Program-made: the position numbers and the translations under genes
Source of the DNA: Escherichia coli
GTDB lineage: Bacteria > Pseudomonadota > Gammaproteobacteria > Enterobacterales > Enterobacteriaceae
Direction: 5' to 3' (one strand)
NCBI RefSeq assembly: GCF_036507355.1
Contig: NZ_AP027877.1
DNA: 64,000 nucleotides
Part shown: piece after piece, positions 1 to 64,000 of the stretch
Position numbering within the stretch: the stretch's first letter is position 1
Layout of the letters: each line of letters opens with the position of its first letter
Notes under the pieces: model-generated
What the model was told of the DNA's origin: nothing
Database searches by the model: none
The model's input: only the letters and a program-made list of their open reading frames with translations

Positions 1-1
1 T

Positions 2-673
2 TTGTTTGAAGACCTCGATTTTACCCAGCCGGTTGACCCGAACTGGGTACAGGAAAAACTGGAACTCGGCGGCTTTGAATCGCAGTGGGAACCGGTGTTG
101 ACCGAGTGGATCACGGCTGTCCTCCAGGCACCTCTCAATGAAACGGGTGTTAGCCTGAGTCAGCTTTCCGACCGCGATAAACAGGTGGAGATGGAGTTTT
201 ACCTGCCGATTAGCGAACCGCTCATCGCCAGCCAGCTTGATGCACTAATTCGCCAGTTTGACCCGCTATCCGCTGGCTGCCCGCCGCTGGAGTTCATGCA
301 GGTACGCGGCATGTTAAAAGGCTTTATCGACCTGGTGTTCCGCCACGAAGGGCGTTATTACCTGCTCGACTATAAATCCAACTGGTTGGGTGAAGACAGT
401 TCGGCTTACACCCAACAGGCTATGGCAGCGGCAATGCAGGCACACCGCTATGATCTGCAATATCAGCTTTATACCCTTGCGCTGCACCGTTATCTGCGCC
501 ATCGCATTGCTGATTACGACTATGAGCGCCACTTTGGCGGCGTTATTTATCTGTTCCTGCGTGGTGTTGATAAAGAACATCCGCCACAAGGGATTTACAC
601 AACCCGCCCCAACGCCGGGTTGATTGACCTGATGGATGAGATGTTTGCCGGTATGATCCTGGAGGAGGCGTAA
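2..673 (+). CDS. recB: RecBCD exonuclease V subunit RecB, C-terminal nuclease-domain fragment (5' end upstream of window)
   Basis: Reading frame open from window edge; 223-aa C-terminal fragment recognised as RecB; stop TAA overlaps recD ATG (TAATG at 671-675). Confidence 0.9.
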
Positions 674-2499
674 TGAAATTGCAAAAGCAATTACTGGAAG
701 CTGTGGAGCACAAACAGCTACGCCCGCTGGATGTGCAATTTGCCCTGACCGTGGCGGGAGAAGAACATCCTGCTGTCACCCTCGCGGCGGCACTGTTAAG
801 TCATGATGCCGGAGAGGGACACGTTTGTTTGCCGCTTTCACGACTGGAAAATAACGAGGAGTCGCATCCGCTGTTGGCGACCTGTGTCAGTGAAATCGGT
901 GAGCTACAAAATTGGGAAGAATGCTTGTTGGCTTCACAAGCGGTCAGCCGGGGAGATGAACCAACGCCGATGATCCTCTGTGGCGATCGTCTTTATTTGA
1001 ATCGCATGTGGTGTAACGAGCGGACGGTAGCGCGCTTCTTCAATGAGGTGAATCATGCCATCGAGGTGGATGAAGCTCTACTGGCGCAAACCCTGGACAA
1101 ACTTTTTCCAGTAAGCGATGAAATTAACTGGCAAAAAGTGGCGGCAGCAGTGGCGCTGACGCGGCGGATCTCGGTGATTTCCGGCGGCCCTGGCACCGGT
1201 AAAACGACCACCGTGGCGAAGTTGCTGGCAGCGTTAATTCAAATGGCCGACGGCGAACGCTGCCGTATCCGTCTGGCTGCACCAACGGGTAAAGCTGCCG
1301 CGCGCTTAACCGAATCTCTCGGCAAGACTTTGCGACAGTTACCGCTGACCGATGAACAAAAGAAACGCATTCCGGAAGATGCCAGCACTTTGCACCGATT
1401 GCTGGGCGCGCAGCCGGGTAGCCAGCGTTTACGTCATCATGCCGGTAACCCGCTGCATCTTGATGTGCTGGTGGTAGATGAAGCGTCAATGATCGATCTG
1501 CCTATGATGTCGAGACTGATCGACGCCTTGCCAGATCATGCGCGAGTGATCTTTCTCGGCGATCGTGATCAACTGGCCTCGGTTGAGGCTGGGGCTGTGC
1601 TGGGCGATATCTGCGCTTATGCCAACGCGGGCTTTACCGCCGAGCGTGCCAGGCAGCTAAGCCGCCTGACGGGGACTCACGTTCCGGCAGGAACTGGCAC
1701 AGAAGCGGCATCTTTGCGCGACAGTCTCTGCCTGCTGCAAAAAAGCTATCGTTTCGGCAGCGATTCTGGCATTGGTCAGTTAGCTGCGGCGATCAACCGT
1801 GGTGATAAAACGGCAGTGAAAACCGTTTTTCAGCAGGATTTTACTGATATTGAAAAACGGCTTTTACAGAGCGGCGAAGATTATATTGCGATGCTTGAGG
1901 AAGCTCTTGCGGGTTATGGACGTTATCTGGATCTGCTGCAAGCGCGTGCCGAGCCTGATTTAATCATTCAGGCGTTTAATGAGTACCAGCTTTTGTGCGC
2001 CCTGCGGGAAGGGCCGTTTGGCGTGGCTGGACTGAATGAGCGAATTGAGCAGTTTATGCAACAGAAGCGCAAAATTCATCGTCATCCGCACTCTCGTTGG
2101 TACGAAGGCCGGCCGGTGATGATTGCCCGTAATGACAGCGCGCTTGGGTTGTTTAATGGCGATATCGGTATCGCGCTGGATCGCGGGCAGGGGACGCGCG
2201 TCTGGTTTGCGATGCCGGACGGCAATATTAAGTCTGTGCAACCGAGTCGTTTGCCAGAGCACGAAACTACGTGGGCGATGACGGTACATAAATCGCAGGG
2301 ATCGGAGTTCGACCATGCGGCGTTGATTTTGCCGAGCCAACGCACGCCGGTAGTAACGCGAGAGCTGGTTTATACCGCGGTGACCCGCGCGCGTCGCCGT
2401 CTGTCGCTGTATGCCGATGAGCGTATATTAAGTGCGGCAATCGCCACTCGTACTGAGCGGCGCAGTGGTCTGGCGGCGTTGTTTAGTTCGCGGGAATAA
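673..2499 (+). CDS. recD: RecBCD exonuclease V subunit RecD (5'-3' helicase)
   Basis: 608-aa ORF with Walker A ([10 protein letters not shown]) and helicase motifs; translationally coupled to recB. Confidence 0.95.
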
Positions 2500-2507
2500 A
2501 CGTAATT

Positions 2508-2548
2508 GCCGGATGCGACGCACGAGTGTTACGCCTGCCGCATCCGGC
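2508..2548. repeat. REP-like palindromic unit between convergent recD and argA
   Basis: Inverted repeat GCCGGATGCG...CGCATCCGGC typical of enterobacterial REP elements. Confidence 0.6.
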
Positions 2549-2560
2549 GATTTTCATCGC

Positions 2561-3892
2561 TTACCCTAAATCCGCCATCAACACTTTGGATTTACGCTGG
2601 TAGTTGTACAACTGCTTTTTGCTCTCGGGCAGTAAATCAATATCCACTGGGGTAAATCCACGTTCCTGGAACCAGTGAATACTGCGCGTGGTCAGCACAA
2701 ACAATTTGCTTAAGCCGCTCTGCTTCGCCTGAGCGGCAATGCGTTCCAGCAGAACCTCGCCCCGTGATGAACTGCGGTAATCCGGGTGAACTGCCACACA
2801 GGCCATTTCCCCAATCTTCTCTTCCGGGAACGGATAGAGCGCGGCGCAGGCAATAGTCGTGTTATCGCGCTGAATAATGGTGAATTTGTCGATTTCCATC
2901 TCCAGCTGCTCGCGAGAACGGCGCACCAGAATACCTTGCTGCTCCAGCGGGCGAATCAACTCCAGAATACCGCCGATATCGTTGATTGTTGCGCGACGAA
3001 TCTGCTCGGCGCTTTCCATCACAATCTGCGTACCGATACCGTCGCGTGAGAACAACTCTTGCAACAGCGCGCCATCTTCCTGATAACTGATTAAATGACA
3101 GCGACGCACGCCGCTGCGGCAGGCTTTCACTGCGCCACGCAAAAAGCGCACCGTACCGGAGTTGTAATCGCCTTTCTCTTCCTGGGCTTCTACCCGCGCT
3201 TGCGCTTCGTTAGGGAAAAGTTCGGAGACAATATCACCGTCGTCATTAGTGACGCCTTGGGAAGAGCAAAAACCAATCATCTTTTCAGCTTTCAGTTTGA
3301 TGGCCAGTTGAGTGGCAATCTCTTCCGAGGTCAGGTTAAAGCTCTCGCCAGTGACTGAAACAGCGACCGGCCCCATTAGCACTATTGCACCGCTGTCCAG
3401 TTGACGATGGATCGCGTCTTCATCAATCCGCCGGATACGCCCGCTATGGCAGTAATCCACGCCGTCATCGACGCCCAGCGGCTGGGCAATAATAAAATTG
3501 CCACTGACGACGTTGATATGCGCGCCCTGTAGCGGCGTGTTATTGAGACTCATCGACAGGCGAGCAGTAATATCCAGTTGCAATGTTCCCGCAGCCTGCT
3601 TCACCAGTTCCAGTGTTTTGGCGTCGGTCACACGTATATTCTTGTGATACAGCGGTTCGTGGTGATGCGCAGCCAGATTTGCGTCGATCTGCGGACGTGC
3701 GCCATAGACCACCACCAGACGGATGCCGAGGCTGTGCAACAACCCGATATCATTAACGATACTGGAGAAATTCTCATGCTCAATGGCTTCACCGCCGAGC
3801 ATGATGACAAACGTTTTTCCCCGGTGGGTATTGATATAGGGAACCGAATGGCGGAATCCCTCGACCAGCTCGGTTTTACGTTCCTTTACCAC
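2561..3892 (-). CDS. argA: N-acetylglutamate synthase
   Basis: 443-aa product from GTG start (rc of 3890-3892) matching the ArgA N-terminus [12 protein letters not shown]; amino-acid kinase domain plus C-terminal GNAT domain; the six-frame ORF extends further upstream to 3958. Confidence 0.9.
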
Positions 3893-4123
3893 GGCACACC
3901 TCTTTGCATGATTATTCGAAATTGTTGTATTTTTATTCTGTTTTTTCGCAGGGTGCAAGTGTAAATTTTATGCGAGAGCGACTTTTTTATCAGTAATGCC
4001 GTGAATATAAAAAGAATGTTTACCGTTTATTAGATGACAGATTATGCGTCTTTCGCTAAAGTTTCCGGTCAAATTAGTCGTTTACTTGTTACACAGCTTA
4101 GATTTCTTTTGCTCGGGAGAGGC

Positions 4124-5377
4124 ATGTCAGGATCCAACACTGCAATCAGCCGTCGTCGTTTACTGCAAGGCGCGGGTGCCATGTGGCTATTGAGCGTAAG
4201 TCAGGTCAGCCTGGCTGCGGTTAGCCAGGTTGTGGCGGTCCGCGTCTGGCCTGCGTCCAGCTACACCCGCGTGACGGTAGAATCAAATCGTCAGCTGAAA
4301 TATAAGCAGTTCGCGTTGAGTAACCCGGAACGCGTGGTGGTGGATATCGAAGATGTAAACCTGAACTCGGTACTCAAGGGGATGGCGGCACAAATTCGTG
4401 CAGACGACCCGTTCATCAAGTCGGCGCGCGTCGGGCAATTTGACCCGCAAACCGTACGGATGGTTTTTGAATTAAAGCAAAACGTAAAACCGCAGCTGTT
4501 TGCCCTTGCGCCGGTCGCCGGGTTTAAAGAGCGTCTGGTGATGGACCTTTATCCGGCCAATGCACAGGATATGCAGGACCCGCTGCTGGCGCTGCTGGAG
4601 GATTACAACAAAGGCGACCTCGAAAAGCAGGTGCCGCCAGCGCAAAGTGGTCCACAACCAGATAAAGCAGGGCGCGATCGTCCGATTGTCATTATGCTTG
4701 ACCCTGGCCACGGTGGCGAAGACTCCGGTGCGGTGGGGAAATACAAAACGCGCGAAAAAGATGTGGTATTGCAAATAGCTCGCCGTTTGCGCTCTCTGAT
4801 CGAGAAAGAGGGCAATATGAAGGTGTACATGACGCGCAATGAAGACATCTTCATTCCGTTGCAAGTGCGCGTAGCAAAAGCCCAGAAACAGCGTGCTGAC
4901 CTGTTTGTCTCTATCCATGCCGACGCCTTTACCAGTCGTCAGCCGAGCGGTTCCTCTGTGTTTGCGCTTTCAACCAAAGGTGCAACCAGTACTGCGGCAA
5001 AATATCTGGCACAAACCCAGAACGCCTCGGACTTGATTGGTGGCGTGAGCAAAAGCGGTGACCGCTATGTCTACCACACCATGTTCGATATGGTGCAGTC
5101 GCTGACCATTGCCGACAGCCTGAAGTTTGGTAAAGCGGTACTGAATAAGCTCGGTAAAATCAACAAGCTGCATAAAAATCAAGTTGAACAGGCCGGGTTT
5201 GCCGTACTAAAGGCACCAGATATTCCCTCCATTCTGGTCGAAACGGCGTTTATCAGTAACGTTGAGGAAGAGCGTAAACTGAAAACGGCGACTTTCCAGC
5301 AGGAAGTTGCGGAGTCTATTCTTGCGGGAATTAAAGCGTATTTTGCCGATGGGGCGACGCTGGCGAGAAGAGGATGA
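4124..5377 (+). CDS. amiC: N-acetylmuramoyl-L-alanine amidase AmiC (Tat-exported)
   Basis: 417-aa ORF from ATG 4124 preceded by GGGAGAGG; twin-arginine signal [11 protein letters not shown]; amidase_3 domain. Confidence 0.9.
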
Positions 5378-5378
5378 T

Positions 5379-5407
5379 AAAAAGGCGCTGAATGGCGCTT
5401 TTTTTAT
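5379..5407. terminator. Hairpin flanked by A- and T-runs downstream of amiC (potentially bidirectional)
   Basis: AAAAAGGCGC-tgaatg-GCGCTTTTTTT stem-loop. Confidence 0.5.
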
Positions 5408-5420
5408 GGGAGACCAGAAA

Positions 5421-5447
5421 CAAAAAAACACCCGTTAGGGTGTTCAA
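5421..5447 (-). terminator. Rho-independent terminator of the tRNA-fMet operon
   Basis: On the minus strand a CACCCTAACGGGTG hairpin is followed by TTTTTTT immediately 3' of the last tRNA. Confidence 0.55.
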
Positions 5448-5451
5448 TAAT

Positions 5452-5528
<77 letters not shown>

Positions 5529-5562
5529 TCACCGTACTGCTTTTACTTCATCAAATTTTGAT

Positions 5563-5639
<77 letters not shown>

Positions 5640-5672
5640 TCACCGTACTGCTTTACTTCATCAAATTTTAAT

Positions 5673-5749
<77 letters not shown>

Positions 5750-5800
5750 TCCGTGGATGCGCACTATACTCCGCTCGCGTTTTCATGCAACCTTTTTTTT
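5750..5800 (-). promoter_or_regulatory. Putative tRNA operon promoter with GC-rich discriminator
   Basis: Minus-strand TATAGT (rc of 5763-5768) followed by GC-rich GCGCATCCACGG just upstream of the first tRNA 5' end; position inferred, not mapped. Confidence 0.3.
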
Positions 5801-5957
5801 ACCCCGATCACGGATCTGGCATGATTTTGAACAAAAACAAATCACTAAAGCCTATTTTTTGTGCAAAATTTGCGTCAGGGAGAGGCTGCTCATTTCATTA
5901 AACGCGGTGGTTTGTTATCTTCGTTGCGCCTTATTTTTTAACCTGAAGAAGAGAACA

Positions 5958-7055
5958 ATGAAAGGACGTTGGGTAAAGTACCTTCTTATGGGCACGGTTG
6001 TGGCAATGCTTGCCGCCTGCTCTTCCAAACCAACCGATCGCGGACAGCAATATAAAGACGGGAAATTTACCCAGCCTTTCTCTCTGGTGAACCAGCCAGA
6101 TGCCGTTGGCGCGCCGATTAACGCCGGTGATTTTGCCGAGCAAATTAACCATATCCGTAATTCGTCACCGCGTCTGTATGGTAACCAGAGTAATGTTTAT
6201 AACGCGGTACAAGAGTGGCTGCGCGCAGGCGGTGATACCCGCAATATGCGTCAGTTCGGCATTGATGCCTGGCAGATGGAAGGTGCCGACAACTATGGTA
6301 ACGTGCAGTTTACCGGTTATTACACACCAGTAATTCAGGCGCGCCATACCCGCCAGGGCGAGTTTCAGTATCCGATTTACCGTATGCCGCCAAAACGTGG
6401 TCGTCTGCCGTCTCGTGCGGAGATCTACGCGGGGGCATTGAGTGATAAATATATTCTCGCTTACAGTAACTCCCTGATGGATAACTTCATTATGGATGTG
6501 CAGGGTAGTGGGTATATCGACTTTGGTGATGGCAGTCCGCTTAACTTTTTCAGCTATGCAGGGAAAAACGGTCATGCCTATCGCAGCATTGGTAAGGTGC
6601 TGATCGACCGTGGCGAAGTGAAAAAAGAAGATATGTCGATGCAGGCGATTCGTCACTGGGGCGAAACACACAGTGAAGCCGAGGTTCGCGAGCTGCTGGA
6701 ACAGAACCCGTCTTTCGTTTTCTTTAAACCGCAATCTTTTGCACCGGTGAAAGGGGCAAGTGCGGTGCCGCTGGTTGGCCGTGCTTCTGTTGCCTCCGAT
6801 CGTTCAATTATTCCGCCAGGTACAACCTTGCTGGCAGAAGTGCCGCTGCTGGATAATAACGGCAAATTTAACGGTCAGTACGAATTGCGTCTGATGGTGG
6901 CGCTGGATGTCGGTGGCGCAATCAAAGGCCAACACTTCGATATCTATCAAGGGATCGGGCCGGAAGCCGGACACCGTGCAGGTTGGTACAACCACTATGG
7001 ACGGGTTTGGGTGCTGAAAACGGCTCCGGGCGCAGGTAACGTCTTTAGCGGCTGA
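5958..7055 (+). CDS. mltA: Membrane-bound lytic murein transglycosylase A (lipoprotein)
   Basis: 365-aa product from ATG 5958; lipoprotein signal with lipobox LAAC; MltA-family sequence. The six-frame ORF (from 5676) runs back into the tRNA repeats and is not used. Confidence 0.9.
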   Translation: MKGRWVKYLLMGTVVAMLAACSSKPTDRGQQYKDGKFTQPFSLVNQPDAVGAPINAGDFAEQINHIRNSSPRLYGNQSNVYNAVQEWLRAGGDTRNMRQFGIDAWQMEGADNYGNVQFTGYYTPVIQARHTRQGEFQYPIYRMPPKRGRLPSRAEIYAGALSDKYILAYSNSLMDNFIMDVQGSGYIDFGDGSPLNFFSYAGKNGHAYRSIGKVLIDRGEVKKEDMSMQAIRHWGETHSEAEVRELLEQNPSFVFFKPQSFAPVKGASAVPLVGRASVASDRSIIPPGTTLLAEVPLLDNNGKFNGQYELRLMVALDVGGAIKGQHFDIYQGIGPEAGHRAGWYNHYGRVWVLKTAPGAGNVFSG

Positions 7056-7090
7056 TGTGATATTCTGTATGCCGTTTTTACGGATATTAC

Positions 7091-7270
7091 AGGGTGAGGG
7101 ATAACCTCACATCCTGATTATTGACTAAGTGCGCGTTGTTCATGCCGGATGCGGCGTGAACGCCTTATCCAGCCTACAAATCATGCAAATCCAAAATATT
7201 GCAGGAGTTATGTAGGCCTGATAAGCGTAGCGCATCAGGCATTTATGCGTTTAGGGTGAGGGATAACCTC
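7091..7270. repeat. BIME-like cluster: two REP palindromes bracketed by an 18-bp direct repeat
   Basis: AGGGTGAGGGATAACCTC at 7091-7108 and 7253-7270; REP-like units GCCGGATGCGGCGTGAACGCCTTATCCAGCCTAC and GTAGGCCTGATAAGCGTAGCGCATCAGGC between them. Confidence 0.6.
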
Positions 7271-7293
7271 GCCCTTTTTAATTCTGAGGTGCT

Positions 7294-8100
7294 ATGTCTG
7301 TGGTAATTAGTGATGTATGGCGTCAGCGTTTTGGTGGCACAGCGCGTCTGTATGGTGAAAAAGCGTTGCAACTGTTTGCTGACGCGCATATTTGTGTGGT
7401 TGGTATCGGTGGTGTCGGTTCCTGGGCGGCGGAAGCGCTGGCGCGCACGGGGATTGGCGCAATCACGCTTATCGATATGGATGATGTGTGCGTCACCAAT
7501 ACCAATCGGCAAATTCATGCCCTGCGCGATAACGTTGGGCTGGCAAAAGCGGAAGTCATGGCGGAACGTATTCGCCAGATTAACCCGGAGTGCCGTGTAA
7601 CGGTGGTGGATGATTTCGTGACGCCGGATAACGTAGCGCAATATATGAGTGCCGGTTATTCGTACGTGATTGATGCCATTGATAGTGTACGGCCCAAAGC
7701 GGCGCTGATTGCTTATTGTCGGCGCAATAAAATTCCGCTGGTCACGACCGGTGGCGCGGGTGGGCAGATTGACCCGACGCAGATTCAGGTTACCGATCTG
7801 GCGAAAACGATTCAGGACCCGCTGGCGGCGAAGTTGCGTGAGCGCCTGAAAAGCGATTTTGGCGTAGTGAAAAACAGTAAAGGTAAGCTCGGCGTGGATT
7901 GCGTGTTCTCTACCGAAGCATTGGTGTACCCGCAGTCAGACGGCACGGTGTGTGCGATGAAAGCCACGGCGGAAGGACCAAAGCGGATGGATTGTGCATC
8001 TGGATTTGGCGCGGCAACGATGGTGACCGCCACCTTTGGTTTTGTTGCGGTTTCTCATGCGCTGAAGAATATGATGGCGAAAGCGGCGCGACAGGGGTAA
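7294..8100 (+). CDS. tcdA: tRNA threonylcarbamoyladenosine dehydratase (E1-like, ThiF/MoeB fold)
   Basis: 268-aa ORF with nucleotide-binding GIGGVGSWAAEALARTG motif; synteny with csdAE. Confidence 0.9.
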   Translation: MSVVISDVWRQRFGGTARLYGEKALQLFADAHICVVGIGGVGSWAAEALARTGIGAITLIDMDDVCVTNTNRQIHALRDNVGLAKAEVMAERIRQINPECRVTVVDDFVTPDNVAQYMSAGYSYVIDAIDSVRPKAALIAYCRRNKIPLVTTGGAGGQIDPTQIQVTDLAKTIQDPLAAKLRERLKSDFGVVKNSKGKLGVDCVFSTEALVYPQSDGTVCAMKATAEGPKRMDCASGFGAATMVTATFGFVAVSHALKNMMAKAARQG

Positions 8101-8106
8101 ACAATC

Positions 8107-8140
8107 AGGTCGGATGCGACGCAAACGTCTTATCCGACCC
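8107..8140. repeat. REP-like palindrome between convergent tcdA and csdE
   Basis: GGTCGGATGCGACGCAAACGTCTTATCCGACC. Confidence 0.5.
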
Positions 8141-8150
8141 GGTTCTGTGC

Positions 8151-8594
8151 TTAAACCTGCTTCGTCGCAGCGATAATCGCCTCGCTTAACGCATTTAACC
8201 CCTGGCTGCGTGAGGCGCTAAGTTGCGCACGCAATCCCAGCTCATCAAACAATGCCAGCGGCGACTGTGCCTGCAATTCGGCGGCGGTTTTCCCCTCAAC
8301 GGCAGTCAACAGCACCGCCAGCAGGCCGCGCACTATACGTCCTTCGCTGTCGCCAAAGAAGTGCATTTTACCGTTTTCAGCCACGGTATATCCCAGCCAG
8401 ACGCGGTTTTCGCATCCGGCTATCTCTTTAGCCTGCGCTTTTAACTCGTCTGGCAAAGCCGGAAGCTGTTTCCCCAGCATGATCAACTGGCGATATTTAT
8501 CTTCCCATTGCGTCAACGGTGCGAAGGTATTGCGTAACGTTTCTGCGGTTACGGTTGTGCCGAACGGATGTCCGGCGAATTGCGGGTTTGTCAT
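8151..8594 (-). CDS. csdE: Sulfur acceptor protein CsdE (SufE-like)
   Basis: 147-aa SufE-family ORF; start overlaps csdA stop (ATGA). Confidence 0.9.
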
Positions 8595-9799
8595 TAATCC
8601 ACCAATAATTCCAGCGCGCGGTCAACGGCATTCACCAGCGCATCCACATCACTCTTTGTATTATATGGCGCAAAAGAGGCGCGCAGTGTGCCGGTTACGC
8701 CTAATTCTGCCAGTAGCGGCTGAGCGCAATGTTGCCCGGCCCGCAAGGCAATACCGTACTCCGCCAGCAGCGTCACCATATCGCTGTGATGAACGCCAGC
8801 AAAATCAAAGGCCAGCAGGCTGGAATCCTGACAGCGGAATGAACGGAAGCCTGGACGTTTCGCCAGCGCATCTTCCGCCAGTGTTGCTAAACTACGGCTC
8901 CAGCTTTCGGCCTGGTTGATATCGTAATCTGCCAGCCATTCCAGCGCCGCGCTTAATCCTATGACACCAGCCACATTTGGCGTTCCTGCTTCCAGTTTCC
9001 ACGGCGCAGATTGAGTCGTGAAGCCGTCAAAACTCACTTCGTGAATCATTTTGCCGCCACCCAGCCAGGGCGACATCGCTTCCAGCAGTTCTGATTTGCC
9101 ATACAGCACGCCGATACCCGTCGGGCCATACAGTTTGTGACCAGAGAAAGCATAGAAATCGATATCCAGTTGCTGAACATCTGCGGGGAAATGCACCGCC
9201 CCCTGAGCACCATCAACCATCACCACCATCCCGGCTGAATGAGCAAAGGTAATCGCTCGCGCCAGATCCGGGCAACCGCCAGTAACGTTCGACATCTGAC
9301 CCAACGCCAGAATCCGACTACGGGGAGTAATCAGTTCTGGCAACAAATCGACATCCGGCAGTCGCTGCGCATTAAGCGGCAATTTCACCACTTTGGCTCC
9401 AGTTTGTTGGGCGACCATCAGCCAGGGGACGAGGTTGGCGTGGTGTTCTGCCACGCTGACAATAATCTCATCGCCCGGTTGCAGACGCGGACGCGCATAG
9501 CATTGTGCCACCATGTTGATGGATTCAGTGGTGCCGCGCGTCCAGACGATAGTTTTATCATCCGGTGCATTCAGTAATTGCGCCACTTTCTCTCGTGCAG
9601 CTTCATAACGCGCGGTCAGGCGTTGGGCTTCGGCAAACTGGCTGCGATGGACGTTTCCGGCGCTCAGACTGTAAAACTGTCGGGTGGCTTCAACCACGGC
9701 TTCAGGTTTAAGCGCGGTCGCGGCGCTGTCGAGATAGACGCCCGCATCCTGTAGTGCGGGAAACTGGGCGCGAAACTGCGCGGGATTAAAAACGTTCAT
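8594..9799 (-). CDS. csdA: Cysteine desulfurase / cysteine sulfinate desulfinase CsdA
   Basis: 401-aa class V aminotransferase from ATG (rc 9797-9799) with GGAG RBS; PLP-lysine region [10 protein letters not shown]. Confidence 0.9.
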
Positions 9800-9987
9800 G
9801 GTACTCCTCGGCTTGATGCACCGATCGTGACGCAAAATTCACTTTGATACAAGGAGAGTGCTAACCATCAGAATTATCTGGATATCCTGGCGAAGCCGCG
9901 TCAGTAACATATGCTGAATAGTGTTAGGCGTTAATTTTAGCCTGTTAATCAATACTATTAAGATTTATTAATCGCTTTAAGGAGAAG

Positions 9988-10218
9988 ATGATGAAAAAGA
10001 CTGCCGCAATTATTTCTGCCTGTATGCTGACTTTTGCCCTGAGCGCCTGTTCCGGTTCGAACTATGTGATGCACACCAATGACGGACGTACCATCGTCTC
10101 TGACGGCAAACCACAGACTGATAACGATACCGGTATGATTTCGTATAAAGACGCTAATGGCAACAAACAGCAGATCAACCGTACCGACGTGAAAGAGATG
10201 GTCGAACTGGATCAGTAA
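9988..10218 (+). CDS. ygdI: DUF903 lipoprotein YgdI
   Basis: 75-76 aa ORF with lipoprotein signal (LSACSG); second in-frame ATG at 9991 is an alternative start. Confidence 0.8.
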
Positions 10219-10234
10219 TTCGCGATCGCAAGGT

Positions 10235-10440
10235 AAAAAAAAGCACCGCAATTAGGCGGTGCTACATTAATCACTATGGACAGACAGGGTAAATGTACAG
10301 GAAGTGAAAAAAGGTAGCTTTGCTACCATGGTCTGAATCGCAGACCAATTGCAAACACAACAACACAACATCACAACCGTAAGCCAAAAGTTCACCAGAA
10401 CACGCATTCCGATAAAACTTTTCGTTCCGGCTCAGGAAGT
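10235..10440 (-). ncRNA. gcvB: GcvB small regulatory RNA
   Basis: Minus-strand 206 nt reading ACUUCCUGAGCCGGAACGAAAAGUUUUAUCGG...GCACCGCCUAAUUGCGGUGCUUUUUUUU, matching GcvB as I recall it; G/U-rich target-binding region; intrinsic terminator; divergent from gcvA. Confidence 0.9.
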
Positions 10441-10568
10441 GCCGCCACTATAGGTATTTGCTGGTAGAAGCTCAACGGACAATTTATAATGGCTCAGATT
10501 AAAAAAACTAATAGGTTACACAGTGTGATCTAATTGTTAAATTCATTTAACATCAAAGTTTAAAAGCC

Positions 10569-11486
10569 ATGTCTAAACGATTACCACCGCTAAATGCCTT
10601 ACGAGTTTTTGATGCCGCAGCACGCCATTTAAGTTTCACTCGCGCAGCAGAAGAGCTTTTTGTGACCCAGGCCGCAGTAAGTCATCAAATCAAGTCTCTT
10701 GAGGATTTTTTGGGGCTAAAACTGTTCCGCCGCCGTAATCGTTCACTCCTGCTGACCGAGGAAGGGCAAAGCTATTTCCTCGATATCAAAGAGATATTTT
10801 CGCAATTAACCGAAGCGACGCGTAAACTCCAGGCCCGTAGCGCCAAGGGGGCGTTGACGGTCAGTTTACTCCCTAGTTTCGCCATTCATTGGTTGGTTCC
10901 GCGACTTTCCAGCTTTAATTCAGCTTATCCGGGAATTGACGTTCGAATCCAGGCGGTTGATCGTCAGGAAGATAAGCTGGCGGATGATGTTGATGTGGCG
11001 ATATTTTATGGTCGGGGCAACTGGCCGGGGCTACGGGTGGAAAAACTGTACGCCGAATATTTATTGCCGGTGTGTTCGCCGCTACTGCTGACTGGCGAAA
11101 AACCCTTGAAGACCCCGGAAGATCTGGCTAAACATACGCTATTACATGATGCGTCACGCCGTGACTGGCAGACATATACCCGACAGTTGGGGTTAAATCA
11201 TATCAACGTTCAGCAAGGGCCAATTTTTAGCCATAGCGCCATGGTGCTGCAAGCGGCTATCCACGGGCAGGGAGTGGCGCTGGCAAATAACGTGATGGCG
11301 CAATCTGAAATTGAAGCCGGACGTCTTGTTTGCCCGTTTAATGATGTTCTGGTCAGTAAAAACGCTTTTTATCTGGTTTGTCATGACAGCCAGGCAGAAC
11401 TGGGTAAAATAGCCGCCTTTCGCCAATGGATCCTGGCGAAAGCCGCTGCTGAACAAGAAAAATTCCGCTTTCGTTATGAACAATAA
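10569..11486 (+). CDS. gcvA: LysR-family glycine cleavage system regulator GcvA
   Basis: 305-aa ORF with N-terminal LysR HTH (LSFTRAAEELFVTQAAVSHQIKSLE). Confidence 0.9.
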   Translation: MSKRLPPLNALRVFDAAARHLSFTRAAEELFVTQAAVSHQIKSLEDFLGLKLFRRRNRSLLLTEEGQSYFLDIKEIFSQLTEATRKLQARSAKGALTVSLLPSFAIHWLVPRLSSFNSAYPGIDVRIQAVDRQEDKLADDVDVAIFYGRGNWPGLRVEKLYAEYLLPVCSPLLLTGEKPLKTPEDLAKHTLLHDASRRDWQTYTRQLGLNHINVQQGPIFSHSAMVLQAAIHGQGVALANNVMAQSEIEAGRLVCPFNDVLVSKNAFYLVCHDSQAELGKIAAFRQWILAKAAAEQEKFRFRYEQ

Positions 11487-11504
11487 TTTACGTAGGGTAC
11501 GACC

Positions 11505-11900
11505 ATGACCAGCCGTTTTATGCTGATTTTCGCCGCCATTAGCGGCTTCATTTTTGTGGCACTGGGCGCTTTTGGCGCGCATGTGTTAAGTAAAACCATG
11601 GGGGCCGTTGAGATGGGCTGGATCCAGACCGGTCTCGAATATCAGGCGTTTCATACGCTGGCGATCTTAGGTCTGGCGGTGGCAATGCAGCGTCGCATCA
11701 GTATCTGGTTTTACTGGAGTAGCGTTTTCCTCGCGTTAGGCACGGTGCTGTTCAGCGGCAGCCTTTATTGCCTGGCACTGTCCCATCTGCGTTTGTGGGC
11801 GTTTGTCACTCCGGTTGGCGGCGTGAGCTTCCTTGCGGGCTGGGCGTTAATGTTAGTTGGTGCTATCCGTTTAAAGCGCAAGGGCGTAAGTCATGAATAA
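11505..11900 (+). CDS. ygdD: DUF423 inner membrane protein YgdD
   Basis: 131-aa hydrophobic ORF; overlaps rlmM start by 8 nt. Confidence 0.8.
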
Positions 11901-12993
11901 GGTTGTATTGCTGTGCCGTCCGGGCTTTGAAAAAGAGTGCGCCGCAGAAATTACCGATAAAGCCGGCCAGCGGGAGATTTTCGGTTTTGCCCGCGTGAAA
12001 GAGAATGCGGGTTATGTCATTTATGAATGTTATCAACCTGATGATGGCGATAAGTTAATCCGTGAGCTGCCGTTCAGTTCATTAATTTTTGCCCGCCAGT
12101 GGTTTGTGGTGGGGGAACTCTTGCAGCATTTGCCGCCAGAAGATCGTATTACCCCCATTGTCGGCATGTTGCAGGGCGTAGTAGAGAAGGGCGGTGAACT
12201 GCGTGTTGAAGTTGCCGATACCAACGAAAGCAAAGAGTTGCTGAAATTCTGCCGTAAATTTACTGTTCCGCTACGCGCTGCCTTGCGCGATGCTGGGGTG
12301 CTGGCGAACTATGAAACGCCGAAGCGTCCGGTTGTGCATGTATTCTTTATTGCACCAGGCTGCTGCTATACCGGTTACTCATACAGCAACAATAATTCGC
12401 CGTTCTATATGGGCATTCCGCGCCTGAAATTTCCGGCAGATGCGCCGAGTCGTTCCACGCTCAAACTGGAAGAGGCATTTCATGTGTTTATTCCTGCGGA
12501 TGAGTGGGATGAACGCCTGGCGAACGGGATGTGGGCGGTGGATTTGGGCGCTTGCCCAGGCGGCTGGACCTACCAACTGGTGAAGCGCAACATGTGGGTT
12601 TATTCCGTCGACAACGGCCCGATGGCGCAAAGTCTGATGGATACCGGACAGGTGACGTGGCTACGGGAAGACGGGTTCAAATTCCGTCCGACACGCAGCA
12701 ATATCTCCTGGATGGTATGCGATATGGTTGAAAAACCGGCGAAAGTTGCGGCATTGATGGCGCAGTGGCTGGTTAATGGCTGGTGTCGTGAAACCATTTT
12801 CAACCTCAAACTGCCGATGAAAAAACGCTACGAAGAAGTGTCACACAATCTGGCGTATATTCAGGCACAGCTTGATGAACATGGCATAAATGCTCAGATT
12901 CAGGCGCGGCAGTTGTATCACGATCGCGAAGAAGTGACGGTGCACGTCCGCCGCATCTGGGCTGCGGTGGGTGGTCGTCGCGACGAGCGATAA
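11893..12993 (+). CDS. rlmM: 23S rRNA 2'-O-ribose C2498 methyltransferase RlmM
   Basis: 366-aa ORF with THUMP-like N-terminus and SAM-dependent methyltransferase C-terminus. Confidence 0.85.
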
Positions 12994-13002
12994 CAGGCAA
13001 GG

Positions 13003-13036
13003 CCGGGGCGTCGTCTCCGGCCTGCTACCTTTTCCG
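13003..13036. terminator. Hairpin between convergent rlmM and fucR
   Basis: GGCCGG...CCGGCC stem followed by T-rich tract. Confidence 0.4.
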
Positions 13037-13768
13037 TCAGGCTGTTACCAAAGAAGTTGCAACCTGGCGCTCATCAGAAATAATGTGCGTTACCTCATCC
13101 AGATGCCCGATGCGGGCTTCCCCTGAACGATTAAATTTACTTTTATCAATCAATAACAACGATTGCGCGGCACGTTTTAATAGCATCGATTTGTAATCAG
13201 CGTTGATAGCATTGGAGTCCCACAGTGCGCCGCTGCTATCGATCCCTTCACAAGAAAAAATAAACAGATCGATTTCCAGCGATTTAAGTTGGGAAATCAG
13301 CGAGGGATTGACGTAACAGCCATATTTGCGCTCAAGTGTGCCGCCGGAACTGATCAGTTGAATGCGTTCGCGTTTACCGAGTTCATGGCAAATCGGATGG
13401 CTATTGGTGAAGACCTGAATGTTGATGTCAGGCAACTGGCGTGCCAGATACCAGCAGGTTGAACTGGCGTCTAAGGCTATCACCATCCCTTCTTCAATCC
13501 ATGCGAGCGCTTCGCGCGCGATATCTGCTTTATGCGCATAATGGCTTTTCAGCCGGATGTGAAAGGGATCGCCACTGTCTTGATTTTGACGGTGGATATT
13601 TTTAGCGCGCCCATGATTGCGCAGAATTTTACCCTGCGTCTGTAATTCATTGAGATCGCGACGAATGGTTTCTTTACTGACCTTTAGCTGTTCAGAGAGA
13701 GCTTCCGTGGTCAGGCTGGTATGGTTCAGCAGCAGGTCGACTATCGCTTGCTGGCGTGCCGCTTTCAT
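13037..13768 (-). CDS. fucR: DeoR-family L-fucose operon activator FucR
   Basis: 243-aa ORF from ATG (rc 13766-13768); DeoR HTH plus sugar-phosphate-binding domain. Confidence 0.9.
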   Translation of the reverse strand: MKAARQQAIVDLLLNHTSLTTEALSEQLKVSKETIRRDLNELQTQGKILRNHGRAKNIHRQNQDSGDPFHIRLKSHYAHKADIAREALAWIEEGMVIALDASSTCWYLARQLPDINIQVFTNSHPICHELGKRERIQLISSGGTLERKYGCYVNPSLISQLKSLEIDLFIFSCEGIDSSGALWDSNAINADYKSMLLKRAAQSLLLIDKSKFNRSGEARIGHLDEVTHIISDERQVATSLVTA

Positions 13769-13825
13769 ATTTTTCACCCCATCATTCGATAACCGCCCGC
13801 GTCATGCGGGCGTACCGGTATGAGA

Positions 13826-14248
13826 TTACGGTGTTACCCCTTTTTTTAAAAGAATATTCCCGTACTTCGCTCGTTCGCCTGTGATAACGATCGCAAAGGC
13901 TTTTTGCGCCCGTTCATAAAACGCAAAACGATTGATGCGGATGATGTCAGGACAGGGGGCTTGTAGTGAAAGCGCATTACGGTAACGTCGTTCTACTTCA
14001 GGATCGAGAGTGTCACCTTCTACCGCCGCCATCATCACCAGCGGTGGTGCATAACTGTCCAGTTCAAATAACGGGATAATCGCCTGGAGCAAGTCGCTCA
14101 CCAACAGGCCATCAGCGCGGATCACCTGCGGTCCCATAGAATGGGCGGGAAAGTGAGCATCGGAAAAAATAATTTCATCTCCATGTCCCATCTCTGCCAG
14201 CACTTTCAATAGTTCGGGAGAAATTAACGGCGAAATTGTTTTCAGCAT
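13826..14248 (-). CDS. fucU: L-fucose mutarotase FucU (RbsD/FucU family)
   Basis: 140-aa ORF; fuc operon synteny. Confidence 0.9.
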
Positions 14249-14249
14249 T

Positions 14250-15668
14250 TCACACTTCCTCTATAAATTCAGGTTCAGTTTGCGGGTAGAAATAACGGTA
14301 CTGATAATGAATCTGTGCACGGGCTTCTTCCGGGCTGTTAAATTCCCCTACGCCATACCAACCGAACAGCGCAGCTCCTGCGACGGTCGTTTCGGCATCG
14401 TCGAGAACTTTTACCGGAATATCAAGCATATTGGCTTTAATCTGATTCCACAATGTGTTGCGACTTCCTCCACCGACTAACAATAATTCAGAGGCCTTAA
14501 AGTGCCCGATTTTTTCCAGCATCTGTAGATTGCGCTGTAATTGCGCAGTTAACCCTTCCAGCGCCGCGCGATAGAAATGCCCCCGCGTGGTATTAAGCGT
14601 CACTCCTTGCCAGCCAGCGTTCTGACACGACAATAAATCACACTGCATTTTCACGCCATCCGCGCCAGGCGCGATCAGACGAGCCTCTTCAATCAACATT
14701 TGCCAGGGTGTTTCAGCCGTCCAGAACAGTTTTCTCACCCATTCCAGCACGCCGGATGCCAGCCATTGCATACCTGGGTTATACAACCCTGCCTGGCTAT
14801 CCAGTTCGCAGGTGGAACCGGCGTACTGACTTAACAGCGAAGTATCAACCTGGGCGCTGCGAACCATTAAAATTTCCCATGTACCGGAAGAGAGCACGGG
14901 TTCATTTTGTTCAGCACCAGCGCCAAAAAGGGCGAACTGGGTATCGTGACCTGCGGAAATCACCGGTATGCCAACGGGTAAGCCGAGCATTGCTGCGGCG
15001 CTGTTCTGTAGCGTACCAATCTGTTCACCCGCTTCCACCAGACGAGGGAAGAGTCGGCGTGGAATACCGGTGGCTTGTAAAATTTGCGGACTGAAATCGC
15101 GTTGCTGGATATCCAGCATCTGGCTGGTTCCGGCCATCGTGATATCAGTAGTGAATTCGCCGGTTAAACGGTGGTTAATCAGCGACGAAATAAAGAGCCA
15201 GGCGTGCGCGCGTTCCAGCAGTTGTGGATGATTTTCTTTCAACCACACCAACTTATATAACGTATTGAAACTAAAGGCTCCGACGCCAGAAATAGCCTGC
15301 AACCGCTGTGCGGAGATTAACCGTTCAATATTGTCCATAACCGCTGCTGTTCGCGGACATTTCCAGCTAATGATCGGATAGAGCAGATTACCTTGCTTAT
15401 CTACCAGAGCGCCATCCACACCAAAGGTGGTGACGGCGATACCGCGGATGTGGCATTCAGTCAGTTCACTATTGATTTGCCGACAGCAATCAGCAAAGCG
15501 TTGCAAAATCGCGTCTAAAGACCACTGGTGCCAGGTGTTGTTTTCCATCGCGATATCGCTGGCATTAGGCGTTGAGGCGCGGGCAACAATTTTTCCCTGC
15601 CGATTAACCGCGATGGCCCTGACATTGGTCGCGCCACAGTCGAGTACCAGGATAACTTCTTGTTTCAT
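14250..15668 (-). CDS. fucK: L-fuculokinase (FGGY family)
   Basis: 472-aa ORF from ATG (rc 15666-15668) with AGGAG RBS; an upstream in-frame ATG at 15698 is an alternative start. Confidence 0.9.
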
Positions 15669-15776
15669 AATCGCTCCTGCAATATAGCCGGATAACATTG
15701 CTTATCCGGCTAACCACTCTTGCTTGTTCAGGCCCGGTAGCCGGAGCGACCGGGCATCACATCAGGGAGTAATGTA

Positions 15777-17552
15777 TTAACGCTTGTACAACGGACCGTA
15801 GTTCTGGCAAGCGCGGTAATCCTGGCCTTCAATATCCATGCCGTGCGCAGCCCAGGCAGAAGGACGATACACTTTGGTCTCTTCAACGTTGTGCATACAT
15901 ACCGGGATACGCAGCATGGAGGCGAGAGTGATAAAGTCTGCGCCAACGTGGCCGATGGTCAGAACCCCATGGTTAGCGCCCCAGTTCTCCATTACCGAAT
16001 ACACATCCGTAAACGGCCCTTTACCGGTGAGGCGCGGTGCAAACCAGGTGGTTGGCCAGGTTGAGTTGGTGCGTTTGTTGAGGATGTCATGCACATCCTT
16101 CGGCAATTCCACGCTCCAGCCTTCCGCGATTTGCAGTACCGGTCCCAGGCCTTTGATGATGTTGACACGAGTCATGGTGAACGGGACGCCGCCTTCGGTA
16201 AGGAAGCGGGAAGAGTAACCGCCGCCACGGAAGTATTCGTGGATCGCCGGGCACCATTCGGTAGCGGCGAGGCAAGCGTCAGCCTCTTGCTGAGAGATTT
16301 CCCAGTGTGGCTTCATCGTCGGGTTACCTTCGCTGTCGCGTTGTTTACAGGAACCGTCCAGCGCAGCAGAACCTGAGTTGATCAAATGGATGATGCCGTG
16401 TTCTGCCAGTCCATCGAGTTTATGCCCCGTTACACGCTCAATTGCTTCTGGTGACCAGTAGGTACGCACATCGGCAAATACCTGAGCGGTGCCGGTGAGC
16501 TGGTGACCCATTAGCATTGCCACGCCGTTAAGACTGTCGTTTTCGGTCGCCACGACAAAGGGTTCGCGCACGCCATTCCAGTCAAATGAACTGTTAAGGA
16601 TCGCTTCGGCGGTGTCGCCATTGGGATATTGATCGGTCCAGTGGCGTTGCCCCTGGAAGCCCGCAGCGATAGCGTTGTAGCCAAGTGATTCTTCCACGCG
16701 ACCAATATCGGCCAGTTTGCTGTTGCCTTGCATCATGTCGCGGATACACATCGCCATCAGTAAACTTTCGCGCAGAACTGCGCGGTTTTGCTCGGCATTG
16801 CGTTGATACTGTTTGTTATTTTCATCTTCGCCATAGCGGAAGTTTTTATCAGCCCAGGCCAGCGCCATTTCCAGTTCGGCTTCGTCGTAAATCTTCTGAT
16901 CGATACGGCGACGAAGTTCGGTCATATCCACCGCCTGGACTTTCATTCCCAGCCAGGATTCAAAGAAGTTGTGATCAACAATAGATCCGGCGATACCCAT
17001 CGAAACGCCGCCCAGCGACAGATAGCTTTTACCTTTCATGCTGGCGACGGCCAAACCGGCGCGGGCAAAGCGCAGCAGTTTTTCTTCAACATCGGCAGGA
17101 ATCGATGTGTCATCGGCATCCTGAACGTCATGACCGTAAATGGAGAATGCCGGGATGCCTTTCTGGCTGTGAGCTGCCAGAGCCGCTGCCAGGTAAACAG
17201 CGCCGGGACGTTCAGTGCCGTTAAAGCCCCAAATGGCTTTCGGGCGGGTTGGATCCATGTCGATGGTTTCACTGCCATAGCACCAGCAAGGCGTTACCGT
17301 AATGGTGAGGCCTACATTCTGGCTGCTGAATTTTTCTTCGCAAGCAGCGGCTTCAGCCATACCCGCGATACAGGTATCGGAAATGACACACTCGACGGCA
17401 GCTCCGCAGGCATGGCGCAGTTTCTCGGTCAGCAGTGTGGCCGTGGCTTTCGCCATATTCATTGTTTGTTCTTCAAGCGACTCACGAACACCCATGCGAC
17501 GACCGTCAATAACCGGGCGGATACCAATTTTCGGTAACGTATTAATTTTCAT
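15777..17552 (-). CDS. fucI: L-fucose isomerase
   Basis: 591-aa FucI-family ORF; N-terminus [14 protein letters not shown]. Confidence 0.9.
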
Positions 17553-17634
17553 CAGGATTCCTCATCTCGCTTTATTGGCGCTCTGCTAAGGCGGAGAAAG
17601 GAAACCACCGAAGCAGTAGTATTGGTCATTATTT

Positions 17635-17650
17635 GCTAACTCGAGTTAGC
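17635..17650. promoter_or_regulatory. Perfect 16-bp palindrome GCTAACTCGAGTTAGC (candidate operator), copy 1
   Basis: Exact self-complementary 16-mer centred on CG in the fucI / ABC-transporter divergent intergenic region. Confidence 0.5.
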
Positions 17651-17694
17651 TTAGGTTCGTAGGCTTTTTATGCACAACTTTTTTGTTGTTGAAA

Positions 17695-17710
17695 TGTGAG
17701 GGGCTTCACG
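17695..17710. promoter_or_regulatory. CRP-like site TGTGA-N6-TCACG
   Basis: TGTGAggggctTCACG, 9 of 10 matches to the CRP core consensus, lying between the two palindromes. Confidence 0.4.
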
Positions 17711-17873
17711 AGAAGTGGTTAAAATACGATCTCTGTCAAATTATTATTTAGCGGGACAAAAATAAATTTTACGTATAATCATATGTTTATTAGATTTTAA
17801 TGGTTATGCATCACAGTTTTAACTCAAATGATTTGGCTAATTTGTATACCTAAAATAGCTTTAAAAGGCGATC

Positions 17874-17889
17874 GCTAACTCGAGTTAGC
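17874..17889. promoter_or_regulatory. Perfect 16-bp palindrome GCTAACTCGAGTTAGC (candidate operator), copy 2
   Basis: Identical to the copy at 17635-17650; centre-to-centre spacing 239 bp. Confidence 0.5.
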
Positions 17890-18021
17890 AAAATGCGAAG
17901 AATAGATTGATGCGATGAATATTTATTCAAAGGTTATTCGTATCACAGTGGAGATGGCTTTAGTAGCGACGTTTATGCCGTACTTCACATTTTCAGTTTC
18001 TGATTATTGAGGAAAGCTGCA

Positions 18022-19521
18022 ATGTCCGAAACATTTTTGCAAATGAAGCATATCACCAAACGCTTTCCTGGAGTGTTGGCGCTTAATGACGTGCAATTTT
18101 CCCTACGCCGGGGCGAGGTTCATGCATTATTAGGTGAAAATGGTGCAGGAAAATCTACCTTAATGAAAATTTTGTCGGGGGTTTATCAACCTGATGAAGG
18201 CGAAATAATTTTTGAAGATAAACCAGTCTCATTTTCTGATCCGTTAAGTGCGCAAAACGTAGGTATTACTATTATTCACCAGGAATTTAATTTATTTCCC
18301 GAGCTTACAGTAGAGGAAAATATTTTTATCGGCAGGGAGTTTTGTAAAAAAAATCGCTGGCGTCTGGATGAGAAACAGCAACGCCAGGCGACGATCGAAA
18401 TTTTGCAAAAATTAAATTTGGCGATCAAACCAGATACTCTGGTTGCCGACCTTACGGTAGCTCAACAGCAGATGGTTGAAATTGCCAAGGCCATTTCGGT
18501 TAACGCCAGGATTCTCATTATGGATGAACCTACTGCGGCGTTAACAGAAACTGAAATTGAAAGCTTATTTCGCGTCACCCGCTTATTGAAAGAGCAGGGG
18601 ACCGGCATTGTGTATATATCCCACCGTCTGGAAGAGTTGGCGCTAATTGCCGACCGCGCGACTGTAATGCGTGATGGTCAGTACATCAGTACGGTGGATT
18701 ATGAGTGCGTAAAAATCAGCGATCTGATTGCCATGATGGTTGGTCGCGATTTAGGGAATATCTATCCCCGCCGCGAGGCCATACAGCAGCGGATGCCGGT
18801 TCTGGAGGTCAACGGACTGACGCGCAAAGGCGTACTCAACGATATTAATTTTACGCTTTATCGTGGCGAGATCCTCGGCTTTGCCGGACTGATGGGGGCA
18901 GGTCGTACTGAACTTGCGCGTGCGATTTTTGGTGCGGACTCCATTGACAGCGGAACGCTAAAGTTAAATGGTAAGGAAACCGTTATTAAAGATATTTCGG
19001 ATGCTATTCAGCAGGGAATTAGTTACCTGACGGAAGACCGAAAAAAAGAAGGGTTGGCACTGAATTTATCTGTTGAACGAAATATTATGTTAGGAAATTA
19101 CCCTGAGTATTCCGATCGTTTTGGGAATGTCGATTCGCGTCGTTGCCAACAAACCAGTGAGGAACAGGTAAAAGCGTTAAGGATTAAAACGCCAAATCTT
19201 GAACAGGCTGCATTAAATCTAAGTGGAGGAAATCAGCAGAAAATTATAATTGCACGTTGGGTGTGTAAAGATACTGATATTTTAATCTTCGATGAACCCA
19301 CTCGCGGCATTGATGTTGGCGCCAAACTGGAAATCTATGAGTTAATGAATCGCCTGGTGGCAAAAGGGAAATCAATCATCATGATCTCCTCTGAATTGCC
19401 GGAGGTGTTAGGAATGTGCGACCGTATTTTAGTGATGCGCAGTGGTCGAATTACTGGCGAACTTAGCGCAAATGAAGCGACACAAGAAAAAATCATGCAA
19501 TACGCGACGTTAGAGGATTAA
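18022..19521 (+). CDS. Sugar ABC transporter ATP-binding protein, two fused ABC domains (CUT2 family, RbsA/XylG-like)
   Basis: 499-aa product from ATG 18022 (GAGGA RBS); Walker A GENGAGKST, second-domain signature LSGGNQQK and degenerate second P-loop GLMGAGRTE; about 42% GC. Confidence 0.85.
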   Translation: MSETFLQMKHITKRFPGVLALNDVQFSLRRGEVHALLGENGAGKSTLMKILSGVYQPDEGEIIFEDKPVSFSDPLSAQNVGITIIHQEFNLFPELTVEENIFIGREFCKKNRWRLDEKQQRQATIEILQKLNLAIKPDTLVADLTVAQQQMVEIAKAISVNARILIMDEPTAALTETEIESLFRVTRLLKEQGTGIVYISHRLEELALIADRATVMRDGQYISTVDYECVKISDLIAMMVGRDLGNIYPRREAIQQRMPVLEVNGLTRKGVLNDINFTLYRGEILGFAGLMGAGRTELARAIFGADSIDSGTLKLNGKETVIKDISDAIQQGISYLTEDRKKEGLALNLSVERNIMLGNYPEYSDRFGNVDSRRCQQTSEEQVKALRIKTPNLEQAALNLSGGNQQKIIIARWVCKDTDILIFDEPTRGIDVGAKLEIYELMNRLVAKGKSIIMISSELPEVLGMCDRILVMRSGRITGELSANEATQEKIMQYATLED

Positions 19522-19524
19522 ATT

Positions 19525-20508
19525 ATGACTATCTCTGTAACCTCTCCAGACAGCAATAATAAGAAAATAAAGATAAATAAAGAACTTTTGATGCGCCTTG
19601 CGCCTCTTTTTAGCTTAATTATATTAGCGCTGTTTTTTAGTTTCAGCTCTCCCTTTTTCTTTAATACCGAAAATATCATGACGATTGCTCTGCAAACGTC
19701 GGTTATCGGCATTATGGCCATTGGGGTAACTTTCGTCATTATTACCGCGGGCATCGATCTTTCATTGGGTTCCGTGGTGGCTTTTTCTGGTGTCGCCGTG
19801 GGGATTTGCGCCACACTGGGCCTGCCGCTGCCAGTGTGTATTATTGCCGGTGTTTTAGCCGGTGGAATGTGCGGCTATGTGAATGGTTTGTTGGTCACTA
19901 AAATGACTATTCCACCGTTTATCGCTACCTTGGGCCTGATGATGTCCGTCAGAGGTATCAATATGGTGATGACCGACGGGCGCGCCATCTATTTTGCCGA
20001 TTACCCGATGTTCAAAACGCTCGCTCAGGGACGCTTGTTTGATGTGCTACCTTATCCTGTTTTCTACCTGGTCATTGTGGCGCTTGTCGGCGCTTACATC
20101 CTGAAGAAAACGGTTATTGGTCGCTATGTCTATGCCGTAGGCAGTAATGAAGTTGCTGCTCATCTTTCTGGTATTAAAGTTCAGCGCGTGAAAATTTTCG
20201 TCTATGCCTTCTGTGGTTTATTAACCGGGATTGCGGGTGTCATTCTCGCTTCTCGTCTCAACTCCGGACAACCGACGGTAGGTGTGGGTTATGAGCTGGA
20301 AGCTATTGCTGCGGTAGTGATCGGCGGAACCAGCTTAATGGGCGGTATTGGCACTATTGGCGGCACAATCATTGGCGCTTTCATTATGAGTGTACTGAAA
20401 AATGGCCTCAATTTAATGGGGGTCTCTCAGTTCTGGCAAATGGTCGCGATGGGCGTAGTTGTGGTCGCTGCCGTTTACCTCGATACATTACGCAAAAAGA
20501 TTCGTTGA
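19525..20508 (+). CDS. Sugar ABC transporter permease (RbsC/XylH-like)
   Basis: 327-aa polytopic membrane ORF starting 4 nt after the ATPase stop with GAGGA RBS. Confidence 0.85.
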   Translation: MTISVTSPDSNNKKIKINKELLMRLAPLFSLIILALFFSFSSPFFFNTENIMTIALQTSVIGIMAIGVTFVIITAGIDLSLGSVVAFSGVAVGICATLGLPLPVCIIAGVLAGGMCGYVNGLLVTKMTIPPFIATLGLMMSVRGINMVMTDGRAIYFADYPMFKTLAQGRLFDVLPYPVFYLVIVALVGAYILKKTVIGRYVYAVGSNEVAAHLSGIKVQRVKIFVYAFCGLLTGIAGVILASRLNSGQPTVGVGYELEAIAAVVIGGTSLMGGIGTIGGTIIGAFIMSVLKNGLNLMGVSQFWQMVAMGVVVVAAVYLDTLRKKIR

Positions 20509-20581
20509 CTTAGGCTCCCTGTTTTATCGGGAAACAACTGCCCTGACGTTAAGGGTGATTCACTCAGAACGGAGTACAACA

Positions 20582-21532
20582 ATGAAAACCAGGCATTTTA
20601 TCTATGCGTTATCTCTGCTGGCTTGCGTAAGTTCCAGCGCACTGGCGAAGGATTTAAATCTTCCGGTTGTTAGTAAAGGTTTCCAACATGAATTCTGGCA
20701 AACCGTAAAAATGGGGACTGAAGCTGCGGCTAAAGAGTTGGGGGATAAAACCAGCTATGTTGGCCCGGCTGATGAAACGCAAATAGCCGAGCAAATTCAG
20801 TTAGTCGAAAATGCGATGGCGCAGAAACCGAATGGCTTGCTTCTGGCAGCCCTCGACGCGAATGCGCTCGCCCCACTGGTAGAAACGGCAAATTCACGCG
20901 GTATCAAAGTGGTGACCTTTGATTCAGGCATCAATTCAGACATTCCGGTGAGTTTTGTCGCCACCAATAACCGTAAAGCAGGTGCTCAGGCAGCTGATGC
21001 CTTAGCCGCGCAGGTAAATAATAAAGGGAAAGTAGGGATTATCGCGCACGTTGCAGGAACATCTTCCGCTATTGAACGCTCGGAAGGCTTCATGGAGCGT
21101 ATGAAAGAAAAATATCCTGACATTAAAGTTTTACCCGTTCAGTACAGCGATGGTGACCCGCAAAAAGCGATGGATAAAACTATCGATATGATTCAGGCCA
21201 ATCCCGATCTTGCTGGGATCTATGGCACCAATGAAGGTTCAACGCTCGGGGTGGCGAATGCCATTGATAGCCAGAATCTGAAAGGTAAGGTGAAGGTCAT
21301 TGGTTTTGATAGTACGGAAGCGATTATTAACTTCCTGAAGAACGGCGTCATTCAGGGCTTTGTTGTTCAGGATGCATACCAGATTGGCTATCAAGGGATC
21401 AAAACGTTGAACGCGGCCCTTTCGGGACAAGCCGTTGAAAAAGAGATCGATATTCCCGTGAAATTTGTTAATGCCGAGAATATTAACACGCCAGAAATCG
21501 ACAAACTCCTGCACCCATTCGGTAAGAAATAA
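20582..21532 (+). CDS. Periplasmic sugar-binding protein (RbsB-like)
   Basis: 316-aa product from ATG 20582 (GGAG RBS); Sec signal MKTRHFIYALSLLACVSSSALA; the six-frame ORF starting at 20459 is an over-extension. Confidence 0.85.
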   Translation: MKTRHFIYALSLLACVSSSALAKDLNLPVVSKGFQHEFWQTVKMGTEAAAKELGDKTSYVGPADETQIAEQIQLVENAMAQKPNGLLLAALDANALAPLVETANSRGIKVVTFDSGINSDIPVSFVATNNRKAGAQAADALAAQVNNKGKVGIIAHVAGTSSAIERSEGFMERMKEKYPDIKVLPVQYSDGDPQKAMDKTIDMIQANPDLAGIYGTNEGSTLGVANAIDSQNLKGKVKVIGFDSTEAIINFLKNGVIQGFVVQDAYQIGYQGIKTLNAALSGQAVEKEIDIPVKFVNAENINTPEIDKLLHPFGKK

Positions 21533-21539
21533 AAAAATT

Positions 21540-21559
21540 GGGGATGAATTTTCATCCCC
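21540..21559. other. Perfect 8-bp-stem hairpin between the binding-protein gene and the kinase gene
   Basis: GGGGATGA-attt-TCATCCCC preceded by an A7 run; no T-tract on the plus side, so it is not a canonical plus-strand terminator. Confidence 0.4.
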
Positions 21560-21585
21560 GTTATCTCCAGCGTCAGGGAGGCTTT

Positions 21586-23166
21586 ATGCACAACGGTTAT
21601 TTTCTCGGTGTCGATGTCGGATCGGCCAGTGTCAGGGCAGGCGTTTACAGTGCCAGTGGCCACAGGCTGGCATTCGCTACTGCGCCCGTCTCCCAGTTTC
21701 GCCCTGGCGGCGAGCGTGTTGAACAGTCTTCGGCGGAGATCTGGCAACAAGTTTGTAAAACGGTGAAAGAGGCGACAGCTTTGGCAGGCATCCCTGGTTC
21801 CGCAATTCGCTCGCTAGGTTTTGACGCTACTTGCTCGCTGGTTGTTCTTGATGAACAAGGCCAGGGTTTAGCTGTTTCGCCCGGTGGATCTGCGAATCAC
21901 GACATTATTATGTGGATGGATCATCGTGCAACTGTCGAGACGGCGCAGATTAACGCGACGAAGGATCCTGCATTGCGCTACGTTGGCGGCGAAGTGAGCG
22001 TCGAGATGGAGTTACCAAAGTTACGTTGGTTGAAGACGCATCTACCGCAAACCTGGCAGGCCGCTCATCGCTTTTTCGATCTGGCGGATTTTCTGGTCTG
22101 GAAAGCAACAGGGCGAGACGTCGCGGGATTATGCACGCTAACGTGTAAATGGAATTATCTGGCTCATGAGCAACGCTTTAGCCATAGCTTACTGGAATCG
22201 ATAGACCTGATCGATATGCTTGAAAGAATTCCTGCCGACATTCTTCCGCCTGGCGCTGCCGTGGGAACATTAACCGCCACAGCTGCTGAAGAGTTAGGAT
22301 TAACGACTAATGTTATCGTGGCCAGTGGCTTGATTGATGCCCATGCCGGTGGCGTGGCGCTGGCTGGCGCGCACCCATCAGGAACGCTGGCATTGATAAG
22401 CGGAACGTCGAACTGCCATATGCTGTGTAGTGAAAAAGAGATATTCACCCCTGGCGTCTGGGGGCCATACTGGTCGGCCATGTTGCCAAATTACTGGCTA
22501 ACCGAAGGCGGGCAAAGCGCCGCAGGGGCGCTGGTGGAGTGGACGCTTCAGGAGTCAGGGGCAAGCGCAAATCTTTTTCACAAGGCGCAGCAACGCGGAT
22601 GTCATCCGATTCAACTGATTAATGAATGGGTAGCCGCCCTGGAAGCTAACGAGTCAGAACCCACACGAAATTTACATGTGCTTGCCGATCATCACGGCAA
22701 CCGTTCGCCACGAGCGCGGCCCGATGCCAGAGGCAGTGTTTATGGCTTAACACTGGAGCGTGGTGAAAGTCAGCTCGCGCGACTTTATCTTGCGACTTTA
22801 CAGGCAATAGCCTTTGGCACCAGACATATTATTGAAACTCTCAGGGAAAATGGGCATACCATTACCCGATTAACATTATGTGGTGGTGCAACGCACAACC
22901 CTTTATGGCTACGCGAATATGCAGACGTGACAGGCTGCGATATCCACCTGATGCAAGAAGAAGATGCCGTTACATTGGGTGCAGCAATTAGCGGCGCTGT
23001 TGCCAGCGGAGCATGGGGGGATTTTACATCTGCGTGTAAAGCAATGGTTGAAGCCGGAGAGGTTATTCAGGTAAATCCACAACGCCGTGAATTTTTAGAG
23101 CGTAAATACCGGGTTTACCTGACGCTTTGGGAGCAACAACAGGCAGTTAACCAACTGATGCAATAA
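21586..23166 (+). CDS. FGGY-family carbohydrate kinase, pentulose (ribulokinase-like) type
   Basis: 526-aa product from ATG 21586 (AGGGAGG RBS); FGGY N- and C-terminal domains (GVDVGSASVR, IIMWMDHRA); distinct from fucK. Confidence 0.8.
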   Translation: MHNGYFLGVDVGSASVRAGVYSASGHRLAFATAPVSQFRPGGERVEQSSAEIWQQVCKTVKEATALAGIPGSAIRSLGFDATCSLVVLDEQGQGLAVSPGGSANHDIIMWMDHRATVETAQINATKDPALRYVGGEVSVEMELPKLRWLKTHLPQTWQAAHRFFDLADFLVWKATGRDVAGLCTLTCKWNYLAHEQRFSHSLLESIDLIDMLERIPADILPPGAAVGTLTATAAEELGLTTNVIVASGLIDAHAGGVALAGAHPSGTLALISGTSNCHMLCSEKEIFTPGVWGPYWSAMLPNYWLTEGGQSAAGALVEWTLQESGASANLFHKAQQRGCHPIQLINEWVAALEANESEPTRNLHVLADHHGNRSPRARPDARGSVYGLTLERGESQLARLYLATLQAIAFGTRHIIETLRENGHTITRLTLCGGATHNPLWLREYADVTGCDIHLMQEEDAVTLGAAISGAVASGAWGDFTSACKAMVEAGEVIQVNPQRREFLERKYRVYLTLWEQQQAVNQLMQ

Positions 23167-23230
23167 GACAAAAGTTGAAAATACTTTTATGATTGTGATT
23201 TGACGTCTGGATGTTAACTGGGAAATACCT

Positions 23231-24229
23231 ATGGCTAAAACAGTAGAGCAGATAGCCAGCGACCTGAATTTATCGGTTACGACCGTGCGACTGGTGCTAA
23301 ATGGAAAAGCGGAACAATATCGAATCAGCGTCAAAACCCAAACGCGTATCAATGAATATGTTGAACACTATGGTTATATCATTAATCATTCCGCTCGCAG
23401 CCTTAAACTTAACAAAACTGATACATTAGGGTTGATTGTTCCCAACATATCCAACGTCTTTTTTGCTACGCTGGCAGAAAAACTTGAACAACGCTGCCGA
23501 CGTTCCGGATATCAACTTACGATCAGTTGTACTTATGATGATGTCGACTATGAAAATAAATTGACGAAAGCATTTATCGCACGAAATGTAGATGGTCTTT
23601 TTATTGTTCCTTCGACGCTGGAGAATCAGCAGCATCATTTACGCAAAATTCGTAAACCAATGGTTTTACTCGACCGTGATTTTAAATATACCGATAATGC
23701 ATTGGTAGAGAGTAATAATATTTCTGGCGGAGAAAAGTTGACACAAAATATTCTTGAGGCCGGGCAGACTCCAGTATGGTTTTTGCTGGGGGATGCCGGT
23801 TTGCCGAGTATCAGCGATCGTCTGACAGGTTATTTGAATGCGTTGGAAAAAAAAGGGATTACCCATCGCGATTGGGTGCGAGAAGGCCCGGTAAATACTC
23901 CGGAAGGCGGCTATGTCATTATGGAAAAACTCATTGAAGAGCAGGGATGTCCGCAGGCATTTATCGCCTCGTCTTTACCTGTGCTTGAAGGCGCTGTCCG
24001 CGCGATTCGCGACCGTCTTGGCGCTGTACCGCCAGAAATCAATATTGGCACTTTCGATGAACATCCCATGCTGGGATTTCTCGCCAACAATGTCTGGTCA
24101 ATGCAGCAGGATGAAAATGCCTGGGCAGAAAAAGCGTTCGAAATGATGTTAAGCGCGATCGAAGAAAGACCAGTCAAAAAAACAGTCAAAGTAGAAATGA
24201 AATTAATTAAGCGCATAAGAAAAAAATAA
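23231..24229 (+). CDS. LacI-family transcriptional regulator
   Basis: 332-aa ORF with N-terminal LacI HTH (VEQIASDLNLSVTTVRLVLNG) and periplasmic-binding-like effector domain; about 43% GC. Confidence 0.85.
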   Translation: MAKTVEQIASDLNLSVTTVRLVLNGKAEQYRISVKTQTRINEYVEHYGYIINHSARSLKLNKTDTLGLIVPNISNVFFATLAEKLEQRCRRSGYQLTISCTYDDVDYENKLTKAFIARNVDGLFIVPSTLENQQHHLRKIRKPMVLLDRDFKYTDNALVESNNISGGEKLTQNILEAGQTPVWFLLGDAGLPSISDRLTGYLNALEKKGITHRDWVREGPVNTPEGGYVIMEKLIEEQGCPQAFIASSLPVLEGAVRAIRDRLGAVPPEINIGTFDEHPMLGFLANNVWSMQQDENAWAEKAFEMMLSAIEERPVKKTVKVEMKLIKRIRKK

Positions 24230-24362
24230 TAATCGCCAAAAGATAATCAGGCTATTGAACAATGATATTCAGTGGCCACCCCTTACTAAAAATAACCCCG
24301 TCTTCATTTGCGGTGCTGTTTTACGCAACAAGGCGAGCTGGAACTGTATCTGGAGAATAGAG

Positions 24363-25010
24363 ATGGAAAGAACACGTTTATCCCGTGAAATAATTGAAAC
24401 CTGTCTGGAAATGACGCGCCTTGGGTTAAATCAGGGGACTGCGGGGAATGTCAGCACACGTTTTGAAAACGGCATGTTGATTACTCCAAGCGGTATTCCT
24501 TATGAAAGAATGACGGAGAATATGATTGTCTATGTTGATGGCAACGGCAAATACGAAGAAGGTAAGATTCCTTCCAGCGAATGGCGTTTCCATATGGCGG
24601 CCTATCAAAGCAGACCGGATGCCAACGCGGTTGTTCACAATCATGCCGTTCATTGCACAGCAGTTTCCATTCTTAACCGACCGATCCCCGCTATTCACTA
24701 CATGATTGCGGCGGCTGGCGGTAATTCTATTCCTTGCGCGCCTTATGCGACCTTTGGAACACGCGAACTTTCTGAACATGTTGCGCTGGCTCTCAAAAAT
24801 CGTAAGGCAACTTTGTTACAACATCATGGGCTTATCGCTTGTGAGGTGAATCTGGAAAAAGCGTTATGGCTGGCGCATGAAGTTGAAGTGCTGGCGCAAC
24901 TTTACCTGACGACCCTGGCGATTACGGACCCGGTGCCAGTGCTGAGCGATGAAGAAATTGCCGTAGTGCTGGAGAAATTCAAAACCTATGGGTTACGGAT
25001 TGAAGAGTAA
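24363..25010 (+). CDS. fucA: L-fuculose-1-phosphate aldolase (class II); N-terminal third diverged from the K-12 sequence
   Basis: 215-aa product from ATG 24363 (GGAGA RBS); residues from about 70 onward match K-12 FucA as I recall it, the first ~70 differ at about 18 positions. Confidence 0.85.
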   Translation: MERTRLSREIIETCLEMTRLGLNQGTAGNVSTRFENGMLITPSGIPYERMTENMIVYVDGNGKYEEGKIPSSEWRFHMAAYQSRPDANAVVHNHAVHCTAVSILNRPIPAIHYMIAAAGGNSIPCAPYATFGTRELSEHVALALKNRKATLLQHHGLIACEVNLEKALWLAHEVEVLAQLYLTTLAITDPVPVLSDEEIAVVLEKFKTYGLRIEE

Positions 25011-25037
25011 TTTCGTAAAGCAACAAGGAGAAGGATG

Positions 25038-26186
25038 ATGGCTAACAGAATGATTCTGAACGAAACGGCATGGTTTGGTCGGGGCGCTGTTGGGGCTTTA
25101 ACCGATGAGGTGAAACGCCGTGGTTATCAGAAGGCGCTGATCGTCACCGATAAAACGCTGGTGCAATGCGGCGTGGTGGCGAAAGTGACCCATAAGATGG
25201 ATGCTGCAGGGCTGGCATGGGCGATTTACGACGGCGTAGTACCCAACCCAACAATTACTGTCGTCAAAGAAGGGCTCGGTGTATTCCAGAATAGCGGCGC
25301 GGATTACCTGATCGCTATTGGTGGTGGTTCTCCACAGGATACTTGTAAAGCGATTGGCATTATCAGCAACAACCCGGAGTTTGCCGATGTGCGTAGCCTG
25401 GAAGGACTTTCCCCGACCAATAAACCCAGTTTACCGATTCTGGCAATCCCCACCACAGCAGGCACTGCGGCAGAAGTGACCATTAACTACGTGATCACTG
25501 ACGAAGAAAAACGGCGCAAGTTTGTTTGCGTTGATCCGCATGATATCCCGCAGGTGGCGTTTATTGACGCTGACATGATGGATGGTATGCCTCCAGCGCT
25601 GAAAGCTGCGACGGGTGTCGATGCGCTCACTCATGCTATTGAGGGGTATATTACCCGTGGCGCGTGGGCGCTAACCGATGCACTGCACATTAAAGCGATT
25701 GAAATCATTGCTGGGGCGCTGCGAGGATCGGTTGCTGGTGATAAGGATGCCGGAGAAGAAATGGCGCTCGGGCAGTATGTTGCGGGTATGGGCTTCTCGA
25801 ATGTTGGGTTAGGGTTGGTGCATGGGATGGCGCATCCACTGGGCGCGTTTTACAACACTCCACACGGTGTTGCGAACGCCATCCTGTTACCGCATGTCAT
25901 GCGCTATAACGCTGACTTTACCGGTGAGAAGTACCGCGATATCGCGCGCGTTATGGGCGTGAAAGTGGAAGGTATGAGCCTGGAAGAGGCGCGTAATGCC
26001 GCTGTTGAAGCGGTGTTTGCTCTCAACCGTGATGTCGGTATTCCGCCACATTTGCGTGATGTTGGTGTACGCAAGGAAGACATTCCGGCACTGGCGCAGG
26101 CGGCACTGGATGATGTTTGTACCGGTGGCAACCCGCGTGAAGCAACGCTTGAGGATATTGTAGAGCTTTACCATACCGCCTGGTAA
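25038..26186 (+). CDS. fucO: L-1,2-propanediol oxidoreductase (iron-containing alcohol dehydrogenase)
   Basis: 382-aa Fe-ADH family ORF (an additional ATG lies at 25035). Confidence 0.9.
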   Translation: MANRMILNETAWFGRGAVGALTDEVKRRGYQKALIVTDKTLVQCGVVAKVTHKMDAAGLAWAIYDGVVPNPTITVVKEGLGVFQNSGADYLIAIGGGSPQDTCKAIGIISNNPEFADVRSLEGLSPTNKPSLPILAIPTTAGTAAEVTINYVITDEEKRRKFVCVDPHDIPQVAFIDADMMDGMPPALKAATGVDALTHAIEGYITRGAWALTDALHIKAIEIIAGALRGSVAGDKDAGEEMALGQYVAGMGFSNVGLGLVHGMAHPLGAFYNTPHGVANAILLPHVMRYNADFTGEKYRDIARVMGVKVEGMSLEEARNAAVEAVFALNRDVGIPPHLRDVGVRKEDIPALAQAALDDVCTGGNPREATLEDIVELYHTAW

Positions 26187-26240
26187 ATGCGCTGATGTGA
26201 TAATGCCGGATGCGACGTTTGCGGCGTATTCGGCACGCCG

Positions 26241-27107
<867 letters not shown>

Positions 27108-28475
27108 TTAATCGCAGGCAACGATCTTCATTGCCAGGCCGCCGCGAGAGGTTTCGCGGTACTTGGCGTTCATATCTTTACCTGTTTCGTACATGGTTTC
27201 GATAACTTTATCGAGGCAGACGCGCGGCTCGCTGGTACGGCGCAGCGCCATACGTGCGGCGTTCACCGCTTTTACTGCCGCAATGGCGTTACGCTCGATG
27301 CATGGCACCTGTACCTGTCCGGCGACCGGGTCACACGTCAGACCGAGGTTGTGCTCCATGGCGATTTCCGCCGCGATGCACACCTGCGCCGGGCTTGCGC
27401 CTAATAGTTCTGCCAGACCAGCCGCCGCCATTGAGCACGCCACGCCAACTTCACCCTGGCAGCCGACTTCAGCACCAGAAATTGACGCGTTCATCTTATA
27501 AAGAGAACCAATGGCGCTGGCTACCAGCAGGTAACGAGCCAGTGAGTTAGCGTTCACTTCGCGGATAAACTTGTCGTAGTACGCCAGCACTGCCGGGATA
27601 ATCCCGCACGCACCGTTAGTTGGCGCAGTCACCACGCGACCGCCAGCGGCGTTCTCTTCGTTCACTGCCAGTGCAAACATGTTGATCCAGTCAACAACCG
27701 CCATCGGGTCAGTGGTGGTTTTATCCTGGCTGACCAGCATCCGGCGTAGTGCCGCAGCACGGCGTGGTACGCGCAGTTTGCCAGGCAACACGCCTTCGGT
27801 GGAAATACCGCGCTCAATACCGCCGCGCATGACTTCCCAGACGTTCGCCAGGTGCTGTTCCAGCTCTTCTTTGCTGTGCAGCGCTAGCTCGTTTTTCATC
27901 ATCAGGCCAGAGAGTGACAGCCCGGTTTCCTGACAATGTTTTTGCAGATCGGCTGCTGAACTGTACGGATAAGGAACTTCAACCGGTGCGCTATCCTGCT
28001 GGCCAAAATGCTCTTCATCAACGATAAAGCCACCGCCAATAGAGTAGTAAGTCTGACTGTAAACGACTTTATCACCCGCCAGCGCGGTAATGCGCATACC
28101 GTTTTCATGCAGAGAAAGGTTGTCGGCATGGAAGTTCATGCACTGATCAACCGGGAACTCCACTTCATGCTGACCGTTTGCCAGCATCAGGCGACCATGA
28201 GTATTCACATCCTGAATAAAACCAGGGATGGAATCGATATCCACGGTATCCGGCAGGTTACCCGCCAGGCCCATAATAATGGCGATATCAGTGTGGTGGC
28301 CTTTACCAGTCAGAGAGAGCGAGCCGTACACGTCAACCACCACGCGGGTCACGTCTTTAAGCAGGTTACGGGCAATCAGATCGTCGGTAAATTGTTTACC
28401 CGCTTTCATTGGTCCAACGGTATGAGAACTGGAAGGGCCAATGCCGATTTTGAAAATATCGAATACGCTAATCAT
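27108..28475 (-). CDS. sdaB: L-serine dehydratase 2
   Basis: 455-aa iron-sulfur L-serine dehydratase. Confidence 0.9.
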   Translation of the reverse strand: MISVFDIFKIGIGPSSSHTVGPMKAGKQFTDDLIARNLLKDVTRVVVDVYGSLSLTGKGHHTDIAIIMGLAGNLPDTVDIDSIPGFIQDVNTHGRLMLANGQHEVEFPVDQCMNFHADNLSLHENGMRITALAGDKVVYSQTYYSIGGGFIVDEEHFGQQDSAPVEVPYPYSSAADLQKHCQETGLSLSGLMMKNELALHSKEELEQHLANVWEVMRGGIERGISTEGVLPGKLRVPRRAAALRRMLVSQDKTTTDPMAVVDWINMFALAVNEENAAGGRVVTAPTNGACGIIPAVLAYYDKFIREVNANSLARYLLVASAIGSLYKMNASISGAEVGCQGEVGVACSMAAAGLAELLGASPAQVCIAAEIAMEHNLGLTCDPVAGQVQVPCIERNAIAAVKAVNAARMALRRTSEPRVCLDKVIETMYETGKDMNAKYRETSRGGLAMKIVACD

Positions 28476-28532
28476 AGGAAATACATCGCGTTAAAACGGA
28501 GGAAGCGCCGCCCGAAAGCGGCGCGAAAGGAC

Positions 28533-29822
28533 TTAGCTGAACAGAGAGTAGAAGATTGCGGAGATTGCAATCAGACCCATCACGACAACGAATACGTTGC
28601 TGATGTGACCGCTGTACTTACGCATTGCCGGTACTTTCTGAATTGCGTACATCGGCATCAGGAACAGGATCATCGCGATGATTGGGCCGCCCAGGGTTTC
28701 AATCATACCCAGGATGCTCGGGTTCAGGGTGGCAACAATCCAGGTCGTTACCAGCATGAACAGCGCAGTGATACGGTTCAGCTTGTTGATTTCGATAGAC
28801 TTACCTTTACCACGCAGAGATTTAATCACCATACCGTTGAAGCCTTCACGTGCGCCCAGGTAGTGGCCGAGGAAGGATTTGGTGATAGCGATAATCGCGA
28901 TAATCGGAGCCATCCACGCGATAACCGGTGCGTTAAAGTGGTTAGCCAGGTAAGACAGAATCGAGATGTTCTGCTCTTTAGCCGCAGCCAGGTCTGCCGG
29001 AGTCAGGCTCAGTACGCAGCTGAATACGAAGAACATTACGGTCAGCACCATCATGATGTGTGCGAATGCCAGGATCTTCGAGCATTTCTGTTCTGCCATA
29101 TCGCCGTACTCTTCACGCTTCGCAACGGCGAAAGAAGAGATGATCGGAGAGTGGTTGAACGAGAACACCATTACCGGAATTGCCAGCCACAGGGTCATCC
29201 ACAGACCGTTTCCGGTTGCAGATGCAGTGTCCAGAGACAGCGTTTCCAGTGCTGCGCCGTTCCACTGCGGGATCAGGTACAGAGCCAGCAGCATCAGTAC
29301 GCCAACAAACGGGAATACCAGAATACTCATCGCTTTAACGATCATCTGTTCACCAAAGCGAACGATGGTCATCATACCCACGATTAGGATCAGCGACAGA
29401 ATCGCACGCGGCGGTGGTGTCATACCCAGCTGGTGAGACATGAAGCTTTCAACTGTATTGGTGATTGCCACGCTATAAACCAGCAGGATCGGGTAGATAG
29501 CGAAGAAGTAGAGCAGGGTAATCAGTTTACCTGCGCCAATACCAAAGTGTTCTTCTACAACCTCGGTGATGTCTTCGCCCGGGTTTTTACCAGACAGTAC
29601 GAAGCGAGTCAGGCCGCGGTGAGCAAAAAACGTCATCGGGAACGCAAGGATAGCCATGATGATCAGCGGGATCATACCGCCAACACCGGCGTTGATTGGC
29701 AGGAACAGCACGCCCGCGCCGATTGCCGTGCCGTAAAGGCCCAGCATCCACATGGTGTCTGTCTTGCGCCAGGCACTACGAGAGTCTTTCGACGCAATCG
29801 TGCTGGTTTGAGTCGTTTCCAT
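28533..29822 (-). CDS. sdaC: Serine:H+ symporter SdaC
   Basis: 429-aa HAAAP-family transporter upstream of sdaB. Confidence 0.9.
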
Positions 29823-30378
29823 CTATTTCTCCTGGAGGAATGCAAATAATTCAGCTTTTAGCCAGTTCAGCCCGGGAAGGTGCCTGACCGTAAAAATGAA
29901 ATCTGTCTATCGGCGATGGCTTAATCATTTACCGCCGTAATAATTTGAGGGCGGAAAGATACACACAAGTTATGTATCTATCAGTGATCTTGATCCCAAA
30001 TACAATAATCTACTTGGAAGATAGATTATCCCAACGCTTTACTCTGTAAATCAAAAGTAAAAGAGAATTTAAGGGCAATATTTGCCCATTAAACGACATC
30101 TGACTTCTTCCGGGGCGCGCAATATATGTAGGTTGAACTGAAAAAATCAATACTTTTAGTTAATCATGGCGATAATTTCTTTTTCATAGCGATAAAATAC
30201 GGTTTATGAAAATAGGGAAACGTTTGCGTTGCAATATAAATTGTATGACATATTAACTGTGATGATATTTGTCGCGTGAGGGTGGTAAGAAACATTCATA
30301 TAACAAATGAAATGAGTTGATGAGTAAGTGACCAAAAACGAGAAAACCCGGCAACAAACGTCACCGGGGGAGGGGAGA

Positions 30379-31743
30379 TTACGTGCAGATTTCGTAGCAA
30401 GGGATGTAGGCTGAGCCTGGCAACTTCATACGATGCTGGGCAACAAAACCCTGTAGCAGGTCGTCCATACGACGCATAATCTCTTTATCGCCGTTGATTT
30501 TGTAAGGACCAAACTCTTCAATGGCGCGAATACCGACTTCTTTTACGTTACCCGCCACAATACCGGAGAACGCACGGCGCAGGTCGGCAGCCAGCACTTC
30601 AACGGGTTGATCCGGGTAAAGCTTCAGATTAGCCATATTCTCGTGAGACGGCTCAAACGGCATTTGCAAATCTGGCGCAATGCGCATTGACCAGTTAAAG
30701 CTGTAAGCGTCACCAGTGTCGCGGCGATTTTCTTTCACCAGCGGCATCGATTTTTTCATCTGACGAGCGACTTCAGCGGCGTCATCAATGATGATGCGGT
30801 AATGGCGGCGCGCGTTTTCGCCCAGCGTATGTACGACAAACTCGTCCAGTACGCGGAAGTAGTCGGCGCTCTCTTTCGGGCCGGTGAGGATCAATGGTAA
30901 AACCTGATCTTTGTTGGCCGGGTTCATTAAAATTCCCAGCAAATACAGCAACTCTTCTGCCGTACCCACACCGCCAGGGAAGATAATGATGCCGTGAGCG
31001 ATACGGACAAACGCTTCCAGACGTTTTTCGATATCCGGCATGATGATCAATTCGTTGACCAGCGGGTTAGGCGGTTCAGCGGCGATAATCGACGGCTCTG
31101 TCATACCAATAAAACGACTGTCTTTGTAACGCTGCTGCGCGTGTCCGACCGCAGCACCTTTCATCGGCGCTTCCATCGCTCCCGGACCACAGCCGGTGCA
31201 GATATTCAGCTCACGCAGGCCCAGCTGGTTTCCGACGCGACGGGCATACAAATACTCATTTTCGTTAATTGAGTGACCGCCCCAGCAGACCACCATATTT
31301 GGCGCTTCACCCACATGCAGCGCGCGAGCGTTACGCAAGATGGAAAAGACCAGGTTAGTGATGTGGACGGAGTTGTCGAGATTCAGGTTGGGAAAACGAA
31401 CGGTGTTATGGATTTGCCCGTAAACGAAGAGAATGTCTCGCAGAACCGCGAACAAGTTGGCCTGCAAAGCGCGAATAATTCGCCCATCGACAAAAGCCTC
31501 TTCCGGGGGATTAATCAGTTCCAGCTTTACGCCGCGTTCACGGCGCAAGACGTTAATATCGAAATTTTCAAAACGAGACAGCAATTCTTTGCTGTTATCG
31601 GTCAAACTACCGGAGTTCAGTACGGCAAGTGAACAGTTGCGAAACAATTGATAGAGGTCGCTGCTGGCGGTGCGTTTAAGCATATCCACTTCCAGCTGCG
31701 ACAACATATCCATGGAGCCAAGCGGGCTAATATGTGTAATCAA
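30379..31743 (-). CDS. ppnN: Pyrimidine/purine nucleotide 5'-monophosphate nucleosidase (LOG family)
   Basis: 454-aa ORF with LOG-family PGGxGTxEE motif ([12 protein letters not shown]). Confidence 0.85.
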
Positions 31744-31854
31744 GAAAAACTCCTTATGGGACGAATATCGTCATTCCCTTTGATTACAATAGCCCTGCCT
31801 GATGACCTTTCACAACCTTCTGCGTGAATCCAGCACGCAAAATTGAGAAAAAAT

Positions 31855-32703
31855 TTATTGCCGAACCAGTCTTGTGGTCGATGGGACAAAATCGCTATTA
31901 CTGCGCCACGGGTTAATGTCCAGACCGCCACGACGGGTATAACGTGCGTAAACGCTCAATTTCTCTGGCTGGCAGAAGCGTAACAGGTCATTAAAGATGC
32001 GTTCCACGCACTGTTCGTGGAACTCGTTGTGATGACGGAATGAGACCAGGTAACGCAGCAGTTTTTCTCTGTCAATTTGGTGTCCACGATACTGAATTTG
32101 GATCGAACCCCAATCTGGTTGATGGGTGATCAGGCAGTTTGATTTCAGCAGGTGGCTGACGAGCGTCTCTTCCACTACTTTTTCACCACTGGTGGCATTC
32201 TCCAGATAGTCAGTAGTGAATTCATAGTTATCGATAGTGATATCCTGGTCATCAATGCAAGTGCCATTGAAATGACCTATCGGCTGGCCTTCCAGTTCAT
32301 CAAGACGATATAACGCCACGCTAACCTTACCCTGAGCGCAAGTGCTTAAGTCGCGCTCCAGCGTCTGGCGCACCTCATCCCAGTTATTAAAACGCGTCTG
32401 GTTAAAACTGTTGAGATAAAGCTTAAAACTCTTCGACTCAATCAGATTTACGCTGGTGTAATCAAGTTCAACATGACCGACAGCGACCTGCGGCAAACCT
32501 TTCGCATTCAGCCAGGAAAGTTCATACAGCGTCCAGATATCCGTACCGTGAAAAGGCAGGTTATCCGCTTTCAGACCCAGCGGGTCGCGATTCAGGCTGC
32601 GTGGAACGCCTTGCAGTAGGCTGGTGTCATAGGTATCCCGGTAATCGGTTGATTTTCCAAGAGTCAGGCCCGCAAGTGCCTGATGGTTTGCATAAGAAGA
32701 CAT
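31855..32703 (-). CDS. queF: NADPH-dependent 7-cyano-7-deazaguanine (preQ0) reductase
   Basis: 282-aa two-domain QueF. Confidence 0.9.
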
Positions 32704-32770
32704 GTTTCACCGTCATAAACCAGATAAACTAAACGACAAGTGTATCTGGTTTAAGTGAAGAGAGAAATTA

Positions 32771-33316
32771 GTGGACGATTTGACCGCACAAGCCCTGAAA
32801 GATTTTACTGCACGCTACTGCGATGCGTGGCATGAAGAGCATAAAAGCTGGCCGTTAAGTGAGGAACTGTACGGCGTTCCTTCACCGTGCATTATTTCAA
32901 CTACTGAAGATGCCGTATACTGGCAACCCCAGCCGTTTACCGGGGAACAAAATGTAAACGCGGTTGAACGCGCTTTTGATATTGTGATACAACCCACAAT
33001 TCATACCTTTTATACGACTCAGTTTGCCGGGGATATGCACGCGCAGTTTGGCGATATCAAACTGACATTGCTGCAAACCTGGAGTGAAGACGACTTCCGT
33101 CGGGTGCAGGAAAATCTGATTGGTCATCTGGTGACTCAGAAAAGGCTAAAACTGCCACCCACGCTATTTATCGCGACGCTGGAAGAAGAGTTAGAGGTCA
33201 TCTCGGTGTGTAATCTCTCCGGTGAAGTGTGTAAAGAGACGCTGGGAACACGTAAACGGACGCATTTAGCCTCAAATCTTGCGGAATTCCTTAATCAACT
33301 TAAGCCTCTTCTGTAA
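32771..33316 (+). CDS. syd: SecY-interacting protein Syd
   Basis: 181-aa ORF; synteny with queF and csrB. Confidence 0.85.
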
Positions 33317-33335
33317 TCCAAATACCCCATCTGGT

Positions 33336-33353
33336 TGTGAGAGATCTCTTACA
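33336..33353. promoter_or_regulatory. UvrY (BarA/UvrY two-component) box upstream of csrB
   Basis: Perfect 18-bp inverted repeat TGTGAGAGATCTCTTACA about 190 bp upstream of the csrB 5' end. Confidence 0.8.
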
Positions 33354-33535
33354 GACTCTGTAGGAGATCGCCAGGAAATAAGCGAATACTTAAAAAGATA
33401 AGAATCGCTATTTTCATTTAAAAACAACATGTTGCTTGTTAATTCCTAACTTTCATATGAAATTTTCCTTAAGGCATTGTCTGTAAGCGCCTTGTAAGAC
33501 TTCGCGAAAAAGACGATTCTATCTTCGTCGACAGG

Positions 33536-33892
33536 GAGTCAGACAACGAAGTGAACATCAGGATGATGACACTTCTGAAGGACACACCAGGATGGTGTTT
33601 CAGGGAAAGGCTTCTGGATGAAGCGAAGAGGATGACGCAGGACGCGTTAAAGGACACCTCCAGGATGGAGAATGAGAACCGGTCAGGATGATTCGGTGGG
33701 TCAGGAAGGCCAGGGACACTTCAGGATGAAGTATCACATCGGGGTGGTGTGAGCAGGAAGCAATAGTTCAGGATGAACGATTGGCCGCAAGGCCAGAGGA
33801 AAAGTTGTCAAGGATGAGCAGGGAGCAACAAATGTAGCTGGAATGCTGCGAAACGAACCGGGAGCACTGTGAATACAGTGCTCCCTTTTTTT
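33536..33892 (+). ncRNA. csrB: CsrB, CsrA-sequestering small RNA
   Basis: About 360 nt with roughly 18 CAGGAUG/AGGA repeats, ending in the intrinsic terminator GGAGCACUGUGAAUACAGUGCUCCCUUUUUUU; 5' end approximate. Confidence 0.9.
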
Positions 33893-33937
33893 ATTCCTGC
33901 TATCCTTCGCGGCAGTTTTTCTTATTGAGGTTGCTTT

Positions 33938-34267
33938 ATGACCACTCATGACCGCGTTCGTCTCCAGTTGCAGGCGCTTGAAGCGTTACTGCGTGAACAT
34001 CAGCACTGGCGAAACGATGAACCCCAGCCGCATCAATTTAATAGTACCCAACCGTTCTTTATGGACACCATGGAACCACTGGAGTGGTTGCAGTGGGTGC
34101 TGATCCCGCGAATGCACGATTTGTTAAATAACAACCAGCCGTTACCGGGCGCTTTTGCCGTTGCTCCCTATTATGAAATGGCGCTGGCGACGGACCATCC
34201 GCAACGCGCGCTTATTCTGGCTGAGTTGGAAAAACTGGATGCTCTTTTTGCGGATGATGCGAGCTAA
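33938..34267 (+). CDS. yqcC: DUF446 protein YqcC
   Basis: 109-aa ORF translationally coupled to truC. Confidence 0.8.
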   Translation: MTTHDRVRLQLQALEALLREHQHWRNDEPQPHQFNSTQPFFMDTMEPLEWLQWVLIPRMHDLLNNNQPLPGAFAVAPYYEMALATDHPQRALILAELEKLDALFADDAS

Positions 34268-35049
34268 TGCTGGAAATACTCTATCAGGATGAATGGCTGG
34301 TTGCGGTAAATAAACCCTCCGGCTGGCTGGTTCACCGCAGCTGGCTGGATCGCGACGAGAAAGTAGTGGTCATGCAAACCGTGCGTGACCAGATAGGCCA
34401 GCATGTTTTTACTGCTCATCGTCTGGACCGACCAACTTCTGGTGTGTTGTTGATGGGATTATCCAGCGAGGCCGGACGGCTGCTGGCACAACAGTTTGAA
34501 CAGCACCAAATCCAGAAATGTTACCATGCGATTGTGCGCGGCTGGTTGATGGAAGAAGCGGTGCTGGATTATCCACTGGTGGAAGAACTGGACAAAATCG
34601 CTGATAAATTTGCCCGCGAAGATAAAGGCCCGCAGCCAGCAGTGACGCATTATCGCGGTCTGGCGACCGTAGAAATGCCGGTAGCGACCGGACGTTACCC
34701 GACCACGCGCTACGGCCTGGTGGAACTGGAGCCGAAAACCGGACGCAAACATCAGCTTCGCCGACATCTTGCCCATTTGCGTCATCCGATTATTGGCGAT
34801 AGCAAACATGGCGATTTACGCCAGAATCGCAGCGGTGCTGAGCATTTTGGTCTTCAGCGGTTAATGCTGCATGCCAGTCAGTTGTCATTGACGCATCCTT
34901 TCACTGGCGAGCCGCTGACTATTCACGCGGGCCTGGACGACACCTGGATGCAGGCGTTATCACAATTTGGCTGGCGCGGTCTGCTTCCTGAAAATGAAAG
35001 GGTTGAGTTCAGTGCGCCATCGGGTCAGGATGGAGAGATAAGTTCCTAA
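34267..35049 (+). CDS. truC: tRNA pseudouridine(65) synthase TruC
   Basis: 260-aa RluA-family pseudouridine synthase (HRLDRPTSGVLL). Confidence 0.9.
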   Translation: MLEILYQDEWLVAVNKPSGWLVHRSWLDRDEKVVVMQTVRDQIGQHVFTAHRLDRPTSGVLLMGLSSEAGRLLAQQFEQHQIQKCYHAIVRGWLMEEAVLDYPLVEELDKIADKFAREDKGPQPAVTHYRGLATVEMPVATGRYPTTRYGLVELEPKTGRKHQLRRHLAHLRHPIIGDSKHGDLRQNRSGAEHFGLQRLMLHASQLSLTHPFTGEPLTIHAGLDDTWMQALSQFGWRGLLPENERVEFSAPSGQDGEISS

Positions 35050-35066
35050 TCTAGGGAGAAAACGGT

Positions 35067-35516
35067 ATGGCGGAAATTGGTATTTTTGTCGGCACCATGT
35101 ACGGAAATTCGCTGTTAGTGGCGGAAGAAGCAGAAGCAATTCTGACCGCACAGGGCCACAAAGCAACGGTATTTGAAGATCCTGAATTAAGCGACTGGCT
35201 GCCCTATCAGGATAAGTATGTTCTGGTGGTTACGTCCACGACCGGGCAGGGCGACCTTCCTGATAGCATTGTGCCGCTCTTTCAGGGAATCAAAGATAGT
35301 CTGGGCTTCCAGCCGAATCTGCGTTATGGCGTGATTGCGCTCGGCGACAGCAGTTATGTAAATTTCTGCAATGGCGGCAAACAGTTCGATGCCTTGTTGC
35401 AGGAACAGAGCGCTCAGCGGGTTGGCGAAATGCTGTTGATTGACGCCAGTGAGAACCCGGAACCGGAAACGGAATCAAATCCGTGGGTCGAACAGTGGGG
35501 CACGCTGTTGTCCTGA
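35067..35516 (+). CDS. yqcA: Flavodoxin-like protein YqcA
   Basis: 149-aa flavodoxin fold. Confidence 0.85.
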
Positions 35517-35569
35517 TATGTTCAGCGAGCGGTAAATGTCGTTTTAGCGGTGCTGAATCGAATCTTTTT

Positions 35570-35624
35570 AGGCAAATGCCAGTAAAAACTGCTTCATAGC
35601 GCGGATTTTTACTGGCGTTTGCCT
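35570..35624. promoter_or_regulatory. Long imperfect inverted repeat upstream of gudP
   Basis: 19-nt arms AGGCAAATGCCAGTAAAAA / TTTTTACTGGCGTTTGCCT with one mismatch and a 17-nt loop; no adjacent T-tract. Confidence 0.35.
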
Positions 35625-35950
35625 GGAGTCAAGCGATCCATTTCATACTCTTCTTTATTTCTTCGTTTTAACCCTTCCTTTCTTGTTCTTGTTTTCATTT
35701 CCGTGAAGTGGATTCCACCGTCCAGGGCTAATGCCAAAATCGGGCCTCATTGAACGCATTAATGTTGTGTTGTTGCACGGTGAGCCGCTATGGCGCGCTT
35801 TTTATACTGCTATTGCCAGATATAAACACGCGCCGTATTCGGCGAACGACCTATAAAAACGGCAAAAAACACCCTACGTCACCTCTGATTTCCTGGCGAT
35901 GTCGCAGTCCAGAGTGAGCGTGGCTAACGCGAATTTTCAGGAGTGCAACA

Positions 35951-37303
35951 ATGAGTTCTTTAAGTCAGGCTGCGAGCCGTGTGGAAAAACGCACGAATGC
36001 TCGTTACTGGATAGTGGTGATGTTGTTTATCGTCACATCCTTCAACTACGGCGACCGCGCTACGCTTTCTATTGCCGGTTCGGAAATGGCCAAAGATATC
36101 GGCCTTGATCCCGTGGGAATGGGCTATGTGTTCTCTGCCTTCTCATGGGCTTATGTTATCGGGCAGATCCCTGGTGGTTGGTTGCTGGATCGTTTTGGTT
36201 CAAAACGCGTCTACTTCTGGTCGATCTTTATCTGGTCGATGTTTACCTTGCTGCAAGGCTTCGTCGATATCTTTAGTGGATTCGGCATTATCGTTGCCCT
36301 GTTTACTCTGCGCTTCCTGGTCGGGCTTGCTGAAGCGCCATCTTTCCCCGGCAACAGTCGCATTGTTGCGGCCTGGTTTCCGGCGCAGGAAAGGGGAACG
36401 GCGGTGTCGATTTTTAACTCCGCTCAATACTTCGCAACGGTGATCTTCGCGCCGATTATGGGCTGGCTGACGCATGAAGTGGGCTGGTCACACGTCTTCT
36501 TCTTTATGGGCGGTCTGGGCATTGTCATCAGCTTTATCTGGTTGAAAGTCATCCACGAGCCAAATCAATATCCGGGGGTAAATCAGAAAGAGCTGGAGTA
36601 CATCGCCGCGGGTGGCGCGCTGATCAATATGGATCAGTAAAACACCAAAGTTAAAGTGCCGTTCAGCGTGAAGTGGGGGCAGATCAAACAACTGCTCGGG
36701 TCACGGATGATGATCGGCGTTTATATTGGTCAGTACTGTATCAACGCCCTGACTTACTTTTTCATTACCTGGTTTCCGGTTTATCTGGTGCAGGTGCGTG
36801 GGATGTCGATTCTGAAAGCGGGCTTTGTGGCTTCCGTTCCGGCGGTTTGCGGTTTTATCGGCGGTGTGCTGGGTGGGATTATTTCCGACTGGCTGATGCG
36901 CCGCACGGGATCGCTGAACATTGCGCGTAAAACACCGATCGTAATGGGCATGTTGCTGTCGATGGTGATGGTGTTCTGCAACTACGTCAACGTTGAGTGG
37001 ATGATCATCGGCTTTATGGCGCTGGCCTTCTTCGGTAAGGGCATTGGGGCGCTGGGTTGGGCAGTAATGGCAGATACCGCACCAAAAGAGATCAGCGGTC
37101 TTTCCGGTGGCCTGTTCAACATGTTCGGTAACATTTCTGGCATCGTCACGCCAATCGCAATTGGTTATATCGTTGGCACGACTGGCTCCTTTAATGGGGC
37201 GCTGATTTATGTTGGTGTTCATGCCTTAATCGCGGTACTGAGCTACCTGGTGCTGGTGGGCGATATCAAGCGTATCGAGCTGAAACCTGTCGCGGGGCAA
37301 TAA
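35951..37303 (+). pseudogene. gudP: Glucarate/galactarate MFS transporter GudP interrupted by an in-frame TAA at 36638-36640
   Basis: 229-aa ORF (35951-36640) and 215-aa ORF (36656-37303) are in the same frame and together form one 12-TM MFS protein; sequence reads ...INMDQ-TAA-NTKVKVPFSVKWGQ... Confidence 0.85.
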
Positions 37304-37304
37304 G

Positions 37305-38645
37305 ATGACGACACAATCCAGTCCTGTTATTACTGATATGAAAGTCATTCCGGTCGCCGGGCATGACAGCATGTTGCTCAATATTGGTGGTGCGCATAAC
37401 GCATACTTCACCCGCAATATCGTGGTACTCACCGATAACGCCGGGCATACCGGCATTGGTGAAGCACCGGGCGGAGAGGTGATTTATCAAACACTGGTCG
37501 AAGCTATTCCGATGGTGCTGGGCCAGGAAGTTGCGCGCCTGAATAAAGTGGTTCAGCAGGTGCATAAAGGTAATCAGGCCGCCGATTTTGATACCTTCGG
37601 CAAAGGTGCCTGGACTTTTGAATTGCGCGTTAATGCCGTAGCGGCGCTGGAAGCCGCCTTGCTTGACCTGTTAGGTAAGGCGCTGAATGTTCCGGTCTGC
37701 GAACTGTTAGGGCCAGGCAAGCAACGCGAGGCTATTACCGTCCTCGGTTATCTGTTTTATATCGGTGATCGGACCAAAACCGATCTTCCTTATCTGGAAA
37801 ATACGCCGGGCAACCATGAGTGGTATCAGTTGCGGCATCAGAAAGCGATGAACAGCGAAGCCGTTGTGCGTCTGGCGGAAGCCTCACAGGATCGCTACGG
37901 CTTTAAAGATTTTAAACTTAAGGGCGGCGTGTTACCTGGCGAGCAAGAAATCGACACTGTTCGTGCATTGAAGAAACGCTTCCCGGATGCGCGGATTACC
38001 GTTGATCCCAACGGTGCATGGCTGCTTGATGAAGCCATTTCTCTGTGCAAAGGGCTGAATGATGTTCTCACCTATGCCGAAGATCCATGTGGCGCAGAAC
38101 AGGGCTTCTCCGGACGTGAAGTGATGGCGGAGTTTCGGCGGGCGACCGGCTTGCCCGTTGCGACTAACATGATCGCCACCAACTGGCGCGAAATGGGTTA
38201 TGCGGTGATGCTCAATGCGGTAGATATTCCACTTGCCGATCCGCACTTCTGGACGCTTTCCGGTGCAGTCCGCGTGGCGCAGCTTTGCGACGACTGGGGG
38301 CTGACCTGGGGCTGCCATTCTAATAACCATTTCGATATCTCTCTGGCGATGTTTACCCATGTGGGCGCGGCGGCACCGGGTAATCCTACCGCTATCGATA
38401 CCCACTGGATTTGGCAGGAGGGCGATTGTCGCCTGACCCAAAATTCGCTGGAGATTAAAAACGGAAAAATTGCCGTTCCTGATGCGCCCGGTCTGGGCGT
38501 GGAACTGGACTGGGAACAGGTACAAAAGGCACATGAGGCCTATAAACGTCTGCCTGGCGGTGCGCGTAACGACGCAGGCCCGATGCAGTACCTGATCCCC
38601 GGCTGGACCTTTGACCGTAAACGTCCCGTTTTCGGCCGTCATTGA
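37305..38645 (+). CDS. gudX: Glucarate dehydratase-related protein (enolase superfamily)
   Basis: 446-aa ORF, paralogous to the downstream gudD. Confidence 0.9.
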
Positions 38646-38665
38646 TTCTGAAAAAGGACATAAAT

Positions 38666-40006
38666 ATGAGCTCTCAATTTACGACGCCTGTTGTTACTGA
38701 AATGCAGGTCATCCCGGTGGCGGGCCATGACAGTATGCTGATGAATCTGAGTGGTGCACACGCACCGTTCTTCACGCGTAATATTGTGATTATCAAAGAT
38801 AATTCTGGTCACACTGGCGTAGGGGAAATTCCCGGCGGCGAGAAAATCCGTAAAACGCTGGAAGATGCGATTCCGCTGGTAGTGGGTAAAACGCTGGGTG
38901 AATACAAAAACGTTCTGACGCTGGTGCGTAATACTTTTGCCGATCGTGATGCTGGTGGGCGCGGTTTGCAGACATTTGATTTGCGTACCACTATTCATGT
39001 AGTTACCGGGATAGAAGCGGCAATGCTGGATCTGCTGGGGCAGCATCTGGGGGTTAACGTGGCATCCCTGCTGGGCGATGGTCAACAGCGTAGCGAAGTC
39101 GAAATGCTCGGTTATCTGTTCTTCGTCGGTAATCGCAAAGCCACACCTCTGCCGTATCAAAGCCAGCCGGATGACTCATGCGACTGGTATCGCCTGCGTC
39201 ATGAAGAAGCGATGACGCCGGATGCGGTGGTGCGCCTGGCGGAAGCGGCGTATGAAAAATATGGCTTCAACGATTTCAAACTGAAAGGCGGTGTACTGGC
39301 CGGGGAAGAAGAGGCCGAGTCTATTGTGGCACTGGCGCAACGCTTCCCGCAGGCGCGTATTACGCTCGATCCTAACGGTGCCTGGTCGCTGAACGAAGCG
39401 ATTAAAATTGGTAAATACCTGAAAGGTTCGCTGGCTTATGCAGAAGATCCGTGTGGTGCGGAGCAAGGTTTCTCCGGGCGTGAAGTGATGGCAGAGTTCC
39501 GTCGCGCGACTGGCCTGCCGACTGCAACCAATATGATCGCCACCGACTGGCGGCAGATGGGCCATACGCTCTCGTTACAATCCGTTGATATCCCGCTGGC
39601 GGATCCGCATTTCTGGACGATGCAAGGTTCGGTACGTGTGGCGCAAATGTGCCATGAATTTGGCCTGACCTGGGGTTCGCACTCTAACAACCACTTCGAT
39701 ATTTCCCTGGCGATGTTTACCCATGTTGCCGCCGCTGCACCGGGTAAAATTACTGCTATTGATACGCACTGGATTTGGCAGGAAGGCAATCAGCGCCTGA
39801 CCAAAGAACCGTTTGAGATCAAAGGCGGGCTGGTACAGGTGCCAGAAAAACCGGGGCTGGGTGTAGAAATCGATATGGATCAAGTGATGAAAGCCCATGA
39901 ACTGTATCAGAAACACGGGCTTGGCGCGCGTGACGATGCGATGGGAATGCAGTATCTGATTCCTGGCTGGACGTTCGATAACAAGCGCCCGTGCATGGTG
40001 CGTTAA
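38666..40006 (+). CDS. gudD: D-glucarate dehydratase
   Basis: 446-aa product from ATG 38666; enolase-superfamily motifs. Confidence 0.9.
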
Positions 40007-40015
40007 GACAGAAAA

Positions 40016-40046
40016 CCAAAACCGGCTCTGTCAGGAGCCGGTTTGA
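40016..40046. terminator. Bidirectional hairpin terminator between convergent gudD and barA
   Basis: AACCGGCTC-tgtcagg-GAGCCGGTT with T-rich tract on the minus-strand side. Confidence 0.5.
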
Positions 40047-40068
40047 GACTGATGCCAAACACAAAATT

Positions 40069-40166
40069 GCCTGATGCGCTACGCTTATCAGGCCTAAATG
40101 CTTTTTAATTTATTGAATTTAATTGGTTTTGTAGGCCGGATAAGGCGTTAACGCCGCATCCGGCAT
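40069..40166. repeat. Two REP-like palindromes (BIME)
   Basis: GCCTGATGCGCTACGCTTATCAGGCC and GTAGGCCGGATAAGGCGTTAACGCCGCATCCGGCA. Confidence 0.6.
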
Positions 40167-40238
40167 AAACACAGGCACTTTGTCACCAATCTGAAACCAG
40201 CGTCATAAAAAGCCGATTGCTACTCGACAAGACATCCA

Positions 40239-42995
40239 TTACCCGAGAATTTTGCTGGCTTCGCGCGCGACATTATCCATCTCGTCCAACAGTTCCAGCA
40301 GCTCCGGCTCCAAATCTTCTTCTTTAGTACCGCTACGTAACTGTTGTTCGATCAGTTGGCAGAGATTCTTCATACGCGGCACACCGCTATAGCCGCAACT
40401 GCCATGCAGTTTATGAATCAAATCAACCAGGCCTTCCGGGTTTTCTCCAACCAGCTGTTCCTCAACTTTGTTGCGAACTTCAGGCAGGAAATCGAGTAAC
40501 ATTTGCAGCATATCGCGCGCCAGATCGGTTTTTCCTGCTGCCTGGCGTAGTGCCAGTTGCCAGTCGAGGGTCGCATTCGGGTTCACCACAATTTCGTTGA
40601 CTTCGGGCGTCACGACGCGAGAGGAAATACCGCTGCCAGGCTTGTAGCGCAACAGCAAATTATGCAATCGCTCTTCTTCAATCGGTTTCGCCAGATAATC
40701 ACTCATCCCTGCGCCAAGCAGCTTCTCTTTTTGCCCGGCCATTGCATGCGCCGTTACCGCGATAACCGGCGTTTGTTGCTGATGGGGGAGTTGGTGGATG
40801 AGTTCGCAGGCCCGAATGCCATCCATGTCCGGCATTTGAATATCCATTAAGATCAAATCGAACGGCATCTGTTTCGCCCGTTCAACCGCCTGATGCCCGC
40901 TATCGCAAAGCTCCACATGTTGCACCATATCTTCCAGCAATGCGCCGATAAGTTTCAGGTTAGCGGGGTTGTCATCAACCGCCATGACTGTCATTGCCAG
41001 CTTACTTTCATCGGTTACAGGCAAAAGCGTGTTTTGTTTGTGATGACAAAATTCCGTCAGGGCAGGCAACAGGCGCGTAGGTGTTAATGGTTTCAGCAGA
41101 CACGCGCCGATACCATCTTGCTTGAGTTTTTCAGCATTGACTTGTGCATGGCAAGGAAGTGCCAGCATCAGGAAATCGGTCATCGATACCGCTTTCGCTA
41201 ATCGCTCATGTTGCATTGTTAGCGGCTCGCGGAAGGTCACCGCGATGCCTAACAACATCATGTCGTAATGCGCGGGAGGCAGCGCGGAGAACGTTGGGCT
41301 ATAAACCACTTCCAGCGGCGTTTCACTTAAAATATCCAGCGTGCATTGCGCTGCTGCGGAGTTTGGTTCGACATAGGCCAGGCGTTTACCGGCGAGGCAC
41401 TGGGTGGATGGCCCTTCAATAATAATGTTCGGGTTCAGATCGAGATTAATGTGGAACCAGAAAGTTGAACCGCGATTCGGCTGGCTATGGAACGAAATAT
41501 CGCCGCCCATTTCATTAACCAGTTTTTGTGTAATCACCAGCCCCAGCCCGGTGCCACCATGACGGCGGGAAATACTGGCATCAGCCTGTCGGAAGGCCTG
41601 GAATAAGCGCGATTGATCGCGTTCAGGAATACCAATGCCGGTATCCCGAATCTGCACTTCAATCTGCACTTTGGTATTACTCAGCGCACGTTTTTCTACC
41701 AGAATATCAATGTTGCCATTCTCGGTGAATTTAATTGCATTCCCCACCAGGTTAGTGATGATTTGCTGTAATCGCAGTGGGTCGCCGATCACGTTATCAG
41801 GCACGTCGCTTTTAATATTGAGCGTCAGTTCCAACCCTTTATCGTGAGAAGAATGTGCCAGCAGAGTAACGACTTCATCCAGCGTGCTGCGTAGTGGGAA
41901 TGGAATACTTTCCAGAATCAGCTTACCTGCTTCCAGTTTCGAGAAGTCGAGAACATCATTAATAATTGCCAGCAAATTATTTGCCGAACGTTCAATCGTA
42001 TTCAGGTGATCGCGCTGCGTTGGTGTTAATTCTGTTTTCAGCGTCAGGCGGGTAAAGCCAATAACACCATTCAGTGGTGTACGCAGCTCGTGTGACATAT
42101 TTGCCAGAAACTCGGATTTAATACGCGCCGCTTCCTGGGCGCGCTTTTTCGCCAGATCCAACTCAACGTTCTGAATTTCCATCTGCTCCAGCGTTTCACG
42201 CAGATCGGACGTCGCCTGGTCGATATTGTGCTGCATCTCTTCGTGATAAGCAGCCAGCGACATTGCCATCGAGTTGATACCGTTTTTCAGCATATCCAGC
42301 TCGCCGAGCATAAATCCTTCCACCCGGCTGTCGAGTTGCCCGCGACGGATGCGGTCGACGGTATTCACCATGTTGCGAATCGGACCGGTTACATCGCGCA
42401 TTAAGCGCCAGCCAAAAATAAGCGCAATACCGATACAAAACAGCATCATCACGCTGGAAATAAAGATCTCTTTATATTGCTGCAAGCGAACCGATTTAAG
42501 ATCCAGCTCAAGCGCAATATATCCCAACATATTTTGACTATTTTTGGCATCGCTACTGGGCGATTCGTCGGGGGAGTAACTCTCAGAAATAATCGGCGTG
42601 CGGAGGATCATAATATCGCCGTCACGAGTGACAGTGAGCTGGCGAGGAAACGGCACGTTGCTGCCGAGCTGCATTGATGAGGGATCAAGATGAAAATTGG
42701 AGGTGACAAAGAGTCGGTTATTTTCATCATAAACCGAAATCGCGCGAACAATATCGGAATGGCGACGATGCAGTACGCTTATTAACTGACCGATAGATTC
42801 GCGATTTTGCAGGCTCATGCCATATTCAGTAGAAACTGCAAGCGGCTCAATAATGCTGGCACCGGCATCTTCCAGTTGACGCTGCAAGTCGTTATAGCGA
42901 TGCACGACGAAAAAGATACTCAGCAATAAACCAATAAGGACGGTCGGTGCCAGGATCAGAATCATCATGCGTGCGCGCAGGCTGTAGTTGGTCAT
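40239..42995 (-). CDS. barA: Hybrid sensor histidine kinase BarA
   Basis: 918-aa ORF with TM, HAMP, HisKA/HATPase, receiver and HPt domains. Confidence 0.9.
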
Positions 42996-43051
42996 GGAGT
43001 TCCGTTATGGGACAATTAAGGTCACACTGTTAAATTGAGAAAGTCTCGCCA

Positions 43052-44353
43052 ATGGCGCAATTCTACTCTGCAAAACGACGCACGACGACGCGTCAGATCA
43101 TAACCGTTTCAGTCAACGACCTCGACTCTTTTGGTCAGGGCGTGGCGCGACATAACGGCAAAACGCTATTTATCCCCGGATTATTGCCGCAGGAAAACGC
43201 GGAAGTTACTGTTACTGAAGATAAAAAACAGTATGCCCGCGCTAAAGTCGTACGCCGGTTAAGCGATAGCCCGGAACGCGAAACGCCACGCTGTCCTCAT
43301 TTTGGCGTATGCGGCGGCTGTCAGCAACAACACGCCAGCGTGGATTTACAGCAGCGAAGCAAAAGTGCGGCACTCGCCCGATTAATGAAACACGAAGTCT
43401 CTGAAGTGATCGCCGATGTTCCCTGGGGCTATCGCCGTCGCGCGCGTTTAAGTCTGAATTACTTACCGAAAACACAGCAACTTCAGATGGGGTTTCGCAA
43501 AGCGGGCTCCAGTGACATTGTCGACGTTAAACAATGCCCCATTTTAGTGCCCCAACTTGAAGCATTGCTGCCCAAAGTCAGGGCATGCCTGGGCAGCTTA
43601 CAAGCTATGCGCCATCTTGGTCATGTTGAACTGGTACAGGCAACCAGCGGCACGCTGATGATTTTGCGCCATACCGCACCGCTAAGTTCGGCAGATCGCG
43701 AAAAACTGGAACACTTTTCGCATTCTGAAGGCCTGGATCTGTATCTTGCCCCCGATAGTGAGATACTCGAAACCGTCTCTGGTGAGATGCCCTGGTATGA
43801 CTCAAACGGGTTGCGCTTAACTTTTAGCCCGCGCGATTTTATTCAGGTCAATGCGGGTGTGAACCAAAAAATGGTAGCGCGTGCGTTGGAATGGCTGGAT
43901 GTGCAACCTGAAGATCGCGTACTGGATCTGTTCTGTGGTATGGGCAACTTTACACTGCCATTGGCGACACAAGCAGCCAGTGTCGTGGGTGTAGAAGGTG
44001 TTCCGGCGCTGGTGGAAAAAGGCCAGCAGAATGCGCGTCTTAATGGCTTACAGAATGTGACGTTTTATCATGAAAATCTTGAAGAAGATGTCACAAAGCA
44101 GCCGTGGGCGAAAAACGGCTTCGATAAAGTGTTGCTGGACCCCGCGCGAGCAGGTGCCGCAGGTGTTATGCAGCAAATTATAAAACTGGAACCTATTCGT
44201 ATAGTTTATGTATCCTGTAACCCTGCAACGCTGGCTCGGGATAGCGAAGCGTTATTAAAAGCAGGATATACCATTGCGCGACTGGCGATGCTGGATATGT
44301 TCCCACACACGGGACATCTGGAATCGATGGTACTTTTCTCGCGCGTTAAATAG
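43052..44353 (+). CDS. rlmD: 23S rRNA m5U1939 methyltransferase RlmD (RumA)
   Basis: 433-aa ORF with TRAM domain, Fe-S cysteines ([10 protein letters not shown]) and SAM-MTase domain. Confidence 0.9.
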
Positions 44354-44400
44354 TTGCGATTTGCCGATTTCGGCAGGTCTGGTCCCTAAAGGAGAGGACG

Positions 44401-46635
44401 ATGGTTGCGGTAAGAAGTGCACATATCAATAAGGCTGGTGAATTTGATCCGGAAAAATGGATCGCAAGTCTGGGTATTACCAGCCAGAAGTCGTGTGAGT
44501 GCTTAGCCGAAACCTGGGCGTATTGTCTGCAACAGACGCAGGGGCATCCGGATGCCAGTCTGTTATTGTGGCGTGGTGTTGAGATGGTGGAGATCCTCTC
44601 GACATTAAGTATGGACATTGACACGCTGCGGGCGGCGCTGTTGTTCCCTCTGGCTGATGCCAACGTGGTCAGCGAAGATGTGCTGCGTGAGAGCGTCGGT
44701 AAGTCGGTCGTTAACCTTATTCACGGCGTGCGTGATATGGCGGCGATCCGCCAGCTGAAAGCGACGCACACTGATTCTGTTTCCTCCGAACAGGTCGATA
44801 ACGTTCGCCGGATGTTATTGGCGATGGTCGATGATTTTCGCTGCGTGGTCATCAAACTGGCGGAGCGTATTGCTCATCTGCGTGAAGTAAAAGATGCGCC
44901 GGAAGATGAACGCGTACTGGCGGCAAAAGAGTGCACTAATATCTACGCGCCGCTGGCGAACCGTCTTGGGATTGGGCAACTGAAATGGGAGCTGGAAGAT
45001 TACTGCTTCCGTTATCTCCACCCGACCGAATATAAACGCATCGCAAAACTGTTGCATGAACGCCGTCTCGACCGCGAACACTATATCGAAGAGTTTGTCG
45101 GCCATCTGCGCGCTGAGATGAAAGCTGAAGGCGTTAAAGCTGAAGTGTATGGTCGTCCGAAACACATCTACAGCATCTGGCGCAAAATGCAGAAAAAGAA
45201 TCTCGCCTTCGATGAGCTGTTTGATGTGCGTGCGGTACGTATTGTCGCCGAGCGTTTACAGGATTGTTATGCCGCACTGGGGATAGTGCACACTCACTAT
45301 CGCCACCTGCCGGATGAGTTTGACGATTATGTCGCTAACCCGAAACCAAACGGTTATCAGTCTATTCATACCGTGGTTCTGGGGCCGGGTGGAAAAACCG
45401 TTGAGATCCAAATCCGCACCAAACAGATGCATGAAGATGCAGAGTTGGGTGTTGCTGCGCACTGGAAATATAAAGAGGGCGCGGCTGCTGGCGGCGCACG
45501 TTCGGGACATGAAGACCGGATTGCCTGGCTGCGTAAACTGATTGCGTGGCAGGAAGAGATGGCTGATTCCGGCGAAATGCTCGACGAAGTACGTAGTCAG
45601 GTGTTTGACGACCGGGTGTATGTCTTTACGCCGAAAGGTGATGTCGTTGATTTACCTGCGGGATCAACGCCGCTGGACTTCGCTTACCACATCCACAGTG
45701 ATGTCGGACACCGCTGTATCGGGGCAAAAATTGGCGGGCGCATTGTGCCGTTCACCTACCAGCTGCAAATGGGCGACCAGATTGAAATTATCACCCAGAA
45801 ACAGCCGAACCCCAGCCGTGACTGGTTAAACCCAAACCTCGGTTACGTCACAACCAGCCGTGGGCGTTCGAAAATTCACGCCTGGTTCCGTAAACAGGAC
45901 CGTGACAAAAACATTCTGGCTGGGCGGCAAATCCTTGACGACGAGCTGGAACATCTGGGGATCAGCCTGAAAGAAGCAGAAAAACATCTGCTGCCGCGTT
46001 ACAACTTCAATGATGTCGACGAGTTGCTGGCGGCGATTGGTGGAGGGGATATCCGTCTCAATCAGATGGTGAACTTCCTGCAATCGCAATTTAATAAGCC
46101 GAGTGCCGAAGAGCAGGACGCCGCCGCGCTGAAGCAACTTCAGCAAAAAAGCTACACGCCGCAAAACCGCAGTAAAGATAACGGTCGTGTGGTGGTTGAA
46201 GGTGTCGGTAACCTGATGCACCACATCGCGCGCTGCTGCCAGCCGATTCCTGGAGATGAGATTGTCGGCTTCATTACCCAAGGACGCGGTATTTCAGTAC
46301 ACCGCGCCGATTGCGAACAACTGGCGGAACTGCGCTCCCATGCGCCAGAACGCATTGTTGACGCGGTATGGGGCGAGAGCTACTCCGCCGGATATTCGCT
46401 GGTGGTCCGCGTGGTGGCTAATGATCGTAGTGGGTTGTTACGTGATATCACGACCATTCTCGCCAATGAGAAAGTGAACGTGCTTGGCGTTGCCAGCCGT
46501 AGCGACACCAAACAGCAACTGGCGACCATCGACATGACCATTGAGATTTACAACCTGCAGGTGCTGGGTCGCGTGCTGGGTAAACTCAACCAGGTGCCGG
46601 ATGTTATCGACGCGCGTCGGTTGCACGGCAGTTAG
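44401..46635 (+). CDS. relA: GTP pyrophosphokinase / (p)ppGpp synthetase I
   Basis: 744-aa RelA/SpoT-family ORF. Confidence 0.95.
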   Translation: MVAVRSAHINKAGEFDPEKWIASLGITSQKSCECLAETWAYCLQQTQGHPDASLLLWRGVEMVEILSTLSMDIDTLRAALLFPLADANVVSEDVLRESVGKSVVNLIHGVRDMAAIRQLKATHTDSVSSEQVDNVRRMLLAMVDDFRCVVIKLAERIAHLREVKDAPEDERVLAAKECTNIYAPLANRLGIGQLKWELEDYCFRYLHPTEYKRIAKLLHERRLDREHYIEEFVGHLRAEMKAEGVKAEVYGRPKHIYSIWRKMQKKNLAFDELFDVRAVRIVAERLQDCYAALGIVHTHYRHLPDEFDDYVANPKPNGYQSIHTVVLGPGGKTVEIQIRTKQMHEDAELGVAAHWKYKEGAAAGGARSGHEDRIAWLRKLIAWQEEMADSGEMLDEVRSQVFDDRVYVFTPKGDVVDLPAGSTPLDFAYHIHSDVGHRCIGAKIGGRIVPFTYQLQMGDQIEIITQKQPNPSRDWLNPNLGYVTTSRGRSKIHAWFRKQDRDKNILAGRQILDDELEHLGISLKEAEKHLLPRYNFNDVDELLAAIGGGDIRLNQMVNFLQSQFNKPSAEEQDAAALKQLQQKSYTPQNRSKDNGRVVVEGVGNLMHHIARCCQPIPGDEIVGFITQGRGISVHRADCEQLAELRSHAPERIVDAVWGESYSAGYSLVVRVVANDRSGLLRDITTILANEKVNVLGVASRSDTKQQLATIDMTIEIYNLQVLGRVLGKLNQVPDVIDARRLHGS

Positions 46636-46649
46636 GCAGAAATTTGCTC

Positions 46650-46700
46650 GTATCTACAATGTAGATTGATATATACTGTATCTACATATGATAGCGGTTT
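46650..46700 (+). promoter_or_regulatory. mazEF promoter region with alternating palindromes
   Basis: TATCTACAATGTAGATTGATATATACTGTATCTACATATGATAGC immediately upstream of mazE. Confidence 0.6.
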
Positions 46701-46712
46701 GAGGAAAGGGTT

Positions 46713-46961
46713 ATGATCCACAGTAGCGTAAAGCGTTGGGGAAATTCACCGGCGGTGCGGATCCCGGCTACGTTAATGCAGGCGCTCAATCTGAATATTG
46801 ATGATGAAGTGAAGATTGACCTGGTGGATGGCAAATTAATTATTGAGCCAGTGCGTAAAGAGCCCGTATTTACGCTTGCTGAACTGGTCAACGACATCAC
46901 GCCGGAAAACCTCCACGAGAATATCGACTGGGGAGAGCCGAAAGATAAGGAAGTCTGGTAA
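46713..46961 (+). CDS. mazE: Antitoxin MazE
   Basis: 82-aa AbrB/SpoVT-fold antitoxin; start [19 protein letters not shown]. Confidence 0.95.
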
Positions 46962-47296
46962 TGGTAAGCCGATACGTACCCGATATGGGCGATCTGATTT
47001 GGGTTGATTTTGACCCGACAAAAGGTAGCGAGCAAGCCGGACATCGTCCGGCTGTTGTCCTGAGTCCGTTCATGTACAACAACAAAACAGGTATGTGTCT
47101 GTGTGTTCCTTGTACAACGCAATCAAAAGGATATCCGTTCGAAGTTGTTTTATCCGGTCAGGAACGTGATGGCGTAGCGTTAGCTGATCAGGTAAAAAGT
47201 ATCGCCTGGCGGGCAAGAGGAGCAACGAAGAAAGGAACGGTTGCCCCAGAGGAATTACAACTCATTAAAGCCAAAATTAACGTACTGATTGGGTAG
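46961..47296 (+). CDS. mazF: mRNA interferase toxin MazF
   Basis: 111-aa PemK/MazF-family toxin; ATG overlaps mazE stop. Confidence 0.95.
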   Translation: MVSRYVPDMGDLIWVDFDPTKGSEQAGHRPAVVLSPFMYNNKTGMCLCVPCTTQSKGYPFEVVLSGQERDGVALADQVKSIAWRARGATKKGTVAPEELQLIKAKINVLIG

Positions 47297-47367
47297 GTGT
47301 TACTAACTCACTTCTATTCTGGTCACAGGTTTCCACCTGACAGACCCGCAATTTTCAGGACATTCTA

Positions 47368-48159
47368 ATGAATCAAATCGACCGTTTGCTCACTATTATG
47401 CAGCGCCTGCGCGACCCGGAAAACGGCTGCCCGTGGGATAAAGAGCAGACATTTTCTTCTATTGCGCCTTACACCCTTGAAGAAACCTACGAGGTGCTGG
47501 ACGCTATTGCCCGCGAAGACTTTGACGATCTGCGCGGTGAACTCGGCGATCTGCTGTTCCAGGTGGTGTTTTACGCACAAATGGCCCAGGAAGAAGGGCG
47601 CTTTGATTTTAATGATATTTGCGCCGCGATTAGCGATAAATTAGAACGCCGTCATCCACATGTTTTTGCTGACGGTTCTGCCGGAAACAGCCGCGAAGTT
47701 CTCGCCCGTTGGGAGGAGATCAAAACCGAAGAGCGCGCGCAGAAAGCGCAGCATTCGGCGCTGGACGATATTCCTCGTAGTTTACCCGCCTTAATGCGTG
47801 CGCAAAAAATCCAGAAACGTTGCGCCAACGTTGGCTTCGATTGGACGACGCTTGGTCCGGTAGTCGATAAAGTCTACGAAGAGATCGACGAGGTGATGTA
47901 CGAAGCGCGGCAGGCTGTTGTCGACCAGGCTAAACTGGAGGAGGAAATGGGGGACCTGCTGTTTGCCACGGTCAATCTGGCTCGTCATTTAGGGACAAAA
48001 GCGGAAATCGCATTGCAAAAAGCGAACGAAAAATTCGAGCGTCGTTTTCGCGAAGTGGAGCGTATTGTTGCCGCGCGTGGACTGGAAATGACAGGTGTTG
48101 ACCTCGAAACAATGGAAGAAGTCTGGCAACAGGTAAAACGGCAGGAAATTGATCTCTAA
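47368..48159 (+). CDS. mazG: Nucleoside triphosphate pyrophosphohydrolase MazG
   Basis: 263-aa tandem MazG-domain ORF. Confidence 0.9.
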   Translation: MNQIDRLLTIMQRLRDPENGCPWDKEQTFSSIAPYTLEETYEVLDAIAREDFDDLRGELGDLLFQVVFYAQMAQEEGRFDFNDICAAISDKLERRHPHVFADGSAGNSREVLARWEEIKTEERAQKAQHSALDDIPRSLPALMRAQKIQKRCANVGFDWTTLGPVVDKVYEEIDEVMYEARQAVVDQAKLEEEMGDLLFATVNLARHLGTKAEIALQKANEKFERRFREVERIVAARGLEMTGVDLETMEEVWQQVKRQEIDL

Positions 48160-48371
48160 GGGAATTACGCGGTCAAGCGCCATTTGTGTCATTTTTTAAA
48201 TGACAAGCGCTTGATTTGCGTCAAAAACATTTACCCCAAAGGGGCTATTTTCTCACTCCTGATTTCAATAGTGCGCTGGCGAAGAGGAGGGATAATGAAA
48301 GTTTGTGGCACAGGTCATGTTCGGGTATACTGCTTTCCCGTCCTGGTTATTCCATCGTCTTTTCAACCTAA

Positions 48372-50024
<1,653 letters not shown>

Positions 50025-50096
50025 GTAAAAAAGTTAGAACGGCAACGCGTACCCTGGGTACGCGTTGTTTGTCTGGAGTTTCAGTTTAACTAGTGA

Positions 50097-51410
<1,314 letters not shown>

Positions 51411-51430
51411 GACTGACTTAACGTCTTAAT

Positions 51431-51461
51431 AAAAAACCCGCTTCTTGAAGCGGGTTTTTTT
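51431..51461. terminator. Rho-independent terminator downstream of eno (bidirectional)
   Basis: AAAAAACCCGCTTC-ttga-GAAGCGGGTTTTTTT. Confidence 0.8.
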
Positions 51462-51465
51462 ATCT

Positions 51466-51828
51466 TCACATTTTGAGTTCAGTAAGCAGAGCGATAACAT
51501 TAATAAATGTTATTCCCACCAGGATAAGTATCCGAACAATTTTTCTGCTATTCCTTACATTGCTGACAAAATCATTATGAGAAATATTGGATGAATATTT
51601 TCGTTGATGGACTTTATAATCCCAAAGAAGATCATTTGCCTCAGGTATTGGGTTAATCAGACTGTAGATGCAAAAGTATACAAACGTATCTAAAGCAAGC
51701 AGTGATGTTATCAGTTGAAATAATTCATCGCCCTGGAAGGCTTTATTAAGCCAAATCATTCCAGCAGCACCGAATAAGCCAAATACAAATTTACTTAATC
51801 GCGGATGATTCGCTAAAATCTTACTCAT
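51466..51828 (-). CDS. Small hypothetical membrane protein (120 aa, 2-3 predicted TM helices), last gene of the LemA/TPM operon
   Basis: ORF with AGGGAAGG RBS 36 nt downstream of the TPM gene stop; very AT-rich (about 35% GC). Confidence 0.5.
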   Translation of the reverse strand: MSKILANHPRLSKFVFGLFGAAGMIWLNKAFQGDELFQLITSLLALDTFVYFCIYSLINPIPEANDLLWDYKVHQRKYSSNISHNDFVSNVRNSRKIVRILILVGITFINVIALLTELKM

Positions 51829-51863
51829 ATTTTCTTACCTTCCCTGTAATCTGTTTTTAAGTC

Positions 51864-52766
51864 TTACCATCTTCCTGACGCGCCGCCACCGCCGGATGAA
51901 CCGCCGCCACCGCTGAAATTGTCATTGTCGAAAGAGGATGAAGAGGAAGAAGACGATGACGAATGCCAGGAGGCCGAGTTGCTTCTTTCGTAGCGTGACG
52001 GTCGGTTTGCACTACGCATTGAATCACGCACCTTTCTGCCGAAAGGTGTGAAAGCGATAGCTACGACCAGGAATGGAGTGGCGAAACATAATAATGTGGC
52101 AAGAATTCCCCAGCTCCCGCTATATCCAGCGATGGGAAGTACAAAGGCCAGTATTATGGCAGCAAAGCAAATCACTCCCAGCGTTTTGATATATCCTCTG
52201 GCAGAAATAAACGTCAGTACTATCGCCCAGACTAACAGAGCCCACCAACCGCTAAAGGGTAAAGGATGATCGGGCGATGTATTATTGACTAAATCATTTC
52301 CTGATAGTCGGGTTTCAATATCACCAATACCTTGTTGCAAGCCGACAGCAAGGTCGCCCTTTTTAAACGCTGGAATAATACTGTTGCGTATAATTTGCCC
52401 GGACTGCGCATCCGTCAGAATACCCTCAAGTCCGTAGCCAATTTCAATATGTACTGTATGATCTTGCTAGGCAACTACCAGTAAAATACCGTCATCAAGA
52501 TTCTTATGACCGGGCTGCCAACGCTCGAATACCCGCGTTGCGTACTGCTCGATGGTTTCGTCGCCTGTTGTATCAACCACTAACACGACCAACTGTGCGT
52601 GTTTTTTTTGTGTCAGGGCTTTAATCTGGTTGGTCAGGGTGTTTACTTCGCTGTTTGTTAATGTGCCGGTTAAGTCATTCACATACTTGGGTGATTCAGG
52701 TACTGGAATTTGTGTGGCAAACACAGATGAACAGAAGAAAGCCGTAAGGAAGATAAAATTTCGCAT
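51864..52766 (-). pseudogene. ygcG: TPM-domain (YgcG-like) protein interrupted by an in-frame TAG at 52467-52469
   Basis: N-terminal ORF (signal peptide MRNFIFLTAFFCSSVFA plus start of TPM domain) and C-terminal ORF (TM segments plus Gly/Ser-rich tail) are in the same frame, separated only by the amber codon; sequence reads ...LLVVA-TAG-QDHTVHIEIGYGLEG... Confidence 0.75.
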
Positions 52767-52779
52767 AGAACTTCCCCGC

Positions 52780-53400
52780 TTAATGAGCATTAGCATTCTG
52801 GCTAAAATCTATTGTTGGGGCTTTACTTACTGCGGCGACATCATCCGGCAAATAATTTTTCTTTGGTGTGTAATCCATGACCTTTGCGGTTAATACAGCG
52901 GGGAATTTGCGGATAGTGACATTATATTGTTCAATGGCTTTAATATATCTTCCTCGCGCAACGGCAATTCTATTCTCACTTCCTTCGAGCTGTACCATTA
53001 AGTTTTGATAGAGCTCTTGAGCCTTTAACTCAGGGTAACGCTCACTAATTATCGTTAACTGACCGAGAGTGCGAGTCACCTGCGCCTGGGCCTGTTGCCA
53101 GGCTTGTAATTTTTGTGCATCTCCGGGAGCTTGCTGAAGATCGCTGCTGGCGCGATTAGCCTGGCTACGAGCCAATGTTACGGCTTCCAAAACGTCTTTT
53201 TCATGGTTGGAATAACCTTTAATACTGGCGACAAGATTAGGAATAAGATCGGCGCGACGTTGATATTGATTTAATACCTCAGACCAGGAGGCGTTAACCT
53301 GCTCATCATAGGTTTGAATATCGTTATATCCACAGCCTGATAAATTGAAAATAAATATAATTAAGATGAATATCCTGAGCATGTTTAAATCCTTTTTCAT
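52780..53400 (-). CDS. LemA-family protein (probable lipoprotein)
   Basis: 206-aa LemA-family ORF with N-terminal signal and lipobox LSGC; stop lies 13 nt upstream of the TPM gene start. Confidence 0.8.
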   Translation of the reverse strand: MKKDLNMLRIFILIIFIFNLSGCGYNDIQTYDEQVNASWSEVLNQYQRRADLIPNLVASIKGYSNHEKDVLEAVTLARSQANRASSDLQQAPGDAQKLQAWQQAQAQVTRTLGQLTIISERYPELKAQELYQNLMVQLEGSENRIAVARGRYIKAIEQYNVTIRKFPAVLTAKVMDYTPKKNYLPDDVAAVSKAPTIDFSQNANAH

Positions 53401-53554
53401 TAATTCCTTAAAACATAATACGCCGCTTCATTTTATTCTTTATGATCTAATGCACTTTTTGCCTTAAACCTGCCTGTAACAGAATGTTAATAAGACATGA
53501 TTGTTGCGGCAGGATCTGCAATAATTAACAATTATCCACTTCACAGAGAATGCT

Positions 53555-54226
53555 ATGCAGTACCCGATTAACGAGATGTTCCAGACCCTGCAAGGTGAGG
53601 GTTACTTTACCGGCGTCCCCGCCATTTTTATTCGTTTACAGGGATGCCCGGTTGGCTGTGCCTGGTGCGACACCAAACACACCTGGGAAAAGCTTGAGGA
53701 TCGGGAAGTCTCCCTTTTCAGCATTCTGGCGAAGACCAAAGAGAGTGATAAGTGGGGGGCGGCGAGCAGTGAAGACTTGTTGGCTGTCATTAGTCGCCAG
53801 GGATACACCGCGCGGCATGTGGTGATTACGGGTGGTGAGCCTTGCATTCATGATTTGCTACCACTGACTGATCTGCTCGAAAAGAACGGTTTTAGCTGCC
53901 AGATCGAGACCAGTGGTACTCATGAGGTACGCTGCACACCGAATACCTGGGTTACCGTATCGCCAAAGCTGAACATGCGCGGCGGCTATGAAGTGTTGTC
54001 ACAGGCACTGGAGCGAGCCAACGAAATCAAGCATCCAGTGGGGCGCGTACGCGATATTGAAGCACTGGATGAACTATTGGCAACGCTGACCGATGATAAA
54101 CCGCGAGTCATTGCACTGCAGCCGATTAGCCAAAAGGATGATGCCACACGATTGTGCATTGAAACCTGCATTGCGCGTAATTGGCGTTTGTCGATGCAAA
54201 CACATAAATATCTAAATATTGCCTGA
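53555..54226 (+). CDS. queE: 7-carboxy-7-deazaguanine synthase (radical SAM)
   Basis: 223-aa ORF with cysteine cluster CPVGCAWCDTKHTW. Confidence 0.9.
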   Translation: MQYPINEMFQTLQGEGYFTGVPAIFIRLQGCPVGCAWCDTKHTWEKLEDREVSLFSILAKTKESDKWGAASSEDLLAVISRQGYTARHVVITGGEPCIHDLLPLTDLLEKNGFSCQIETSGTHEVRCTPNTWVTVSPKLNMRGGYEVLSQALERANEIKHPVGRVRDIEALDELLATLTDDKPRVIALQPISQKDDATRLCIETCIARNWRLSMQTHKYLNIA

Positions 54227-54419
54227 TTAAACATTTATAAGCGTTATAAATGGGTGGAACCTGTAAAGACTTCTACTCATTTATATTCTTTGTCGCCTCT
54301 GAAAACTCCTCCATTTTACCCATCCAGGGCTAATCATTAGCATTCTCTACAAATTCTGTGGTGTTAATTTTTTGTTGGAGTGAAAATTATTGCGGTAAAG
54401 TTTGGTAGATTTTAGTTTG

Positions 54420-54565
54420 TATAGAATTATTTTAAATATTTGCCTTTTTAATCAATGGGTTAAGTGCTCTTTAACATAATGGATGTGTTGTTTGTGTGAT
54501 ACTGTAAAGTTGGTAGATTGTGACTGGCTTAAAAAATCATTAATTAATAATAGGTTATGTTTAGA
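54420..54565 (+). promoter_or_regulatory. AT-rich CRISPR leader of array 1
   Basis: AT-rich tract ending ...GGTTATGTTTAGA immediately 5' of the first repeat. Confidence 0.6.
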
Positions 54566-54777
54566 GAGTTCCCCGCGCCAGCGGGGATAAACCGGAGAGA
54601 GTCCAGTATCAATCCCGCGATCCGCAGAGTTCCCCGCGCCAGCGGGGATAAACCGCCGTTGCGGATCTTGAGTAGTGCCACGTCACCGAGTTCCCCGCGC
54701 CAGCGGGGATAAACCGGGTACAAAAGAGGCCCCATTCTGGCAGGGCTCGAGTTCCCCGCGCCAGCGGGGATAAACCA
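54566..54777 (+). CRISPR. Type I-E CRISPR array: 4 repeats of 29 bp, 3 spacers of 32 bp
   Basis: Repeats GAGTTCCCCGCGCCAGCGGGGATAAACCG at 54566, 54627, 54688 and 54749 (last ends in A); spacers GAGAGAGTCCAGTATCAATCCCGCGATCCGCA, CCGTTGCGGATCTTGAGTAGTGCCACGTCACC, GGTACAAAAGAGGCCCCATTCTGGCAGGGCTC. Confidence 0.95.
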
Positions 54778-55241
54778 CCATATAACCCGTTATCTCTTTC
54801 TCAAGTTTTTATATTAGCAGTACTTGTAATAAGCAACATATCCACGTAACACCTCATGTTCAAAATAGTTCCCCATGCCAGATAAGTTCACAATTATCGA
54901 TACAAAAAATTAAATTTAATCAAAGTGTTATTTGTATAATTCTTAAGCCGTTAAGAAATTTTAATCTATTATTTTTTTAATATTAATTAATGCCTGTTAA
55001 TTTTTTCTTTAGTATAACAGTGTATTTTTTAAGCTTGTTATTCATTGATTAAGTAATAAATCTGGAAATTTGTCTTTGTTTTGAGGCTAATGAGTGGTTT
55101 TACATAACCGCCTCTATACGCTGTTGATGAATAGTTCTTATGAATAAAGATATCCAGTTCATACTTTAAGTGAAAATTGATAAAGTGCGATTCGTATTGT
55201 CTTTTATTCTAAAGACATCGAGTGTAGTTAATATTCCTTGT

Positions 55242-55368
55242 AAAAACAGGGATAAACCGAACTAGTTAAAGTTTTTATTATGTTCCCTGCATCAGCGGGG
55301 ATAAACCGGACTTGTTATCATTTTTTAAGTTGTCGAACTTATGTTCCCCGCGCCAGCGGGGATAACCA
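55242..55368 (+). CRISPR. Degenerate type I-E CRISPR array remnant: 2 decayed repeats plus a partial repeat, 1 full-length spacer
   Basis: Partial repeat ...CAGGGATAAACCG ending 55259; ATGTTCCCTGCATCAGCGGGGATAAACCG (55280-55308); 32-bp spacer GACTTGTTATCATTTTTTAAGTTGTCGAACTT; ATGTTCCCCGCGCCAGCGGGGATAACCA (55341-55368). Confidence 0.8.
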
Positions 55369-55414
55369 TTCAGGTATGTTCAGGCCGGGCAGTTTCCCGC
55401 CCGGTTTTCCTCAC

Positions 55415-56893
55415 TTACGCATTCGACCAGCTCTGGATCGAATCCGCATTTCCCAATTCCCCATGCATCACTTCATACGATTTTTTCAGAATCACATCAG
55501 TATGTTTGGTTAGGTCTTTGAAAATGCCTTTATTCATCGCGTCGTAGCGTTTGGCATTGCTCTCAATCGGTATAAAGATATCTTTCACGCGAACCATTTT
55601 ATCGACAGCCGTTGCGTAATCCGGGTATAGCCCCAGACCTACCGCGGTATTAATCGCTGCCCCCAGACTTGCACAACCGTTAATGGCGTTACGTCGTGCC
55701 GGAAGGTTGAACACGTCGGCAAAAATCTGCATAAACAGATCGCTGTTCGAACCGCCGCCAGTAATGATCACATGCTTCGCAAAGTGATTCATTTCATTAC
55801 ACATATTGTCGTAATTGTTCTTCAGCGTCAGCGCCACGCTTTCCAGTATCGAACGATATATCCATGCGTAATCCATGCTGGAATCAAAGCCGATCATAAT
55901 CCCGCGTTTGTACGGTTCCCACGGATTGGTCAGCCAGTCCAGCACCGTCATCAGCCCATTACAGCCAGGTGGCACACTAGAGGCTTTCTTGTTGAGTAAA
56001 TCTTCCGGTGAAAGATCCTGCGCCCTGGCATCCTGAATTAACGACTCGCCCAACATGTCGCGCAGCCAGCTCACCGTCCACATGCCTTTGCGAATACCGT
56101 AACCTTCATACAGCAATGTTTGCGGAATAGAAGACATAATCGGCCAGTACGCCACCGGATCTTTCGGCAAGGCTTTGCCGTTCATCATCAATGCGATGTA
56201 AGTGCCAAGAGAAATTACCGCAGTTTCATCATCCAGTAATCCGGCCCCCAGAGCTTCTACCGGTTTATCACTGGTGGTACAAACAACCGGCAGTCCTGCC
56301 GGGAAATGTGTCGCCAGTGCGGCTTGTGGTGTGATATGTCCGAGGACGGTGCCAGGCATTTGCACATCAAACAGCATATGACGAGGGATATTAAACTTCT
56401 CCATTACCGCAGCATCTTCGCTCCATGCCCAGCTCTTATAATCCACCGGCCACTGACCAAAATAGTTGGCGATATTGTCTTTAAACTCGCCGGTTAAGCG
56501 ATGCGTCAGATAACCCGAAAAAGAGGTGACATATGCCACGTCAGGATTCGTAGGTTCGTAAGGGCGTGTAACGCGTGCATCCTGCCAGCTAATCAATGGC
56601 GCAGCTGGCGTGCCATCGGCTTTCAATAACGCACGGCAGCAACGGATGGATCCCAGACCAATACCGACAATATCTTCTTTATTCCCGGCAAACTGACTCA
56701 TCAAATCGTGACCGGCAAAACATAATGATGCCCATAAATCGTCGTCAGGATGTTCTGCAGTATCGGCATCTGGCGTGTGCATCGGCTGCAATAAACCTTT
56801 GCCTTCGCAAACCACATTACCTTCCAGATCGTACATCACCACTTTTGTGCTCTGACTTCCGCCATCAATCCCTATGATATATTTTTTCGACAT
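55415..56893 (-). CDS. ygcE: FGGY-family sugar kinase
   Basis: 492-aa FGGY-family ORF (GIDGGSQSTK). Confidence 0.85.
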   Translation of the reverse strand: MSKKYIIGIDGGSQSTKVVMYDLEGNVVCEGKGLLQPMHTPDADTAEHPDDDLWASLCFAGHDLMSQFAGNKEDIVGIGLGSIRCCRALLKADGTPAAPLISWQDARVTRPYEPTNPDVAYVTSFSGYLTHRLTGEFKDNIANYFGQWPVDYKSWAWSEDAAVMEKFNIPRHMLFDVQMPGTVLGHITPQAALATHFPAGLPVVCTTSDKPVEALGAGLLDDETAVISLGTYIALMMNGKALPKDPVAYWPIMSSIPQTLLYEGYGIRKGMWTVSWLRDMLGESLIQDARAQDLSPEDLLNKKASSVPPGCNGLMTVLDWLTNPWEPYKRGIMIGFDSSMDYAWIYRSILESVALTLKNNYDNMCNEMNHFAKHVIITGGGSNSDLFMQIFADVFNLPARRNAINGCASLGAAINTAVGLGLYPDYATAVDKMVRVKDIFIPIESNAKRYDAMNKGIFKDLTKHTDVILKKSYEVMHGELGNADSIQSWSNA

Positions 56894-56919
56894 GATTTTT
56901 CTCCTGTAATTTTCCTGGC

Positions 56920-58197
56920 TTACTTGCTGCTAGCTATTGCGGGGGCGCTATCAGCAGTACGAATTTTTTGGAACAGCAAAAAGGTAAAGACGATCACCAT
57001 GCCGAGTGCCGCCATGCCCATCAGCCACATGTTGCGGTAGGCTTCTGCTGCGGGCAGGGTGTCCTGCCAGTGGCCGATAATCGGGTAAACGAAGACATCC
57101 GGCAGGAATCCAATCACCGAACAAATACCTACCGTGGTGCCCATAATGTAAGACGGTGTTCTCGCTTCGCCAGGGCAGGCCCAGTACAGCCCGCGTGAGG
57201 CGTAACAGGTGAATCCCAGCAGTAAAATCAGGCCAATCCCCATCGCGACCGATTGCGGGTTAGAGTTCGTGACGAGCAGGGCAGTTAACGCCAGCAGGCC
57301 GAGTACGGAAAGGATTTGGATCACGCGGGTAGGGGATTTCACTTTGCTGTAGGTGGTGATTATGCCGCCAAGTGGGCCGCACAGCGCGCGGAATATTTTG
57401 TTGATCACAATCCCCATGTAGCTCGCCGCCACCAGCGACATGCCGTACATTTCGGTCAGATAGTTGGTGGAGTAACTCAGAATGGCGTAGATGGTGAAGA
57501 CACCAAAAATCACCATGCTGCAATACCAGGTGGTGCTGATGCGCAAAACGGCCAGGATGTCGCTAAGCTGGAATGACTGTTTTTCTTCGTTATTGGCACT
57601 ACGCAGGTTATTGTTATCGCTAACAAAAAACCAGCACAGAAGCCCCAACAAGATGTAAACCACACTGTAGATGATAATGACCGTTTTCAGGCTGGCGCTG
57701 TCATCCGGTGCAAAGCGAGAAAAGACCCACATGGTAAACACCGCCAGCGACATTACACCGACGCCGCGCAGCCCTTCCATCCAGCCCATAATTTTCCCTT
57801 GCTCGCTATGATCGCCAAGCAACGATGCGGCTTTAATCGACACCGACCACAGCATTAAAATCGTTGTTATCGCAAAGGCGACCTGAATACAGAGCATTAC
57901 CCACAGCGGTGGATACGTTGCCATTAACAGACCCAGTAATCCGGTAATGATCATCGCGGAAGTAATCATTTTGCGGTGTGAAAATTTATCGGCAATAACG
58001 CCGCTGGGGGCATAAAGAATAATAGCCGCAATACCAAAGGTACTCATTATTAAACCTATCTCGGTATTGCTGAATCCCATAAATTTCGCCATGGGAATTT
58101 GATAAATATAACGTAAATAAGCCAGGTCGAAACTAACGCCGCCGCTAAAACTAATTATCGCGAGGGTTATCCAACGGCGATATGAGTTGTGTTGCAT
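56920..58197 (-). CDS. yqcE: MFS transporter
   Basis: 425-aa 12-TM ORF upstream of ygcE on the same strand. Confidence 0.85.
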   Translation of the reverse strand: MQHNSYRRWITLAIISFSGGVSFDLAYLRYIYQIPMAKFMGFSNTEIGLIMSTFGIAAIILYAPSGVIADKFSHRKMITSAMIITGLLGLLMATYPPLWVMLCIQVAFAITTILMLWSVSIKAASLLGDHSEQGKIMGWMEGLRGVGVMSLAVFTMWVFSRFAPDDSASLKTVIIIYSVVYILLGLLCWFFVSDNNNLRSANNEEKQSFQLSDILAVLRISTTWYCSMVIFGVFTIYAILSYSTNYLTEMYGMSLVAASYMGIVINKIFRALCGPLGGIITTYSKVKSPTRVIQILSVLGLLALTALLVTNSNPQSVAMGIGLILLLGFTCYASRGLYWACPGEARTPSYIMGTTVGICSVIGFLPDVFVYPIIGHWQDTLPAAEAYRNMWLMGMAALGMVIVFTFLLFQKIRTADSAPAIASSK

Positions 58198-58375
58198 ATC
58201 GTATTCCCATTTGTAATAGACAAAAAAAAGAGAAAAGTAAGCCGCCCTTTCAGGTGGATTACTTTTCTCAGGTCTCTAGTAATTGAAATAATAAATAACA
58301 TGGAAAGCAGAGGTGTTGTGTGAGAGTAATCACGCTTCTGCTTTTTAAAACTATTTGATAATGCGAATATCACAC

Positions 58376-58391
58376 TGTGATTACGATCACA
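58376..58391. promoter_or_regulatory. Perfect CRP core site TGTGA-N6-TCACA
   Basis: TGTGAttacgaTCACA in the divergent yqcE / ygcU' intergenic region, about 57 bp upstream of the ygcU' ATG. Confidence 0.5.
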
Positions 58392-58440
58392 TTAGCAGTT
58401 ATGTCCTTATGCTAAAAATTATCTCCAGTTACCAGAGATA

Positions 58441-59571
58441 ATGAGAAAGGTAACTGAGAATATGCAGGCGACGGCGCAATGTGGCGTTCCGCTGGAGGTG
58501 CTGGAAAACGCGTTGCGTGAAAAAGGTTACACCACGGGGCATTCTCCGCAGTCAAAGCCGCTGGCGCAGATGGGCGGCCTGGTAGCAACCCGCAGTATCG
58601 GGCAGTTCTCCACACTCTACGGCGCAATCGAAGATATGGTCGTTGGTCTGGAAGCAGTATTGGCTGATGGCACCGTGACACGTATTAAAAACGTGCCACG
58701 CCGCGCGGCTGGCCCGGACATTCGTCACATCATCATCGGCAACGAAGGTGCATTGTGCTATATCACTGAAGTAACAGTGAAAATCTTTAAATTCACCCCG
58801 GAAAACAACCTCTTCTACGGCTATATCCTGGAAGACATGAAAACCGGCTTCAACATCCTGCGTGAAATCATGGTGGAAGGGTATCGTCCGTCGATCGCTC
58901 GTTTGTATGACGCTGAAGATGGCACCCAACACTTCACGCATTTTGCCGACGGAAAATGCGTGCTGATCTTTATGGCTGAAGGTAACCCTCGCATTGCGAA
59001 GGCGACGGGCGAAGGGATTGCGGAAATCGTTGCCCGCTACCCGCAATGCCAACGCGTGGACAGCAAGCTGATCGAAACCTGGTTTAACAACCTGAACTGG
59101 GGACCGGATAAAGTGGCTGCCGAACGTGTGCAGATCCTCAAAACCGGCAACATGGGCTTTACTACCGAAGTGTCCGGCTGCTGGAGCTGCATCCACGAAA
59201 TCTACGAAAGCGTTATTAACCGTATTCGTACCGAGTTCCCGCACGCCGACGACATCACTATGCTGGGCGGTCACTCCTCTCATAGCTATCAGAACGGCAC
59301 CAACATGTACTTCGTCTACGACTACAACGTTGTCAACTGTAAGCCGGAAGAGGAAATCGACAAGTACCACAATCCGCTCAACAAAATCATTTGCGAAGAA
59401 ACCATTCGCCTCGGTGGTTCGATGGTGCACCACCACGGTATCGGTAAACATCGCGTTCACTGGAGCAAGCTGGAACACGGCAGCGCGTGGGCGTTGCTGG
59501 AAGGGCTGAAAAAGCAATTCGATCCTAACGGCATTATGAATACGGGTACTATCTATCCGATTGAAAAATAA
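58441..59571 (+). CDS. ygcU: FAD-linked oxidoreductase (alkyl-DHAP synthase / GlcD-like), apparently N-terminally truncated
   Basis: 376-aa ORF beginning within the FAD-binding domain (MGGLVATRSIGQFSTLYGAIEDMV); in-frame stop upstream at 58393-58395; family members are normally about 480 aa. Confidence 0.7.
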   Translation: MRKVTENMQATAQCGVPLEVLENALREKGYTTGHSPQSKPLAQMGGLVATRSIGQFSTLYGAIEDMVVGLEAVLADGTVTRIKNVPRRAAGPDIRHIIIGNEGALCYITEVTVKIFKFTPENNLFYGYILEDMKTGFNILREIMVEGYRPSIARLYDAEDGTQHFTHFADGKCVLIFMAEGNPRIAKATGEGIAEIVARYPQCQRVDSKLIETWFNNLNWGPDKVAAERVQILKTGNMGFTTEVSGCWSCIHEIYESVINRIRTEFPHADDITMLGGHSSHSYQNGTNMYFVYDYNVVNCKPEEEIDKYHNPLNKIICEETIRLGGSMVHHHGIGKHRVHWSKLEHGSAWALLEGLKKQFDPNGIMNTGTIYPIEK

Positions 59572-59664
59572 TGTGTCAGGCAGCGTTCCGCGATGATGGG
59601 GCGTTGCCTTTTCGGCTTCTCAGGCGAGAAGCCGTTCTTATTACCGGACAATGAAGGGGTAAAG

Positions 59665-61002
59665 ATGAACACTTCACCGGTGCGAATGGATGATTTACCA
59701 CTTAACCGTTTTCACTGTCGAATTGCTGCGCTCACTTTCGGCGCACACCTGACCGACGGTTATGTTCTCGGCGTCATTGGTTACGCCATTATTCAACTTA
59801 CGCCCGCCATGCAACTGACGCCGTTTATGGCGGGAATGATCGGCGGCTCGGCGCTCCTTGGTTTGTTTCTTGGCAGCCTGGTTCTTGGGTGGATCTCCGA
59901 CCATATTGGTCGGCAAAAAATCTTCACCTTCAGCTTTTTGCTGATTACGCTCGCTTCGTTCCTGCAATTTTTTGCCACCACGCCAGAGCATCTTATTGGA
60001 CTGCGCATTTTGATCGGCATTGGTCTGGGAGGCGATTACTCAGTAGGTCACACCTTGCTGGCTGAATTTTCCCCGCGCCGCCATCGCGGTGTTTTGCTGG
60101 GCGCATTCAGCGTGGTGTGGACCGTAGGCTATGTGCTGGCAAGTATTGCCGGACATCACTTTATTTCCGAAAACCCGGAGGCCTGGCGCTGGCTGCTGGC
60201 ATCGGCAGCTCTGCCCGCGTTGTTGATTACGTTATTACGCTGGGGAACGCCAGAATCGCCACGCTGGCTACTGCGCCAGGGGCGTTTTGCAGAAGCTCAC
60301 GCTATCGTGCATCGCTATTTTGGTCCCCATGTTTTACTGGGCGATGAAGTGGCAACGGCGACCCATAAACACATCAAAACCTTGTTCTCTTCACGCTACT
60401 GGCGGCGCACGGCGTTTAACAGCGTCTTCTTTGTCTGCCTCGTAATCCCATGGTTTGTGATTTATACCTGGCTGCCAACTATCGCCCAGACTATTGGTCT
60501 GGAAGATGCGCTGACTGCCAGCCTGATGCTTAATGCGTTGTTAATTGTGGGCGCGCTGCTGGGATTAGTTCTGACGCACCTGCTGGCACATCGCAAATTT
60601 TTGCTGGGAAGTTTTTTGCTGCTGGCGGCAACGCTGGTAGTAATGGCCTGTTTGCCTTCCGGCAGTTCATTAACGCTGCTGCTTTTTGTTCTCTTCAGCA
60701 CCACCATTTCGGCAGTCAGTAATCTGGTGGGCATTTTGCCTGCGGAAAGTTTTCCTACTGACATTCGCTCGCTGGGCGTCGGTTTTGCCATCGCCATGAG
60801 TCGGTTGGGGGCGGCGGTAAGTACTGGCCTGCTGCCGTGGGTGCTGGCGCAGTGGGGAATGCAAGTCACCTTATTGCTCCTGGCGGCAGTGTTGTTGGTT
60901 GGTTTTGTTGTAACCTGGCTATGGGCACCAGAAACCAAAGCACTCCCGCTGGTGGCGGCGGGAAATGTAGGAGGTGCGAATGAACATTCTGTTAGCGTTT
61001 AA
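59665..61002 (+). CDS. ygcS: MFS sugar-porter-family transporter
   Basis: 445-aa product from ATG 59665 (AGGGG RBS); sugar-porter motifs GRQK and PETK. Confidence 0.85.
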   Translation: MNTSPVRMDDLPLNRFHCRIAALTFGAHLTDGYVLGVIGYAIIQLTPAMQLTPFMAGMIGGSALLGLFLGSLVLGWISDHIGRQKIFTFSFLLITLASFLQFFATTPEHLIGLRILIGIGLGGDYSVGHTLLAEFSPRRHRGVLLGAFSVVWTVGYVLASIAGHHFISENPEAWRWLLASAALPALLITLLRWGTPESPRWLLRQGRFAEAHAIVHRYFGPHVLLGDEVATATHKHIKTLFSSRYWRRTAFNSVFFVCLVIPWFVIYTWLPTIAQTIGLEDALTASLMLNALLIVGALLGLVLTHLLAHRKFLLGSFLLLAATLVVMACLPSGSSLTLLLFVLFSTTISAVSNLVGILPAESFPTDIRSLGVGFAIAMSRLGAAVSTGLLPWVLAQWGMQVTLLLLAAVLLVGFVVTWLWAPETKALPLVAAGNVGGANEHSVSV

Positions 61003-61759
61003 AGCCGAACCGGATGCCGGAATGCTGGCGGAAAAAGAGTGGCAGGCGGCGGCTCAGGGTAATAGCGGACCGGATATTTCGCTACTGCGAAGTTTACTCG
61101 GTGCTGATGAACAGGCTGCCGCCGCGCTGCTGTTGGCGCAGAGAAAAAACGGTACGTCGATGTCTTTAACCGCGTTGAGCATGGGGGATGAACGGGCGTT
61201 GCACTGGCTGCGCTATCTCATGGCTCTTGGGTTTGAGGAAGCTGTATTGCTGGAGACGGCGGCAGATCTGCGCTTTGCGCCGGAATTTGTCGCTCGCCAT
61301 ATTGCCGAATGGCAGCGTCAGAATCCGCTGGATCTGATAATTACCGGCTGCCAAAGCAGCGAAGGGCAGAATGGGCAAACGCCATTTTTGCTGGCGGAAA
61401 TGCTGGGCTGGCCTTGCTTCACCCAGGTGGAGCGTTTCACTCTCGACGCGCCGTTTATCACCCTCGAACAGCGTACTGAACATGGGCTGCGCTGTTGCCG
61501 GGTTCGCTTGCCTGCGGTGATTGCCGTGCGTCAGTGTGGTGAAGTGGCCTTGCCAGTACCGGGAATGCGCCAGCGAATGGCTGCGGGGAAAGCAGCAATT
61601 ATCCGTAAAACTGTTGCTGTCGAATTGCCAGCGATGCAGTGTCTGCAACTGGCAAGAGCAGAGCAACGACGCGGAGCGACGTTGATTGATGGGCAAACGG
61701 TAGCAGAAAAAGCGCAAAAGCTATGGCAGGACTATTTACGCCAAAGGATGCAGCCATGA
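60980..61759 (+). CDS. ygcR: Electron transfer flavoprotein beta-subunit-like protein (FixA-like)
   Basis: 259-aa ORF from ATG 60980 (AGGAGGTG RBS); overlaps ygcS 3' end and ygcQ start. Confidence 0.8.
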   Translation: MNILLAFKAEPDAGMLAEKEWQAAAQGNSGPDISLLRSLLGADEQAAAALLLAQRKNGTSMSLTALSMGDERALHWLRYLMALGFEEAVLLETAADLRFAPEFVARHIAEWQRQNPLDLIITGCQSSEGQNGQTPFLLAEMLGWPCFTQVERFTLDAPFITLEQRTEHGLRCCRVRLPAVIAVRQCGEVALPVPGMRQRMAAGKAAIIRKTVAVELPAMQCLQLARAEQRRGATLIDGQTVAEKAQKLWQDYLRQRMQP

Positions 61760-62616
61760 ATATCGCAATTGTGACAATAAATCAGGAGAATGCCGCATTA
61801 GCGGGCTGGCTGGCGGCGCAGGATGTCAGCGGTTGTACCCTGGCGCACTGGCAAATAGAACCACAGCCCGTAGTGGTGGAACAGGTGCTGGATGCGCTGG
61901 TGGAACAGTGGCAGCGAACGCCTGCGAACGTTGTTCTCTTTCCGCCGGGAACGTTTGGCGATGAACTGTCGACCCGGCTGGCCTGGCGTTTACATGGTGC
62001 AAGCATCTGCCAGGTGACTTCGTTAGAGATTCCAATCGTAAGCGTGCGCAAATCCCACTGGGGAAATGCGCTAACGGCGACGCTGCAAACAGAAAAACGC
62101 CCGCTATGTCTTTCCCTGGCGCGCCAGGCGGGAGCAGATAAAAATGCCACGTTGCCCTCTGGTATGCAGCAACTGAACATAGTCCCAGGTGCGCTTCCGG
62201 ACTGGCTGGTTAGCATAGAGAACCTGAAAAATGTTACTCGCGACCCATTAGCTGAGGCCAGACGGGTGCTGGTGGTGGGGCAGGGCGGAGAGGCAGATAA
62301 CCAGGAAATTGCTATGCTGGCAGAAAAGCTGGGAGCCGAAGTAGGCTACAGTCGGGCACGAGTGATGAACGGTGGCGTTGATGCCGAAAAAGTGATTGGT
62401 ATTTCCGGACATCTGCTGGCACCTGAGGTGTGTATTGTTGTTGGCGCATCCGGTGCGGCAGCGTTAATGGCGGGCGTAAGCAATAGCAAGTTTGTGGTGG
62501 CGATTAATCATGACGCCAGCGCAGCGGTATTTTCACAGGCAGATGTTGGCGTGGTTGATGACTGGAAAGTGGTGCTGGAGGCACTGGTGACAACCATTCA
62601 CGCAGAATGCCAATAA
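61756..62616 (+). CDS. ygcQ: Electron transfer flavoprotein alpha-subunit-like protein (FixB-like)
   Basis: 286-aa ORF; ATG overlaps ygcR stop (ATGA). Confidence 0.8.
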   Translation: MNIAIVTINQENAALAGWLAAQDVSGCTLAHWQIEPQPVVVEQVLDALVEQWQRTPANVVLFPPGTFGDELSTRLAWRLHGASICQVTSLEIPIVSVRKSHWGNALTATLQTEKRPLCLSLARQAGADKNATLPSGMQQLNIVPGALPDWLVSIENLKNVTRDPLAEARRVLVVGQGGEADNQEIAMLAEKLGAEVGYSRARVMNGGVDAEKVIGISGHLLAPEVCIVVGASGAAALMAGVSNSKFVVAINHDASAAVFSQADVGVVDDWKVVLEALVTTIHAECQ

Positions 62617-62619
62617 CGT

Positions 62620-62760
62620 GCTGCCGGATGATCCTGCCTACGGTTCTGGCCTGGGGACTTGTAGGCCTGATAAGACGCGTCAAGCGTCGCATCAGGCGCT
62701 GAATGTCGGATGTGGCGTGCGGCCTACAAATCAAACCAAATTCAATTGGTTACGATTATC
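62620..62760. repeat. BIME: cluster of REP-like palindromes
   Basis: GCCGGATGATCCTGCCTAC, GTAGGCCTGATAAGACGCGTCAAGCGTCGCATCAGGCG, GGATGTGGCGTGCGGCCTAC. Confidence 0.6.
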
Positions 62761-62763
62761 CCG

Positions 62764-63339
62764 TCAAAGCAATTTTTTCGCTAATGTCCAGACTCCGGTA
62801 TTCGTGGTGGAAAGCGCCACGACACCCGCGTTAATCGCATTACGCGCATCTTCTTCATCGCATACCAGCCCGCCAGCAATCAGCGGTTGGCGGATTTTTT
62901 CCGTCACCCAGCCCAGCACTTTGGGCATGCAGCCTGGCAGGATCTCAATACAATCCGGATTCGATTGCGCAACTTGCTTATCAATGTTGTGAAACGAAAT
63001 CGAATCAACAATAAACAGGCGATGAATACAGAAAAAACCTTCCGCTCTTGCCGCTTTTAGCATCGATGCTTTGGTGCTGATAATTCCATCCGCCTCGGTC
63101 ACCAGTTTCAAAAACTGAATCACGACTTCTTTATTTGACGCGCCTTCCAGCAAATCGACATGAATAAAAGCATATTTCCCGGCGTTCTTAATCTTTTTAA
63201 CGATTTGACTAATGGTGCAGATATTGCCGTACAACACGGAAATAAATTGGCATTCAGAATCGATTGCCAGTTGCAGGCTGGCATTATCTTTAACGGCAGC
63301 AATCACCGGATTCTGGCGGAGCAGGTGTAAGAGGGGCAT
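62764..63339 (-). CDS. ygcP: GlpP-family (glycerol-3-phosphate-responsive antiterminator-like) protein
   Basis: 191-aa ORF. Confidence 0.75.
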   Translation of the reverse strand: MPLLHLLRQNPVIAAVKDNASLQLAIDSECQFISVLYGNICTISQIVKKIKNAGKYAFIHVDLLEGASNKEVVIQFLKLVTEADGIISTKASMLKAARAEGFFCIHRLFIVDSISFHNIDKQVAQSNPDCIEILPGCMPKVLGWVTEKIRQPLIAGGLVCDEEDARNAINAGVVALSTTNTGVWTLAKKLL

Positions 63340-63355
63340 AAATTATCCTTATTAT

Positions 63356-63616
63356 TTATCCAAAGCGGTAGGTGATGCCGAATCCGGAAGGTGGATAGCG
63401 CCACTGTTGTAGTGTGGATTCGTCGCACAGCAAACGGCAGGTGCCACACTCCAGGCAACTGCGATAGTCAATACGTAAGTCACCTTCTGGTGTGAGCGAA
63501 AAAAGACCTGCCGGACAGGCGTTAATCAACCGTTCTGCCGTCTGGCGCTCAACGGAGTCAGCCGGAACAATGTGCGGCGCATCAGCAACGCGCCAGAGAT
63601 TACGGGCTACAGACAT
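63356..63616 (-). CDS. ygcO: Ferredoxin-like protein (FixX-like)
   Basis: 86-aa product from ATG (rc 63614-63616) with cysteine motif CLECGTC. Confidence 0.75.
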   Translation of the reverse strand: MSVARNLWRVADAPHIVPADSVERQTAERLINACPAGLFSLTPEGDLRIDYRSCLECGTCRLLCDESTLQQWRYPPSGFGITYRFG

Positions 63617-64000
63617 CGCAGACTCCTGATAACATCGCCCGCCAGATGCCACAGGCCGTGACGACGTAAATGGCGCCAGAATAACTGGCGCAGCGGTGGA
63701 ACAGGTTTATCACCCTGATCCCATAAATCGCGGGAAATATCCTGCATTAACGCAGGCCACGCCCGATACCAGCCAGGGCGTTGCAAAAGCGCCGGAACAT
63801 GCTGATAACGCTGTAGAACATCCCACAGCAGGCTGCGCTCGACGTTGTGATGATAAAGCGGAAACAGATTTTGCGGCTCACAGTGCTGGCAGGCGCTTAT
63901 CAGCGTTTGTGCCGCCGCCTGTGCGCCAGTCAGCGCCATATCCATGCCGCGCACGGAGATTCCGGTATTGACGCAACTGCGTAACGCATCGCCCACCAGC
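63607..64000 (-). CDS. ygcN: FAD-dependent oxidoreductase (FixC / ETF-ubiquinone-oxidoreductase-like), C-terminal part only; 5' end beyond window
   Basis: Minus-strand reading frame open to the window edge; stop TAG at 63607-63609 overlaps the ygcO start. Confidence 0.7.
   Translation of the reverse strand, partial: LVGDALRSCVNTGISVRGMDMALTGAQAAAQTLISACQHCEPQNLFPLYHHNVERSLLWDVLQRYQHVPALLQRPGWYRAWPALMQDISRDLWDQGDKPVPPLRQLFWRHLRRHGLWHLAGDVIRSLRCL

What the first reader, a model, noticed from the sequence alone, without database searches (positions are those of the whole stretch)
7091..7270. 18-bp direct repeat flanking a REP doublet upstream of tcdA
AGGGTGAGGGATAACCTC occurs at 7091-7108 and 7253-7270, bracketing 144 bp that contain two REP-like palindromes. 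The layout resembles a duplication generated when a REP/BIME unit was inserted or expanded, for example by a RAYT-type transposase, and so may mark a recent mobility event.
Basis: seen in the sequence. Interest (0 to 1): 0.3.

Follow-up and report, generated by a model that had tools for sequence, protein, structure and literature searches.

The report
Terminator hairpin duplicated by BIME-1 insertion
The 18-base repeat is most of the mltA terminator hairpin, copied on both sides of an old BIME-1 (REP-doublet) insertion that half of E. coli strains lack; the same signature at other sites suggests these elements insert at terminator hairpins.

Summary
In detail: AGGGTGAGGGATAACCTC occurs exactly twice (7091-7108, 7253-7270) and is not chance. 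It is not part of the REP repeat. It is the 5' arm, loop and part of the 3' arm of a locus-specific terminator hairpin that sits as a single copy upstream of tcdA in Salmonella, Enterobacter, Leclercia and Phytobacter. Between the copies lies a slightly truncated BIME-1 (Y REP, L linker, Z1 REP, outer motifs). About 52% of 5,425 E. coli genomes are filled; the rest are exactly 162 bp shorter with one intact hairpin. The insertion is old: E. albertii and two other non-coli Escherichia share it, and one cryptic strain carries at least 4.8 tandem 162-bp units. The E. coli empties are therefore probably precise losses between the repeats. The same signature recurs elsewhere: whole-hairpin duplications of 19-28 nt flank BIME-1 at mscK-rsmS, pitA-uspB, yqeA-yqeB and yqjF-yqjG. 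The yqjF-yqjG insertion is recent (78 genomes) and defines a 152-bp element with 15-nt inverted ends. Across 15 sites, half of all element ends abut a hairpin foot.

The parts
7053..7055 (+). mltA stop codon (TGA)
   Evidence: ORF 5676-7055; annotated as mltA in matching E. coli records
7091..7108 (+). Left copy of the 18-nt direct repeat: 5' arm AGGGTGAGG, loop GATAA and CCTC of the hairpin
   Evidence: forms a bulged hairpin at 7090-7116 (CAGG-GTGAGG-GATAA-CCTCAC-AT-CCTG) in RNA and DNA folds; no T-run follows it
7114..7142 (+). Left outer motif of BIME-1 (CTGATTATTGACTAAGTGCGCGTTGTTCA); matches the left terminal inverted repeat of the 152-bp consensus with one mismatch
   Evidence: paralogues at mscK-rsmS, gltD-gltF, pitA-uspB, yqjF-yqjG, fepA-entD and barA-gudD; element alignment
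7143..7177 (-). Y-type REP (palindromic unit), inverted
   Evidence: 1 mismatch to the Y consensus; partial Rfam naRNA4 (REP) hit
7178..7211 (+). L linker of BIME-1 (the IHF-site region in the family consensus)
   Evidence: Rfam ES036/CssrF, 46.5 bits, above the gathering score, at 7177-7219; aligned with the L linkers of 14 other BIME-1 copies
7212..7241 (+). Z1-type REP
   Evidence: exact match to the Z1 consensus
7242..7252 (+). Right outer motif TTTATGCGTTT; the last 12 nt of the consensus element (GTCATCAGTCTC) are missing at this locus
   Evidence: alignment of 15 elements
7253..7279 (+). Right copy: complete hairpin AGGGTGAGG-GATAA-CCTCGCCCT (7253-7275) plus TTTT (7276-7279), an intrinsic-terminator-like site; the 18-mer is 7253-7270
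   Evidence: the only terminator-like site in 6800-7500; conserved as a single copy upstream of tcdA in other genera
7286..7296 (+). tcdA ribosome-binding site (GAGG, 7286-7289) and start codon (7294-7296)
   Evidence: ORF 7294-8100; TcdA annotation in matching records
40045..40193 (-). Second BIME-1 in the window (barA-gudD spacer), 149 bp with both terminal motifs; its right end abuts the terminator hairpin at 40019-40044
   Evidence: present in 5,205 of 5,425 genomes

Best explanation
The two 18-mers are a target duplication. The ancestral mltA-tcdA spacer had one stem-loop (AGGGTGAGG-GATAA-CCTCRCCCT followed by T's) just upstream of the tcdA ribosome-binding site. A BIME-1 element, a roughly 150-bp quasi-palindrome made of an inverted Y REP, the L linker, a Z1 REP and two outer motifs that are inverted repeats of each other, was joined at the feet of this hairpin, and the hairpin was copied so that it flanks the element on both sides. 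The right copy keeps the T-run and so keeps looking like a terminator. The left copy lost the T-run, so the BIME-1 would be transcribed as part of the mltA 3' end (inferred). Shown here: the filled and empty alleles, the ancestral single hairpin, the age of the insertion, and the recurrence of the same signature at other sites. Inferred: the duplication arises because each strand of the element is joined 3' of the hairpin on that strand. That could happen by nicks at the two hairpin feet followed by fill-in, or by strand-specific insertions on both strands followed by recombination or repair. Once formed, two direct repeats flanking a long palindrome are unstable. Slipped mispairing or unequal exchange between them removes the unit precisely, regenerating a perfect single hairpin (the E. 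coli empty alleles), or amplifies it in tandem (at least 4.8 units in one cryptic Escherichia strain). Which enzyme makes the joints is unknown; TnpA-REP (RAYT) is the obvious candidate but is untested.
For: Empty site: 2,754-2,830 of 5,425 genomes are filled and the rest span exactly 162 bp less, with one intact hairpin. Ancestral state: a single hairpin in the same position in Phytobacter, Salmonella, Leclercia and Enterobacter, and the P. massiliensis spacer is colinear with the E. coli empty allele. The 18-mer is locus-specific. The insert is a full repeated unit: paralogues cover 100% of 7116-7252 at 88-90% identity. Same signature elsewhere, each with empty alleles holding one hairpin: mscK-rsmS, pitA-uspB (26-nt repeat, 0/2000 shuffles) and yqjF-yqjG (25-nt repeat, 0/2000). 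The yqeA-yqeB site has a 27-28-nt repeat (0/1000). Polarity is proven at yqjF-yqjG: the insert is in only 78 of 5,425 genomes, all at least 99% identical, with duplication endpoints symmetric about the stem-loop. Across 15 independent sites, 15 of 30 element ends lie 0-2 nt from the foot of a hairpin of at least 7 bp, against a 3-5% background (binomial P about 7e-12). Instability: 0, 1 and at least 4.8 units are observed, and single-stranded DNA folds bring the two repeat copies together. Established knowledge: deletion between short direct repeats is stimulated by an intervening palindrome, as in precise excision of Tn10 and Tn5.
Against: At this locus the element lacks the last 12 nt of the consensus right end and has CT instead of CA at the left end, so its junctions are not the clean ones seen at yqjF-yqjG. 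Beyond 18-20 nt the left copy diverges (ACATC vs RCCCT), so a whole-hairpin (23-nt) duplication here is inferred from E. albertii and from the AT bulge rather than read directly. Duplication is not universal: 6 of 15 sites have a hairpin-sized or partial repeat, 5-6 have a hairpin at one end only, and 3 have none. Duplication length ranges from 0 to 28 nt, unlike any fixed-stagger transposase. IS200/IS605-type Y1 enzymes are not known to make target duplications (PMC2817692), and mapped TnpA-REP cleavage sites are at the REP feet (PMC3333891). The sample was drawn with a right-end pattern, so it is biased towards intact elements. The older BIME papers (Gilson 1991, Bachellier 1994 and 1997) could not be read here.
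Confidence: 0.75

Rival explanations
1. Template-switch origin without a transposase: during replication the nascent strand copied the hairpin, switched to a BIME-1 elsewhere (or to an excised copy), then returned upstream of the hairpin and copied it again.
For: Both the target and the insert are strong hairpins where polymerases stall. Duplication length is variable and equals the hairpin length rather than a fixed stagger. The loops of the duplicated copies are often altered (yqjF: both loops differ from the empty allele; pitA: the left copy lost its 4-nt loop), which could reflect error-prone synthesis.
Against: The element ends are the same to the base at independent sites. That needs defined donor ends, not microhomology-dependent switches, and no consistent microhomology is visible at the junctions. 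A self-templated fold-back version is excluded: the two copies are direct, not reverse-complement, in loop sequence and in G-T asymmetry at mltA, pitA and yqjF.
Confidence: 0.15
2. Recent RAYT-driven insertion at this locus: the filled allele is the derived, young state in E. coli.
For: Presence/absence polymorphism within E. coli. The two copies are identical over 18 nt in this window.
Against: E. albertii, 'E. coli' E69 and SCPM-O-B-8794 (6-10% diverged flanks) and Escherichia sp. MOD1-EC7003 all carry the insert with the same right junction. The insert has diverged roughly in step with the flanks. K-12's two copies already differ. Identity of the copies can be maintained by selection on the hairpin or by conversion.
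Confidence: 0.05
3. The two hairpins are an evolved functional pair (for example a double terminator or a regulatory structure for tcdA) and the repeat is maintained for that function, unrelated to BIME insertion.
For: The stem sequence GGGTGAGG/CCTCACCC is unusually conserved across genera. The E. albertii left copy keeps pairing through two G:C to A:T double changes.
Against: Half of E. coli does well with one hairpin. The left copy has no T-run. The same hairpin-element-hairpin layout occurs with unrelated hairpins at four other loci, which a locus-specific function does not explain.
Confidence: 0.05

Closest known systems
BIME-1 (also called RIP/RIB: a REP doublet with an IHF site) of E. 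coli
   Same: Inverted Y REP, conserved L linker, Z1 REP and conserved outer motifs; about 150 bp; extragenic; normally one unit per locus (PMC3333891 and, from memory, Bachellier 1994). From memory, presence/absence of whole BIME-1 units between strains was reported as 'excisions of a whole BIME-1' by Bachellier et al. 1997.
   Different: This copy lacks the last 12 nt of the right end. In one cryptic Escherichia strain the unit plus its hairpin is amplified in tandem, which is described for BIME-2 but not BIME-1. The flanking duplication of a terminator hairpin and the hairpin-foot position were not mentioned in any paper I could read.
REPIN-RAYT systems (REP doublets mobilised by a domesticated Y1/HUH transposase, TnpA-REP)
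   Same: A REP doublet that folds into a long hairpin; GTAG-headed REPs; very slow duplication. A recent gain is visible at yqjF-yqjG.
   Different: IS200/IS605-type enzymes insert single strands without target duplication, and the mapped TnpA-REP cleavage sites (CC^T at the REP feet) are not the termini seen here. No in vivo insertion has been demonstrated. RAYT dependence was not tested here.
Precise excision of Tn10/Tn5 (slipped mispairing between the target duplication, stimulated by the element's inverted repeats)
   Same: Direct repeats flanking a long palindrome; loss restores the original sequence exactly; expected to be RecA-independent.
   Different: The repeats here are 18-28 nt and are themselves palindromic. 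Excision here is inferred from population data, not measured.
Mobile elements that target hairpins, such as class C group II introns inserting after intrinsic terminators and IS110/IS1111 or IS1397 inserting in REPs (from memory and PMC1525189)
   Same: The insertion position is defined by a DNA stem-loop, often a terminator, rather than by a sequence.
   Different: Those elements encode their own enzymes and do not duplicate the whole hairpin.
Classical bacterial MITEs (ERIC, Correia, RUP)
   Same: Short non-autonomous element with terminal inverted repeats (12 of 15 in the consensus) and flanking direct repeats.
   Different: MITE target duplications have a fixed short length set by a DDE transposase. 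Here the length ranges from 0 to 28 nt and tracks the size of the target hairpin.

Membership tests
BIME-1 / RIP | One Y and one Z1 palindromic unit in opposite orientation | tested here: met
   Y at 7143-7177 (-), 1 mismatch; Z1 at 7212-7241 (+), exact
BIME-1 / RIP | Conserved long L linker between the two units, carrying an IHF consensus | tested here: inconclusive
   The linker aligns with 14 other BIME-1 linkers and hits Rfam ES036. The family consensus ATTCAATATATTG fits WATCAANNNNTTR at 12 of 13 positions, but this copy (ATCCAAAATATTG) fits less well. IHF binding was not tested.
BIME-1 / RIP | Conserved outer motifs on both sides (unit conserved over about 145-152 nt) | tested here: met
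   The left motif is complete and the right motif is present but lacks its last 12 nt
BIME-1 / RIP | Single unit per locus (not tandem) | tested here: met
   One unit in the window and in E. coli; exception: at least 4.8 tandem units in Escherichia sp. MOD1-EC7003
REPIN mobilised by RAYT (TnpA-REP) | REP doublet with GTAG heads able to fold into a long hairpin | tested here: met
   DNA and RNA folds, z-scores -6.4 to -7.4
REPIN mobilised by RAYT (TnpA-REP) | Mobilisation depends on the cognate RAYT; element ends coincide with its cleavage sites | not testable with these tools
   Published in vitro sites are CC^T at the REP feet and C^T in linkers (PMC3333891). The termini found here are about 29 and 23 nt outside the REPs, with a C^T 2 nt from each 3' tip; this is suggestive only.
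Classical MITE | Terminal inverted repeats | tested here: inconclusive
   12 of 15 in the 152-bp consensus, but the right repeat is missing at this locus
Classical MITE | Target-site duplication of fixed length | tested here: not met
   Lengths of 0, 4, 9, 18-23, 19-22, 25, 26 and 27-28 nt at different sites
Intrinsic (Rho-independent) terminator | G+C-rich stem-loop immediately followed by a T-run | tested here: met
   Right copy 7253-7275 plus TTTT. The left copy is not followed by a T-run. Termination activity was not measured.
Minisatellite / VNTR | Head-to-tail unit whose copy number varies between strains | tested here: met
   0 units (empty), 1.11 units (window) and at least 4.8 units of 162 bp at 96% identity

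The most novel reading that the evidence does not exclude
BIME-1 elements are 152-bp mobile units whose in vivo target is the foot of a terminator-type DNA hairpin. Each strand's 5' end is joined 3' of the hairpin, and this frequently duplicates the whole stem-loop. The insertion therefore preserves the host terminator, and the element stays precisely excisable and amplifiable. If so, the insertion step of REP/BIME mobility, undefined for 40 years, has a readable footprint and an assayable target.
Probability: 0.45. Interest if true: 0.75.

Novelty: new variant of a known kind. Interest (0 to 1): 0.55.

Why it matters
REP/BIME elements are the most abundant repeats in E. coli, yet how they insert in vivo is still described as unknown or 'semi-random' (bioRxiv 10.64898/2026.03.23.713779, 2026). 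This locus and its sister sites provide exact filled and empty junctions, one demonstrably recent gain, a structural target (the foot of a terminator hairpin) and a characteristic footprint (duplication of the hairpin). Together these turn the question into an experiment: put a terminator hairpin on a plasmid and look for BIME-1 arrival with and without TnpA-REP. The result also explains why BIME-1 units can disappear cleanly or expand, which matters for strain typing and for 3'-UTR regulation. For the locus itself the practical message is modest: it is an old, ordinary BIME-1 indel, not a fresh transposition.

Tried and rejected
Chance repeat: rejected.

18-mer as part of a dispersed composite repeat: rejected. 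It occurs only in mltA-tcdA spacers among 223 loci and is the ancestral hairpin in other genera.

Fold-back (self-templated) origin of the second hairpin: rejected, because the copies are direct, not reverse-complement.

A single donor locus for the insert: not found. The best paralogues (pitA-uspB, fepA-entD, yqjF-yqjG) are only 88-90% identical.

REP/RIP annotation in NC_000913.3 as a shortcut to list all BIME-1 copies: the record as held carries no repeat features.

BLAST with a tandem-junction query to count E. coli genomes with two or more units: uninformative, because single-unit genomes match in two joined pieces.

Reading Gilson 1991 and Bachellier 1997: not held.

Strict local alignment of the barA-gudD flanks: no significant repeat. 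By eye the left flank may be a decayed copy, but I do not count it.

Flanking-haplotype test for one versus several losses in E. coli: inconclusive, because the flanks are mosaic.

Full report
**1.
AGGGTGAGGGATAACCTC occurs at 7091-7108 and 7253-7270 and nowhere else in the window, even allowing 3 mismatches. None of 100 dinucleotide shuffles gave two matches. The layout, read from the sequence, is:
- mltA stop at 7053-7055.
- Left repeat copy inside a bulged hairpin, 7090-7116.
- A 29-nt conserved motif, 7114-7142.
- An inverted Y REP, 7143-7177.
- A 34-nt linker, 7178-7211.
- A Z1 REP, 7212-7241.
- An 11-nt motif, 7242-7252.
- Right repeat copy as a clean 9-bp stem-loop, 7253-7275, followed by TTTT.
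- The tcdA ribosome-binding site at 7286-7289 and start codon at 7294.

The right hairpin is the only terminator-like site found in 6800-7500. Rfam's ES036/CssrF model hits the linker above its gathering score, and naRNA4 partially hits the REPs. Both are BIME pieces catalogued as small RNAs.

**2. The 18-mer is a hairpin, not part of the repeat family.**
It comprises the 5' arm (AGGGTGAGG), the loop (GATAA) and the first four bases of the 3' arm. A single copy of the same stem-loop, followed by a T-run and the tcdA ribosome-binding site, is present in Phytobacter, Salmonella, Leclercia and Enterobacter. The Phytobacter massiliensis spacer is colinear with the E. coli empty allele. One hairpin is therefore the ancestral state.

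**3. Filled and empty alleles.**
- Of 5,425 complete E. coli genomes, 2,754 hold the full 551-bp query and 2,830 hold the insert-specific left motif.
- The others span exactly 162 bp less.
- Aligned empty alleles (ST131, Nissle 1917, 95NR1, strain 4621) carry one intact hairpin, AGGGTGAGGG[A/G]TAACCTC[A/G]CCCTTTTT.
- K-12 is filled, and its two copies differ at one loop base.

**4. Age and direction at this locus.**
E. albertii, two genomes labelled E. coli whose flanks are 6-10% diverged (E69, SCPM-O-B-8794), and Escherichia sp. MOD1-EC7003 all carry the insert with the same right junction, GCGTTT|AGGGTG. The insertion therefore predates E. coli and is not a recent event. Within E. coli the flanking haplotypes are mosaic. 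On the tcdA side two empty alleles group with filled K-12 at 4-5 differences, while the other two empties are 14-19 differences away. The most economical reading is precise loss inside E. coli, once or several times, spread by recombination. Retained ancestral polymorphism is not excluded.

In E. albertii the left copy is a complete 23-nt hairpin, AGAGTGAGA-AATAA-TCTCGCTCT, with two G:C to A:T double changes that keep pairing. In E. coli the left 3' arm reads CCTCAC-AT-CCT. Together these suggest that the whole stem-loop was originally duplicated, although only 18-20 nt remain identical.

**5. The unit is unstable in both directions.**
In MOD1-EC7003 the 162-bp unit (left-type hairpin plus BIME-1) is repeated at least 4.8 times at 96% identity and runs off the contig end. 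Only the last hairpin is of the terminator type. Alleles with 0, 1 and about 5 or more units therefore exist. Single-stranded DNA folds are far more stable than shuffles (z = -7.4 and -6.5). At yqjF-yqjG the whole block folds into one long hairpin that juxtaposes the two repeat copies. It is established knowledge that a palindrome between short direct repeats stimulates slipped-strand deletion, as in precise excision of Tn10 and Tn5. Applying that here is an inference.

**6. The insert is a complete BIME-1, and the signature recurs.**
In genomes with the empty site, the best paralogues cover 100% of 7116-7252 at 88-90% identity. This shows that the 'non-REP' flanks belong to the repeated unit.

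| Locus | What flanks the BIME-1 | Population data |
|---|---|---|
| mscK-rsmS | two diverged copies of a hairpin | 3,880 genomes filled; empties about 170 bp shorter with one hairpin |
| pitA-uspB | CGAGCGGGTCAG(TTTG)CTGGCCCGCTT on both sides, 0/2000 shuffles | 1,940 filled; CFT073 empty has one hairpin |
| yqjF-yqjG | AAACGAGGAG-loop-CTCCTCGTTT on both sides, 0/2000 shuffles | only 78 genomes filled, all at least 99% identical; all others, including K-12, have one hairpin |

The yqjF-yqjG case is a recent gain. It gives unambiguous boundaries: a 152-bp element, CAGATTGTTGAC...CATCAGTCTC, and a 25-nt duplication consisting of the stem-loop plus 3 nt on each side, symmetric about the hairpin axis.

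**7. A wider sample.**
A metagenome scan with the conserved right end returned 120 hits, which fall into 12 right-flank clusters (11 sites, because one site split into two clusters). Gene neighbours were named with NCBIfam. Combined with the sites above, 15 independent sites fall into three groups:
- **Hairpin-sized or partial duplication:** mltA-tcdA, mscK-rsmS, pitA-uspB, yqjF-yqjG and yqeA-yqeB (27-28 nt, 0/1000 shuffles); partial (9 nt) downstream of nikR.
- **A hairpin abutting one end only:** the cysM side, downstream of a hok gene, site L107, ybiA-rhlE (two variants) and barA-gudD.
- **None:** fepA-entD, L109 and a truncated copy by cueO.

Fifteen of 30 element ends lie 0-2 nt from the foot of a hairpin of at least 7 bp, against a 3-5% background (binomial P about 7e-12). 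The consensus ends are inverted repeats: CAGATTGTTGACAAA matches the reverse complement of the right end at 12 of 15 positions. The rule read from the junctions is that on each strand the element's 5' end follows the 3' foot of a hairpin.

**8. Mechanism: what is shown and what is inferred.**
- **Shown:** insertion at hairpin feet, and frequent duplication of the hairpin in direct orientation.
- **Rejected:** a fold-back origin, because loops and G-T asymmetries are direct in both copies.
- **Inferred, first route:** nicks at the two feet of the stem-loop, perhaps extruded as a cruciform, then joining of the element and fill-in.
- **Inferred, second route:** strand-specific insertions 3' of the hairpin on both strands, followed by recombination or repair.
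- **Enzyme:** TnpA-REP is the natural candidate. However, its mapped sites (CC^T at the REP feet, C^T in linkers) are not these termini. Y1 transposases are not known to duplicate targets.
- **Rival:** a replication template-switch model remains possible, but it fits poorly with termini that are identical to the base at independent sites.
- **Consequence (inferred):** the right copy keeps the T-run, so the terminator survives and the BIME-1 becomes part of the 3' untranslated region.

**9. Comparison with the literature.**
BIME-1 as a unit of about 145-150 bp with outer motifs is known (PMC3333891, and, from memory, Bachellier 1994). From memory, loss of whole BIME-1 units between strains is also known (Bachellier 1997, not readable here). 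None of the papers I could read mentions hairpin-foot targeting or hairpin duplication. Delihas 2011 states that REPs lack MITE signatures. A 2026 preprint still calls REP insertion semi-random and mechanistically unresolved. Touzain 2010 notes that about 10% of small variable segments are flanked by short repeats and attributes their loss to slippage.

**10. Verdict.**
The feature is real and well explained. At this locus it is an old BIME-1 indel whose flanking repeat is the duplicated mltA/tcdA hairpin. The locus itself is ordinary. The general pattern it exposes may be new and is directly testable, with the caveats that the sample is modest, the older literature is unchecked and the enzyme is unknown.

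Noticed in passing
window 40019-40193 (- strand): Second BIME-1 (149 bp) in the barA-gudD spacer, fixed in 5,205 of 5,425 E. coli genomes. Its right end abuts the terminator hairpin AAACCGGCTCCTGACAGAGCCGGTTT. The left flank (GCAATCGGCTTTTTATGACGCTGGTTT) may be a decayed copy of that hairpin, but it did not reach significance.
   Followed up: partly
window 7253-7293; L016, L020, L022, L024, L043, L053, L062 just upstream of tcdA: The stem GGGTGAGG/CCTCACCC plus T-run lies 6 nt upstream of the tcdA ribosome-binding site and is conserved at the sequence level (no covariation) across several genera. This is unusual for a plain terminator. It may also act on tcdA expression or bind a factor.
   Followed up: no
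L013 (E. albertii), about 2270-2300: The left hairpin copy differs from the right by five G:C to A:T transitions, four of which form two compensatory pairs, so pairing is preserved although this copy has no T-run. Either the structure is under selection or mutations are templated within the hairpin.
   Followed up: no
L012 1-785 (Escherichia sp. MOD1-EC7003): At least 4.8 tandem copies of the 162-bp hairpin-plus-BIME-1 unit; the contig ends inside the array, so the true number is unknown. BIME-1 is described as non-tandem.
   Followed up: yes
L100 (yqjF-yqjG, filled) vs L101/L103 (empty); L096 vs L102 (pitA-uspB): The loops of the duplicated hairpins are altered. At yqjF the loops are GAACA and AAACG against GAAG in empty alleles. 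At pitA the left copy has lost its 4-nt loop. This may be a trace of error-prone synthesis or single-strand damage at insertion.
   Followed up: no
L015, L018, L019, L032, L035, L039, L063, L083, L090, L017 (mltA-tcdA spacer in other genera): Citrobacter, Kluyvera, Klebsiella, Raoultella and an Enterobacter strain carry their own, different REP-like palindromes or repeats in the same spacer and lack the AGGGTGAGG hairpin. The spacer seems to have been colonised independently many times.
   Followed up: no
L010 701-760 (gltD-gltF spacer): A decayed BIME-1 remnant (left motif AATTACTGACGAAGTGCGCGTTGTT plus a degenerate REP) lies 4 nt after the gltD terminator hairpin TTCGCCAGACTGTGTCTGGCGAA. This is another element end close to a hairpin foot.
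   Followed up: partly
L196 (cueO-gcd region, metagenome contig): A BIME-1 copy whose left end is replaced by sequence that reads as the 3' part of gcd (…NYLRAYNMSNGEKLWQARLPAGGQ). The element may truncate or re-terminate the gene in that organism.
   Followed up: no
window 7177-7219 and 7138-7174: Rfam families ES036 (CssrF) and naRNA4 (CssrE) match the BIME-1 linker and the REP respectively, so genome scans with Rfam will label ordinary BIME pieces as small RNAs.
   Followed up: partly
six named loci (mltA-tcdA, yqjF-yqjG, fepA-entD, pitA-uspB, mscK-rsmS, barA-gudD): In all three tandem gene pairs the Y-REP side of BIME-1 faces the upstream gene. The orientation may be tied to the direction of transcription. 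The sample is too small to judge.
   Followed up: no

Follow-up and report, generated by a model that had tools for sequence, protein, structure and literature searches.

The closest described counterpart of the locus analysed here is the fuc-dar cluster of Escherichia coli B. Elsinghorst and Mortlock (1988, 1994) are said to have mapped this cluster in the order fucA-darK-fucI-fucK, which fits the sequence studied here, and an extra segment of 5.2 kb was reportedly present in E. coli B, which fits a net size difference of about 4.9 kb between our sequence and K-12. On their 1994 map fucP is reportedly still present, with the extra DNA between it and fucA, whereas the sequences lack fucP. After these papers of 1988-94 the locus reappeared in the literature in 2012, 2018, 2023 and 2025. 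Its published names are the B-strain D-arabinose cluster and the DarK insertion (PMC3446290, PMC6150544, PMC12307932), and the replacement of fucP by an ABC transporter has been described as the 'Variant 2' fuc operon (PMC10221146). E. coli REL606 and BL21(DE3) grow on D-arabinose whereas K-12 does not (PMC3446290 Table 1; PMC6150544), and a metabolic model of BL21 needed an ABC uptake reaction for D-arabinose (PMC6150544). Experiments on the B-type transporter or regulator were not found in the searchable literature.

We analysed a stretch of 64,000 nucleotides of E. coli DNA (GCF_036507355.1 NZ_AP027877.1), referred to below as the window. The original prediction was of an island in place of fucP, holding five co-oriented genes for an ABC ATPase, a permease, a binding protein, an FGGY kinase and a LacI-type regulator, and it left undecided whether this was the dar segment of E. 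coli B. An ORF scan and the RefSeq annotation of the closest genome agree that all five genes are present, full length and co-oriented, although the ATPase starts at the annotated ATG at 18022 and not at the upstream TTG at 18007 as first proposed. The absence of fucP between fucI and fucA is confirmed by the gene map, and a tblastn search with K-12 FucP (E<=1e-5) found no FucP-like sequence in the 64-kb window. The comparison with K-12, B and other Escherichia that had been suggested as a check showed the fucP form in K-12 and the B-type order in both BL21(DE3) and E. whittamii. In BL21(DE3) these genes occupy the corresponding position, the D-ribulokinase gene again lying between fucA and fucI; identity is 98.6% for the DNA over 12.8 kb and 98.8-99.7% for the five proteins. 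The segment is therefore the dar segment of E. coli B. The allele in the window is natural and differs from that of B by about 1.4%, and its fucA is intact where the laboratory B lineage has an IS1 interruption. The B-type fuc locus of the window is real, intact and already known, and is not a new island. Its features are listed in Table 1.

Table 1. Coordinates of the B-type fuc locus and its flanking genes in the window
Feature	Coordinates	Strand	Remarks
fucR, fucU, fucK	13037..15698	-	K-12-like, 99-100%
fucI, L-fucose / D-arabinose isomerase	15777..17552	-	99% K-12-like save first five codons (MKINT vs K-12 MKKIS)
Variant (B-type, dar) core of fuc locus	17538..24575	.	7038 nt, GC 45.9%; from alignments with K-12 and mismatch maps
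O1, operator-like perfect palindrome GCTAACTCGAGTTAGC	17635..17650	.	83 nt upstream of fucI start codon
CRP-like site TGTGAGGGGCTTCACG (candidate)	17695..17710	.	Between O1 and O2; conserved block in multi-genus intergenic alignment
O2, operator-like perfect palindrome identical to O1	17874..17889	.	132 nt upstream of ATPase start codon
ABC ATPase, two fused nucleotide-binding domains, CUT2 type (RbsA/XylG/AraG-like)	18022..19521	+	499 aa
Single RbsC-like ABC permease	19525..20508	+	327 aa; best model RbsC, 302 bits (cut-off 398)
Periplasmic sugar-binding protein	20582..21532	+	316 aa; signal peptide and type I fold matches
darK, FGGY-family pentulose kinase (putative D-ribulokinase)	21586..23166	+	526 aa
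LacI-family regulator, FruR/ScrR-like subfamily, presumed repressor at O1/O2	23231..24229	+	332 aa; DNA-binding domain conserved
fucA, L-fuculose-phosphate aldolase	24363..25010	+	Chimera
fucO, lactaldehyde reductase	25035..26186	+	K-12-like

Outside the variant core, fucI, fucK, fucU, fucR, fucO and most of fucA share 99-100% identity with K-12. The core itself stands in place of the K-12 sequence from the first 15 nt of fucI, through fucP and the control region between fucP and fucA, to the first ~213 nt of fucA, so that the window lacks fucP, has the whole FucR/CRP-controlled divergent promoter region of K-12 replaced, gains the ABC importer, DarK and the LacI-type regulator, and encodes FucI and FucA with chimeric N-termini. 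The segment had been taken to be bounded by the start codons at 17552 and 24363, but divergence from K-12 begins at 17538, 15 nt within fucI, where the first five codons differ, and its dense part ends at 24575, 213 nt within fucA; isolated differences follow at 24599 and 24681. Identity of fucA to K-12 is about 73% over the first ~213 nt and about 99% over the remainder. Mismatch maps placed the breakpoints at identical positions in three allele classes of the segment. As the segment starts and ends within the two flanking genes, it is an allelic replacement rather than an insertion; and since the gene order is kept in several genera, the view of an island that landed between two genes does not hold. 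The K-12 control region showed no similarity to the intergenic regions of the window, where the only matches were chance 8-9-mers, and leftover K-12 promoter sequence was rejected on this ground. An Rfam scan of 13-27 kb of the window gave no match.

Among 5426 complete E. coli genomes the B-type segment was found in 383 (about 7%), always on the chromosome and in single copy, and fucP in 5039. The two counts sum to 5422, leaving 4 genomes with neither form, and the B-type carriers are almost exactly the genomes without fucP: the fuc locus of E. coli exists in two mutually exclusive forms, of which the B-type (dar) form is one. The order fucI (divergent), ATPase, permease, binding protein, kinase, LacI-type regulator, fucA is also kept in E. 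whittamii, eight Citrobacter species, Lelliottia, Huaxiibacter, Enterobacter hormaechei, Atlantibacter and Affinibrenneria, although the LacI gene is missing from the last of these. In all genera with the B-type locus fucIKU(R)A(O) is retained and fucP is absent; fucR is missing from five of the lineages carrying it. E. whittamii was considered as a recent donor and rejected: its segment shares only 84-96% identity with the window, and alleles within E. coli differ from one another by up to 2.3% while having common junctions.

These data bear on the view that the five genes serve an unrelated sugar, of the ribose or allose type, and reached the fuc locus by chance as a foreign island acquired recently. 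The best NCBIfam models for the importer are indeed RbsA, RbsC and AlsB/RbsB, and the GC content of the segment is lower than that of its flanks (fucI 54.3%, fucO 53.7%). The low GC content claimed for the whole segment holds for the promoter region (36.2%), ATPase (44.1%), permease and binding protein (46.8% each) and regulator (43.0%), but not for the kinase (52.8%); the range of 42-43% given for ATPase and regulator was slightly low for the ATPase. Against a foreign island, none of the Rbs and Als models reaches its cut-off, a PfkB ribokinase, mobility genes and repeats are absent, the breakpoints lie within homologous coding sequence, the same junctions are found in E. coli alleles differing by 1.7-2.3%, and synteny with fucI and fucA is kept in seven genera. 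Synteny and breakpoints already contradict this explanation, which we regard as highly improbable.

The module resembles rbsDACBKR in the CUT2 architecture of its transporter and in the order ATPase, permease, binding protein, kinase, LacI-type repressor, but differs in that the kinase is of the FGGY and not the PfkB type, RbsD is missing and the Rbs equivalog cut-offs are not reached. The ATPase is a single chain with two nucleotide-binding domains and aligns over its full length to the RbsA, XylG, GguA and AraG models, each below the equivalog cut-off; the permease, of RbsC type, matches the RbsC/AraH models over its full length, and the type I binding protein likewise matches AlsB/RbsB and carries the N-terminal signal peptide MKTRHFIYALSLLACVSSSALA/KD, read from the sequence. 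None of the three components reaches any NCBIfam equivalog cut-off, and sequence therefore does not assign their substrate. An AlphaFold model of the binding protein built from a 100-sequence alignment had a pLDDT of 94.7 (a single-sequence model, at 43, was discarded). The closest solved structures were the EFI solute-binding proteins 4RXT (Arad_9553 of Agrobacterium radiobacter; TM 0.95, 36% identity, E 6e-55), 4WUT (Avi_5133; 36%) and 5DKV (Avis_5339; 30%), with TM values of 0.92-0.95 across the three; these Agrobacterium proteins belong to another phylum-level lineage and another genomic context. 4RXT was reportedly solved with D-arabinose bound, and the ligands of 4WUT and 5DKV are reportedly D-fucose and D-tagatose respectively.

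The kinase scored 532.4 bits against TIGR01315 (FGGY pentulose kinase), above the curated cut-off of 408.7, while the L-ribulokinase, xylulokinase and fuculokinase models were all below their own cut-offs. The subfamily assignment by HMM that had been called for thus points to a pentulose kinase. According to classical biochemistry the fuc-locus D-ribulokinase yields D-ribulose-5-phosphate, and from this and the family assignment the product of the window's kinase would be the same, bypassing the aldolase. The protein is 98.9% identical to that of BL21(DE3), and the fuc-locus kinase has been named DarK (PMC12307932). Prediction of a transport-plus-phosphorylation module for D-arabinose or fucose is supported by the B-locus identity, the literature and the TIGR01315 match. 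The further suggestion that it feeds FucI, FucA and FucO stands for FucI, which is the sole enzyme common to the D-arabinose and L-fucose routes, but not for FucA and FucO, which D-ribulose-5-phosphate would bypass.

We favour, as the likely reading, that the E. coli B-type allele of the fuc locus, which the window carries between about 17538 and 24575, serves D-arabinose import and conversion to D-ribulose-5-phosphate under LacI-type repression. The importer, made up of the binding protein, one permease species and the fused ATPase, would bring in D-arabinose, and probably also L-fucose, which has the same ring stereochemistry. The divergently transcribed FucI would convert D-arabinose to D-ribulose, and DarK would phosphorylate D-ribulose for entry into the pentose phosphate pathway without FucK or FucA. 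L-fucose would still be broken down through FucI, FucK, FucA and FucO.

Alternatively, the importer could transport D-ribulose in the manner of Rbl from Citrobacter rodentium or Aau from EHEC, supplying the direct substrate of the kinase, with FucI and D-arabinose irrelevant to the module. Rbl is D-ribulose-specific and likewise pairs an ABC sugar importer with an FGGY D-ribulokinase (PMC12307932); the window's kinase is in the same pentulose kinase family, and in Rbl, Aau and presumably the window pentoses are routed into the pentose phosphate pathway. However, the relationship of the window's binding protein to AauA is remote (9I1M, E 4e-18, compared with 6e-55 for 4RXT), and the protein is not orthologous to RblA or AauA. 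The KpsF-like isomerase gene adjacent to Rbl is absent from the B-type segment, and the cognate LacI-type regulator of the window contrasts with the lack of one in Rbl and an AraC protein in Aau (PMC12307932). The genomic context also differs, and Cottam et al. 2025 put DarK in a clade and context separate from Rbl (PMC12307932). Finally, a B strain grows on D-arabinose (PMC3446290), and the module stays syntenic with fucI, directly upstream of which one of two operator-like palindromes lies in seven genera. A D-ribulose transporter is for these reasons unlikely.

The two palindromes, O1 and O2, are identical 16-bp sequences (GCTAACTCGAGTTAGC) that bracket the divergent promoter region at a spacing of 239 bp. 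Two exact copies occur in the 64 kb, against 0.13 expected, and no other was found at up to 3 mismatches. The palindrome is conserved in 7 genera, and the pair is found at a spacing of 239-240 bp in six; the 'C. freundii M-21' and Atlantibacter loci have one weaker copy only. A conserved TAAAAT (17851-17856) lies just upstream of O2. The candidate site TGTGAGGGGCTTCACG fits the established CRP consensus TGTGA-N6-TCACA. The regulator matches FruR/ScrR, Cra, RbsR and PurR models over its full length and has a helix-turn-helix and a periplasmic-binding-protein-like effector domain. We infer that it represses both divergent units through the two palindromes, possibly by looping, with the CRP-like site between them; repressor-operator binding and the response to an inducer are here predictions from sequence. 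The FucR/CRP-controlled promoters of K-12 have no counterpart in the B-type locus. A consensus scan for promoters and terminators performed no better than on shuffled sequences and did not fix the promoters, which leaves it uncertain how the operators lie relative to the transcription starts. The gap of 133 nt between the regulator gene and fucA contains no predicted terminator.

The same palindrome was found 15-70 bp upstream of kinase homologues at about 35 loci in alpha-, beta- and gamma-proteobacteria, and the LacI homologues encoded there have a nearly invariant DNA-binding domain. A NanA-like lyase is encoded in cassette loci of other taxa. A gene of GH172, the alpha-D-arabinofuranosidase family, follows the same operator in Lelliottia and Huaxiibacter. 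These observations also bear on whether the importer is just an L-fucose transporter replacing FucP, with D-arabinose entering otherwise and DarK an unrelated passenger. The absence of fucP with retention of the other fuc genes in all genera would fit such a role, as would the fermentation of L-fucose by clinical isolates that have the ABC permease genes in place of fucP (PMC10221146). Nevertheless, a K-12 delta-fucP mutant still grows on fucose (PMC10221146), and other entry routes therefore exist. The operator-kinase-regulator cassette occurs in non-fuc contexts across Proteobacteria, the GH172 gene lies behind the same operator, and D-arabinose ABC uptake is already required by the BL21 model (PMC6150544). 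We consider a mere FucP substitute quite unlikely. The failure of REL606 to grow on L-fucose (PMC3446290) could count against L-fucose import, but this phenotype is confounded because IS1 interrupts fucA in the laboratory B lineage.

A wider reading can be offered tentatively, as possible but rather less than an even prospect. The LacI-type regulator, the palindromic operator and the pentulose kinase may form an old pan-proteobacterial D-arabinose cassette. In Enterobacteriaceae it may have been fused to the fuc genes, with FucI replacing a dedicated FucI-like isomerase, the ABC importer added, and control passing from FucR to a LacI-type repressor acting at two phased operators, leaving FucR orphaned in B-type E. 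coli. The D-arabinose might come from D-arabinofuranosides or, in other taxa, be released by the NanA-like lyase from a sugar acid of 8 or 9 carbons, for instance Kdo. A literature search found no description of a Kdo-to-D-arabinose catabolic locus, and the Kdo source is therefore speculative.

New in this work are the breakpoints within fucI and fucA, the multi-genus gene order, the two 16-bp palindromes and the link between palindrome, kinase and regulator across Proteobacteria. These findings do not overturn current understanding, but the operator pair and breakpoints provide direct handles on the transporter and regulator. The locus explains the classical difference between E. coli B and K-12 in growth on D-arabinose, and metabolic modelling of B and BL21 production strains relies on it. 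Since B-type strains lack FucP and FucR-dependent promoters, they affect the interpretation of fucose-sensing studies in gut E. coli. The fuc locus is, moreover, a clean case of a stable two-allele polymorphism at one chromosomal site, maintained through homologous recombination.

The variant fuc locus in the window is almost certainly the dar segment of E. coli B, and as such was already known. BL21(DE3) (NC_012971, 2764455-2778379) has the identical gene arrangement, with DNA identity of 98.6% over 12.8 kb, and the five segment proteins are 98.8–99.7% identical. D-arabinose utilization has been described for the strain B locus, REL606 growing on this sugar and MG1655 not (PMC3446290). A BL21(DE3) model paper located an AraB-like kinase "between fucA and fucI" and added D-ribulokinase and D-arabinose ABC uptake reactions (PMC6150544). 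Saif et al. described an ABC transporter in fucP's place as "Variant 2", present in 50/1058 genomes and 3/40 isolates (PMC10221146), and Cottam et al. equated the fuc-locus kinase with DarK of Elsinghorst & Mortlock (PMC12307932). The original prediction, which correctly read the locus as an uptake module replacing fucP, had left open whether it was the dar segment or something distinct; the BL21(DE3) match and the literature identify it as the dar segment, a natural allele. What we add is where the breakpoints lie within fucI and fucA, synteny across several genera, a conserved pair of candidate operators and a wider kinase–regulator cassette.

An ORF scan covering 12–30 kb of the window, with gene starts taken from RefSeq annotation of the closest genome, gave the map below. 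The five same-strand genes between fucI and fucA were found as predicted, and tblastn with K-12 FucP detected no FucP-like sequence anywhere in the 64-kb window. The predicted ATPase start codon was replaced by the RefSeq-based one (18022). Lower GC had been claimed for the whole segment; this holds for the 469-bp fucI–ATPase intergenic region (36%) and for the ATPase, permease, binding-protein and regulator genes (43–47%, against 54% for fucI and fucO), and not for the kinase gene, which is ordinary at 52.8%. The kinase is also the least conserved segment protein between genera (80% identity in Citrobacter versus 91–95% for its neighbours), and its GC and divergence together hint that the gene is a mosaic or evolves faster. 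A further FGGY-type kinase ORF at 55607-56893 (− strand), 22% identical to FucK by tblastn, is unrelated to the segment.

Features of the fuc locus (window coordinates unless stated)
Feature	Coordinates	Strand	Basis or remark
fucR	13037-13777	-	ORF scan
fucU, fucK	between fucR and fucI	-	ORF scan
fucI	15777-17552	-	ORF scan
Palindrome O1	17635-17650		fucI–ATPase intergenic; exact copy
CRP-like site, putative	17695-17710		conserved in multi-genus intergenic alignment
Palindrome O2	17874-17889		exact copy, 239 bp from O1
ABC ATPase	18022-19521	+	ORF scan, RefSeq start
Permease	19525-20508	+	ORF scan, RefSeq start
Binding protein	20582-21532	+	ORF scan, RefSeq start
FGGY kinase	21586-23166	+	ORF scan, RefSeq start
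LacI-family regulator	23231-24229	+	ORF scan, RefSeq start
fucA	24363-25010	+	ORF scan
fucO	25035-26186	+	ORF scan
IS1-bearing fucA region	7631-9055 of locus L084 (BL21(DE3), NC_012971)		junction in 47 genomes

Of 5426 complete E. coli genomes, 383 carry the segment by megablast of 17553-24362, always as a single chromosomal copy with 97.7–99.4% identity, and K-12 fucP was present in 5039. The counts add up to 5422 for 5426 genomes, and the two forms thus complement each other almost perfectly in E. coli. Strain BS-04 (NZ_CP172819; locus L085, 7530-9717) has neither. Its fucI–fucA gap of ~2.2 kb holds one 'hypothetical protein', and the sole island match is a short remnant, 87% identical to the island's right end; the allele may be degraded or the assembly faulty.

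Breakpoints were located from K-12 alignments and mismatch maps. Divergence begins at 17538, 15 nt inside fucI (N-terminus MKINT in the window, MKKIS in K-12), and dense divergence reaches 24575, 213 nt inside fucA, which is ~73% identical to K-12 up to this point and ~99% identical downstream. Identical junctions were seen across island alleles up to 2.3% apart, in the window, TB06052 and MRSN346355, and on the left side in BL21. No mobility genes or flanking repeats were found, and the K-12 fucP–fucA control region had no detectable similarity to either window intergenic region. SNPs relative to K-12 inside fucI (17208-17445, e.g. 17238, 17322), just outside the dense breakpoint, are common to the window, BL21, MRSN346355 and TB06052, which suggests that the flank is linked with the island allele.

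For synteny, one genome per species was scanned and hits were mapped by tblastn. The order ATPase–permease–binding protein–kinase–LacI–fucA, divergent from fucI, also occurs in Escherichia whittamii, eight Citrobacter species, Lelliottia, Huaxiibacter, Enterobacter hormaechei subsp. hoffmannii, Atlantibacter and a strain labelled C. freundii; Affinibrenneria keeps the fucI–ABC–kinase–fucA order without the regulator gene. From this synteny, the segment is an alternative, ancient fuc-locus architecture. E. coli acquired or retained it by homologous exchange, the crossovers lying in fucI and fucA, and keeps it as a polymorphism. E. whittamii was ruled out as a recent donor, since its island is just 84–96% identical to that of the window.

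Assignment of the kinase to a subfamily, proposed with the original prediction, gave 532 bits against the curated TIGR01315 (FGGY pentulose kinase) cut-off of 409. The L-ribulokinase, xylulokinase and fuculokinase models failed, and the closest solved relative is 3GG4/3L0Q. The transporter is of CUT2 (Rbs-like) architecture, its ATPase, permease and binding protein all scoring below every equivalog cut-off. A model of the binding protein (pLDDT 94.7, 100-sequence alignment as input) superposed best on 4RXT (Arad_9553, Agrobacterium radiobacter; TM 0.95), followed by 5DKV and 4WUT, and it matches 4RXT by sequence with E 6e-55. 4RXT was reportedly solved with D-arabinose bound. Three observations speak against the main rival reading, an Rbl-like D-ribulose importer: similarity to AauA, the EHEC D-ribulose binding protein (9I1M), is weak (E 4e-18), the Rbl isomerase is missing, and the coupling to fucI is conserved.

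Poor growth of B on L-fucose has been ascribed to missing fucP (PMC3446290, PMC10221146). These papers did not consider that fucA carries IS1 in the laboratory B lineage (REL606, BL21 and 45 other derivatives, including C41/C43 and NEB strains). This phenotype is therefore no evidence on the cargo of the ABC transporter. The window fucA is intact.

The perfect palindrome GCTAACTCGAGTTAGC occurs twice without mismatch in the fucI–ATPase intergenic region (O1 and O2), and no other site with ≤3 mismatches was found within 64 kb (0.13 expected). The pair is spaced 239–240 bp apart in E. whittamii, all Citrobacter loci, Lelliottia, Huaxiibacter, Enterobacter and Affinibrenneria, the stretch between being no more than ~70% identical across these genera. 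TAAAAT directly upstream of the second palindrome is conserved in the multi-genus alignment; a scan for consensus promoters did no better than on shuffles and fixed no promoter position. The palindrome (≤2 mismatches) also lies 15–70 bp upstream of kinase homologues (56–62% identity) in ~35 alpha-, beta- and gamma-proteobacterial loci, where the LacI homologues fall to 44% overall identity with an almost invariant DNA-binding domain. Such joint conservation argues strongly, though indirectly, that the regulator, nearest the FruR/ScrR subfamily with a score below cut-off, binds the candidate operator.

The ABC/LacI-type locus lacks fucR in five lineages, E. whittamii (L003), Huaxiibacter (L013), 'C. 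freundii M-21' (L015), Atlantibacter (L016) and Affinibrenneria (L018), so this architecture does not need FucR. In E. whittamii, rlmM directly adjoins fucU. A dispensable FucR fits the work of Elsinghorst and Mortlock in 1988, in which the apparent inducers in strain B were reportedly the free sugars and not fuculose-1-phosphate; constitutive mutants are also said to co-express the fucose enzymes and D-ribulokinase.

In Lelliottia (L012, 10949-13793) and Huaxiibacter (L013, near 16206), the palindrome recurs a third time, ~96 bp ahead of a DUF2961/GH172 gene; this gene and the MFS_2 glycoside transporter gene after it form an operon that directly adjoins fucA. Characterised GH172 enzymes are alpha-D-arabinofuranosidases and alpha-D-fructofuranosidases (PMC10115798, PMC10509167, PMC8605356). 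The distant proteobacterial loci (L020-L082, e.g. L020 9970-19759 and L048 9931-14519) invariably encode, after the kinase, a highly conserved ~550-aa protein that carries a weak L-fucose isomerase C-terminal domain. Often a lyase of the DapA/NanA type, a sialidase-like BNR_2 protein and a TRAP transporter come next. We speculate that D-arabinose may be freed there from Kdo or a similar sugar acid; a literature search found no publication describing such release from a Kdo-type sugar acid. Together, the GH172 and distant-locus contexts tie the kinase–regulator cassette to D-arabinose/D-ribulose and not to fucose, and they suggest that in the enterobacterial version FucI acts as the cassette's isomerase.

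What the transporter carries, what the kinase makes and where the repressor binds are inferred for the E. coli locus as follows. The ABC system would import D-arabinose, and probably also L-fucose, the pyranose ring configuration being identical. FucI would convert D-arabinose to D-ribulose, and DarK would yield D-ribulose-5-phosphate for the pentose phosphate pathway, with L-fucose still routed via FucK, FucA and FucO. The LacI-type repressor would act at both operators, possibly through DNA looping, to keep the two divergent units off as long as no sugar effector is bound.

Follow-up and report, generated by a model that had tools for sequence, protein, structure and literature searches.

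An identical pair of palindromic candidate operators and a LacI-family regulator at the variant fuc locus of Escherichia coli

In Escherichia coli K-12, the control region of the fucose genes comprises both promoters, PfucPIK and PfucAO, four CRP sites, and the sites of FucR (core CGGtCAtt), an activator that responds to fuculose-1-phosphate (PMC11011485). The locus studied here, which lies in a 64-kb stretch of E. coli DNA analyzed at full length (the window), resembles the K-12 system in its fucI, fucK, fucU, fucA, and fucO genes, its divergent intergenic region, its CRP sites, and its inducibility by fucose. In contrast to K-12, its circuit appears to be of the repressor type, with operators unrelated to the FucR sites. 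It is the same locus as the darK D-arabinose cluster of E. coli B, the gene content and growth of which were reportedly described by Elsinghorst and Mortlock in 1994, and as the variant 2 fuc operon. Variant 2, with DarK and an ABC transporter that replaces fucP, is present in 4.7% of genomes and 7.5% of isolates (PMC10221146, Saif et al.); that study covers gene content and growth, and the terms LacI, promoter, and binding site are never used in it. The kinase of the E. coli B D-arabinose cluster is DarK (PMC12307932; also PMC6150544). Although the cassette and DarK were already known, the regulator–operator pair and the promoter architecture presented below are undescribed in the literature searched: a search for the 16-nt operator sequence returned only shRNA hairpin constructs, and a compendium of LacI-family regulons (PMC4052901) contains no fucose regulator for Enterobacteriales.

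Within the LacI/GalR family, Cra/FruR is the nearest characterized relative of the regulator encoded at this locus, to which it is similar in protein length and domain order. The operators are also alike, both being 16-bp, CG-centered palindromes that have the outer GCT...AGC and the central TCGA in common. The consensus half-site of Cra is GCTGAAWC, and the half-site here, GCTAACTC, differs at positions 4 and 6; the recognition helix reads SVTTVRLV here and SRTTASYV in Cra. Moreover, whereas Cra serves fructose and central metabolism and responds to fructose-1-phosphate, the present regulator is local to the fucose and D-arabinose genes and its effector is probably a free sugar. In FruR systems, too, several operators share one divergent intergenic region (PMC7897506). 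The locus also recalls lac, with its LacI operators O1, O2, and O3 and its CRP site, in that an operator lies at or after the start of a CRP class I promoter (CRP at −61.5), here a predicted one, in having more than one operator, and in being sugar-inducible. Unlike LacI, however, the regulator has no homolog of the C-terminal tetramerization helix, and the operators are identical, one for each divergent promoter, whereas lac has a main operator plus auxiliaries. The gal repressosome, in which GalR acts at OE and OI, offers a third likeness: a dimeric LacI-family repressor, two operators, and possible looping by a tail-less protein (PMC3505978). The gal operators are 113 bp apart, bracket one promoter region, and need HU for their action, whereas those described here are 239 bp apart and each overlaps a separate predicted promoter, with no HU site known.

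A cassette in place of the K-12 control region

The fuc locus in the window is an E. coli variant of the B/C type; it carries the D-arabinose/darK cassette of E. coli B, a segment of ~7 kb that takes the place of fucP and of the K-12 fucA–fucP control region in its entirety. Homology with K-12 ends 12 nt before the start codon of fucI and restarts 21 nt inside fucA; past this junction, the first ~200 bp of fucA are ~25% divergent from K-12 and the sequence after that ~1%. Because of this pattern of fucA divergence at the junction, we regard the segment as a cassette brought in by homologous replacement, its break-points lying within fucI and fucA. The donor may have been a Citrobacter- or E. 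whittamii-like fuc locus, and the arrival of the cassette by homologous replacement would have removed the FucR- and CRP-dependent fucPIK and fucAO promoters of K-12. The regulatory spacer, unannotated throughout, occurs once each in 381 of 5,426 complete E. coli genomes (7.0%), including the B/BL21 lineage; in an E. coli copy of the spacer that is 97.8% identical overall, the operators are identical. The other E. coli genomes, without the cassette, lack both this regulatory region and its palindromes. The genes of the locus and the box preceding the regulator gene are as follows.

15777..17552, minus strand: fucI (TIGR01089, 1250 bits), first gene of the divergent fucIKU(R) unit, proposed to be under operator O1
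18022-19521, plus strand: ABC ATPase (NCBIfam; RefSeq annotation of BLR(DE3))
19525-20508, plus strand: permease (NCBIfam; RefSeq annotation of BLR(DE3))
about 20582-21532, plus strand: substrate-binding protein (NCBIfam; RefSeq annotation of BLR(DE3))
about 21586-23166, plus strand: FGGY pentulose kinase DarK (NCBIfam; BLR(DE3) annotation; PMC12307932)
23165..23193, plus strand: promoter-like box AAGACA-17-TATGAT from a promoter scan, upstream of the regulator gene
23231..24229, plus strand: gene for the LacI-family (Cra/FruR-like) regulator of 332 aa, recognition helix SVTTVRLV, the proposed cognate repressor
24363..26186, plus strand: fucA and fucO, their K-12 promoter lost

On the minus strand lie fucR, fucU, fucK, and fucI, and on the plus strand 18022..23166 (the ABC genes and DarK) is the first part of the transporter operon. 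The 133-bp spacer between the regulator gene and fucA contains no operator, terminator pattern, or FucR core, so fucA and fucO are probably transcribed by read-through from the transporter promoter. The FucR core CGGnCA is absent from 17553-18021, 23167-23230, and 24230-24362, and the new spacers thus lack the upstream CGGnCA sites that mark promoters of the K-12 FucR regulon. The gene for FucR, a DeoR-type protein, is nonetheless intact and is kept in the E. coli and Citrobacter carriers of the cassette, so FucR may still contribute to fuc control in them. In BL21, fucI is induced by fucose (PMC10221146), and this induction coexists with the absence of the K-12 FucR-dependent promoter.

An earlier reading of the DNA, made from the sequence only, had placed a LacI-family gene at 23231-24229, and profile and Pfam domain matches bear it out. 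The best NCBIfam matches of the encoded protein are TIGR02417 (236 bits, under the cut-off of 389.55; residues 4-328 against 1-326 of the model) and NF008452 (218 bits, under the cut-off of 385), and it aligns along its full length to the PurR, RbsR, and CcpA models as well. Pfam recognizes the LacI helix-turn-helix at residues 6-51 (PF00356, a weak match at E = 6e-4) and three periplasmic-binding-protein domains (PF13407, PF13377, and PF00532). These matches indicate a LacI/GalR-family protein, with an N-terminal helix-turn-helix and a periplasmic-binding-protein-like effector domain. The nearest solved structure by sequence is the Cra chain 7x7h (131 bits), which we take to be the V. cholerae protein; PurR and CcpA chains also align. 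Identity to E. coli Cra is 27%, and the scores under both cut-offs, together with the fucose and D-arabinose context, place the regulator outside the Cra/FruR orthologous group. When aligned, the 332-aa protein ends level with Cra and has no C-terminal extension, nor does any segment of it correspond to the LacI-type tetramerization helix. Upstream of its gene, the motif CTTTTATGATTG is kept in Escherichia, Citrobacter, Salmonella, and E. lignolyticus, and the box at 23165..23193 is possibly a constitutive promoter of the gene's own.

Two palindromes over two predicted promoters

The spacer between fucI and the transporter operon holds two exact copies of GCTAACTCGAGTTAGC, both perfect palindromes centered on CG and 239 bp apart from start to start, as the sequence-only reading had noted. 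We refer to them as O1 and O2. From left to right, the spacer contains the following elements.

17635..17650, no strand: candidate operator O1, GCTAACTCGAGTTAGC, an exact palindrome at about −9 to +7 of the predicted fucI promoter (minus strand)
17648..17677, minus strand: predicted fucI promoter, −35 TTGTGC (17677-17672), 18-bp spacer, −10 TAAGCT (17653-17648), start near 17641
17695..17710, no strand: CRP site 1, TGTGAggggctTCACG, centre 17702.5, TGTGA-N6-TCACG invariant in 13 of 13 taxa
17810..17819, no strand: block (G)TCACAnTTT, conserved in 13 taxa, centre near 17807.5
17825..17835, no strand: small palindrome CAAATGATTTG, abutting and overlapping the predicted −35, CAAA-nn-ATTTG in 13 taxa
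17833..17861, plus strand: predicted ABC-operon promoter, −35 TTGGCT (17833-17838), 17-bp spacer, −10 TAGCTT (17856-17861), start near 17868
17874..17889, no strand: candidate operator O2, with the same sequence as O1, just past the start of the predicted ABC-operon promoter (about +6 to +21)

With up to three mismatches allowed, O1 and O2 are the sole matches to GCTAACTCGAGTTAGC in the 64 kb, against a shuffle expectation of 0.13, and two or more such matches arose in 1 of 100 shuffles. A position weight matrix derived from orthologous operator sites scores O1 and O2 at 30.8 bits and everything else in the window at 8 bits or less. The occurrence of two identical copies of a palindrome within one spacer is not a chance event. 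The inverted symmetry moreover reaches 19 nt, TTT preceding O1 and AAA following O2. Neither the matrix nor inspection of the spacers revealed an additional or autoregulatory operator near the regulator gene or fucA in E. coli. Perfect palindromes of at least 16 bp number three in the window, where ~1 is expected by chance; the third lies inside fucK and is unrelated to GCTAACTCGAGTTAGC.

A phylogenetic footprint, obtained by aligning 13 taxa, was used to read the remainder of the spacer. Between the palindromes, the sequence-only reading had pointed to a CRP-like site and a TATAAT hexamer. The former, TGTGAggggctTCACG, is indeed invariant in the 13 taxa. The distance from the start of O1 to the start of this site is exactly 60 bp in every one of the 28 loci described below, and the site is centered at −61.5, the class I position, relative to the predicted initiation point of fucI. 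The TATAAT hexamer at 17774-17779 exists too, but it falls in the AT-rich middle of the spacer, the sequence of which is without conservation, and the leader would be ~236 nt; it is probably not a working −10 and was rejected as such. The promoters that we infer instead rest on conserved blocks, TTGT and TA(A/T)GCT on the fucI side and, on the transporter side, an invariant TTG (−35) and TAnnnT (−10). Three of six positions match the consensus in the −35 and −10 hexamers of fucI and in the −10 of the ABC promoter, and four of six in the −35 of the latter; a simple consensus promoter scan picked neither promoter. With these assignments, the palindromes flank and overlap the divergent promoters; the sequence-only reading had them bracketing the promoter region. 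Further conserved blocks are O1 with the TA(A/T)G that follows it, ACAAC at 17674-17678, and CAAAtgATTTG at 17825-17835, and, toward O2, ATAG at ~17855-17858 and TTTAAA. The center of the (G)TCACAnTTT block lies at about −60.5 from the predicted ABC start and 105 bp from CRP site 1, and the block is 115-117 bp from that site in the 28 loci; it is possibly, though uncertainly, a CRP half-site with a weak partner half.

Operator and regulator across genomes

Orthologs of the regulator, 70-96% identical, are encoded in Citrobacter, E. whittamii, Salmonella, Buttiauxella, E. lignolyticus, Lelliottia, Atlantibacter, Superficieibacter, and Yokenella, and a paralog group, 53-60% identical, in Musicola, Serratia, Brenneria, and Cedecea. 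We compared 28 loci from about ten enterobacterial genera in which fucI faces a transporter operon (Escherichia, Salmonella, Citrobacter, E. lignolyticus, Lelliottia, Buttiauxella, Affinibrenneria, Atlantibacter, and one contig labeled Morganella). Each has two sites with 0-2 mismatches, the exception being O2 of Atlantibacter, which has drifted by 5. The sequence surrounding the conserved pair has diverged, and the spacing from O1 to O2 is 238 bp in 4 loci, 239 in 14, 240 in 9, and 241 in 1. O1 lies 83-104 bp upstream of fucI throughout, and in the 13-taxon alignment 14 of its 16 columns are invariant. No further copies were found in 40 kb of two orthologous loci.

The motif also accompanies the regulator where the genes around it differ. 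At one locus (L061), a Na/H-antiporter-family transporter and an alpha-L-fucosidase replace the ABC genes, and both the operator pair and the position of O2 are kept. In Yokenella, a unidirectional operon of transporter, fucosidase, and regulator has one site 75 bp upstream. The operons of the paralog group, in the order DarK-like kinase, 550-aa isomerase-like protein, DHDPS-like protein, BNR_2 protein, MFS transporter, and regulator, carry the 16-mer, exact or with one mismatch, immediately upstream of the first gene; in Musicola it ends 14 nt before the start codon of the kinase. Weak sites ~66 bp upstream of the regulator gene itself occur only in the paralog operons of Musicola and S. fonticola.

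An exact scan of 100,044 species genomes (298 Gb) located 69 copies of the 16-mer in 53 stretches, at no more than three loci per genome. Because the naive random expectation is also ~69, the signal lies in the placement of these sites and not in their number: 57 of the 69 are at fuc/ABC loci, at DarK-like kinase operons, or beside a regulator of this type. The other 12, whose neighbors are a histidine kinase, a MelB-like transporter, Hcp, or genes of no family, were treated as chance or unknown; among the otherwise unlinked exact sites inspected, 17 of 18 are intergenic.

The DNA-binding element of the regulator is conserved in step with the motif. The recognition helix S(V/I)TTVRLV is found in every regulator adjoining an operator, including the 58%-identity paralog in its different operon, and is also kept in a beta-proteobacterial homolog of 39% identity, while in Cra and Cra-like proteins it reads SRTTAS(Y/M)V. 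In Atlantibacter, an L21F substitution in the helix (TTVRFV) goes with drifted operators. This co-occurrence of motif, regulator, and invariant helix through ~20 genera and three operon contexts ties the palindromes, as probable operators, to the LacI-family regulator of the cassette, in agreement with the sequence-only reading.

Repression, looping, and other readings of the operator pair

Collectively, these data suggest that the palindromes are operators of the cassette regulator (23231-24229) and that it acts as a repressor, a reading to which we assign a probability of roughly 0.8. The repressor sign is suggested by operator position: the regulator on O1 would block RNA polymerase binding at the fucI −10 and start site, and on O2, just past the start of the ABC-darK-regulator-(fucA-fucO) unit, it would block initiation or clearance. 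Both divergent promoters would depend on cAMP–CRP and have one operator each, and a sugar inducer would free the repressor from its operators. L-fucose is the most likely inducer, and in E. coli B D-arabinose would be one also. Work by Elsinghorst and Mortlock in 1988 is said to have found that the inducers in E. coli B are free L-fucose and D-arabinose, not the 1-phosphates, and that all enzymes, including D-ribulokinase, are coordinately regulated with the fucose enzymes. A sugar-binding repressor of the LacI type would explain both the induction by free sugar and the coregulation of D-ribulokinase. As to how the two sites work, we think it probable that each operator serves its own promoter and that looping is not obligatory; the number of operators follows that of promoters, unidirectional operons having just one site.

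A possible, though not the favored, arrangement is one in which the repressor dimers bound at the two operators join to form a ~239-bp loop around both promoters and the CRP sites, full repression then needing both operators. The near-constant spacing across the 28 loci speaks for it, with subsegments fixed at 60, 115-117, and 63-64 bp, in taxa whose flanking 5′ UTRs vary from 83 to 104 bp on the fucI side and from ~39 to 164 bp on the transporter side; the central ~85 bp are constant in length though not in sequence, and the two CRP-type sites are separated by 105 bp, or ~10 helical turns. Tail-less LacI/GalR proteins can make dimer–dimer contacts and loops (PMC3505978), and E. coli FruR has been described as a tetramer (PMC3505978; PMC7897506). 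However, fixed promoter and CRP geometry accounts for most of the length conservation, and the single operators at unidirectional operons of the same regulator family imply that one site is enough to regulate. The lack of any C-terminal extension beyond Cra length also argues against a loop, as does the reported dimeric state of FruR from V. cholerae, itself of the Cra type (PMC7897506), the closest solved relative of the regulator by sequence being a Cra chain. The claim that the operators are in phase holds at 10.4 bp per turn, where 239 bp makes 22.98 turns, but not at 10.5 (22.76 turns) or at 11.0-11.3 (21.2-21.7 turns), and the spacing itself ranges over 4 bp, so that the phase depends on the helical repeat assumed.

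We consider it unlikely that the regulator is instead an inducer-dependent activator, or a dual regulator, at O1 and O2. The precedent is FruR of V. cholerae at fruB, which activates from an operator between −35 and −10 while another operator covers the start site (PMC7897506), and the weak predicted hexamers at the present locus are typical of activated promoters. Yet both operators are located at the predicted starts or beyond them rather than between −35 and −10, activation is already provided for by CRP at −61.5, and the Musicola site, so close before the kinase start codon, is in the position of a roadblock. Very unlikely is the proposal that another protein, Cra or the DeoR-type FucR, binds the palindromes and that the neighboring LacI-family gene is coincidental. 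Cra occurs in every one of these hosts, the FucR gene is a close neighbor in E. coli, and GCTAACTC matches the Cra consensus at six of eight positions; but the motif occurs only with regulators of the TTVRLV type, Betaproteobacteria included, and E. coli without the cassette lack the region. Hosts with no FucR beside the cluster (E. lignolyticus, L061, Yokenella, and Musicola) still carry the motif, to which the FucR motif CGGtCAtt is unrelated (PMC11011485). It is barely credible that the palindromes are a dispersed repeat, a recombination scar, or an RNA hairpin that plays no part in transcription control: a perfect palindrome may fold into a hairpin, CTCGAG lies inside, and the cassette edge is close, but the dispersed repeat is ruled out by the 100,044-genome exact scan and by the mismatch and matrix scans of the window and the orthologous loci, an Rfam search for structured RNAs or riboswitches at the palindromes gave no match at E ≤ 1, no T-run follows either copy, and the unlinked sites inspected are nearly all intergenic.

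Repression by the cassette regulator through its own operators would provide a concrete mechanism for the difference between E. coli B and K-12 in the regulation of fucose and D-arabinose enzymes. A more sweeping statement, which we offer as speculative and regard as doubtful in full, is that in ~7% of E. coli, including BL21, and in most Citrobacter the FucR activator circuit was exchanged through homologous recombination for one built of the Cra-like regulator, two identical operators, and two CRP sites in a rigid 239/105-bp geometry, forming a free-sugar-sensing, CRP-assisted repression loop over both promoters and leaving FucR orphaned. If the loop and free-sugar reading is true, the locus holds a ready-made fucose/D-arabinose switch orthogonal to lac. 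The conserved 239-bp geometry in any case offers a clean test case for DNA looping by tail-less LacI-family dimers, and the regulator and its sites form a candidate sugar-inducible operator–repressor pair with a code (SVTTVRLV and half-site GCTAACTC) that differs from that of Cra at defined positions. The control elements have so far been unannotated in BL21-type production strains, Citrobacter, and Salmonella. The main interest lies in what would be a swap, within one species and in strains as widely used as BL21, of an activator for a repressor circuit at the same genes: two nonhomologous control circuits would serve the same catabolic genes in E. coli and be exchanged as a cassette.

A replacement cassette in the fuc locus

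Relative to K-12, fucA diverges by ~25% over the first ~200 bp past 24384 (window 24384-24583) and by ~1% beyond, and the 5′ end of fucI (window 17500-17564) is likewise more divergent than the remainder of that gene. These divergent 5′ ends place the recombination break-points within fucI and fucA: what the sequence-only reading called an island is a homologous-replacement cassette. In BLR(DE3), fucA is interrupted by an IS1A insertion (L001 15962-17386), whereas it is intact in the window, which places the window outside the BL21/BLR lineage. The top E. coli matches to the fucI–ABC transporter spacer are 99.1% identical and none reaches 100%.

The history of darK, the FGGY pentulose kinase gene of the cassette, is illuminated by a Citrobacter amalonaticus-like contig (L003, about 9860-10000), where a Citrobacter-type locus lacks darK yet retains the darK 3′ end (...CTTAACCGACTGATGCGGTAAGACAAAAG). 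Also kept there is the conserved TATGAT box that precedes the regulator gene (window 23150-23193). The absence of darK from this locus therefore reflects loss there and not acquisition of the gene by E. coli.

Other elements around the proposed operators

The segment between the identical 16-bp palindromes O1 (17635-17650) and O2 (17874-17889), at 17651-17873, has a G+C content of 30.5%, compared with 50% for the window; its length is near-constant from genus to genus, whereas the sequence of the central ~85 bp diverges freely. The locus also contains several smaller features:

15103-15118, third perfect 16-bp palindrome, TGCTGGATATCCAGCA, within fucK
15743-15757, CGGGCAT, between fucI and fucK, the only FucR-core-like match in the locus spacers
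17604-17620, minus strand, terminator-like hairpin that leads into a T-rich run (ACTACTGCTTCGGTGGT TTCCTTTCTC) in the predicted fucI leader
17623-17630, near-match to the FucR core, TGGTCATT, adjoining O1
17825-17835, small palindrome, CAAATGATTTG, overlapping the -35 element predicted for the transporter promoter

The small palindrome is conserved in all 13 taxa aligned and may be a site for some further factor. The leader hairpin, conserved only in part in Citrobacter and Salmonella, could be either an attenuator or a chance pattern. The near-match beside O1 occurs in E. coli only, with E. whittamii carrying TGATCATT, and is probably fortuitous; FucR itself is intact in the window (243 aa) despite loss of the K-12 target region. 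The fucK palindrome is unrelated to the operators, and its frequency is that expected by chance.

The 16-mer in other operons

A second operon, exemplified by Musicola, combines the 16-mer of O1 and O2 with a regulator in which the recognition helix is also the same. Besides this LacI-family regulator, its products are a DarK-like FGGY kinase, an isomerase-like protein of 550 aa for which there was no NCBIfam match, DHDPS-like and BNR_2 proteins, and an MFS transporter. The operon is present in several members of the Enterobacterales, in Vibrio salinus, and in MAGs from beta-proteobacteria.

Comparison loci carrying the second operon
L005 3075-11005 (Musicola), L063, L019, L021, L024, L026, L028, L036, L045, L047, L056, L015, L053

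In Superficieibacter (L007 1190-2624; L030 5139-6588), a gene of the DUF2961 family, the GH172 glycosidases, has an exact copy of the operator 76-91 bp upstream. This gene is located a few kb away from the regulator and fucI and may represent an additional member of the regulon.

Follow-up and report, generated by a model that had tools for sequence, protein, structure and literature searches.

The Alternative fuc Locus

The window analyzed here is the whole 64,000-nt stretch of Escherichia coli DNA (contig NZ_AP027877.1), numbered 5′ to 3′ on one strand. Between fucI (minus strand) and fucA-fucO (plus strand), it contains a co-directional set of genes for an ATPase, a permease, a binding protein, a kinase and a LacI-type regulator, which occupies the position of fucP in K-12. 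The interval from fucI to fucA (17553-24362), made up of a 469-nt control region, the ABC transporter genes, the DarK kinase gene and the regulator gene, replaces both fucP and the fucA-fucP control region of K-12. The 469-nt spacer between fucI and the ATPase gene was found only in the 381 variant-bearing genomes. The first gene of the transporter operon (18022-19521, plus strand) encodes an ABC transporter ATP-binding protein that matched an RbsA/XylG-like NCBIfam model (E = 1e-176) and is annotated in E. coli R32_14_1F. It is followed by an annotated permease gene (19525-20508, plus strand; NCBIfam ribose-type permease, Pfam BPD_transp_2) and by an annotated gene for a 316-aa periplasmic substrate-binding protein (20582-21532, plus strand; Pfam Peripla_BP_4, E = 5e-70), the stop codon of which (TAA) lies at 21530-21532. 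The next gene (21586-23166, plus strand) codes for an FGGY pentulose kinase, the DarK D-ribulokinase of E. coli B, with a score of 532 bits against TIGR01315 (cutoff 409). Its BL21 orthologue is WP_000551482, and the darK locus tag is ECD_02649 (PMC6150544). In PMC12307932, which cites Elsinghorst and Mortlock (1994), DarK is said to enable growth of E. coli B on D-arabinose. The set closes with a LacI-family regulator gene (23231-24229, plus strand), identified from annotation and profile matches. A promoter scan found a promoter-like sequence, AAGACA-17-TATGAT, at 23165-23193 (plus strand), where it overlaps the darK stop codon. This sequence precedes the regulator gene and is conserved in both Escherichia and Citrobacter, with or without darK; it is probably the regulator gene's own promoter.

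Of 5426 complete E. coli genomes, 382 (~7%) carry the arrangement as a single chromosomal copy; BL21, BLR(DE3) and T7 Express are among them. In earlier work, the fucP-replacing ABC transporter is termed "variant 2" of the fuc operon and BL21 serves as the type (PMC10221146); DarK has been described as inserted into the L-fucose locus (PMC12307932). A scan with the binding protein, using one genome per species, returned 55 loci, and binding-protein orthologues were linked to fucI/fucA in more than 30 species. The neighborhood of fucI, transporter, regulator and fucA was found in Citrobacter, E. whittamii, Enterobacter, Lelliottia, Buttiauxella, Atlantibacter, Pluralibacter and a Serratia, and looser versions of it occurred in Sodalis and Vibrio. 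The preliminary description of this DNA had placed the segment in an "island," a label that fits poorly, since the segment represents an alternative fuc-locus layout that is already known and occurs widely in Enterobacterales (PMC10221146). The hairpin that is the subject of this analysis is not mentioned in these papers on the locus (PMC10221146, PMC12307932, PMC6150544), and no Term-seq dataset for BL21 was found in the literature.

Divergence across the locus was unequal. Between E. coli and Citrobacter (20582-23166 compared with loci L003-L014), the binding protein was 93-95% identical at the amino acid level and the adjoining DarK only 79-81%; the corresponding values were 89-91% for the ATPase and 84-92% for the regulator. 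Either relaxed constraint on DarK or a recombination boundary close to the hairpin could account for this. In E. coli strain Ec-RL2-1X (NZ_CP066839.1; locus L061, positions 1-45), the binding-protein gene is interrupted toward its 3′ end by an IS1A element, ~90 nt before the hairpin. The annotation of this locus lists no binding-protein CDS, and the transporter is presumably inactivated in that strain.

The Stem-Loop Downstream of the Binding-Protein Gene

A stem-loop (GGGGATGAATTTTCATCCCC) was found on the plus strand at 21540-21559, between the binding-protein and kinase genes. It is composed of a 5′ arm, GGGGATGA (21540-21547), a 4-nt loop, ATTT (21548-21551), and a 3′ arm, TCATCCCC (21552-21559), which together form a perfect 8-bp stem with five G-C pairs. 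A 7-nt spacer separates the stem from the binding-protein stop codon on its 5′ side, and 26 nt separate it from the kinase start codon on its 3′ side. A stable stem-loop thus stands directly behind one cistron of a co-directional operon, and no promoter-like site parts it from the kinase gene. The hairpin is preceded by an A-rich spacer, AAAAATT (21533-21539, plus strand), which is E. coli-specific and length-polymorphic, and is followed by the kinase-gene leader (21560-21585, plus strand). The leader consists of GTTATCTCC, which holds no U-tract, and then a block, CCAGCGTCAGGGAG, that is conserved in alignments and contains the Shine-Dalgarno sequence AGGGAGG (21575-21581) ahead of the kinase ATG at 21586. 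The preliminary description had reported a perfect hairpin at this junction, with an A-run on its 5′ side and no U-tract on its 3′ side on the coding strand, and the present analysis agrees with it on both points. In the leaders of E. coli and E. whittamii, the Shine-Dalgarno sequence of darK could be sequestered by a weak 4-bp pairing of CUCC with GGAG (21566-21581 in the window); in Citrobacter, the CTCC is absent and AGCC is found instead.

In a 31-nt context, the predicted free energy of the RNA fold was -14.3 kcal/mol (z = -4.5), and none of 200 dinucleotide shuffles equaled it. At 8 bp and about -13 to -14 kcal/mol, the stem is modest in absolute terms. The chance expectation of a perfect hairpin of at least 8 bp in a 53-nt spacer was ~0.005, or 0.002 when at least five G-C pairs were required, and the window as a whole contained 17 perfect hairpins of at least 8 bp, compared to 5.6 ± 2.6 in shuffled sequence. 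Other perfect hairpins in the window, with stems of 10-13 bp, lie at 15685-15712, 27074-27098, 33860-33885, 40019-40044, 50043-50067 and 51431-51460. The first of these (TAGCCGGATAA...TTATCCGGCTA) is located just downstream of fucI, and the last (AAAAAACCCGC-TTCTTGAA-GCGGGTTTTTT) has the shape of a textbook bidirectional terminator. A scan of Rfam covariance models over positions 17000-27000 on both strands gave no match at E ≤ 1. No copy of the 20-mer other than the hairpin itself was found in the whole window at ≤3 mismatches, and the 241-nt region around it occurred once per genome.

As duplex DNA, the same sequence is an inverted repeat with two 9-bp halves and a 2-bp center, TT. Considering that a LacI-family regulator is encoded 1.7 kb downstream, such a palindrome might be a protein-bound site, for instance an operator for that regulator; we regard this as scarcely credible. 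The half-site varies from species to species despite 84-96% identity of the regulator, a second copy at ≤3 mismatches was lacking throughout the window, including both promoter regions, and no promoter adjoins the palindrome. Moreover, LacI-family operators typically have a central CG, which this palindrome does not. On account of the unconserved half-sites and the missing second copy, an operator for the LacI-type regulator was rejected.

Conservation and Covariation of the Stem

Stable hairpins were present 0-7 nt past the binding-protein stop codon in Escherichia, Citrobacter, Atlantibacter and Buttiauxella. Those of Escherichia and Citrobacter begin 6-7 nt past the stop codon; the hairpins of Atlantibacter and Buttiauxella, which begin about 4-7 nt past it, are unrelated in sequence but stronger. 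In 23 of 30 Enterobacterales loci, the 40 nt following the stop codon out-folded at least 95% of the 40-nt windows of the same gene. These coding windows are more informative than z-scores from dinucleotide shuffles of the post-stop 40 nt, which are conservative because the shuffles retain G-runs and C-runs.

All 16 Escherichia and Citrobacter stems were canonical at every pair and shared an invariant GGGG/CCCC base, and the pairs at positions 5-8 from the base were each represented by three or four pair types. The arms were GGGGATGA/TCATCCCC in E. coli, GGGGGTGA/TCACCCCC in E. whittamii, GGGGGCAA/TTGCCCCC in one group of Citrobacter and GGGGCGA/TCGCCCC in the C. freundii complex. We observed a clean double substitution between the two Escherichia species, whose silent sites are only 61% identical, in which an A-U pair of E. 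coli corresponds to a G-C pair of E. whittamii. In a model-fitted alignment, 91.6% of the cells were paired, compared to 54-68% with slid partners, and three pairs had changed on both sides; these counts understate the pairing, as the covariance-model alignment set the E. coli stem (8 bp) 1 nt out of register with most Citrobacter stems (7 bp). Pairs were therefore re-counted for each sequence from the base of the stem. Covariation counts across the Citrobacter sequences are phylogenetically non-independent events.

The sequences surrounding the stem have diverged extensively. Four-fold degenerate sites of the adjacent gene were 36-43% identical between E. coli and Citrobacter, and the loop, spacer and tail ~51-52% identical, versus 100% for the GGGG/CCCC base of the stem. 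The leader block CCAGCGTCAGGGAG was 92% identical across Escherichia and Citrobacter, versus ~51% for the post-stem tail. Silent sites are near saturation across the genera compared, and the stem sequence is clade-specific with its pairing always kept. A neutral 8-bp stem would not be expected to survive such divergence, which argues that the pairing is under selection; on the evidence of these alignments, it is the structure that selection holds in place. Within E. coli, the variants among seven spacers inspected from the 382 genomes differed only in loop and spacer, never in the stem, and the sole variant outside the spacer was a change of the loop from ATTT to ATTC.

Association of the Hairpin with the Binding-Protein Gene

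The hairpin was intact in the kinase-less loci of C. amalonaticus and C. sedlakii. In these species, as well as in the kinase-less loci of Pseudenterobacter and Pluralibacter, the last 25-50 nt of the kinase ORF remain, just upstream of the conserved promoter-like AAGACA-17-TATGAT of the regulator gene. The remnants (e.g., ...GGTTAACCAACTGATGTAGTAAGACAAA) were located at positions 5952-6093 of locus L004, 5952-6220 of L009, 5952-6092 of L016, 5952-6122 of L018 and 5952-6083 of L013, and the loci bearing them include, besides C. amalonaticus and C. sedlakii, Pseudenterobacter timonensis and a Pluralibacter metagenome-assembled genome. A 3′ remnant of the kinase gene at kinase-less loci implies that the gene was deleted there, and the pattern of remnants indicates that darK has been lost repeatedly and independently. 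We also considered the hairpin as the old terminator of a three-gene transporter operon into which the kinase gene was inserted later; this was rejected, as the kinase-less loci retain a kinase remnant.

Conversely, E. hormaechei, Huaxiibacter and Lelliottia have the same junction between binding protein and kinase with an 11-nt spacer and no hairpin, so that the hairpin is dispensable in some lineages, the Enterobacter hormaechei group among them. In Enterobacteriaceae bacterium RIT691 (locus L037, positions 5952-6113), the two genes are separated by 163 nt of unrelated sequence with no hairpin directly after the stop codon, which represents a third type of junction besides the hairpin type and the 11-nt type. 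Since the hairpin is kept where the kinase gene is missing and is absent from some loci that have it, its association is with the binding-protein gene's 3′ end and not with the 5′ end of the kinase gene.

The same distribution bears on the idea that the hairpin serves the downstream message, either as a stem-loop that protects the 5′ end of darK mRNA once RNase E has cut the A/U-rich spacer, or as the 3′ end of a small RNA resembling RbsZ. The AAAUU directly 5′ of the stem does resemble RNase E sites, judging from its sequence, and RbsZ is formed at the analogous rbsB-rbsK junction (PMC8175672; bioRxiv 10.1101/2023.08.28.555190). Nevertheless, a hairpin that persists where darK was deleted and is missing at some darK loci fits neither version well, the A/U spacer is confined to E. 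coli, and an RbsZ-like RNA would have no U-tail for Hfq binding and a 3′ UTR of only 27 nt. We consider a role of this type very doubtful.

Polarity of the Hairpin

On the plus strand, the hairpin has the G+C-rich stem (in the range of ~5-12 bp) and the short loop of an intrinsic terminator, but the sequence directly 3′ of the stem is GTTATCTCC, with no U-tract. A consensus scan accordingly made no plus-strand call and scored the hairpin as terminator-like on the minus strand only, where the stem GGGGATGAAAATTCATCCCC is followed by the T-run AATTTTTTTA. That the hairpin reads as a terminator on the opposite strand, with no minus-strand gene running into it, had been noted in the preliminary description and holds true. 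No annotated minus-strand gene runs into the hairpin, and the minus-strand ORFs are only antisense ORFs within plus-strand genes.

Relatives of E. coli show a different polarity. In several Citrobacter species (loci L005, L007, L008 and L014), five or six Ts directly follow the stem on the coding strand, and the scanner called plus-strand terminators. Other Citrobacter have a degraded T-run (TTATT, TAATT), and Escherichia has lost the coding-strand T-run altogether (GTTATC, GTGAGC). No promoter-like site was found from the hairpin to the kinase start in the Escherichia and Citrobacter loci scanned. This implies that the kinase gene is transcribed through the hairpin, and that the versions with a T-run are at most partial terminators.

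Most of the T-run on the minus strand comes from the conserved Lys-Lys-stop codons of the binding-protein gene (AAGAAATAA), read as their reverse complement. In E. coli alone, the 6-7 nt spacer has turned A/T, which makes this T-run contiguous with the stem. The spacer reads AAAATT in BL21, AAAAATT in the window and AAAAAAT in R32_14_1F; in relatives, it reads AATGTT (E. whittamii) and GACCGT or ACCCGT (Citrobacter). The minus-strand T-run is therefore not conserved at orthologous loci, the 6-nt spacer of Citrobacter containing G and C and parting the stem from the Lys-Lys-stop codons. Furthermore, no promoter-like site was found on the minus strand over the 1.6 kb from 21560 to ~23189, the nearest upstream one lying at ~23217. 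The minus-strand terminator look thus appears to be a by-product of the Lys-Lys-stop codons and of an E. coli-specific, length-polymorphic A-run, with no minus-strand gene or promoter nearby.

A functional intrinsic terminator on the minus strand, which would insulate the transporter genes of E. coli from antisense transcripts arising within or beyond darK, is quite unlikely for the same reasons, and because the hairpin long predates that polarity. In its favor, the scan call was made on that strand only (an 8-bp stem and then AATTTTTTTA), a contiguous T-run of at least 6 nt was kept in all E. coli variants examined, and E. whittamii also passes a lenient form of the rule. The loss of the coding-strand U-tract, taken together with the gain of a contiguous T-run on the other strand, could also be read as a reversal, in which Escherichia flipped the polarity of an ancestral intra-operon terminator and the hairpin became a one-way valve that lets sense transcription pass to darK and stops antisense transcription before the transporter genes. 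We view this as a long shot.

Proposed Function

We lean toward the interpretation that the hairpin works on the coding strand as an intercistronic stem-loop, a decay barrier or weak attenuator that would part expression of the transporter from that of the kinase. The hairpin would act in the plus-strand transcript that runs from the ATPase gene through the permease and binding-protein genes to darK. In E. coli, where the U-tract is missing, it would most likely serve mainly as a barrier to 3′-to-5′ exonucleases after termination or cleavage downstream, and would be at most a weak, context-dependent terminator or pause site. As a consequence, the transporter (binding-protein) message would outlast or outnumber the darK message. 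In those Citrobacter relatives that have a U-tract, the same hairpin would probably be a genuine, partial intrinsic terminator, i.e., an attenuator. The U-tract is inconsistent across relatives, and the mechanism may accordingly differ by lineage. A stem that is conserved across lineages while the U-tract is not points to a function that needs the stem only, and a darK gene that is read through the hairpin is in keeping with tuning rather than full termination.

The preliminary description had likened the hairpin to the stabilizing or attenuating stem-loops that follow binding-protein genes, and at the sequence level it has every feature that defines this intercistronic class. This reading gains from the pairing kept across genera, the persistence of the hairpin in loci that lack the kinase gene, the plus-strand T-runs of Citrobacter and the parallel with rbsB-rbsK described below; the hairpin may be either a stabilizer or an attenuator, and we infer both the formation of the hairpin in vivo and its effect on transcript levels. 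Two features of the locus qualify the expected outcome. The binding-protein gene is third in the operon, and a cap at its 3′ end would stabilize the whole upstream message and not the binding-protein segment alone. In addition, the stem begins so close to the stop codon (7 nt) that its 5′ arm would lie under a terminating ribosome, and its formation may depend on the coupling of translation to transcription. A change of the 5′ arm from GGGGATGA to GGGCATGA would disrupt the stem, and the partner change from TCATCCCC to TCATGCCC would restore pairing.

The absence of the U-tract from Escherichia and its presence in several Citrobacter, along with the ability of the Enterobacter group to manage without any hairpin, would also be expected if the E. 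coli hairpin were a decayed relic, an ancestral plus-strand terminator that lost its U-tract and whose stem has no present effect. We consider this unlikely, although a good deal less far-fetched than an operator, given that the stem survived an A-U to G-C double change while silent sites of E. coli and E. whittamii drifted to 61% identity, and that the E. coli variants seen alter only the loop and spacer.

If the proposed decay barrier or attenuator is correct, the hairpin sets the ratio at which the alternative L-fucose/D-arabinose ABC transporter and the DarK D-ribulokinase are expressed. This would be of modest practical relevance for engineering or modeling the use of fucose or D-arabinose in B strains, as the locus is present in BL21 and REL606. 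The series of orthologues also offers a clean natural case in which compensatory changes preserve a stem as its U-tract is gained and lost. Taken as a whole, the hairpin belongs to a well-known kind of element, of which it is a previously undescribed case within a known accessory locus, and it challenges no existing concept.

Comparison with Known Systems

The hairpin shares with canonical intrinsic terminators a G+C-rich stem and a short loop near a stop codon, and the Citrobacter orthologues with T5-T6 fit that class. The E. coli version differs in that its coding-strand tail (GTTATCTCC) has no U-run and the next co-directional gene starts 26 nt on. It resembles bidirectional terminators (A-tract, hairpin, U-tract) in having an A-run 5′ of a symmetric hairpin and a minus strand that reads as a terminator; however, only one side is A/T-rich, no convergent genes are present, and the A-run is lineage-specific and partly coding.

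Stem-loops located after binding-protein genes (malE, hisJ) were reportedly found by Newbury and colleagues in 1987 to stabilize the upstream mRNA. Like the REP elements of malE-malF and hisJ-hisQ, the hairpin studied here is a stable stem-loop, with no U-tract, 3′ of the binding-protein cistron of a polycistronic ABC operon, and the expected effect is the same, namely more upstream than downstream message. It is not itself a REP or BIME element, which would occur in many dispersed copies and match the REP consensus. In contrast, the hairpin is found once per genome (and is unique in the window at ≤3 mismatches), departs from that consensus and has a shorter stem.

The closest parallel to the hairpin is the rbsB-rbsK spacer of K-12. 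In the rbs operon, the genes follow one another in the same order (ATPase, permease, binding protein, kinase, LacI-type repressor), and a structured spacer likewise lies just upstream of the kinase start within a co-directional operon. The two spacers have no sequence similarity, and the kinases belong to different families (PfkB in rbs, FGGY for darK). They also differ in layout, the rbs spacer being 125 nt long with three hairpins and that of the fuc locus 53 nt with one. The last rbs hairpin has a U-tract (ATTTTAT) and forms a terminator 16 nt before the rbsK start, unlike the fuc-locus hairpin; this terminator is the 3′ end of the small RNA RbsZ (PMC8175672; bioRxiv 10.1101/2023.08.28.555190). 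In the K-12 sequence that we folded (locus L062, positions 262-400), the three hairpins are consecutive, with z = -3.9 over 139 nt. The first of them, with an 8-bp stem and a 4-nt loop located 5 nt past the rbsB stop codon, is very similar in geometry to the hairpin at 21540-21559.

Follow-up and report, generated by a model that had tools for sequence, protein, structure and literature searches.

Two segments of fucA and an alternative cassette at the fuc locus of Escherichia coli

The window analysed here is a stretch of 64,000 nucleotides of E. coli DNA (contig NZ_AP027877.1). Its fucA gene falls into two parts: the 5' third is strongly diverged from K-12, and the remainder is almost identical to it. 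This step in divergence is real, and it is the edge of a cassette. The step is probably the right-hand edge of an allelic cassette of about 7 kb, of which the form in the window, with an ABC transporter and the kinase DarK, would be the resident allele; old alleles would have been exchanged by RecA-type recombination.

Junctions in fucA and fucI

The fucA ORF occupies 24363-25010 on the plus strand and has 215 codons. In an ungapped comparison with K-12 fucA (NZ_CP014225.1; extracted locus L001, 8971-9618), 64 of 648 nucleotides differ. The first twelve 30-nt bins contain 13, 5, 6, 10, 8, 8, 8, 2, 0, 1, 1 and 0 differences. Maximum chi-square analysis places the breakpoint at nt 213 (window 24575), with 59 differences in the 213 nucleotides before it and 5 in the 432 after it (Fisher p = 1.5e-25). 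The maximum chi-square is 112; none of 5000 permutations reaches this value, the largest permuted value being 23.8. Segment 1 (nt 1-213, codons 1-71; 24363..24575, plus strand) is part of the ABC-type cassette. Segment 2 (24576..25010, plus strand) belongs to the shared Escherichia flank, and the crossover lies directly 3' of 24575.

The encoded FucA differs from that of K-12 at 19 residues. Eighteen of these are within residues 1-69 (4, 5, 7, 9, 12, 32, 34, 35, 36, 43, 49, 50, 53, 54, 57, 58, 64 and 69), and the other is S107P. An earlier note on this DNA had estimated about 18 differences in the first 70 residues, with the rest nearly identical, from a remembered K-12 sequence; the estimate holds, and the remembered sequence equals PDB entry 1FUA residue for residue. 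The alignment with K-12 that it proposed as a check gives a sharp drop in divergence at nt 213, not a uniform level.

The fucA allele of the window is encoded on at least 1000 public contigs and is present in about 379 complete E. coli genomes; it is therefore not an assembly artefact. All five ABC-type E. coli examined have the cassette-type 5' segment. In the four with an uninterrupted fucA (the window, TB06052, R32 and EC50) the last type-specific site is nt 213; the fifth, REL606, has a fucA split by IS1. Type-specific differences are absent from the 105 nt directly 3' of the edge. A partial match starting at 24540 (H30, strain CFS3292) was considered as a third fucA allele; it is a fucP-type strain with an IS1-mediated deletion of the 5' ends of fucP and fucA.

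Segment 1 is 72.6% identical to K-12, 95.8% to E. marmotae, 90.7% to E. whittamii and about 80% to Citrobacter ABC-type loci. For segment 2 the values are 98.8% (K-12), 93.7% (E. marmotae) and 90.5% (E. whittamii). Segments 1 and 2 of K-12 fucA are 71.2 and 93.5% identical to E. marmotae, and 69.8 and 90.2% identical to E. whittamii. Relative to these sister species it is the 5' third of K-12 fucA which is displaced. Separate trees for the two segments, another check suggested beforehand, are incongruent: sequences of segment 1 cluster according to locus type, those of segment 2 according to species (neighbour joining on p-distances; short segments, no bootstrap). The 5' third of K-12 fucA groups with the fucP-type fucA of Salmonella and Klebsiella.

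The other junction is in fucI (L-fucose isomerase; 15777..17552, minus strand), which is K-12-like except for codons 3-5. The altered N-terminus pointed out in the earlier note (MKINTLP in the window, MKKISLP in K-12) is real. It places the left junction at 17538..17545 (minus strand), where fucI nt 8-15 read ATGAAAATTAATACG in the window and ATGAAAAAAATCAGC in K-12. Differences at the 5' end are limited to these positions; from nt 16 onwards the window equals K-12 at the junction, and identity from nt 16 to the end of the gene is 98.8%. E. marmotae, E. whittamii and Escherichia sp. E4742 have the 5' end of the window, and Salmonella, Klebsiella and Citrobacter have that of K-12. MKINTLP is a derived character, confined to Escherichia ABC-type loci.

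The flanks on both sides of the cassette are 98.5-98.9% identical to K-12. On the left, fucR (DeoR-type L-fucose activator; 13037..13768, minus strand) is collinear with 2560-3291 of the K-12 locus L001 (offset 10477; flank about 99% identical), and fucU (13826..14248, minus strand) with 3349-3771. They are followed by fucK (L-fuculokinase; 14250..15668, minus strand), with 99.4% nucleotide identity to K-12. On the right is fucO (lactaldehyde reductase; 25038..26186, plus strand), with 99.0%.

Content and control of the cassette

About 7 kb lie between the junctions (window 17538-24575). The genes are all on the plus strand. The first encodes a predicted sugar ABC transporter ATP-binding protein (RbsA-like; 18022..19521), for which the best NCBIfam match, RbsA, scores 588 bits, below the 745-bit cutoff, and which carries no substrate call. 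It is followed by an RbsC-like ABC transporter permease (19525..20508; ORF and profile match) and a putative periplasmic sugar-binding protein (20582..21532) with weak similarity to AlsB, RbsB and RhaS, all below cutoffs. DarK (21586..23166) is an FGGY-family pentulose kinase, the D-ribulokinase of E. coli B; it passes TIGR01315 (532.4 bits, cutoff 408.7), and its gene is 98.3% identical to that of REL606 at the nucleotide level. The name is that used for the E. coli B kinase in PMC12307932. The last gene encodes a LacI-family (FruR/Cra-like) regulator (23231..24229; ORF and profile match), homologues of which are widespread in Enterobacteriaceae.

The window locus lacks fucP, and it also lacks the K-12 FucR/CRP control region; the cassette is therefore a replacement and not a simple insertion. 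This agrees with the homologous replacement, with breakpoints inside fucA and at the 5' end of fucI, that had been proposed for this DNA. There is no integrase or transposase ORF between 17553 and 24362, and both borders are inside conserved genes.

The divergent control region between fucI and the ABC operon (17553..18021) stands where K-12 has its fucP-fucA control region. In the stretch of K-12 that the window locus lacks, four operators for CRP and four for FucR have been described (PMC11894529). The K-12 fucP-fucA intergenic region has only chance 8-9-mers in common with the two spacers of the window; it has been replaced, so that the DNA upstream of fucA is entirely unlike that of K-12. 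An alignment of 11 ABC-type loci from five genera reveals conserved blocks in 17553..18021. An operator-like perfect palindrome, GCTAACTCGAGTTAGC, is conserved in two copies, one near fucI (17635..17650) and one near the ABC operon (17874..17889); these are 2 matches in the 64-kb window, against 0.13 expected. Two copies are present in all Escherichia and Citrobacter ABC-type loci; elsewhere there is one, directly upstream of darK homologues. The palindrome is a concrete candidate operator for the uncharacterised LacI-type regulator. There is also a CRP-like site, TGTGAGGGGCTTCAC (17695..17709), whose TGTGA and TCACG halves do not vary across the 11 aligned loci.

The spacer upstream of fucA (133 bp; 24230..24362) contains a conserved inverted repeat at 24256-24271. 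Consensus scans of its plus strand found no terminator-like site and no consensus sigma-70 promoter-like site. Transcription of fucA and fucO may run on from the ABC, darK and regulator genes, as the tail of that operon, or may start at a promoter in the spacer that the scans did not recognise. Control would be exerted by the cassette's own repressor and CRP, and not through the FucR operators of K-12; this model for the ABC-type locus is suggested by conservation of the sites. The earlier note had supposed that the island brought its own aldolase-like 5' segment and its own promoter. The upstream DNA is indeed unlike that of K-12, but segment 1 is not an aldolase-like piece from a paralogue on an island. 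All ABC-type fuc loci examined (four Escherichia other than E. coli, more than ten Citrobacter, Enterobacter, Lelliottia and Atlantibacter) have this orthologous fucA 5' end.

The encoded FucA is probably a normal L-fuculose-1-phosphate aldolase. It passes the NCBIfam equivalog TIGR01086 (426.7 bits, cutoff 400.25) and scores 439 against PRK08087 (cutoff 264), and fucO and fucIKUR are present around its gene. It can be aligned to 1FUA over its whole length (residues 1-215) with no gap, and from residue 70 to 215 the only difference is S107P. This part includes the key residues of the catalytic region, namely Glu73, the zinc ligands His92, His94 and His155, and Tyr113. In segment 1, Asn29 and Gly44 are retained and Thr43 is replaced by Ser; these three presumably also have a role in the enzyme. 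BL21(DE3), which has the same locus type, grows on L-fucose (PMC6150544; PMC10221146).

The ABC and regulator genes and fucA segment 1 have a GC content of 43-47% (GC3 40-50%), and the flanks one of 51-55% (GC3 53-59%). The value is 52.8% for darK and 47.7% for K-12 fucP. The AT-richness of the ABC and regulator genes and of segment 1 hints at foreign ancestry at some earlier time.

Distribution and origin of the two cassettes

The ABC-type locus is a minority type in E. coli, present in about 380 of 5,426 complete genomes (about 7%). REL606 has the same gene order, with 97.7-99.6% nucleotide identity. Outside E. coli the same layout is found in all 24 E. marmotae contigs that were read, in E. 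whittamii and the nearly identical Escherichia locus L089, in Escherichia sp. E4742, in more than ten Citrobacter loci, and in Lelliottia, Enterobacter and Atlantibacter. No fucP-type locus was seen among the loci sampled from E. marmotae, E. whittamii and sp. E4742; this sample excludes E. albertii and E. fergusonii, and it is biased, as ABC-type FucA forms separate clusters and a fucP-type FucA would hide in the E. coli cluster, as that of HH091_1A did. E. whittamii, but neither E. marmotae nor E. ruysiae, came up in a DarK scan with one genome per species. P0121, with a FucP of 94% identity, was considered as a fucP from Escherichia other than E. coli; it is an ordinary E. coli with an extended start call.

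The cassette genes of the window are 89.8-95.8% identical to those of E. marmotae, and the flanks 92.6-95.4%. Window fucA and cassette thus diverge from the sister species uniformly with the flanks, which lends no support to the earlier view that an island arrived in a K-12-like ancestor. Were it a mobile island, sister species should lack it at this site; E. marmotae, E. whittamii, two further Escherichia loci and Citrobacter all have the cassette here. Recent introgression from any of the sampled sister species was also rejected for the ABC cassette, as no species is more identical in the cassette than in the flanks. The K-12-type fucP cassette was compared with Salmonella (fucP 80.0%, segment 1 79.5%, flanks 77.7-81.9%). 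Between genera, either cassette has about 80% identity to its counterpart, and so do the flanks. Phylogroup reference strains of E. coli show 1.1-2.4% difference in the fucP cassette, matching the flanks; in the ABC cassette, E. coli strains differ by up to 2.3%. Within E. coli the diversity of either cassette is roughly that of its flanks, so both are taken as old alleles, exchanged by homologous recombination.

The reading that we favour is that of two cassettes at one locus. The ABC-type cassette comprises the first codons of fucI, the control region with its two palindromes and CRP-like site, the ABC transporter, DarK, the LacI/FruR-like regulator, the 133-bp spacer and fucA nt 1-213. Most E. 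coli have at the same place a 2.1-kb cassette of fucI nt 1-15, fucP, the FucR/CRP-dependent control region of fucPIK and fucAO, and its own deeply diverged fucA nt 1-213. The two would be old alleles, swapped by RecA-type homologous recombination through the conserved fucI and fucA sequence, and the sharp edges would be fossil crossover points. The ABC/DarK cassette would be the resident Escherichia allele; the fucP cassette would have entered the E. coli lineage, or persisted in it as a polymorphism, before the phylogroup radiation. K-12 fucA appears at least as much a patchwork as window fucA, and if the ABC cassette is the resident, K-12 fucA would be the chimera. In a test for the recombinant allele, made without basal Escherichia species, the window allele diverges uniformly from sister Escherichia and the K-12 allele uniformly from Salmonella. 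Some observations count against this polarity: the ABC and regulator genes and segment 1 are AT-richer than the flanks; the ABC type is confined to a small share of E. coli; and the fucP cassette, as diverged from Salmonella as its flanks, also looks vertically inherited.

A broader proposal can be put forward tentatively, and we think it possible though doubtful. The centre of the fuc locus would be a very old two-allele polymorphism, possibly trans-species, under niche-dependent selection on the uptake and sensing of fucose and D-arabinose, and textbook K-12 FucA, the enzyme of the crystal structure, would be a natural chimera. One allele would be fucP under FucR/CRP control, the other an ABC transporter plus LacI-type repressor, to which DarK may or may not belong. 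Their edges (fucA codon ~71, fucI codon ~3-5) would possibly be common to Escherichia, Salmonella, Citrobacter and Klebsiella, and both would have been kept in E. coli since before its radiation, presumably by selection.

Another reading, which we regard as unlikely, has no import within Escherichia at all. Both cassettes, with a common edge at about fucA nt 213, would go back to an ancestor of Escherichia, Salmonella, Citrobacter and Klebsiella that was polymorphic for them, and would have been sorted or maintained by niche-dependent selection, with E. coli keeping both. The equal divergence of cassettes and flanks between genera argues for it. So does the position of the edge in a cross-genus, cross-type comparison: between Salmonella and Citrobacter, the number of differences per 30 nt of fucA is 14-16 as far as nt 210 and 4-7 beyond it, and Citrobacter sp. 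AAK_AS5 has the same edge pattern. No sampled donor for the fucP cassette was closer than 93% FucP amino-acid identity, and both cassette types occur on the divergent HH091_1A/R32 background. However, two alleles must then persist over very long times, and some linked divergence might be expected in the 105 nt 3' of the edge, which is free of it. The conserved active-site motif at nt 214-240 could instead be where crossovers recur, so that the common edge arose independently each time, and the sampled E. marmotae, E. whittamii and sp. E4742 loci offered no fucP type.

It is quite improbable that a foreign island from a distant donor replaced the fucP locus of a K-12-like ancestor, bringing the 5' part of fucA and a promoter, and that window fucA is the chimera. 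The minority status of the ABC type and the GC content below that of the flanks speak for such an event, and PMC12307932 terms the ABC/DarK cassette an insertion or acquisition. But the cassette is as diverged as the flanks from E. marmotae, E. whittamii and sp. E4742, with no excess similarity to any sampled species; every Escherichia locus sampled outside E. coli has the layout; the cassette carries the Escherichia-specific MKINTLP change; and a recent arrival would not have built up the differences of up to 2.3% that separate E. coli strains.

Rapid evolution of the N-terminal third of FucA under selection, for example toward D-ribulose-1-phosphate, would account for 18 amino-acid changes packed into residues 4-69, but it is refuted: 24 of the 42 differing codons of segment 1 have synonymous-only changes, so that the divergence is not due to selection on the protein, the step is abrupt, the segment trees are incongruent, and the divergence runs unbroken into non-coding upstream DNA. 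Conversion of the 5' end by a class II aldolase paralogue of the same genome is likewise refuted, with nothing found in its favour, since segment 1 is orthologous to the ABC-type fucA of sister species (91-96% identity) and contiguous with the unique upstream DNA of the cassette, and the whole FucA passes the fucA equivalog model.

Relation to known loci

Judged by gene order and sequence, the window locus is the known E. coli B-type L-fucose/D-arabinose (darK) locus and is not new. The cluster of E. coli B was described by Elsinghorst and Mortlock (1994, as cited in PMC12307932 and PMC10221146). It has the same genes as the window, fucR-fucU-fucK-fucI followed by ABC ATPase, permease, binding protein, DarK, LacI-type regulator, fucA and fucO; the fucA of the window is intact, unlike that of REL606. 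BL21(DE3) grows on D-arabinose and has a ribulokinase-like gene, ECD_02649, between fucA and fucI; growth of E. coli B strains on D-arabinose without a regulatory mutation has been reported (PMC6150544).

What is gained is an interpretation: the 'insertion' of E. coli B is an allelic replacement with crossovers inside fucA and fucI, and the ABC version is that of the other Escherichia loci sampled. A literature search found no earlier mosaic fucA or recombination at the fuc locus; the 1994 cloning paper lay outside this search, so an earlier description is possible. That study reportedly placed a segment of 5.2 kb between fucA and fucP. The window differs from this account in having no fucP, and the replacement extends 213 nt into fucA and 15 nt into fucI.

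Compared with the fuc regulon of K-12 (fucPIKUR and fucAO; PMC11894529), the window is alike in fucR, fucU, fucK, fucI (from nt 16), fucA (from nt 214) and fucO, which are 98.8-99.4% identical. It differs in that K-12 has fucP and the CRP and FucR operators, and in codons 1-71 of FucA. The 'Variant 2' fucose operon of Saif et al. (2023; PMC10221146) has an ABC transporter in place of fucP, like the window. Its reported frequency (50 of 1058 genomes, 7.5% of isolates) agrees with that found here among complete genomes. Their account of the operon is silent on recombination, a mosaic fucA, DarK, the LacI-type regulator or other Escherichia species.

This bears on any work in which K-12 serves as the 'wild-type' fuc regulon: fucose sensing in gut colonisation, propanediol evolution experiments, and metabolic models of BL21 and REL606. 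About 7% of E. coli are without FucP and without any of the K-12 FucR/CRP operators. If the two cassettes turn out to be a long-lived balanced polymorphism, fuc would illustrate in nature, and on a small scale, how alternative modules for transport and regulation are maintained within one species.

A similar situation is seen in E. coli at gnd, which lies beside the O-antigen rfb cluster; genes next to such polymorphic cassettes hitch-hike and become mosaic. Like gnd, fucA is a housekeeping gene with an intragenic breakpoint which abuts deeply diverged alternative alleles. Unlike gnd/rfb, fuc has only two alleles, the edge is the same in all sampled strains, and the cassette is a module for sugar transport and regulation, not a surface antigen.

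The fucA junction and the extent of the replacement

The fucA gene of the window (24363-25010, + strand) was compared ungapped with that of the K-12 MG1655 fuc region; 64 of 648 nt differ. Differences per 30-nt bin run 13, 5, 6, 10, 8, 8, 8, 2, and then 0 or 1. A maximum chi-square scan against K-12 places the breakpoint at nt 213 (window 24575), with 59/213 differing nt on its 5' side and 5/432 on its 3' side (Fisher p 1.5e-25); none of 5000 permutations came close to the observed value. The step is real and well mapped. FucA differs from K-12 at 19 residues, 18 of them between residues 4 and 69; the nineteenth, S107P, is the only departure from the crystallised enzyme (1FUA) from residue 70 on. 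An earlier note described just such a diverged N-terminal third and K-12-like remainder; the mosaic is confirmed, and the K-12 sequence used in that note is correct and equals PDB 1FUA. The window protein passes the fucA equivalog model. In its diverged part Thr43, a phosphate-binding residue, is replaced by Ser.

At the other edge, fucI differences from K-12 are restricted to nt 8-15 (window 17538-17545), and the genes are identical from nt 16 on. The altered FucI start (MKINTLP) seen in the earlier note is real and falls within these nucleotides; in the nucleotide alignment which it proposed, divergence drops after fucA nt 213 and fucI nt 15. Beyond both junctions, flank identity to K-12 is 98.5-98.9% over at least 7 kb on the left and 9.6 kb on the right. 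Window 17553-24362 has no K-12 counterpart. It encodes a sugar ABC transporter (ATPase, 18022-19521; permease, 19525-20508; binding protein, 20582-21532), an FGGY pentulose kinase (DarK, 21586-23166, which passes TIGR01315), and a LacI/FruR-like regulator (23231-24229). Neither fucP nor the 546-bp K-12 fucP-fucA control region is present in the window, and no similar sequence is left; the cassette is therefore a replacement, and simple insertion is rejected.

Origin of the fucA 5' third and direction of exchange

Gene order was surveyed with a DarK scan of one genome per bacterial species. The same order (fucK-fucI, divergently the ABC genes, DarK, the regulator and fucA, with fucO next in most loci) is found in E. 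whittamii, eight Citrobacter species, Lelliottia, Huaxiibacter, Enterobacter hormaechei, Atlantibacter and Affinibrenneria. In Affinibrenneria salicis the whole ABC-type locus occurs twice on one scaffold (L019 and L020), about 150 kb apart and in opposite orientation. Protein matches have the same coordinates and identities at both, which indicates either a large inverted duplication or an artefact of the assembly. Additional ABC-type loci were obtained by exact-protein look-ups: all 24 E. marmotae contigs read are ABC-type, as are two more Escherichia loci (L089, nearly identical to E. whittamii, and sp. E4742). C. amalonaticus has the ABC genes, the regulator and both putative operators beside fucA, and lacks darK and fucO. 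C. rodentium has a decayed ABC-type copy interrupted by transposases. Together with the GC content of darK (52.8%, versus 43-47% for neighbouring genes), these two loci suggest that darK was added separately and that it is the fuc pathway itself for which the ABC system works. The fucP-type (K-12 version) loci obtained were from Salmonella, a Klebsiella michiganensis-like contig, and Citrobacter sp. AAK_AS5.

The two parts of fucA (segment 1, nt 1-213/215; segment 2, the remainder) have different affinities. Window and K-12 are 72.6% identical in segment 1 and 98.8% in segment 2. The window gene matches E. marmotae at 95.8% and 93.7%, E. whittamii at 90.7% and 90.5%, and ABC-type Citrobacter at about 80% and 78% respectively. 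K-12 matches E. marmotae at 71.2% and 93.5%, and Salmonella at 79.5% and 77.7%. Separate trees for the two segments, as proposed in the earlier note, were built by neighbour-joining and are incongruent. Segment 1 clusters by locus type: K-12 falls with fucP-type genes from Salmonella, Klebsiella and Citrobacter AAK_AS5, and the window with ABC-type genes from Escherichia and Citrobacter. In segment 2 all E. coli cluster with other Escherichia. On these identities and trees, segment 1 is orthologous to the 5' end of fucA in ABC-type loci. The same evidence rules out a paralogue piece, such as the aldolase-like 5' segment which had been suggested. In segment 1, 24 of the 42 codons that differ from K-12 do so synonymously only; the divergence is thus old, and selection as its driver is rejected. 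FucA proteins labelled Plesiomonas (P0005, 91% identity) and Martelella alba (P0058, 88% identity) are about as close to K-12 FucA as that of Salmonella, which suggests that fuc genes have spread horizontally or that the records are mislabelled.

Gene by gene, the window differs from E. marmotae about equally in the cassette (89.8-95.8% identity) and the flanks (92.6-95.4%), and cassette and flanks are likewise equally diverged from E. whittamii and sp. E4742; nothing in these identities indicates that the cassette came recently from a species in the sample. MKINTLP at the start of FucI is a derived state, common only to Escherichia ABC-type loci. The ABC/DarK cassette therefore looks native to Escherichia, and it is the 5' third of K-12 fucA that looks out of place, which reverses the earlier suggestion of an island arriving in the window's lineage. 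Nor is the fucP cassette a recent arrival in E. coli, judging from its differences among K-12, S88, IAI39 and O55:H7 (1.1-2.4%, equal to the flanks), its distance from Salmonella (about 80% identity, as in the flanks), and the lack in a protein search of any FucP between 93% (Klebsiella, Salmonella) and 97% (E. coli) identity.

Opposite cassettes also occur on one divergent background: Escherichia sp. HH091_1A is fucP-type and 'E. coli' R32_14_1F is ABC-type, with flanks 98-99.8% identical to each other and 3-5% from E. coli sensu stricto. When fucA genes of opposite type are compared between genera, the edge again falls near nt 210. With both cassettes old, these observations argue for two old alleles exchanged at the fuc locus by homologous recombination, ABC/DarK being the resident Escherichia allele. 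The competing reading, an ancestral polymorphism with no import within Escherichia, is considered less likely. For the exchange of two old alleles, the polarity (ABC as resident) is weakened by a GC content that is lower in the ABC and regulator genes than in the flanks, by a sample without E. albertii or E. fergusonii loci, and by ascertainment bias in finding non-E. coli Escherichia loci. It is also weakened by the DarK scan, which returned E. whittamii and missed E. marmotae and E. ruysiae; the E. marmotae and sp. E4742 loci, found by other routes, have darK with 3-5 of the 6 search peptides.

Control regions and candidate operators

For fuc expression K-12 relies on an intergenic region with four CRP and four FucR operators (PMC11894529); the whole of this region is missing from the window. 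The 469-bp fucI-ABC divergent region instead contains two identical copies of a perfect 16-bp palindrome, GCTAACTCGAGTTAGC (17635-17650 and 17874-17889, 239 bp apart), versus 0.13 matches expected in the window. A CRP-like site, TGTGAGGGGCTTCAC (17695-17709), lies between them. Each ABC-type locus from Escherichia and Citrobacter has two unaltered copies of the 14-nt palindrome core, and a single copy directly precedes the darK homologues of Brenneria, Silvania, Serratia and others. When 11 loci from five genera are aligned, the palindromes and the CRP-like half-sites form invariant blocks. The palindromes are probably operators, at which the cassette's LacI/FruR-like repressor would act.

The 133-bp spacer 5' of fucA has no terminator-like and no consensus promoter-like site on the coding strand; fucA-fucO may thus be the last genes of the ABC-darK-regulator operon and be transcribed with it. 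The spacer contains an inverted repeat, TGAACAATGATATTCA (24256-24271); Citrobacter keeps it as CTGAATA-N4-TATTCAG, but the short spacer of C. amalonaticus lacks it.

Relation to known fuc loci

The cassette is carried by about 380 of 5,426 complete E. coli genomes. In the others, window fucA is matched only from 24384 or 24393 on, at 90-95% identity; there are no intermediate match classes among the 5,426. In CFS3292, a fucP-type bovine E. coli, a deletion has taken out the 5' part of fucP, the control region and fucA up to nt ~170, and IS1B occupies the site (L084, 7317-9471).

E. coli B REL606 has the same arrangement as the window at 97.7-99.6% identity, which identifies the cassette as the L-fucose/D-arabinose cluster of E. 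coli B; its kinase is DarK (Elsinghorst & Mortlock 1994, as cited in PMC12307932), and its BL21 context has been described (PMC6150544). Strains with the ABC-type locus grow on L-fucose and D-arabinose (PMC6150544). Unlike that of the window, REL606 fucA is split by IS1 (IS1A after nt 441; L003, 11971-13395), which may explain why BL21(DE3) outgrew REL606 on L-fucose (PMC6150544).

In the literature searched, which did not extend to Elsinghorst & Mortlock 1994 itself, there was no description of the exact junctions, of the operator, of the chimeric relation of the fucA alleles or of the cassette's occurrence in sister Escherichia species. Published work already covers the locus variant, its kinase and the loss of fucP; the window's locus type is 'variant 2' of Saif et al. 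2023 (PMC10221146). The fucA step is a familiar phenomenon, an intragenic crossover bordering an allelic cassette at a known polymorphic locus; it would be of wider interest if the two cassettes proved to be a long-lived balanced polymorphism.
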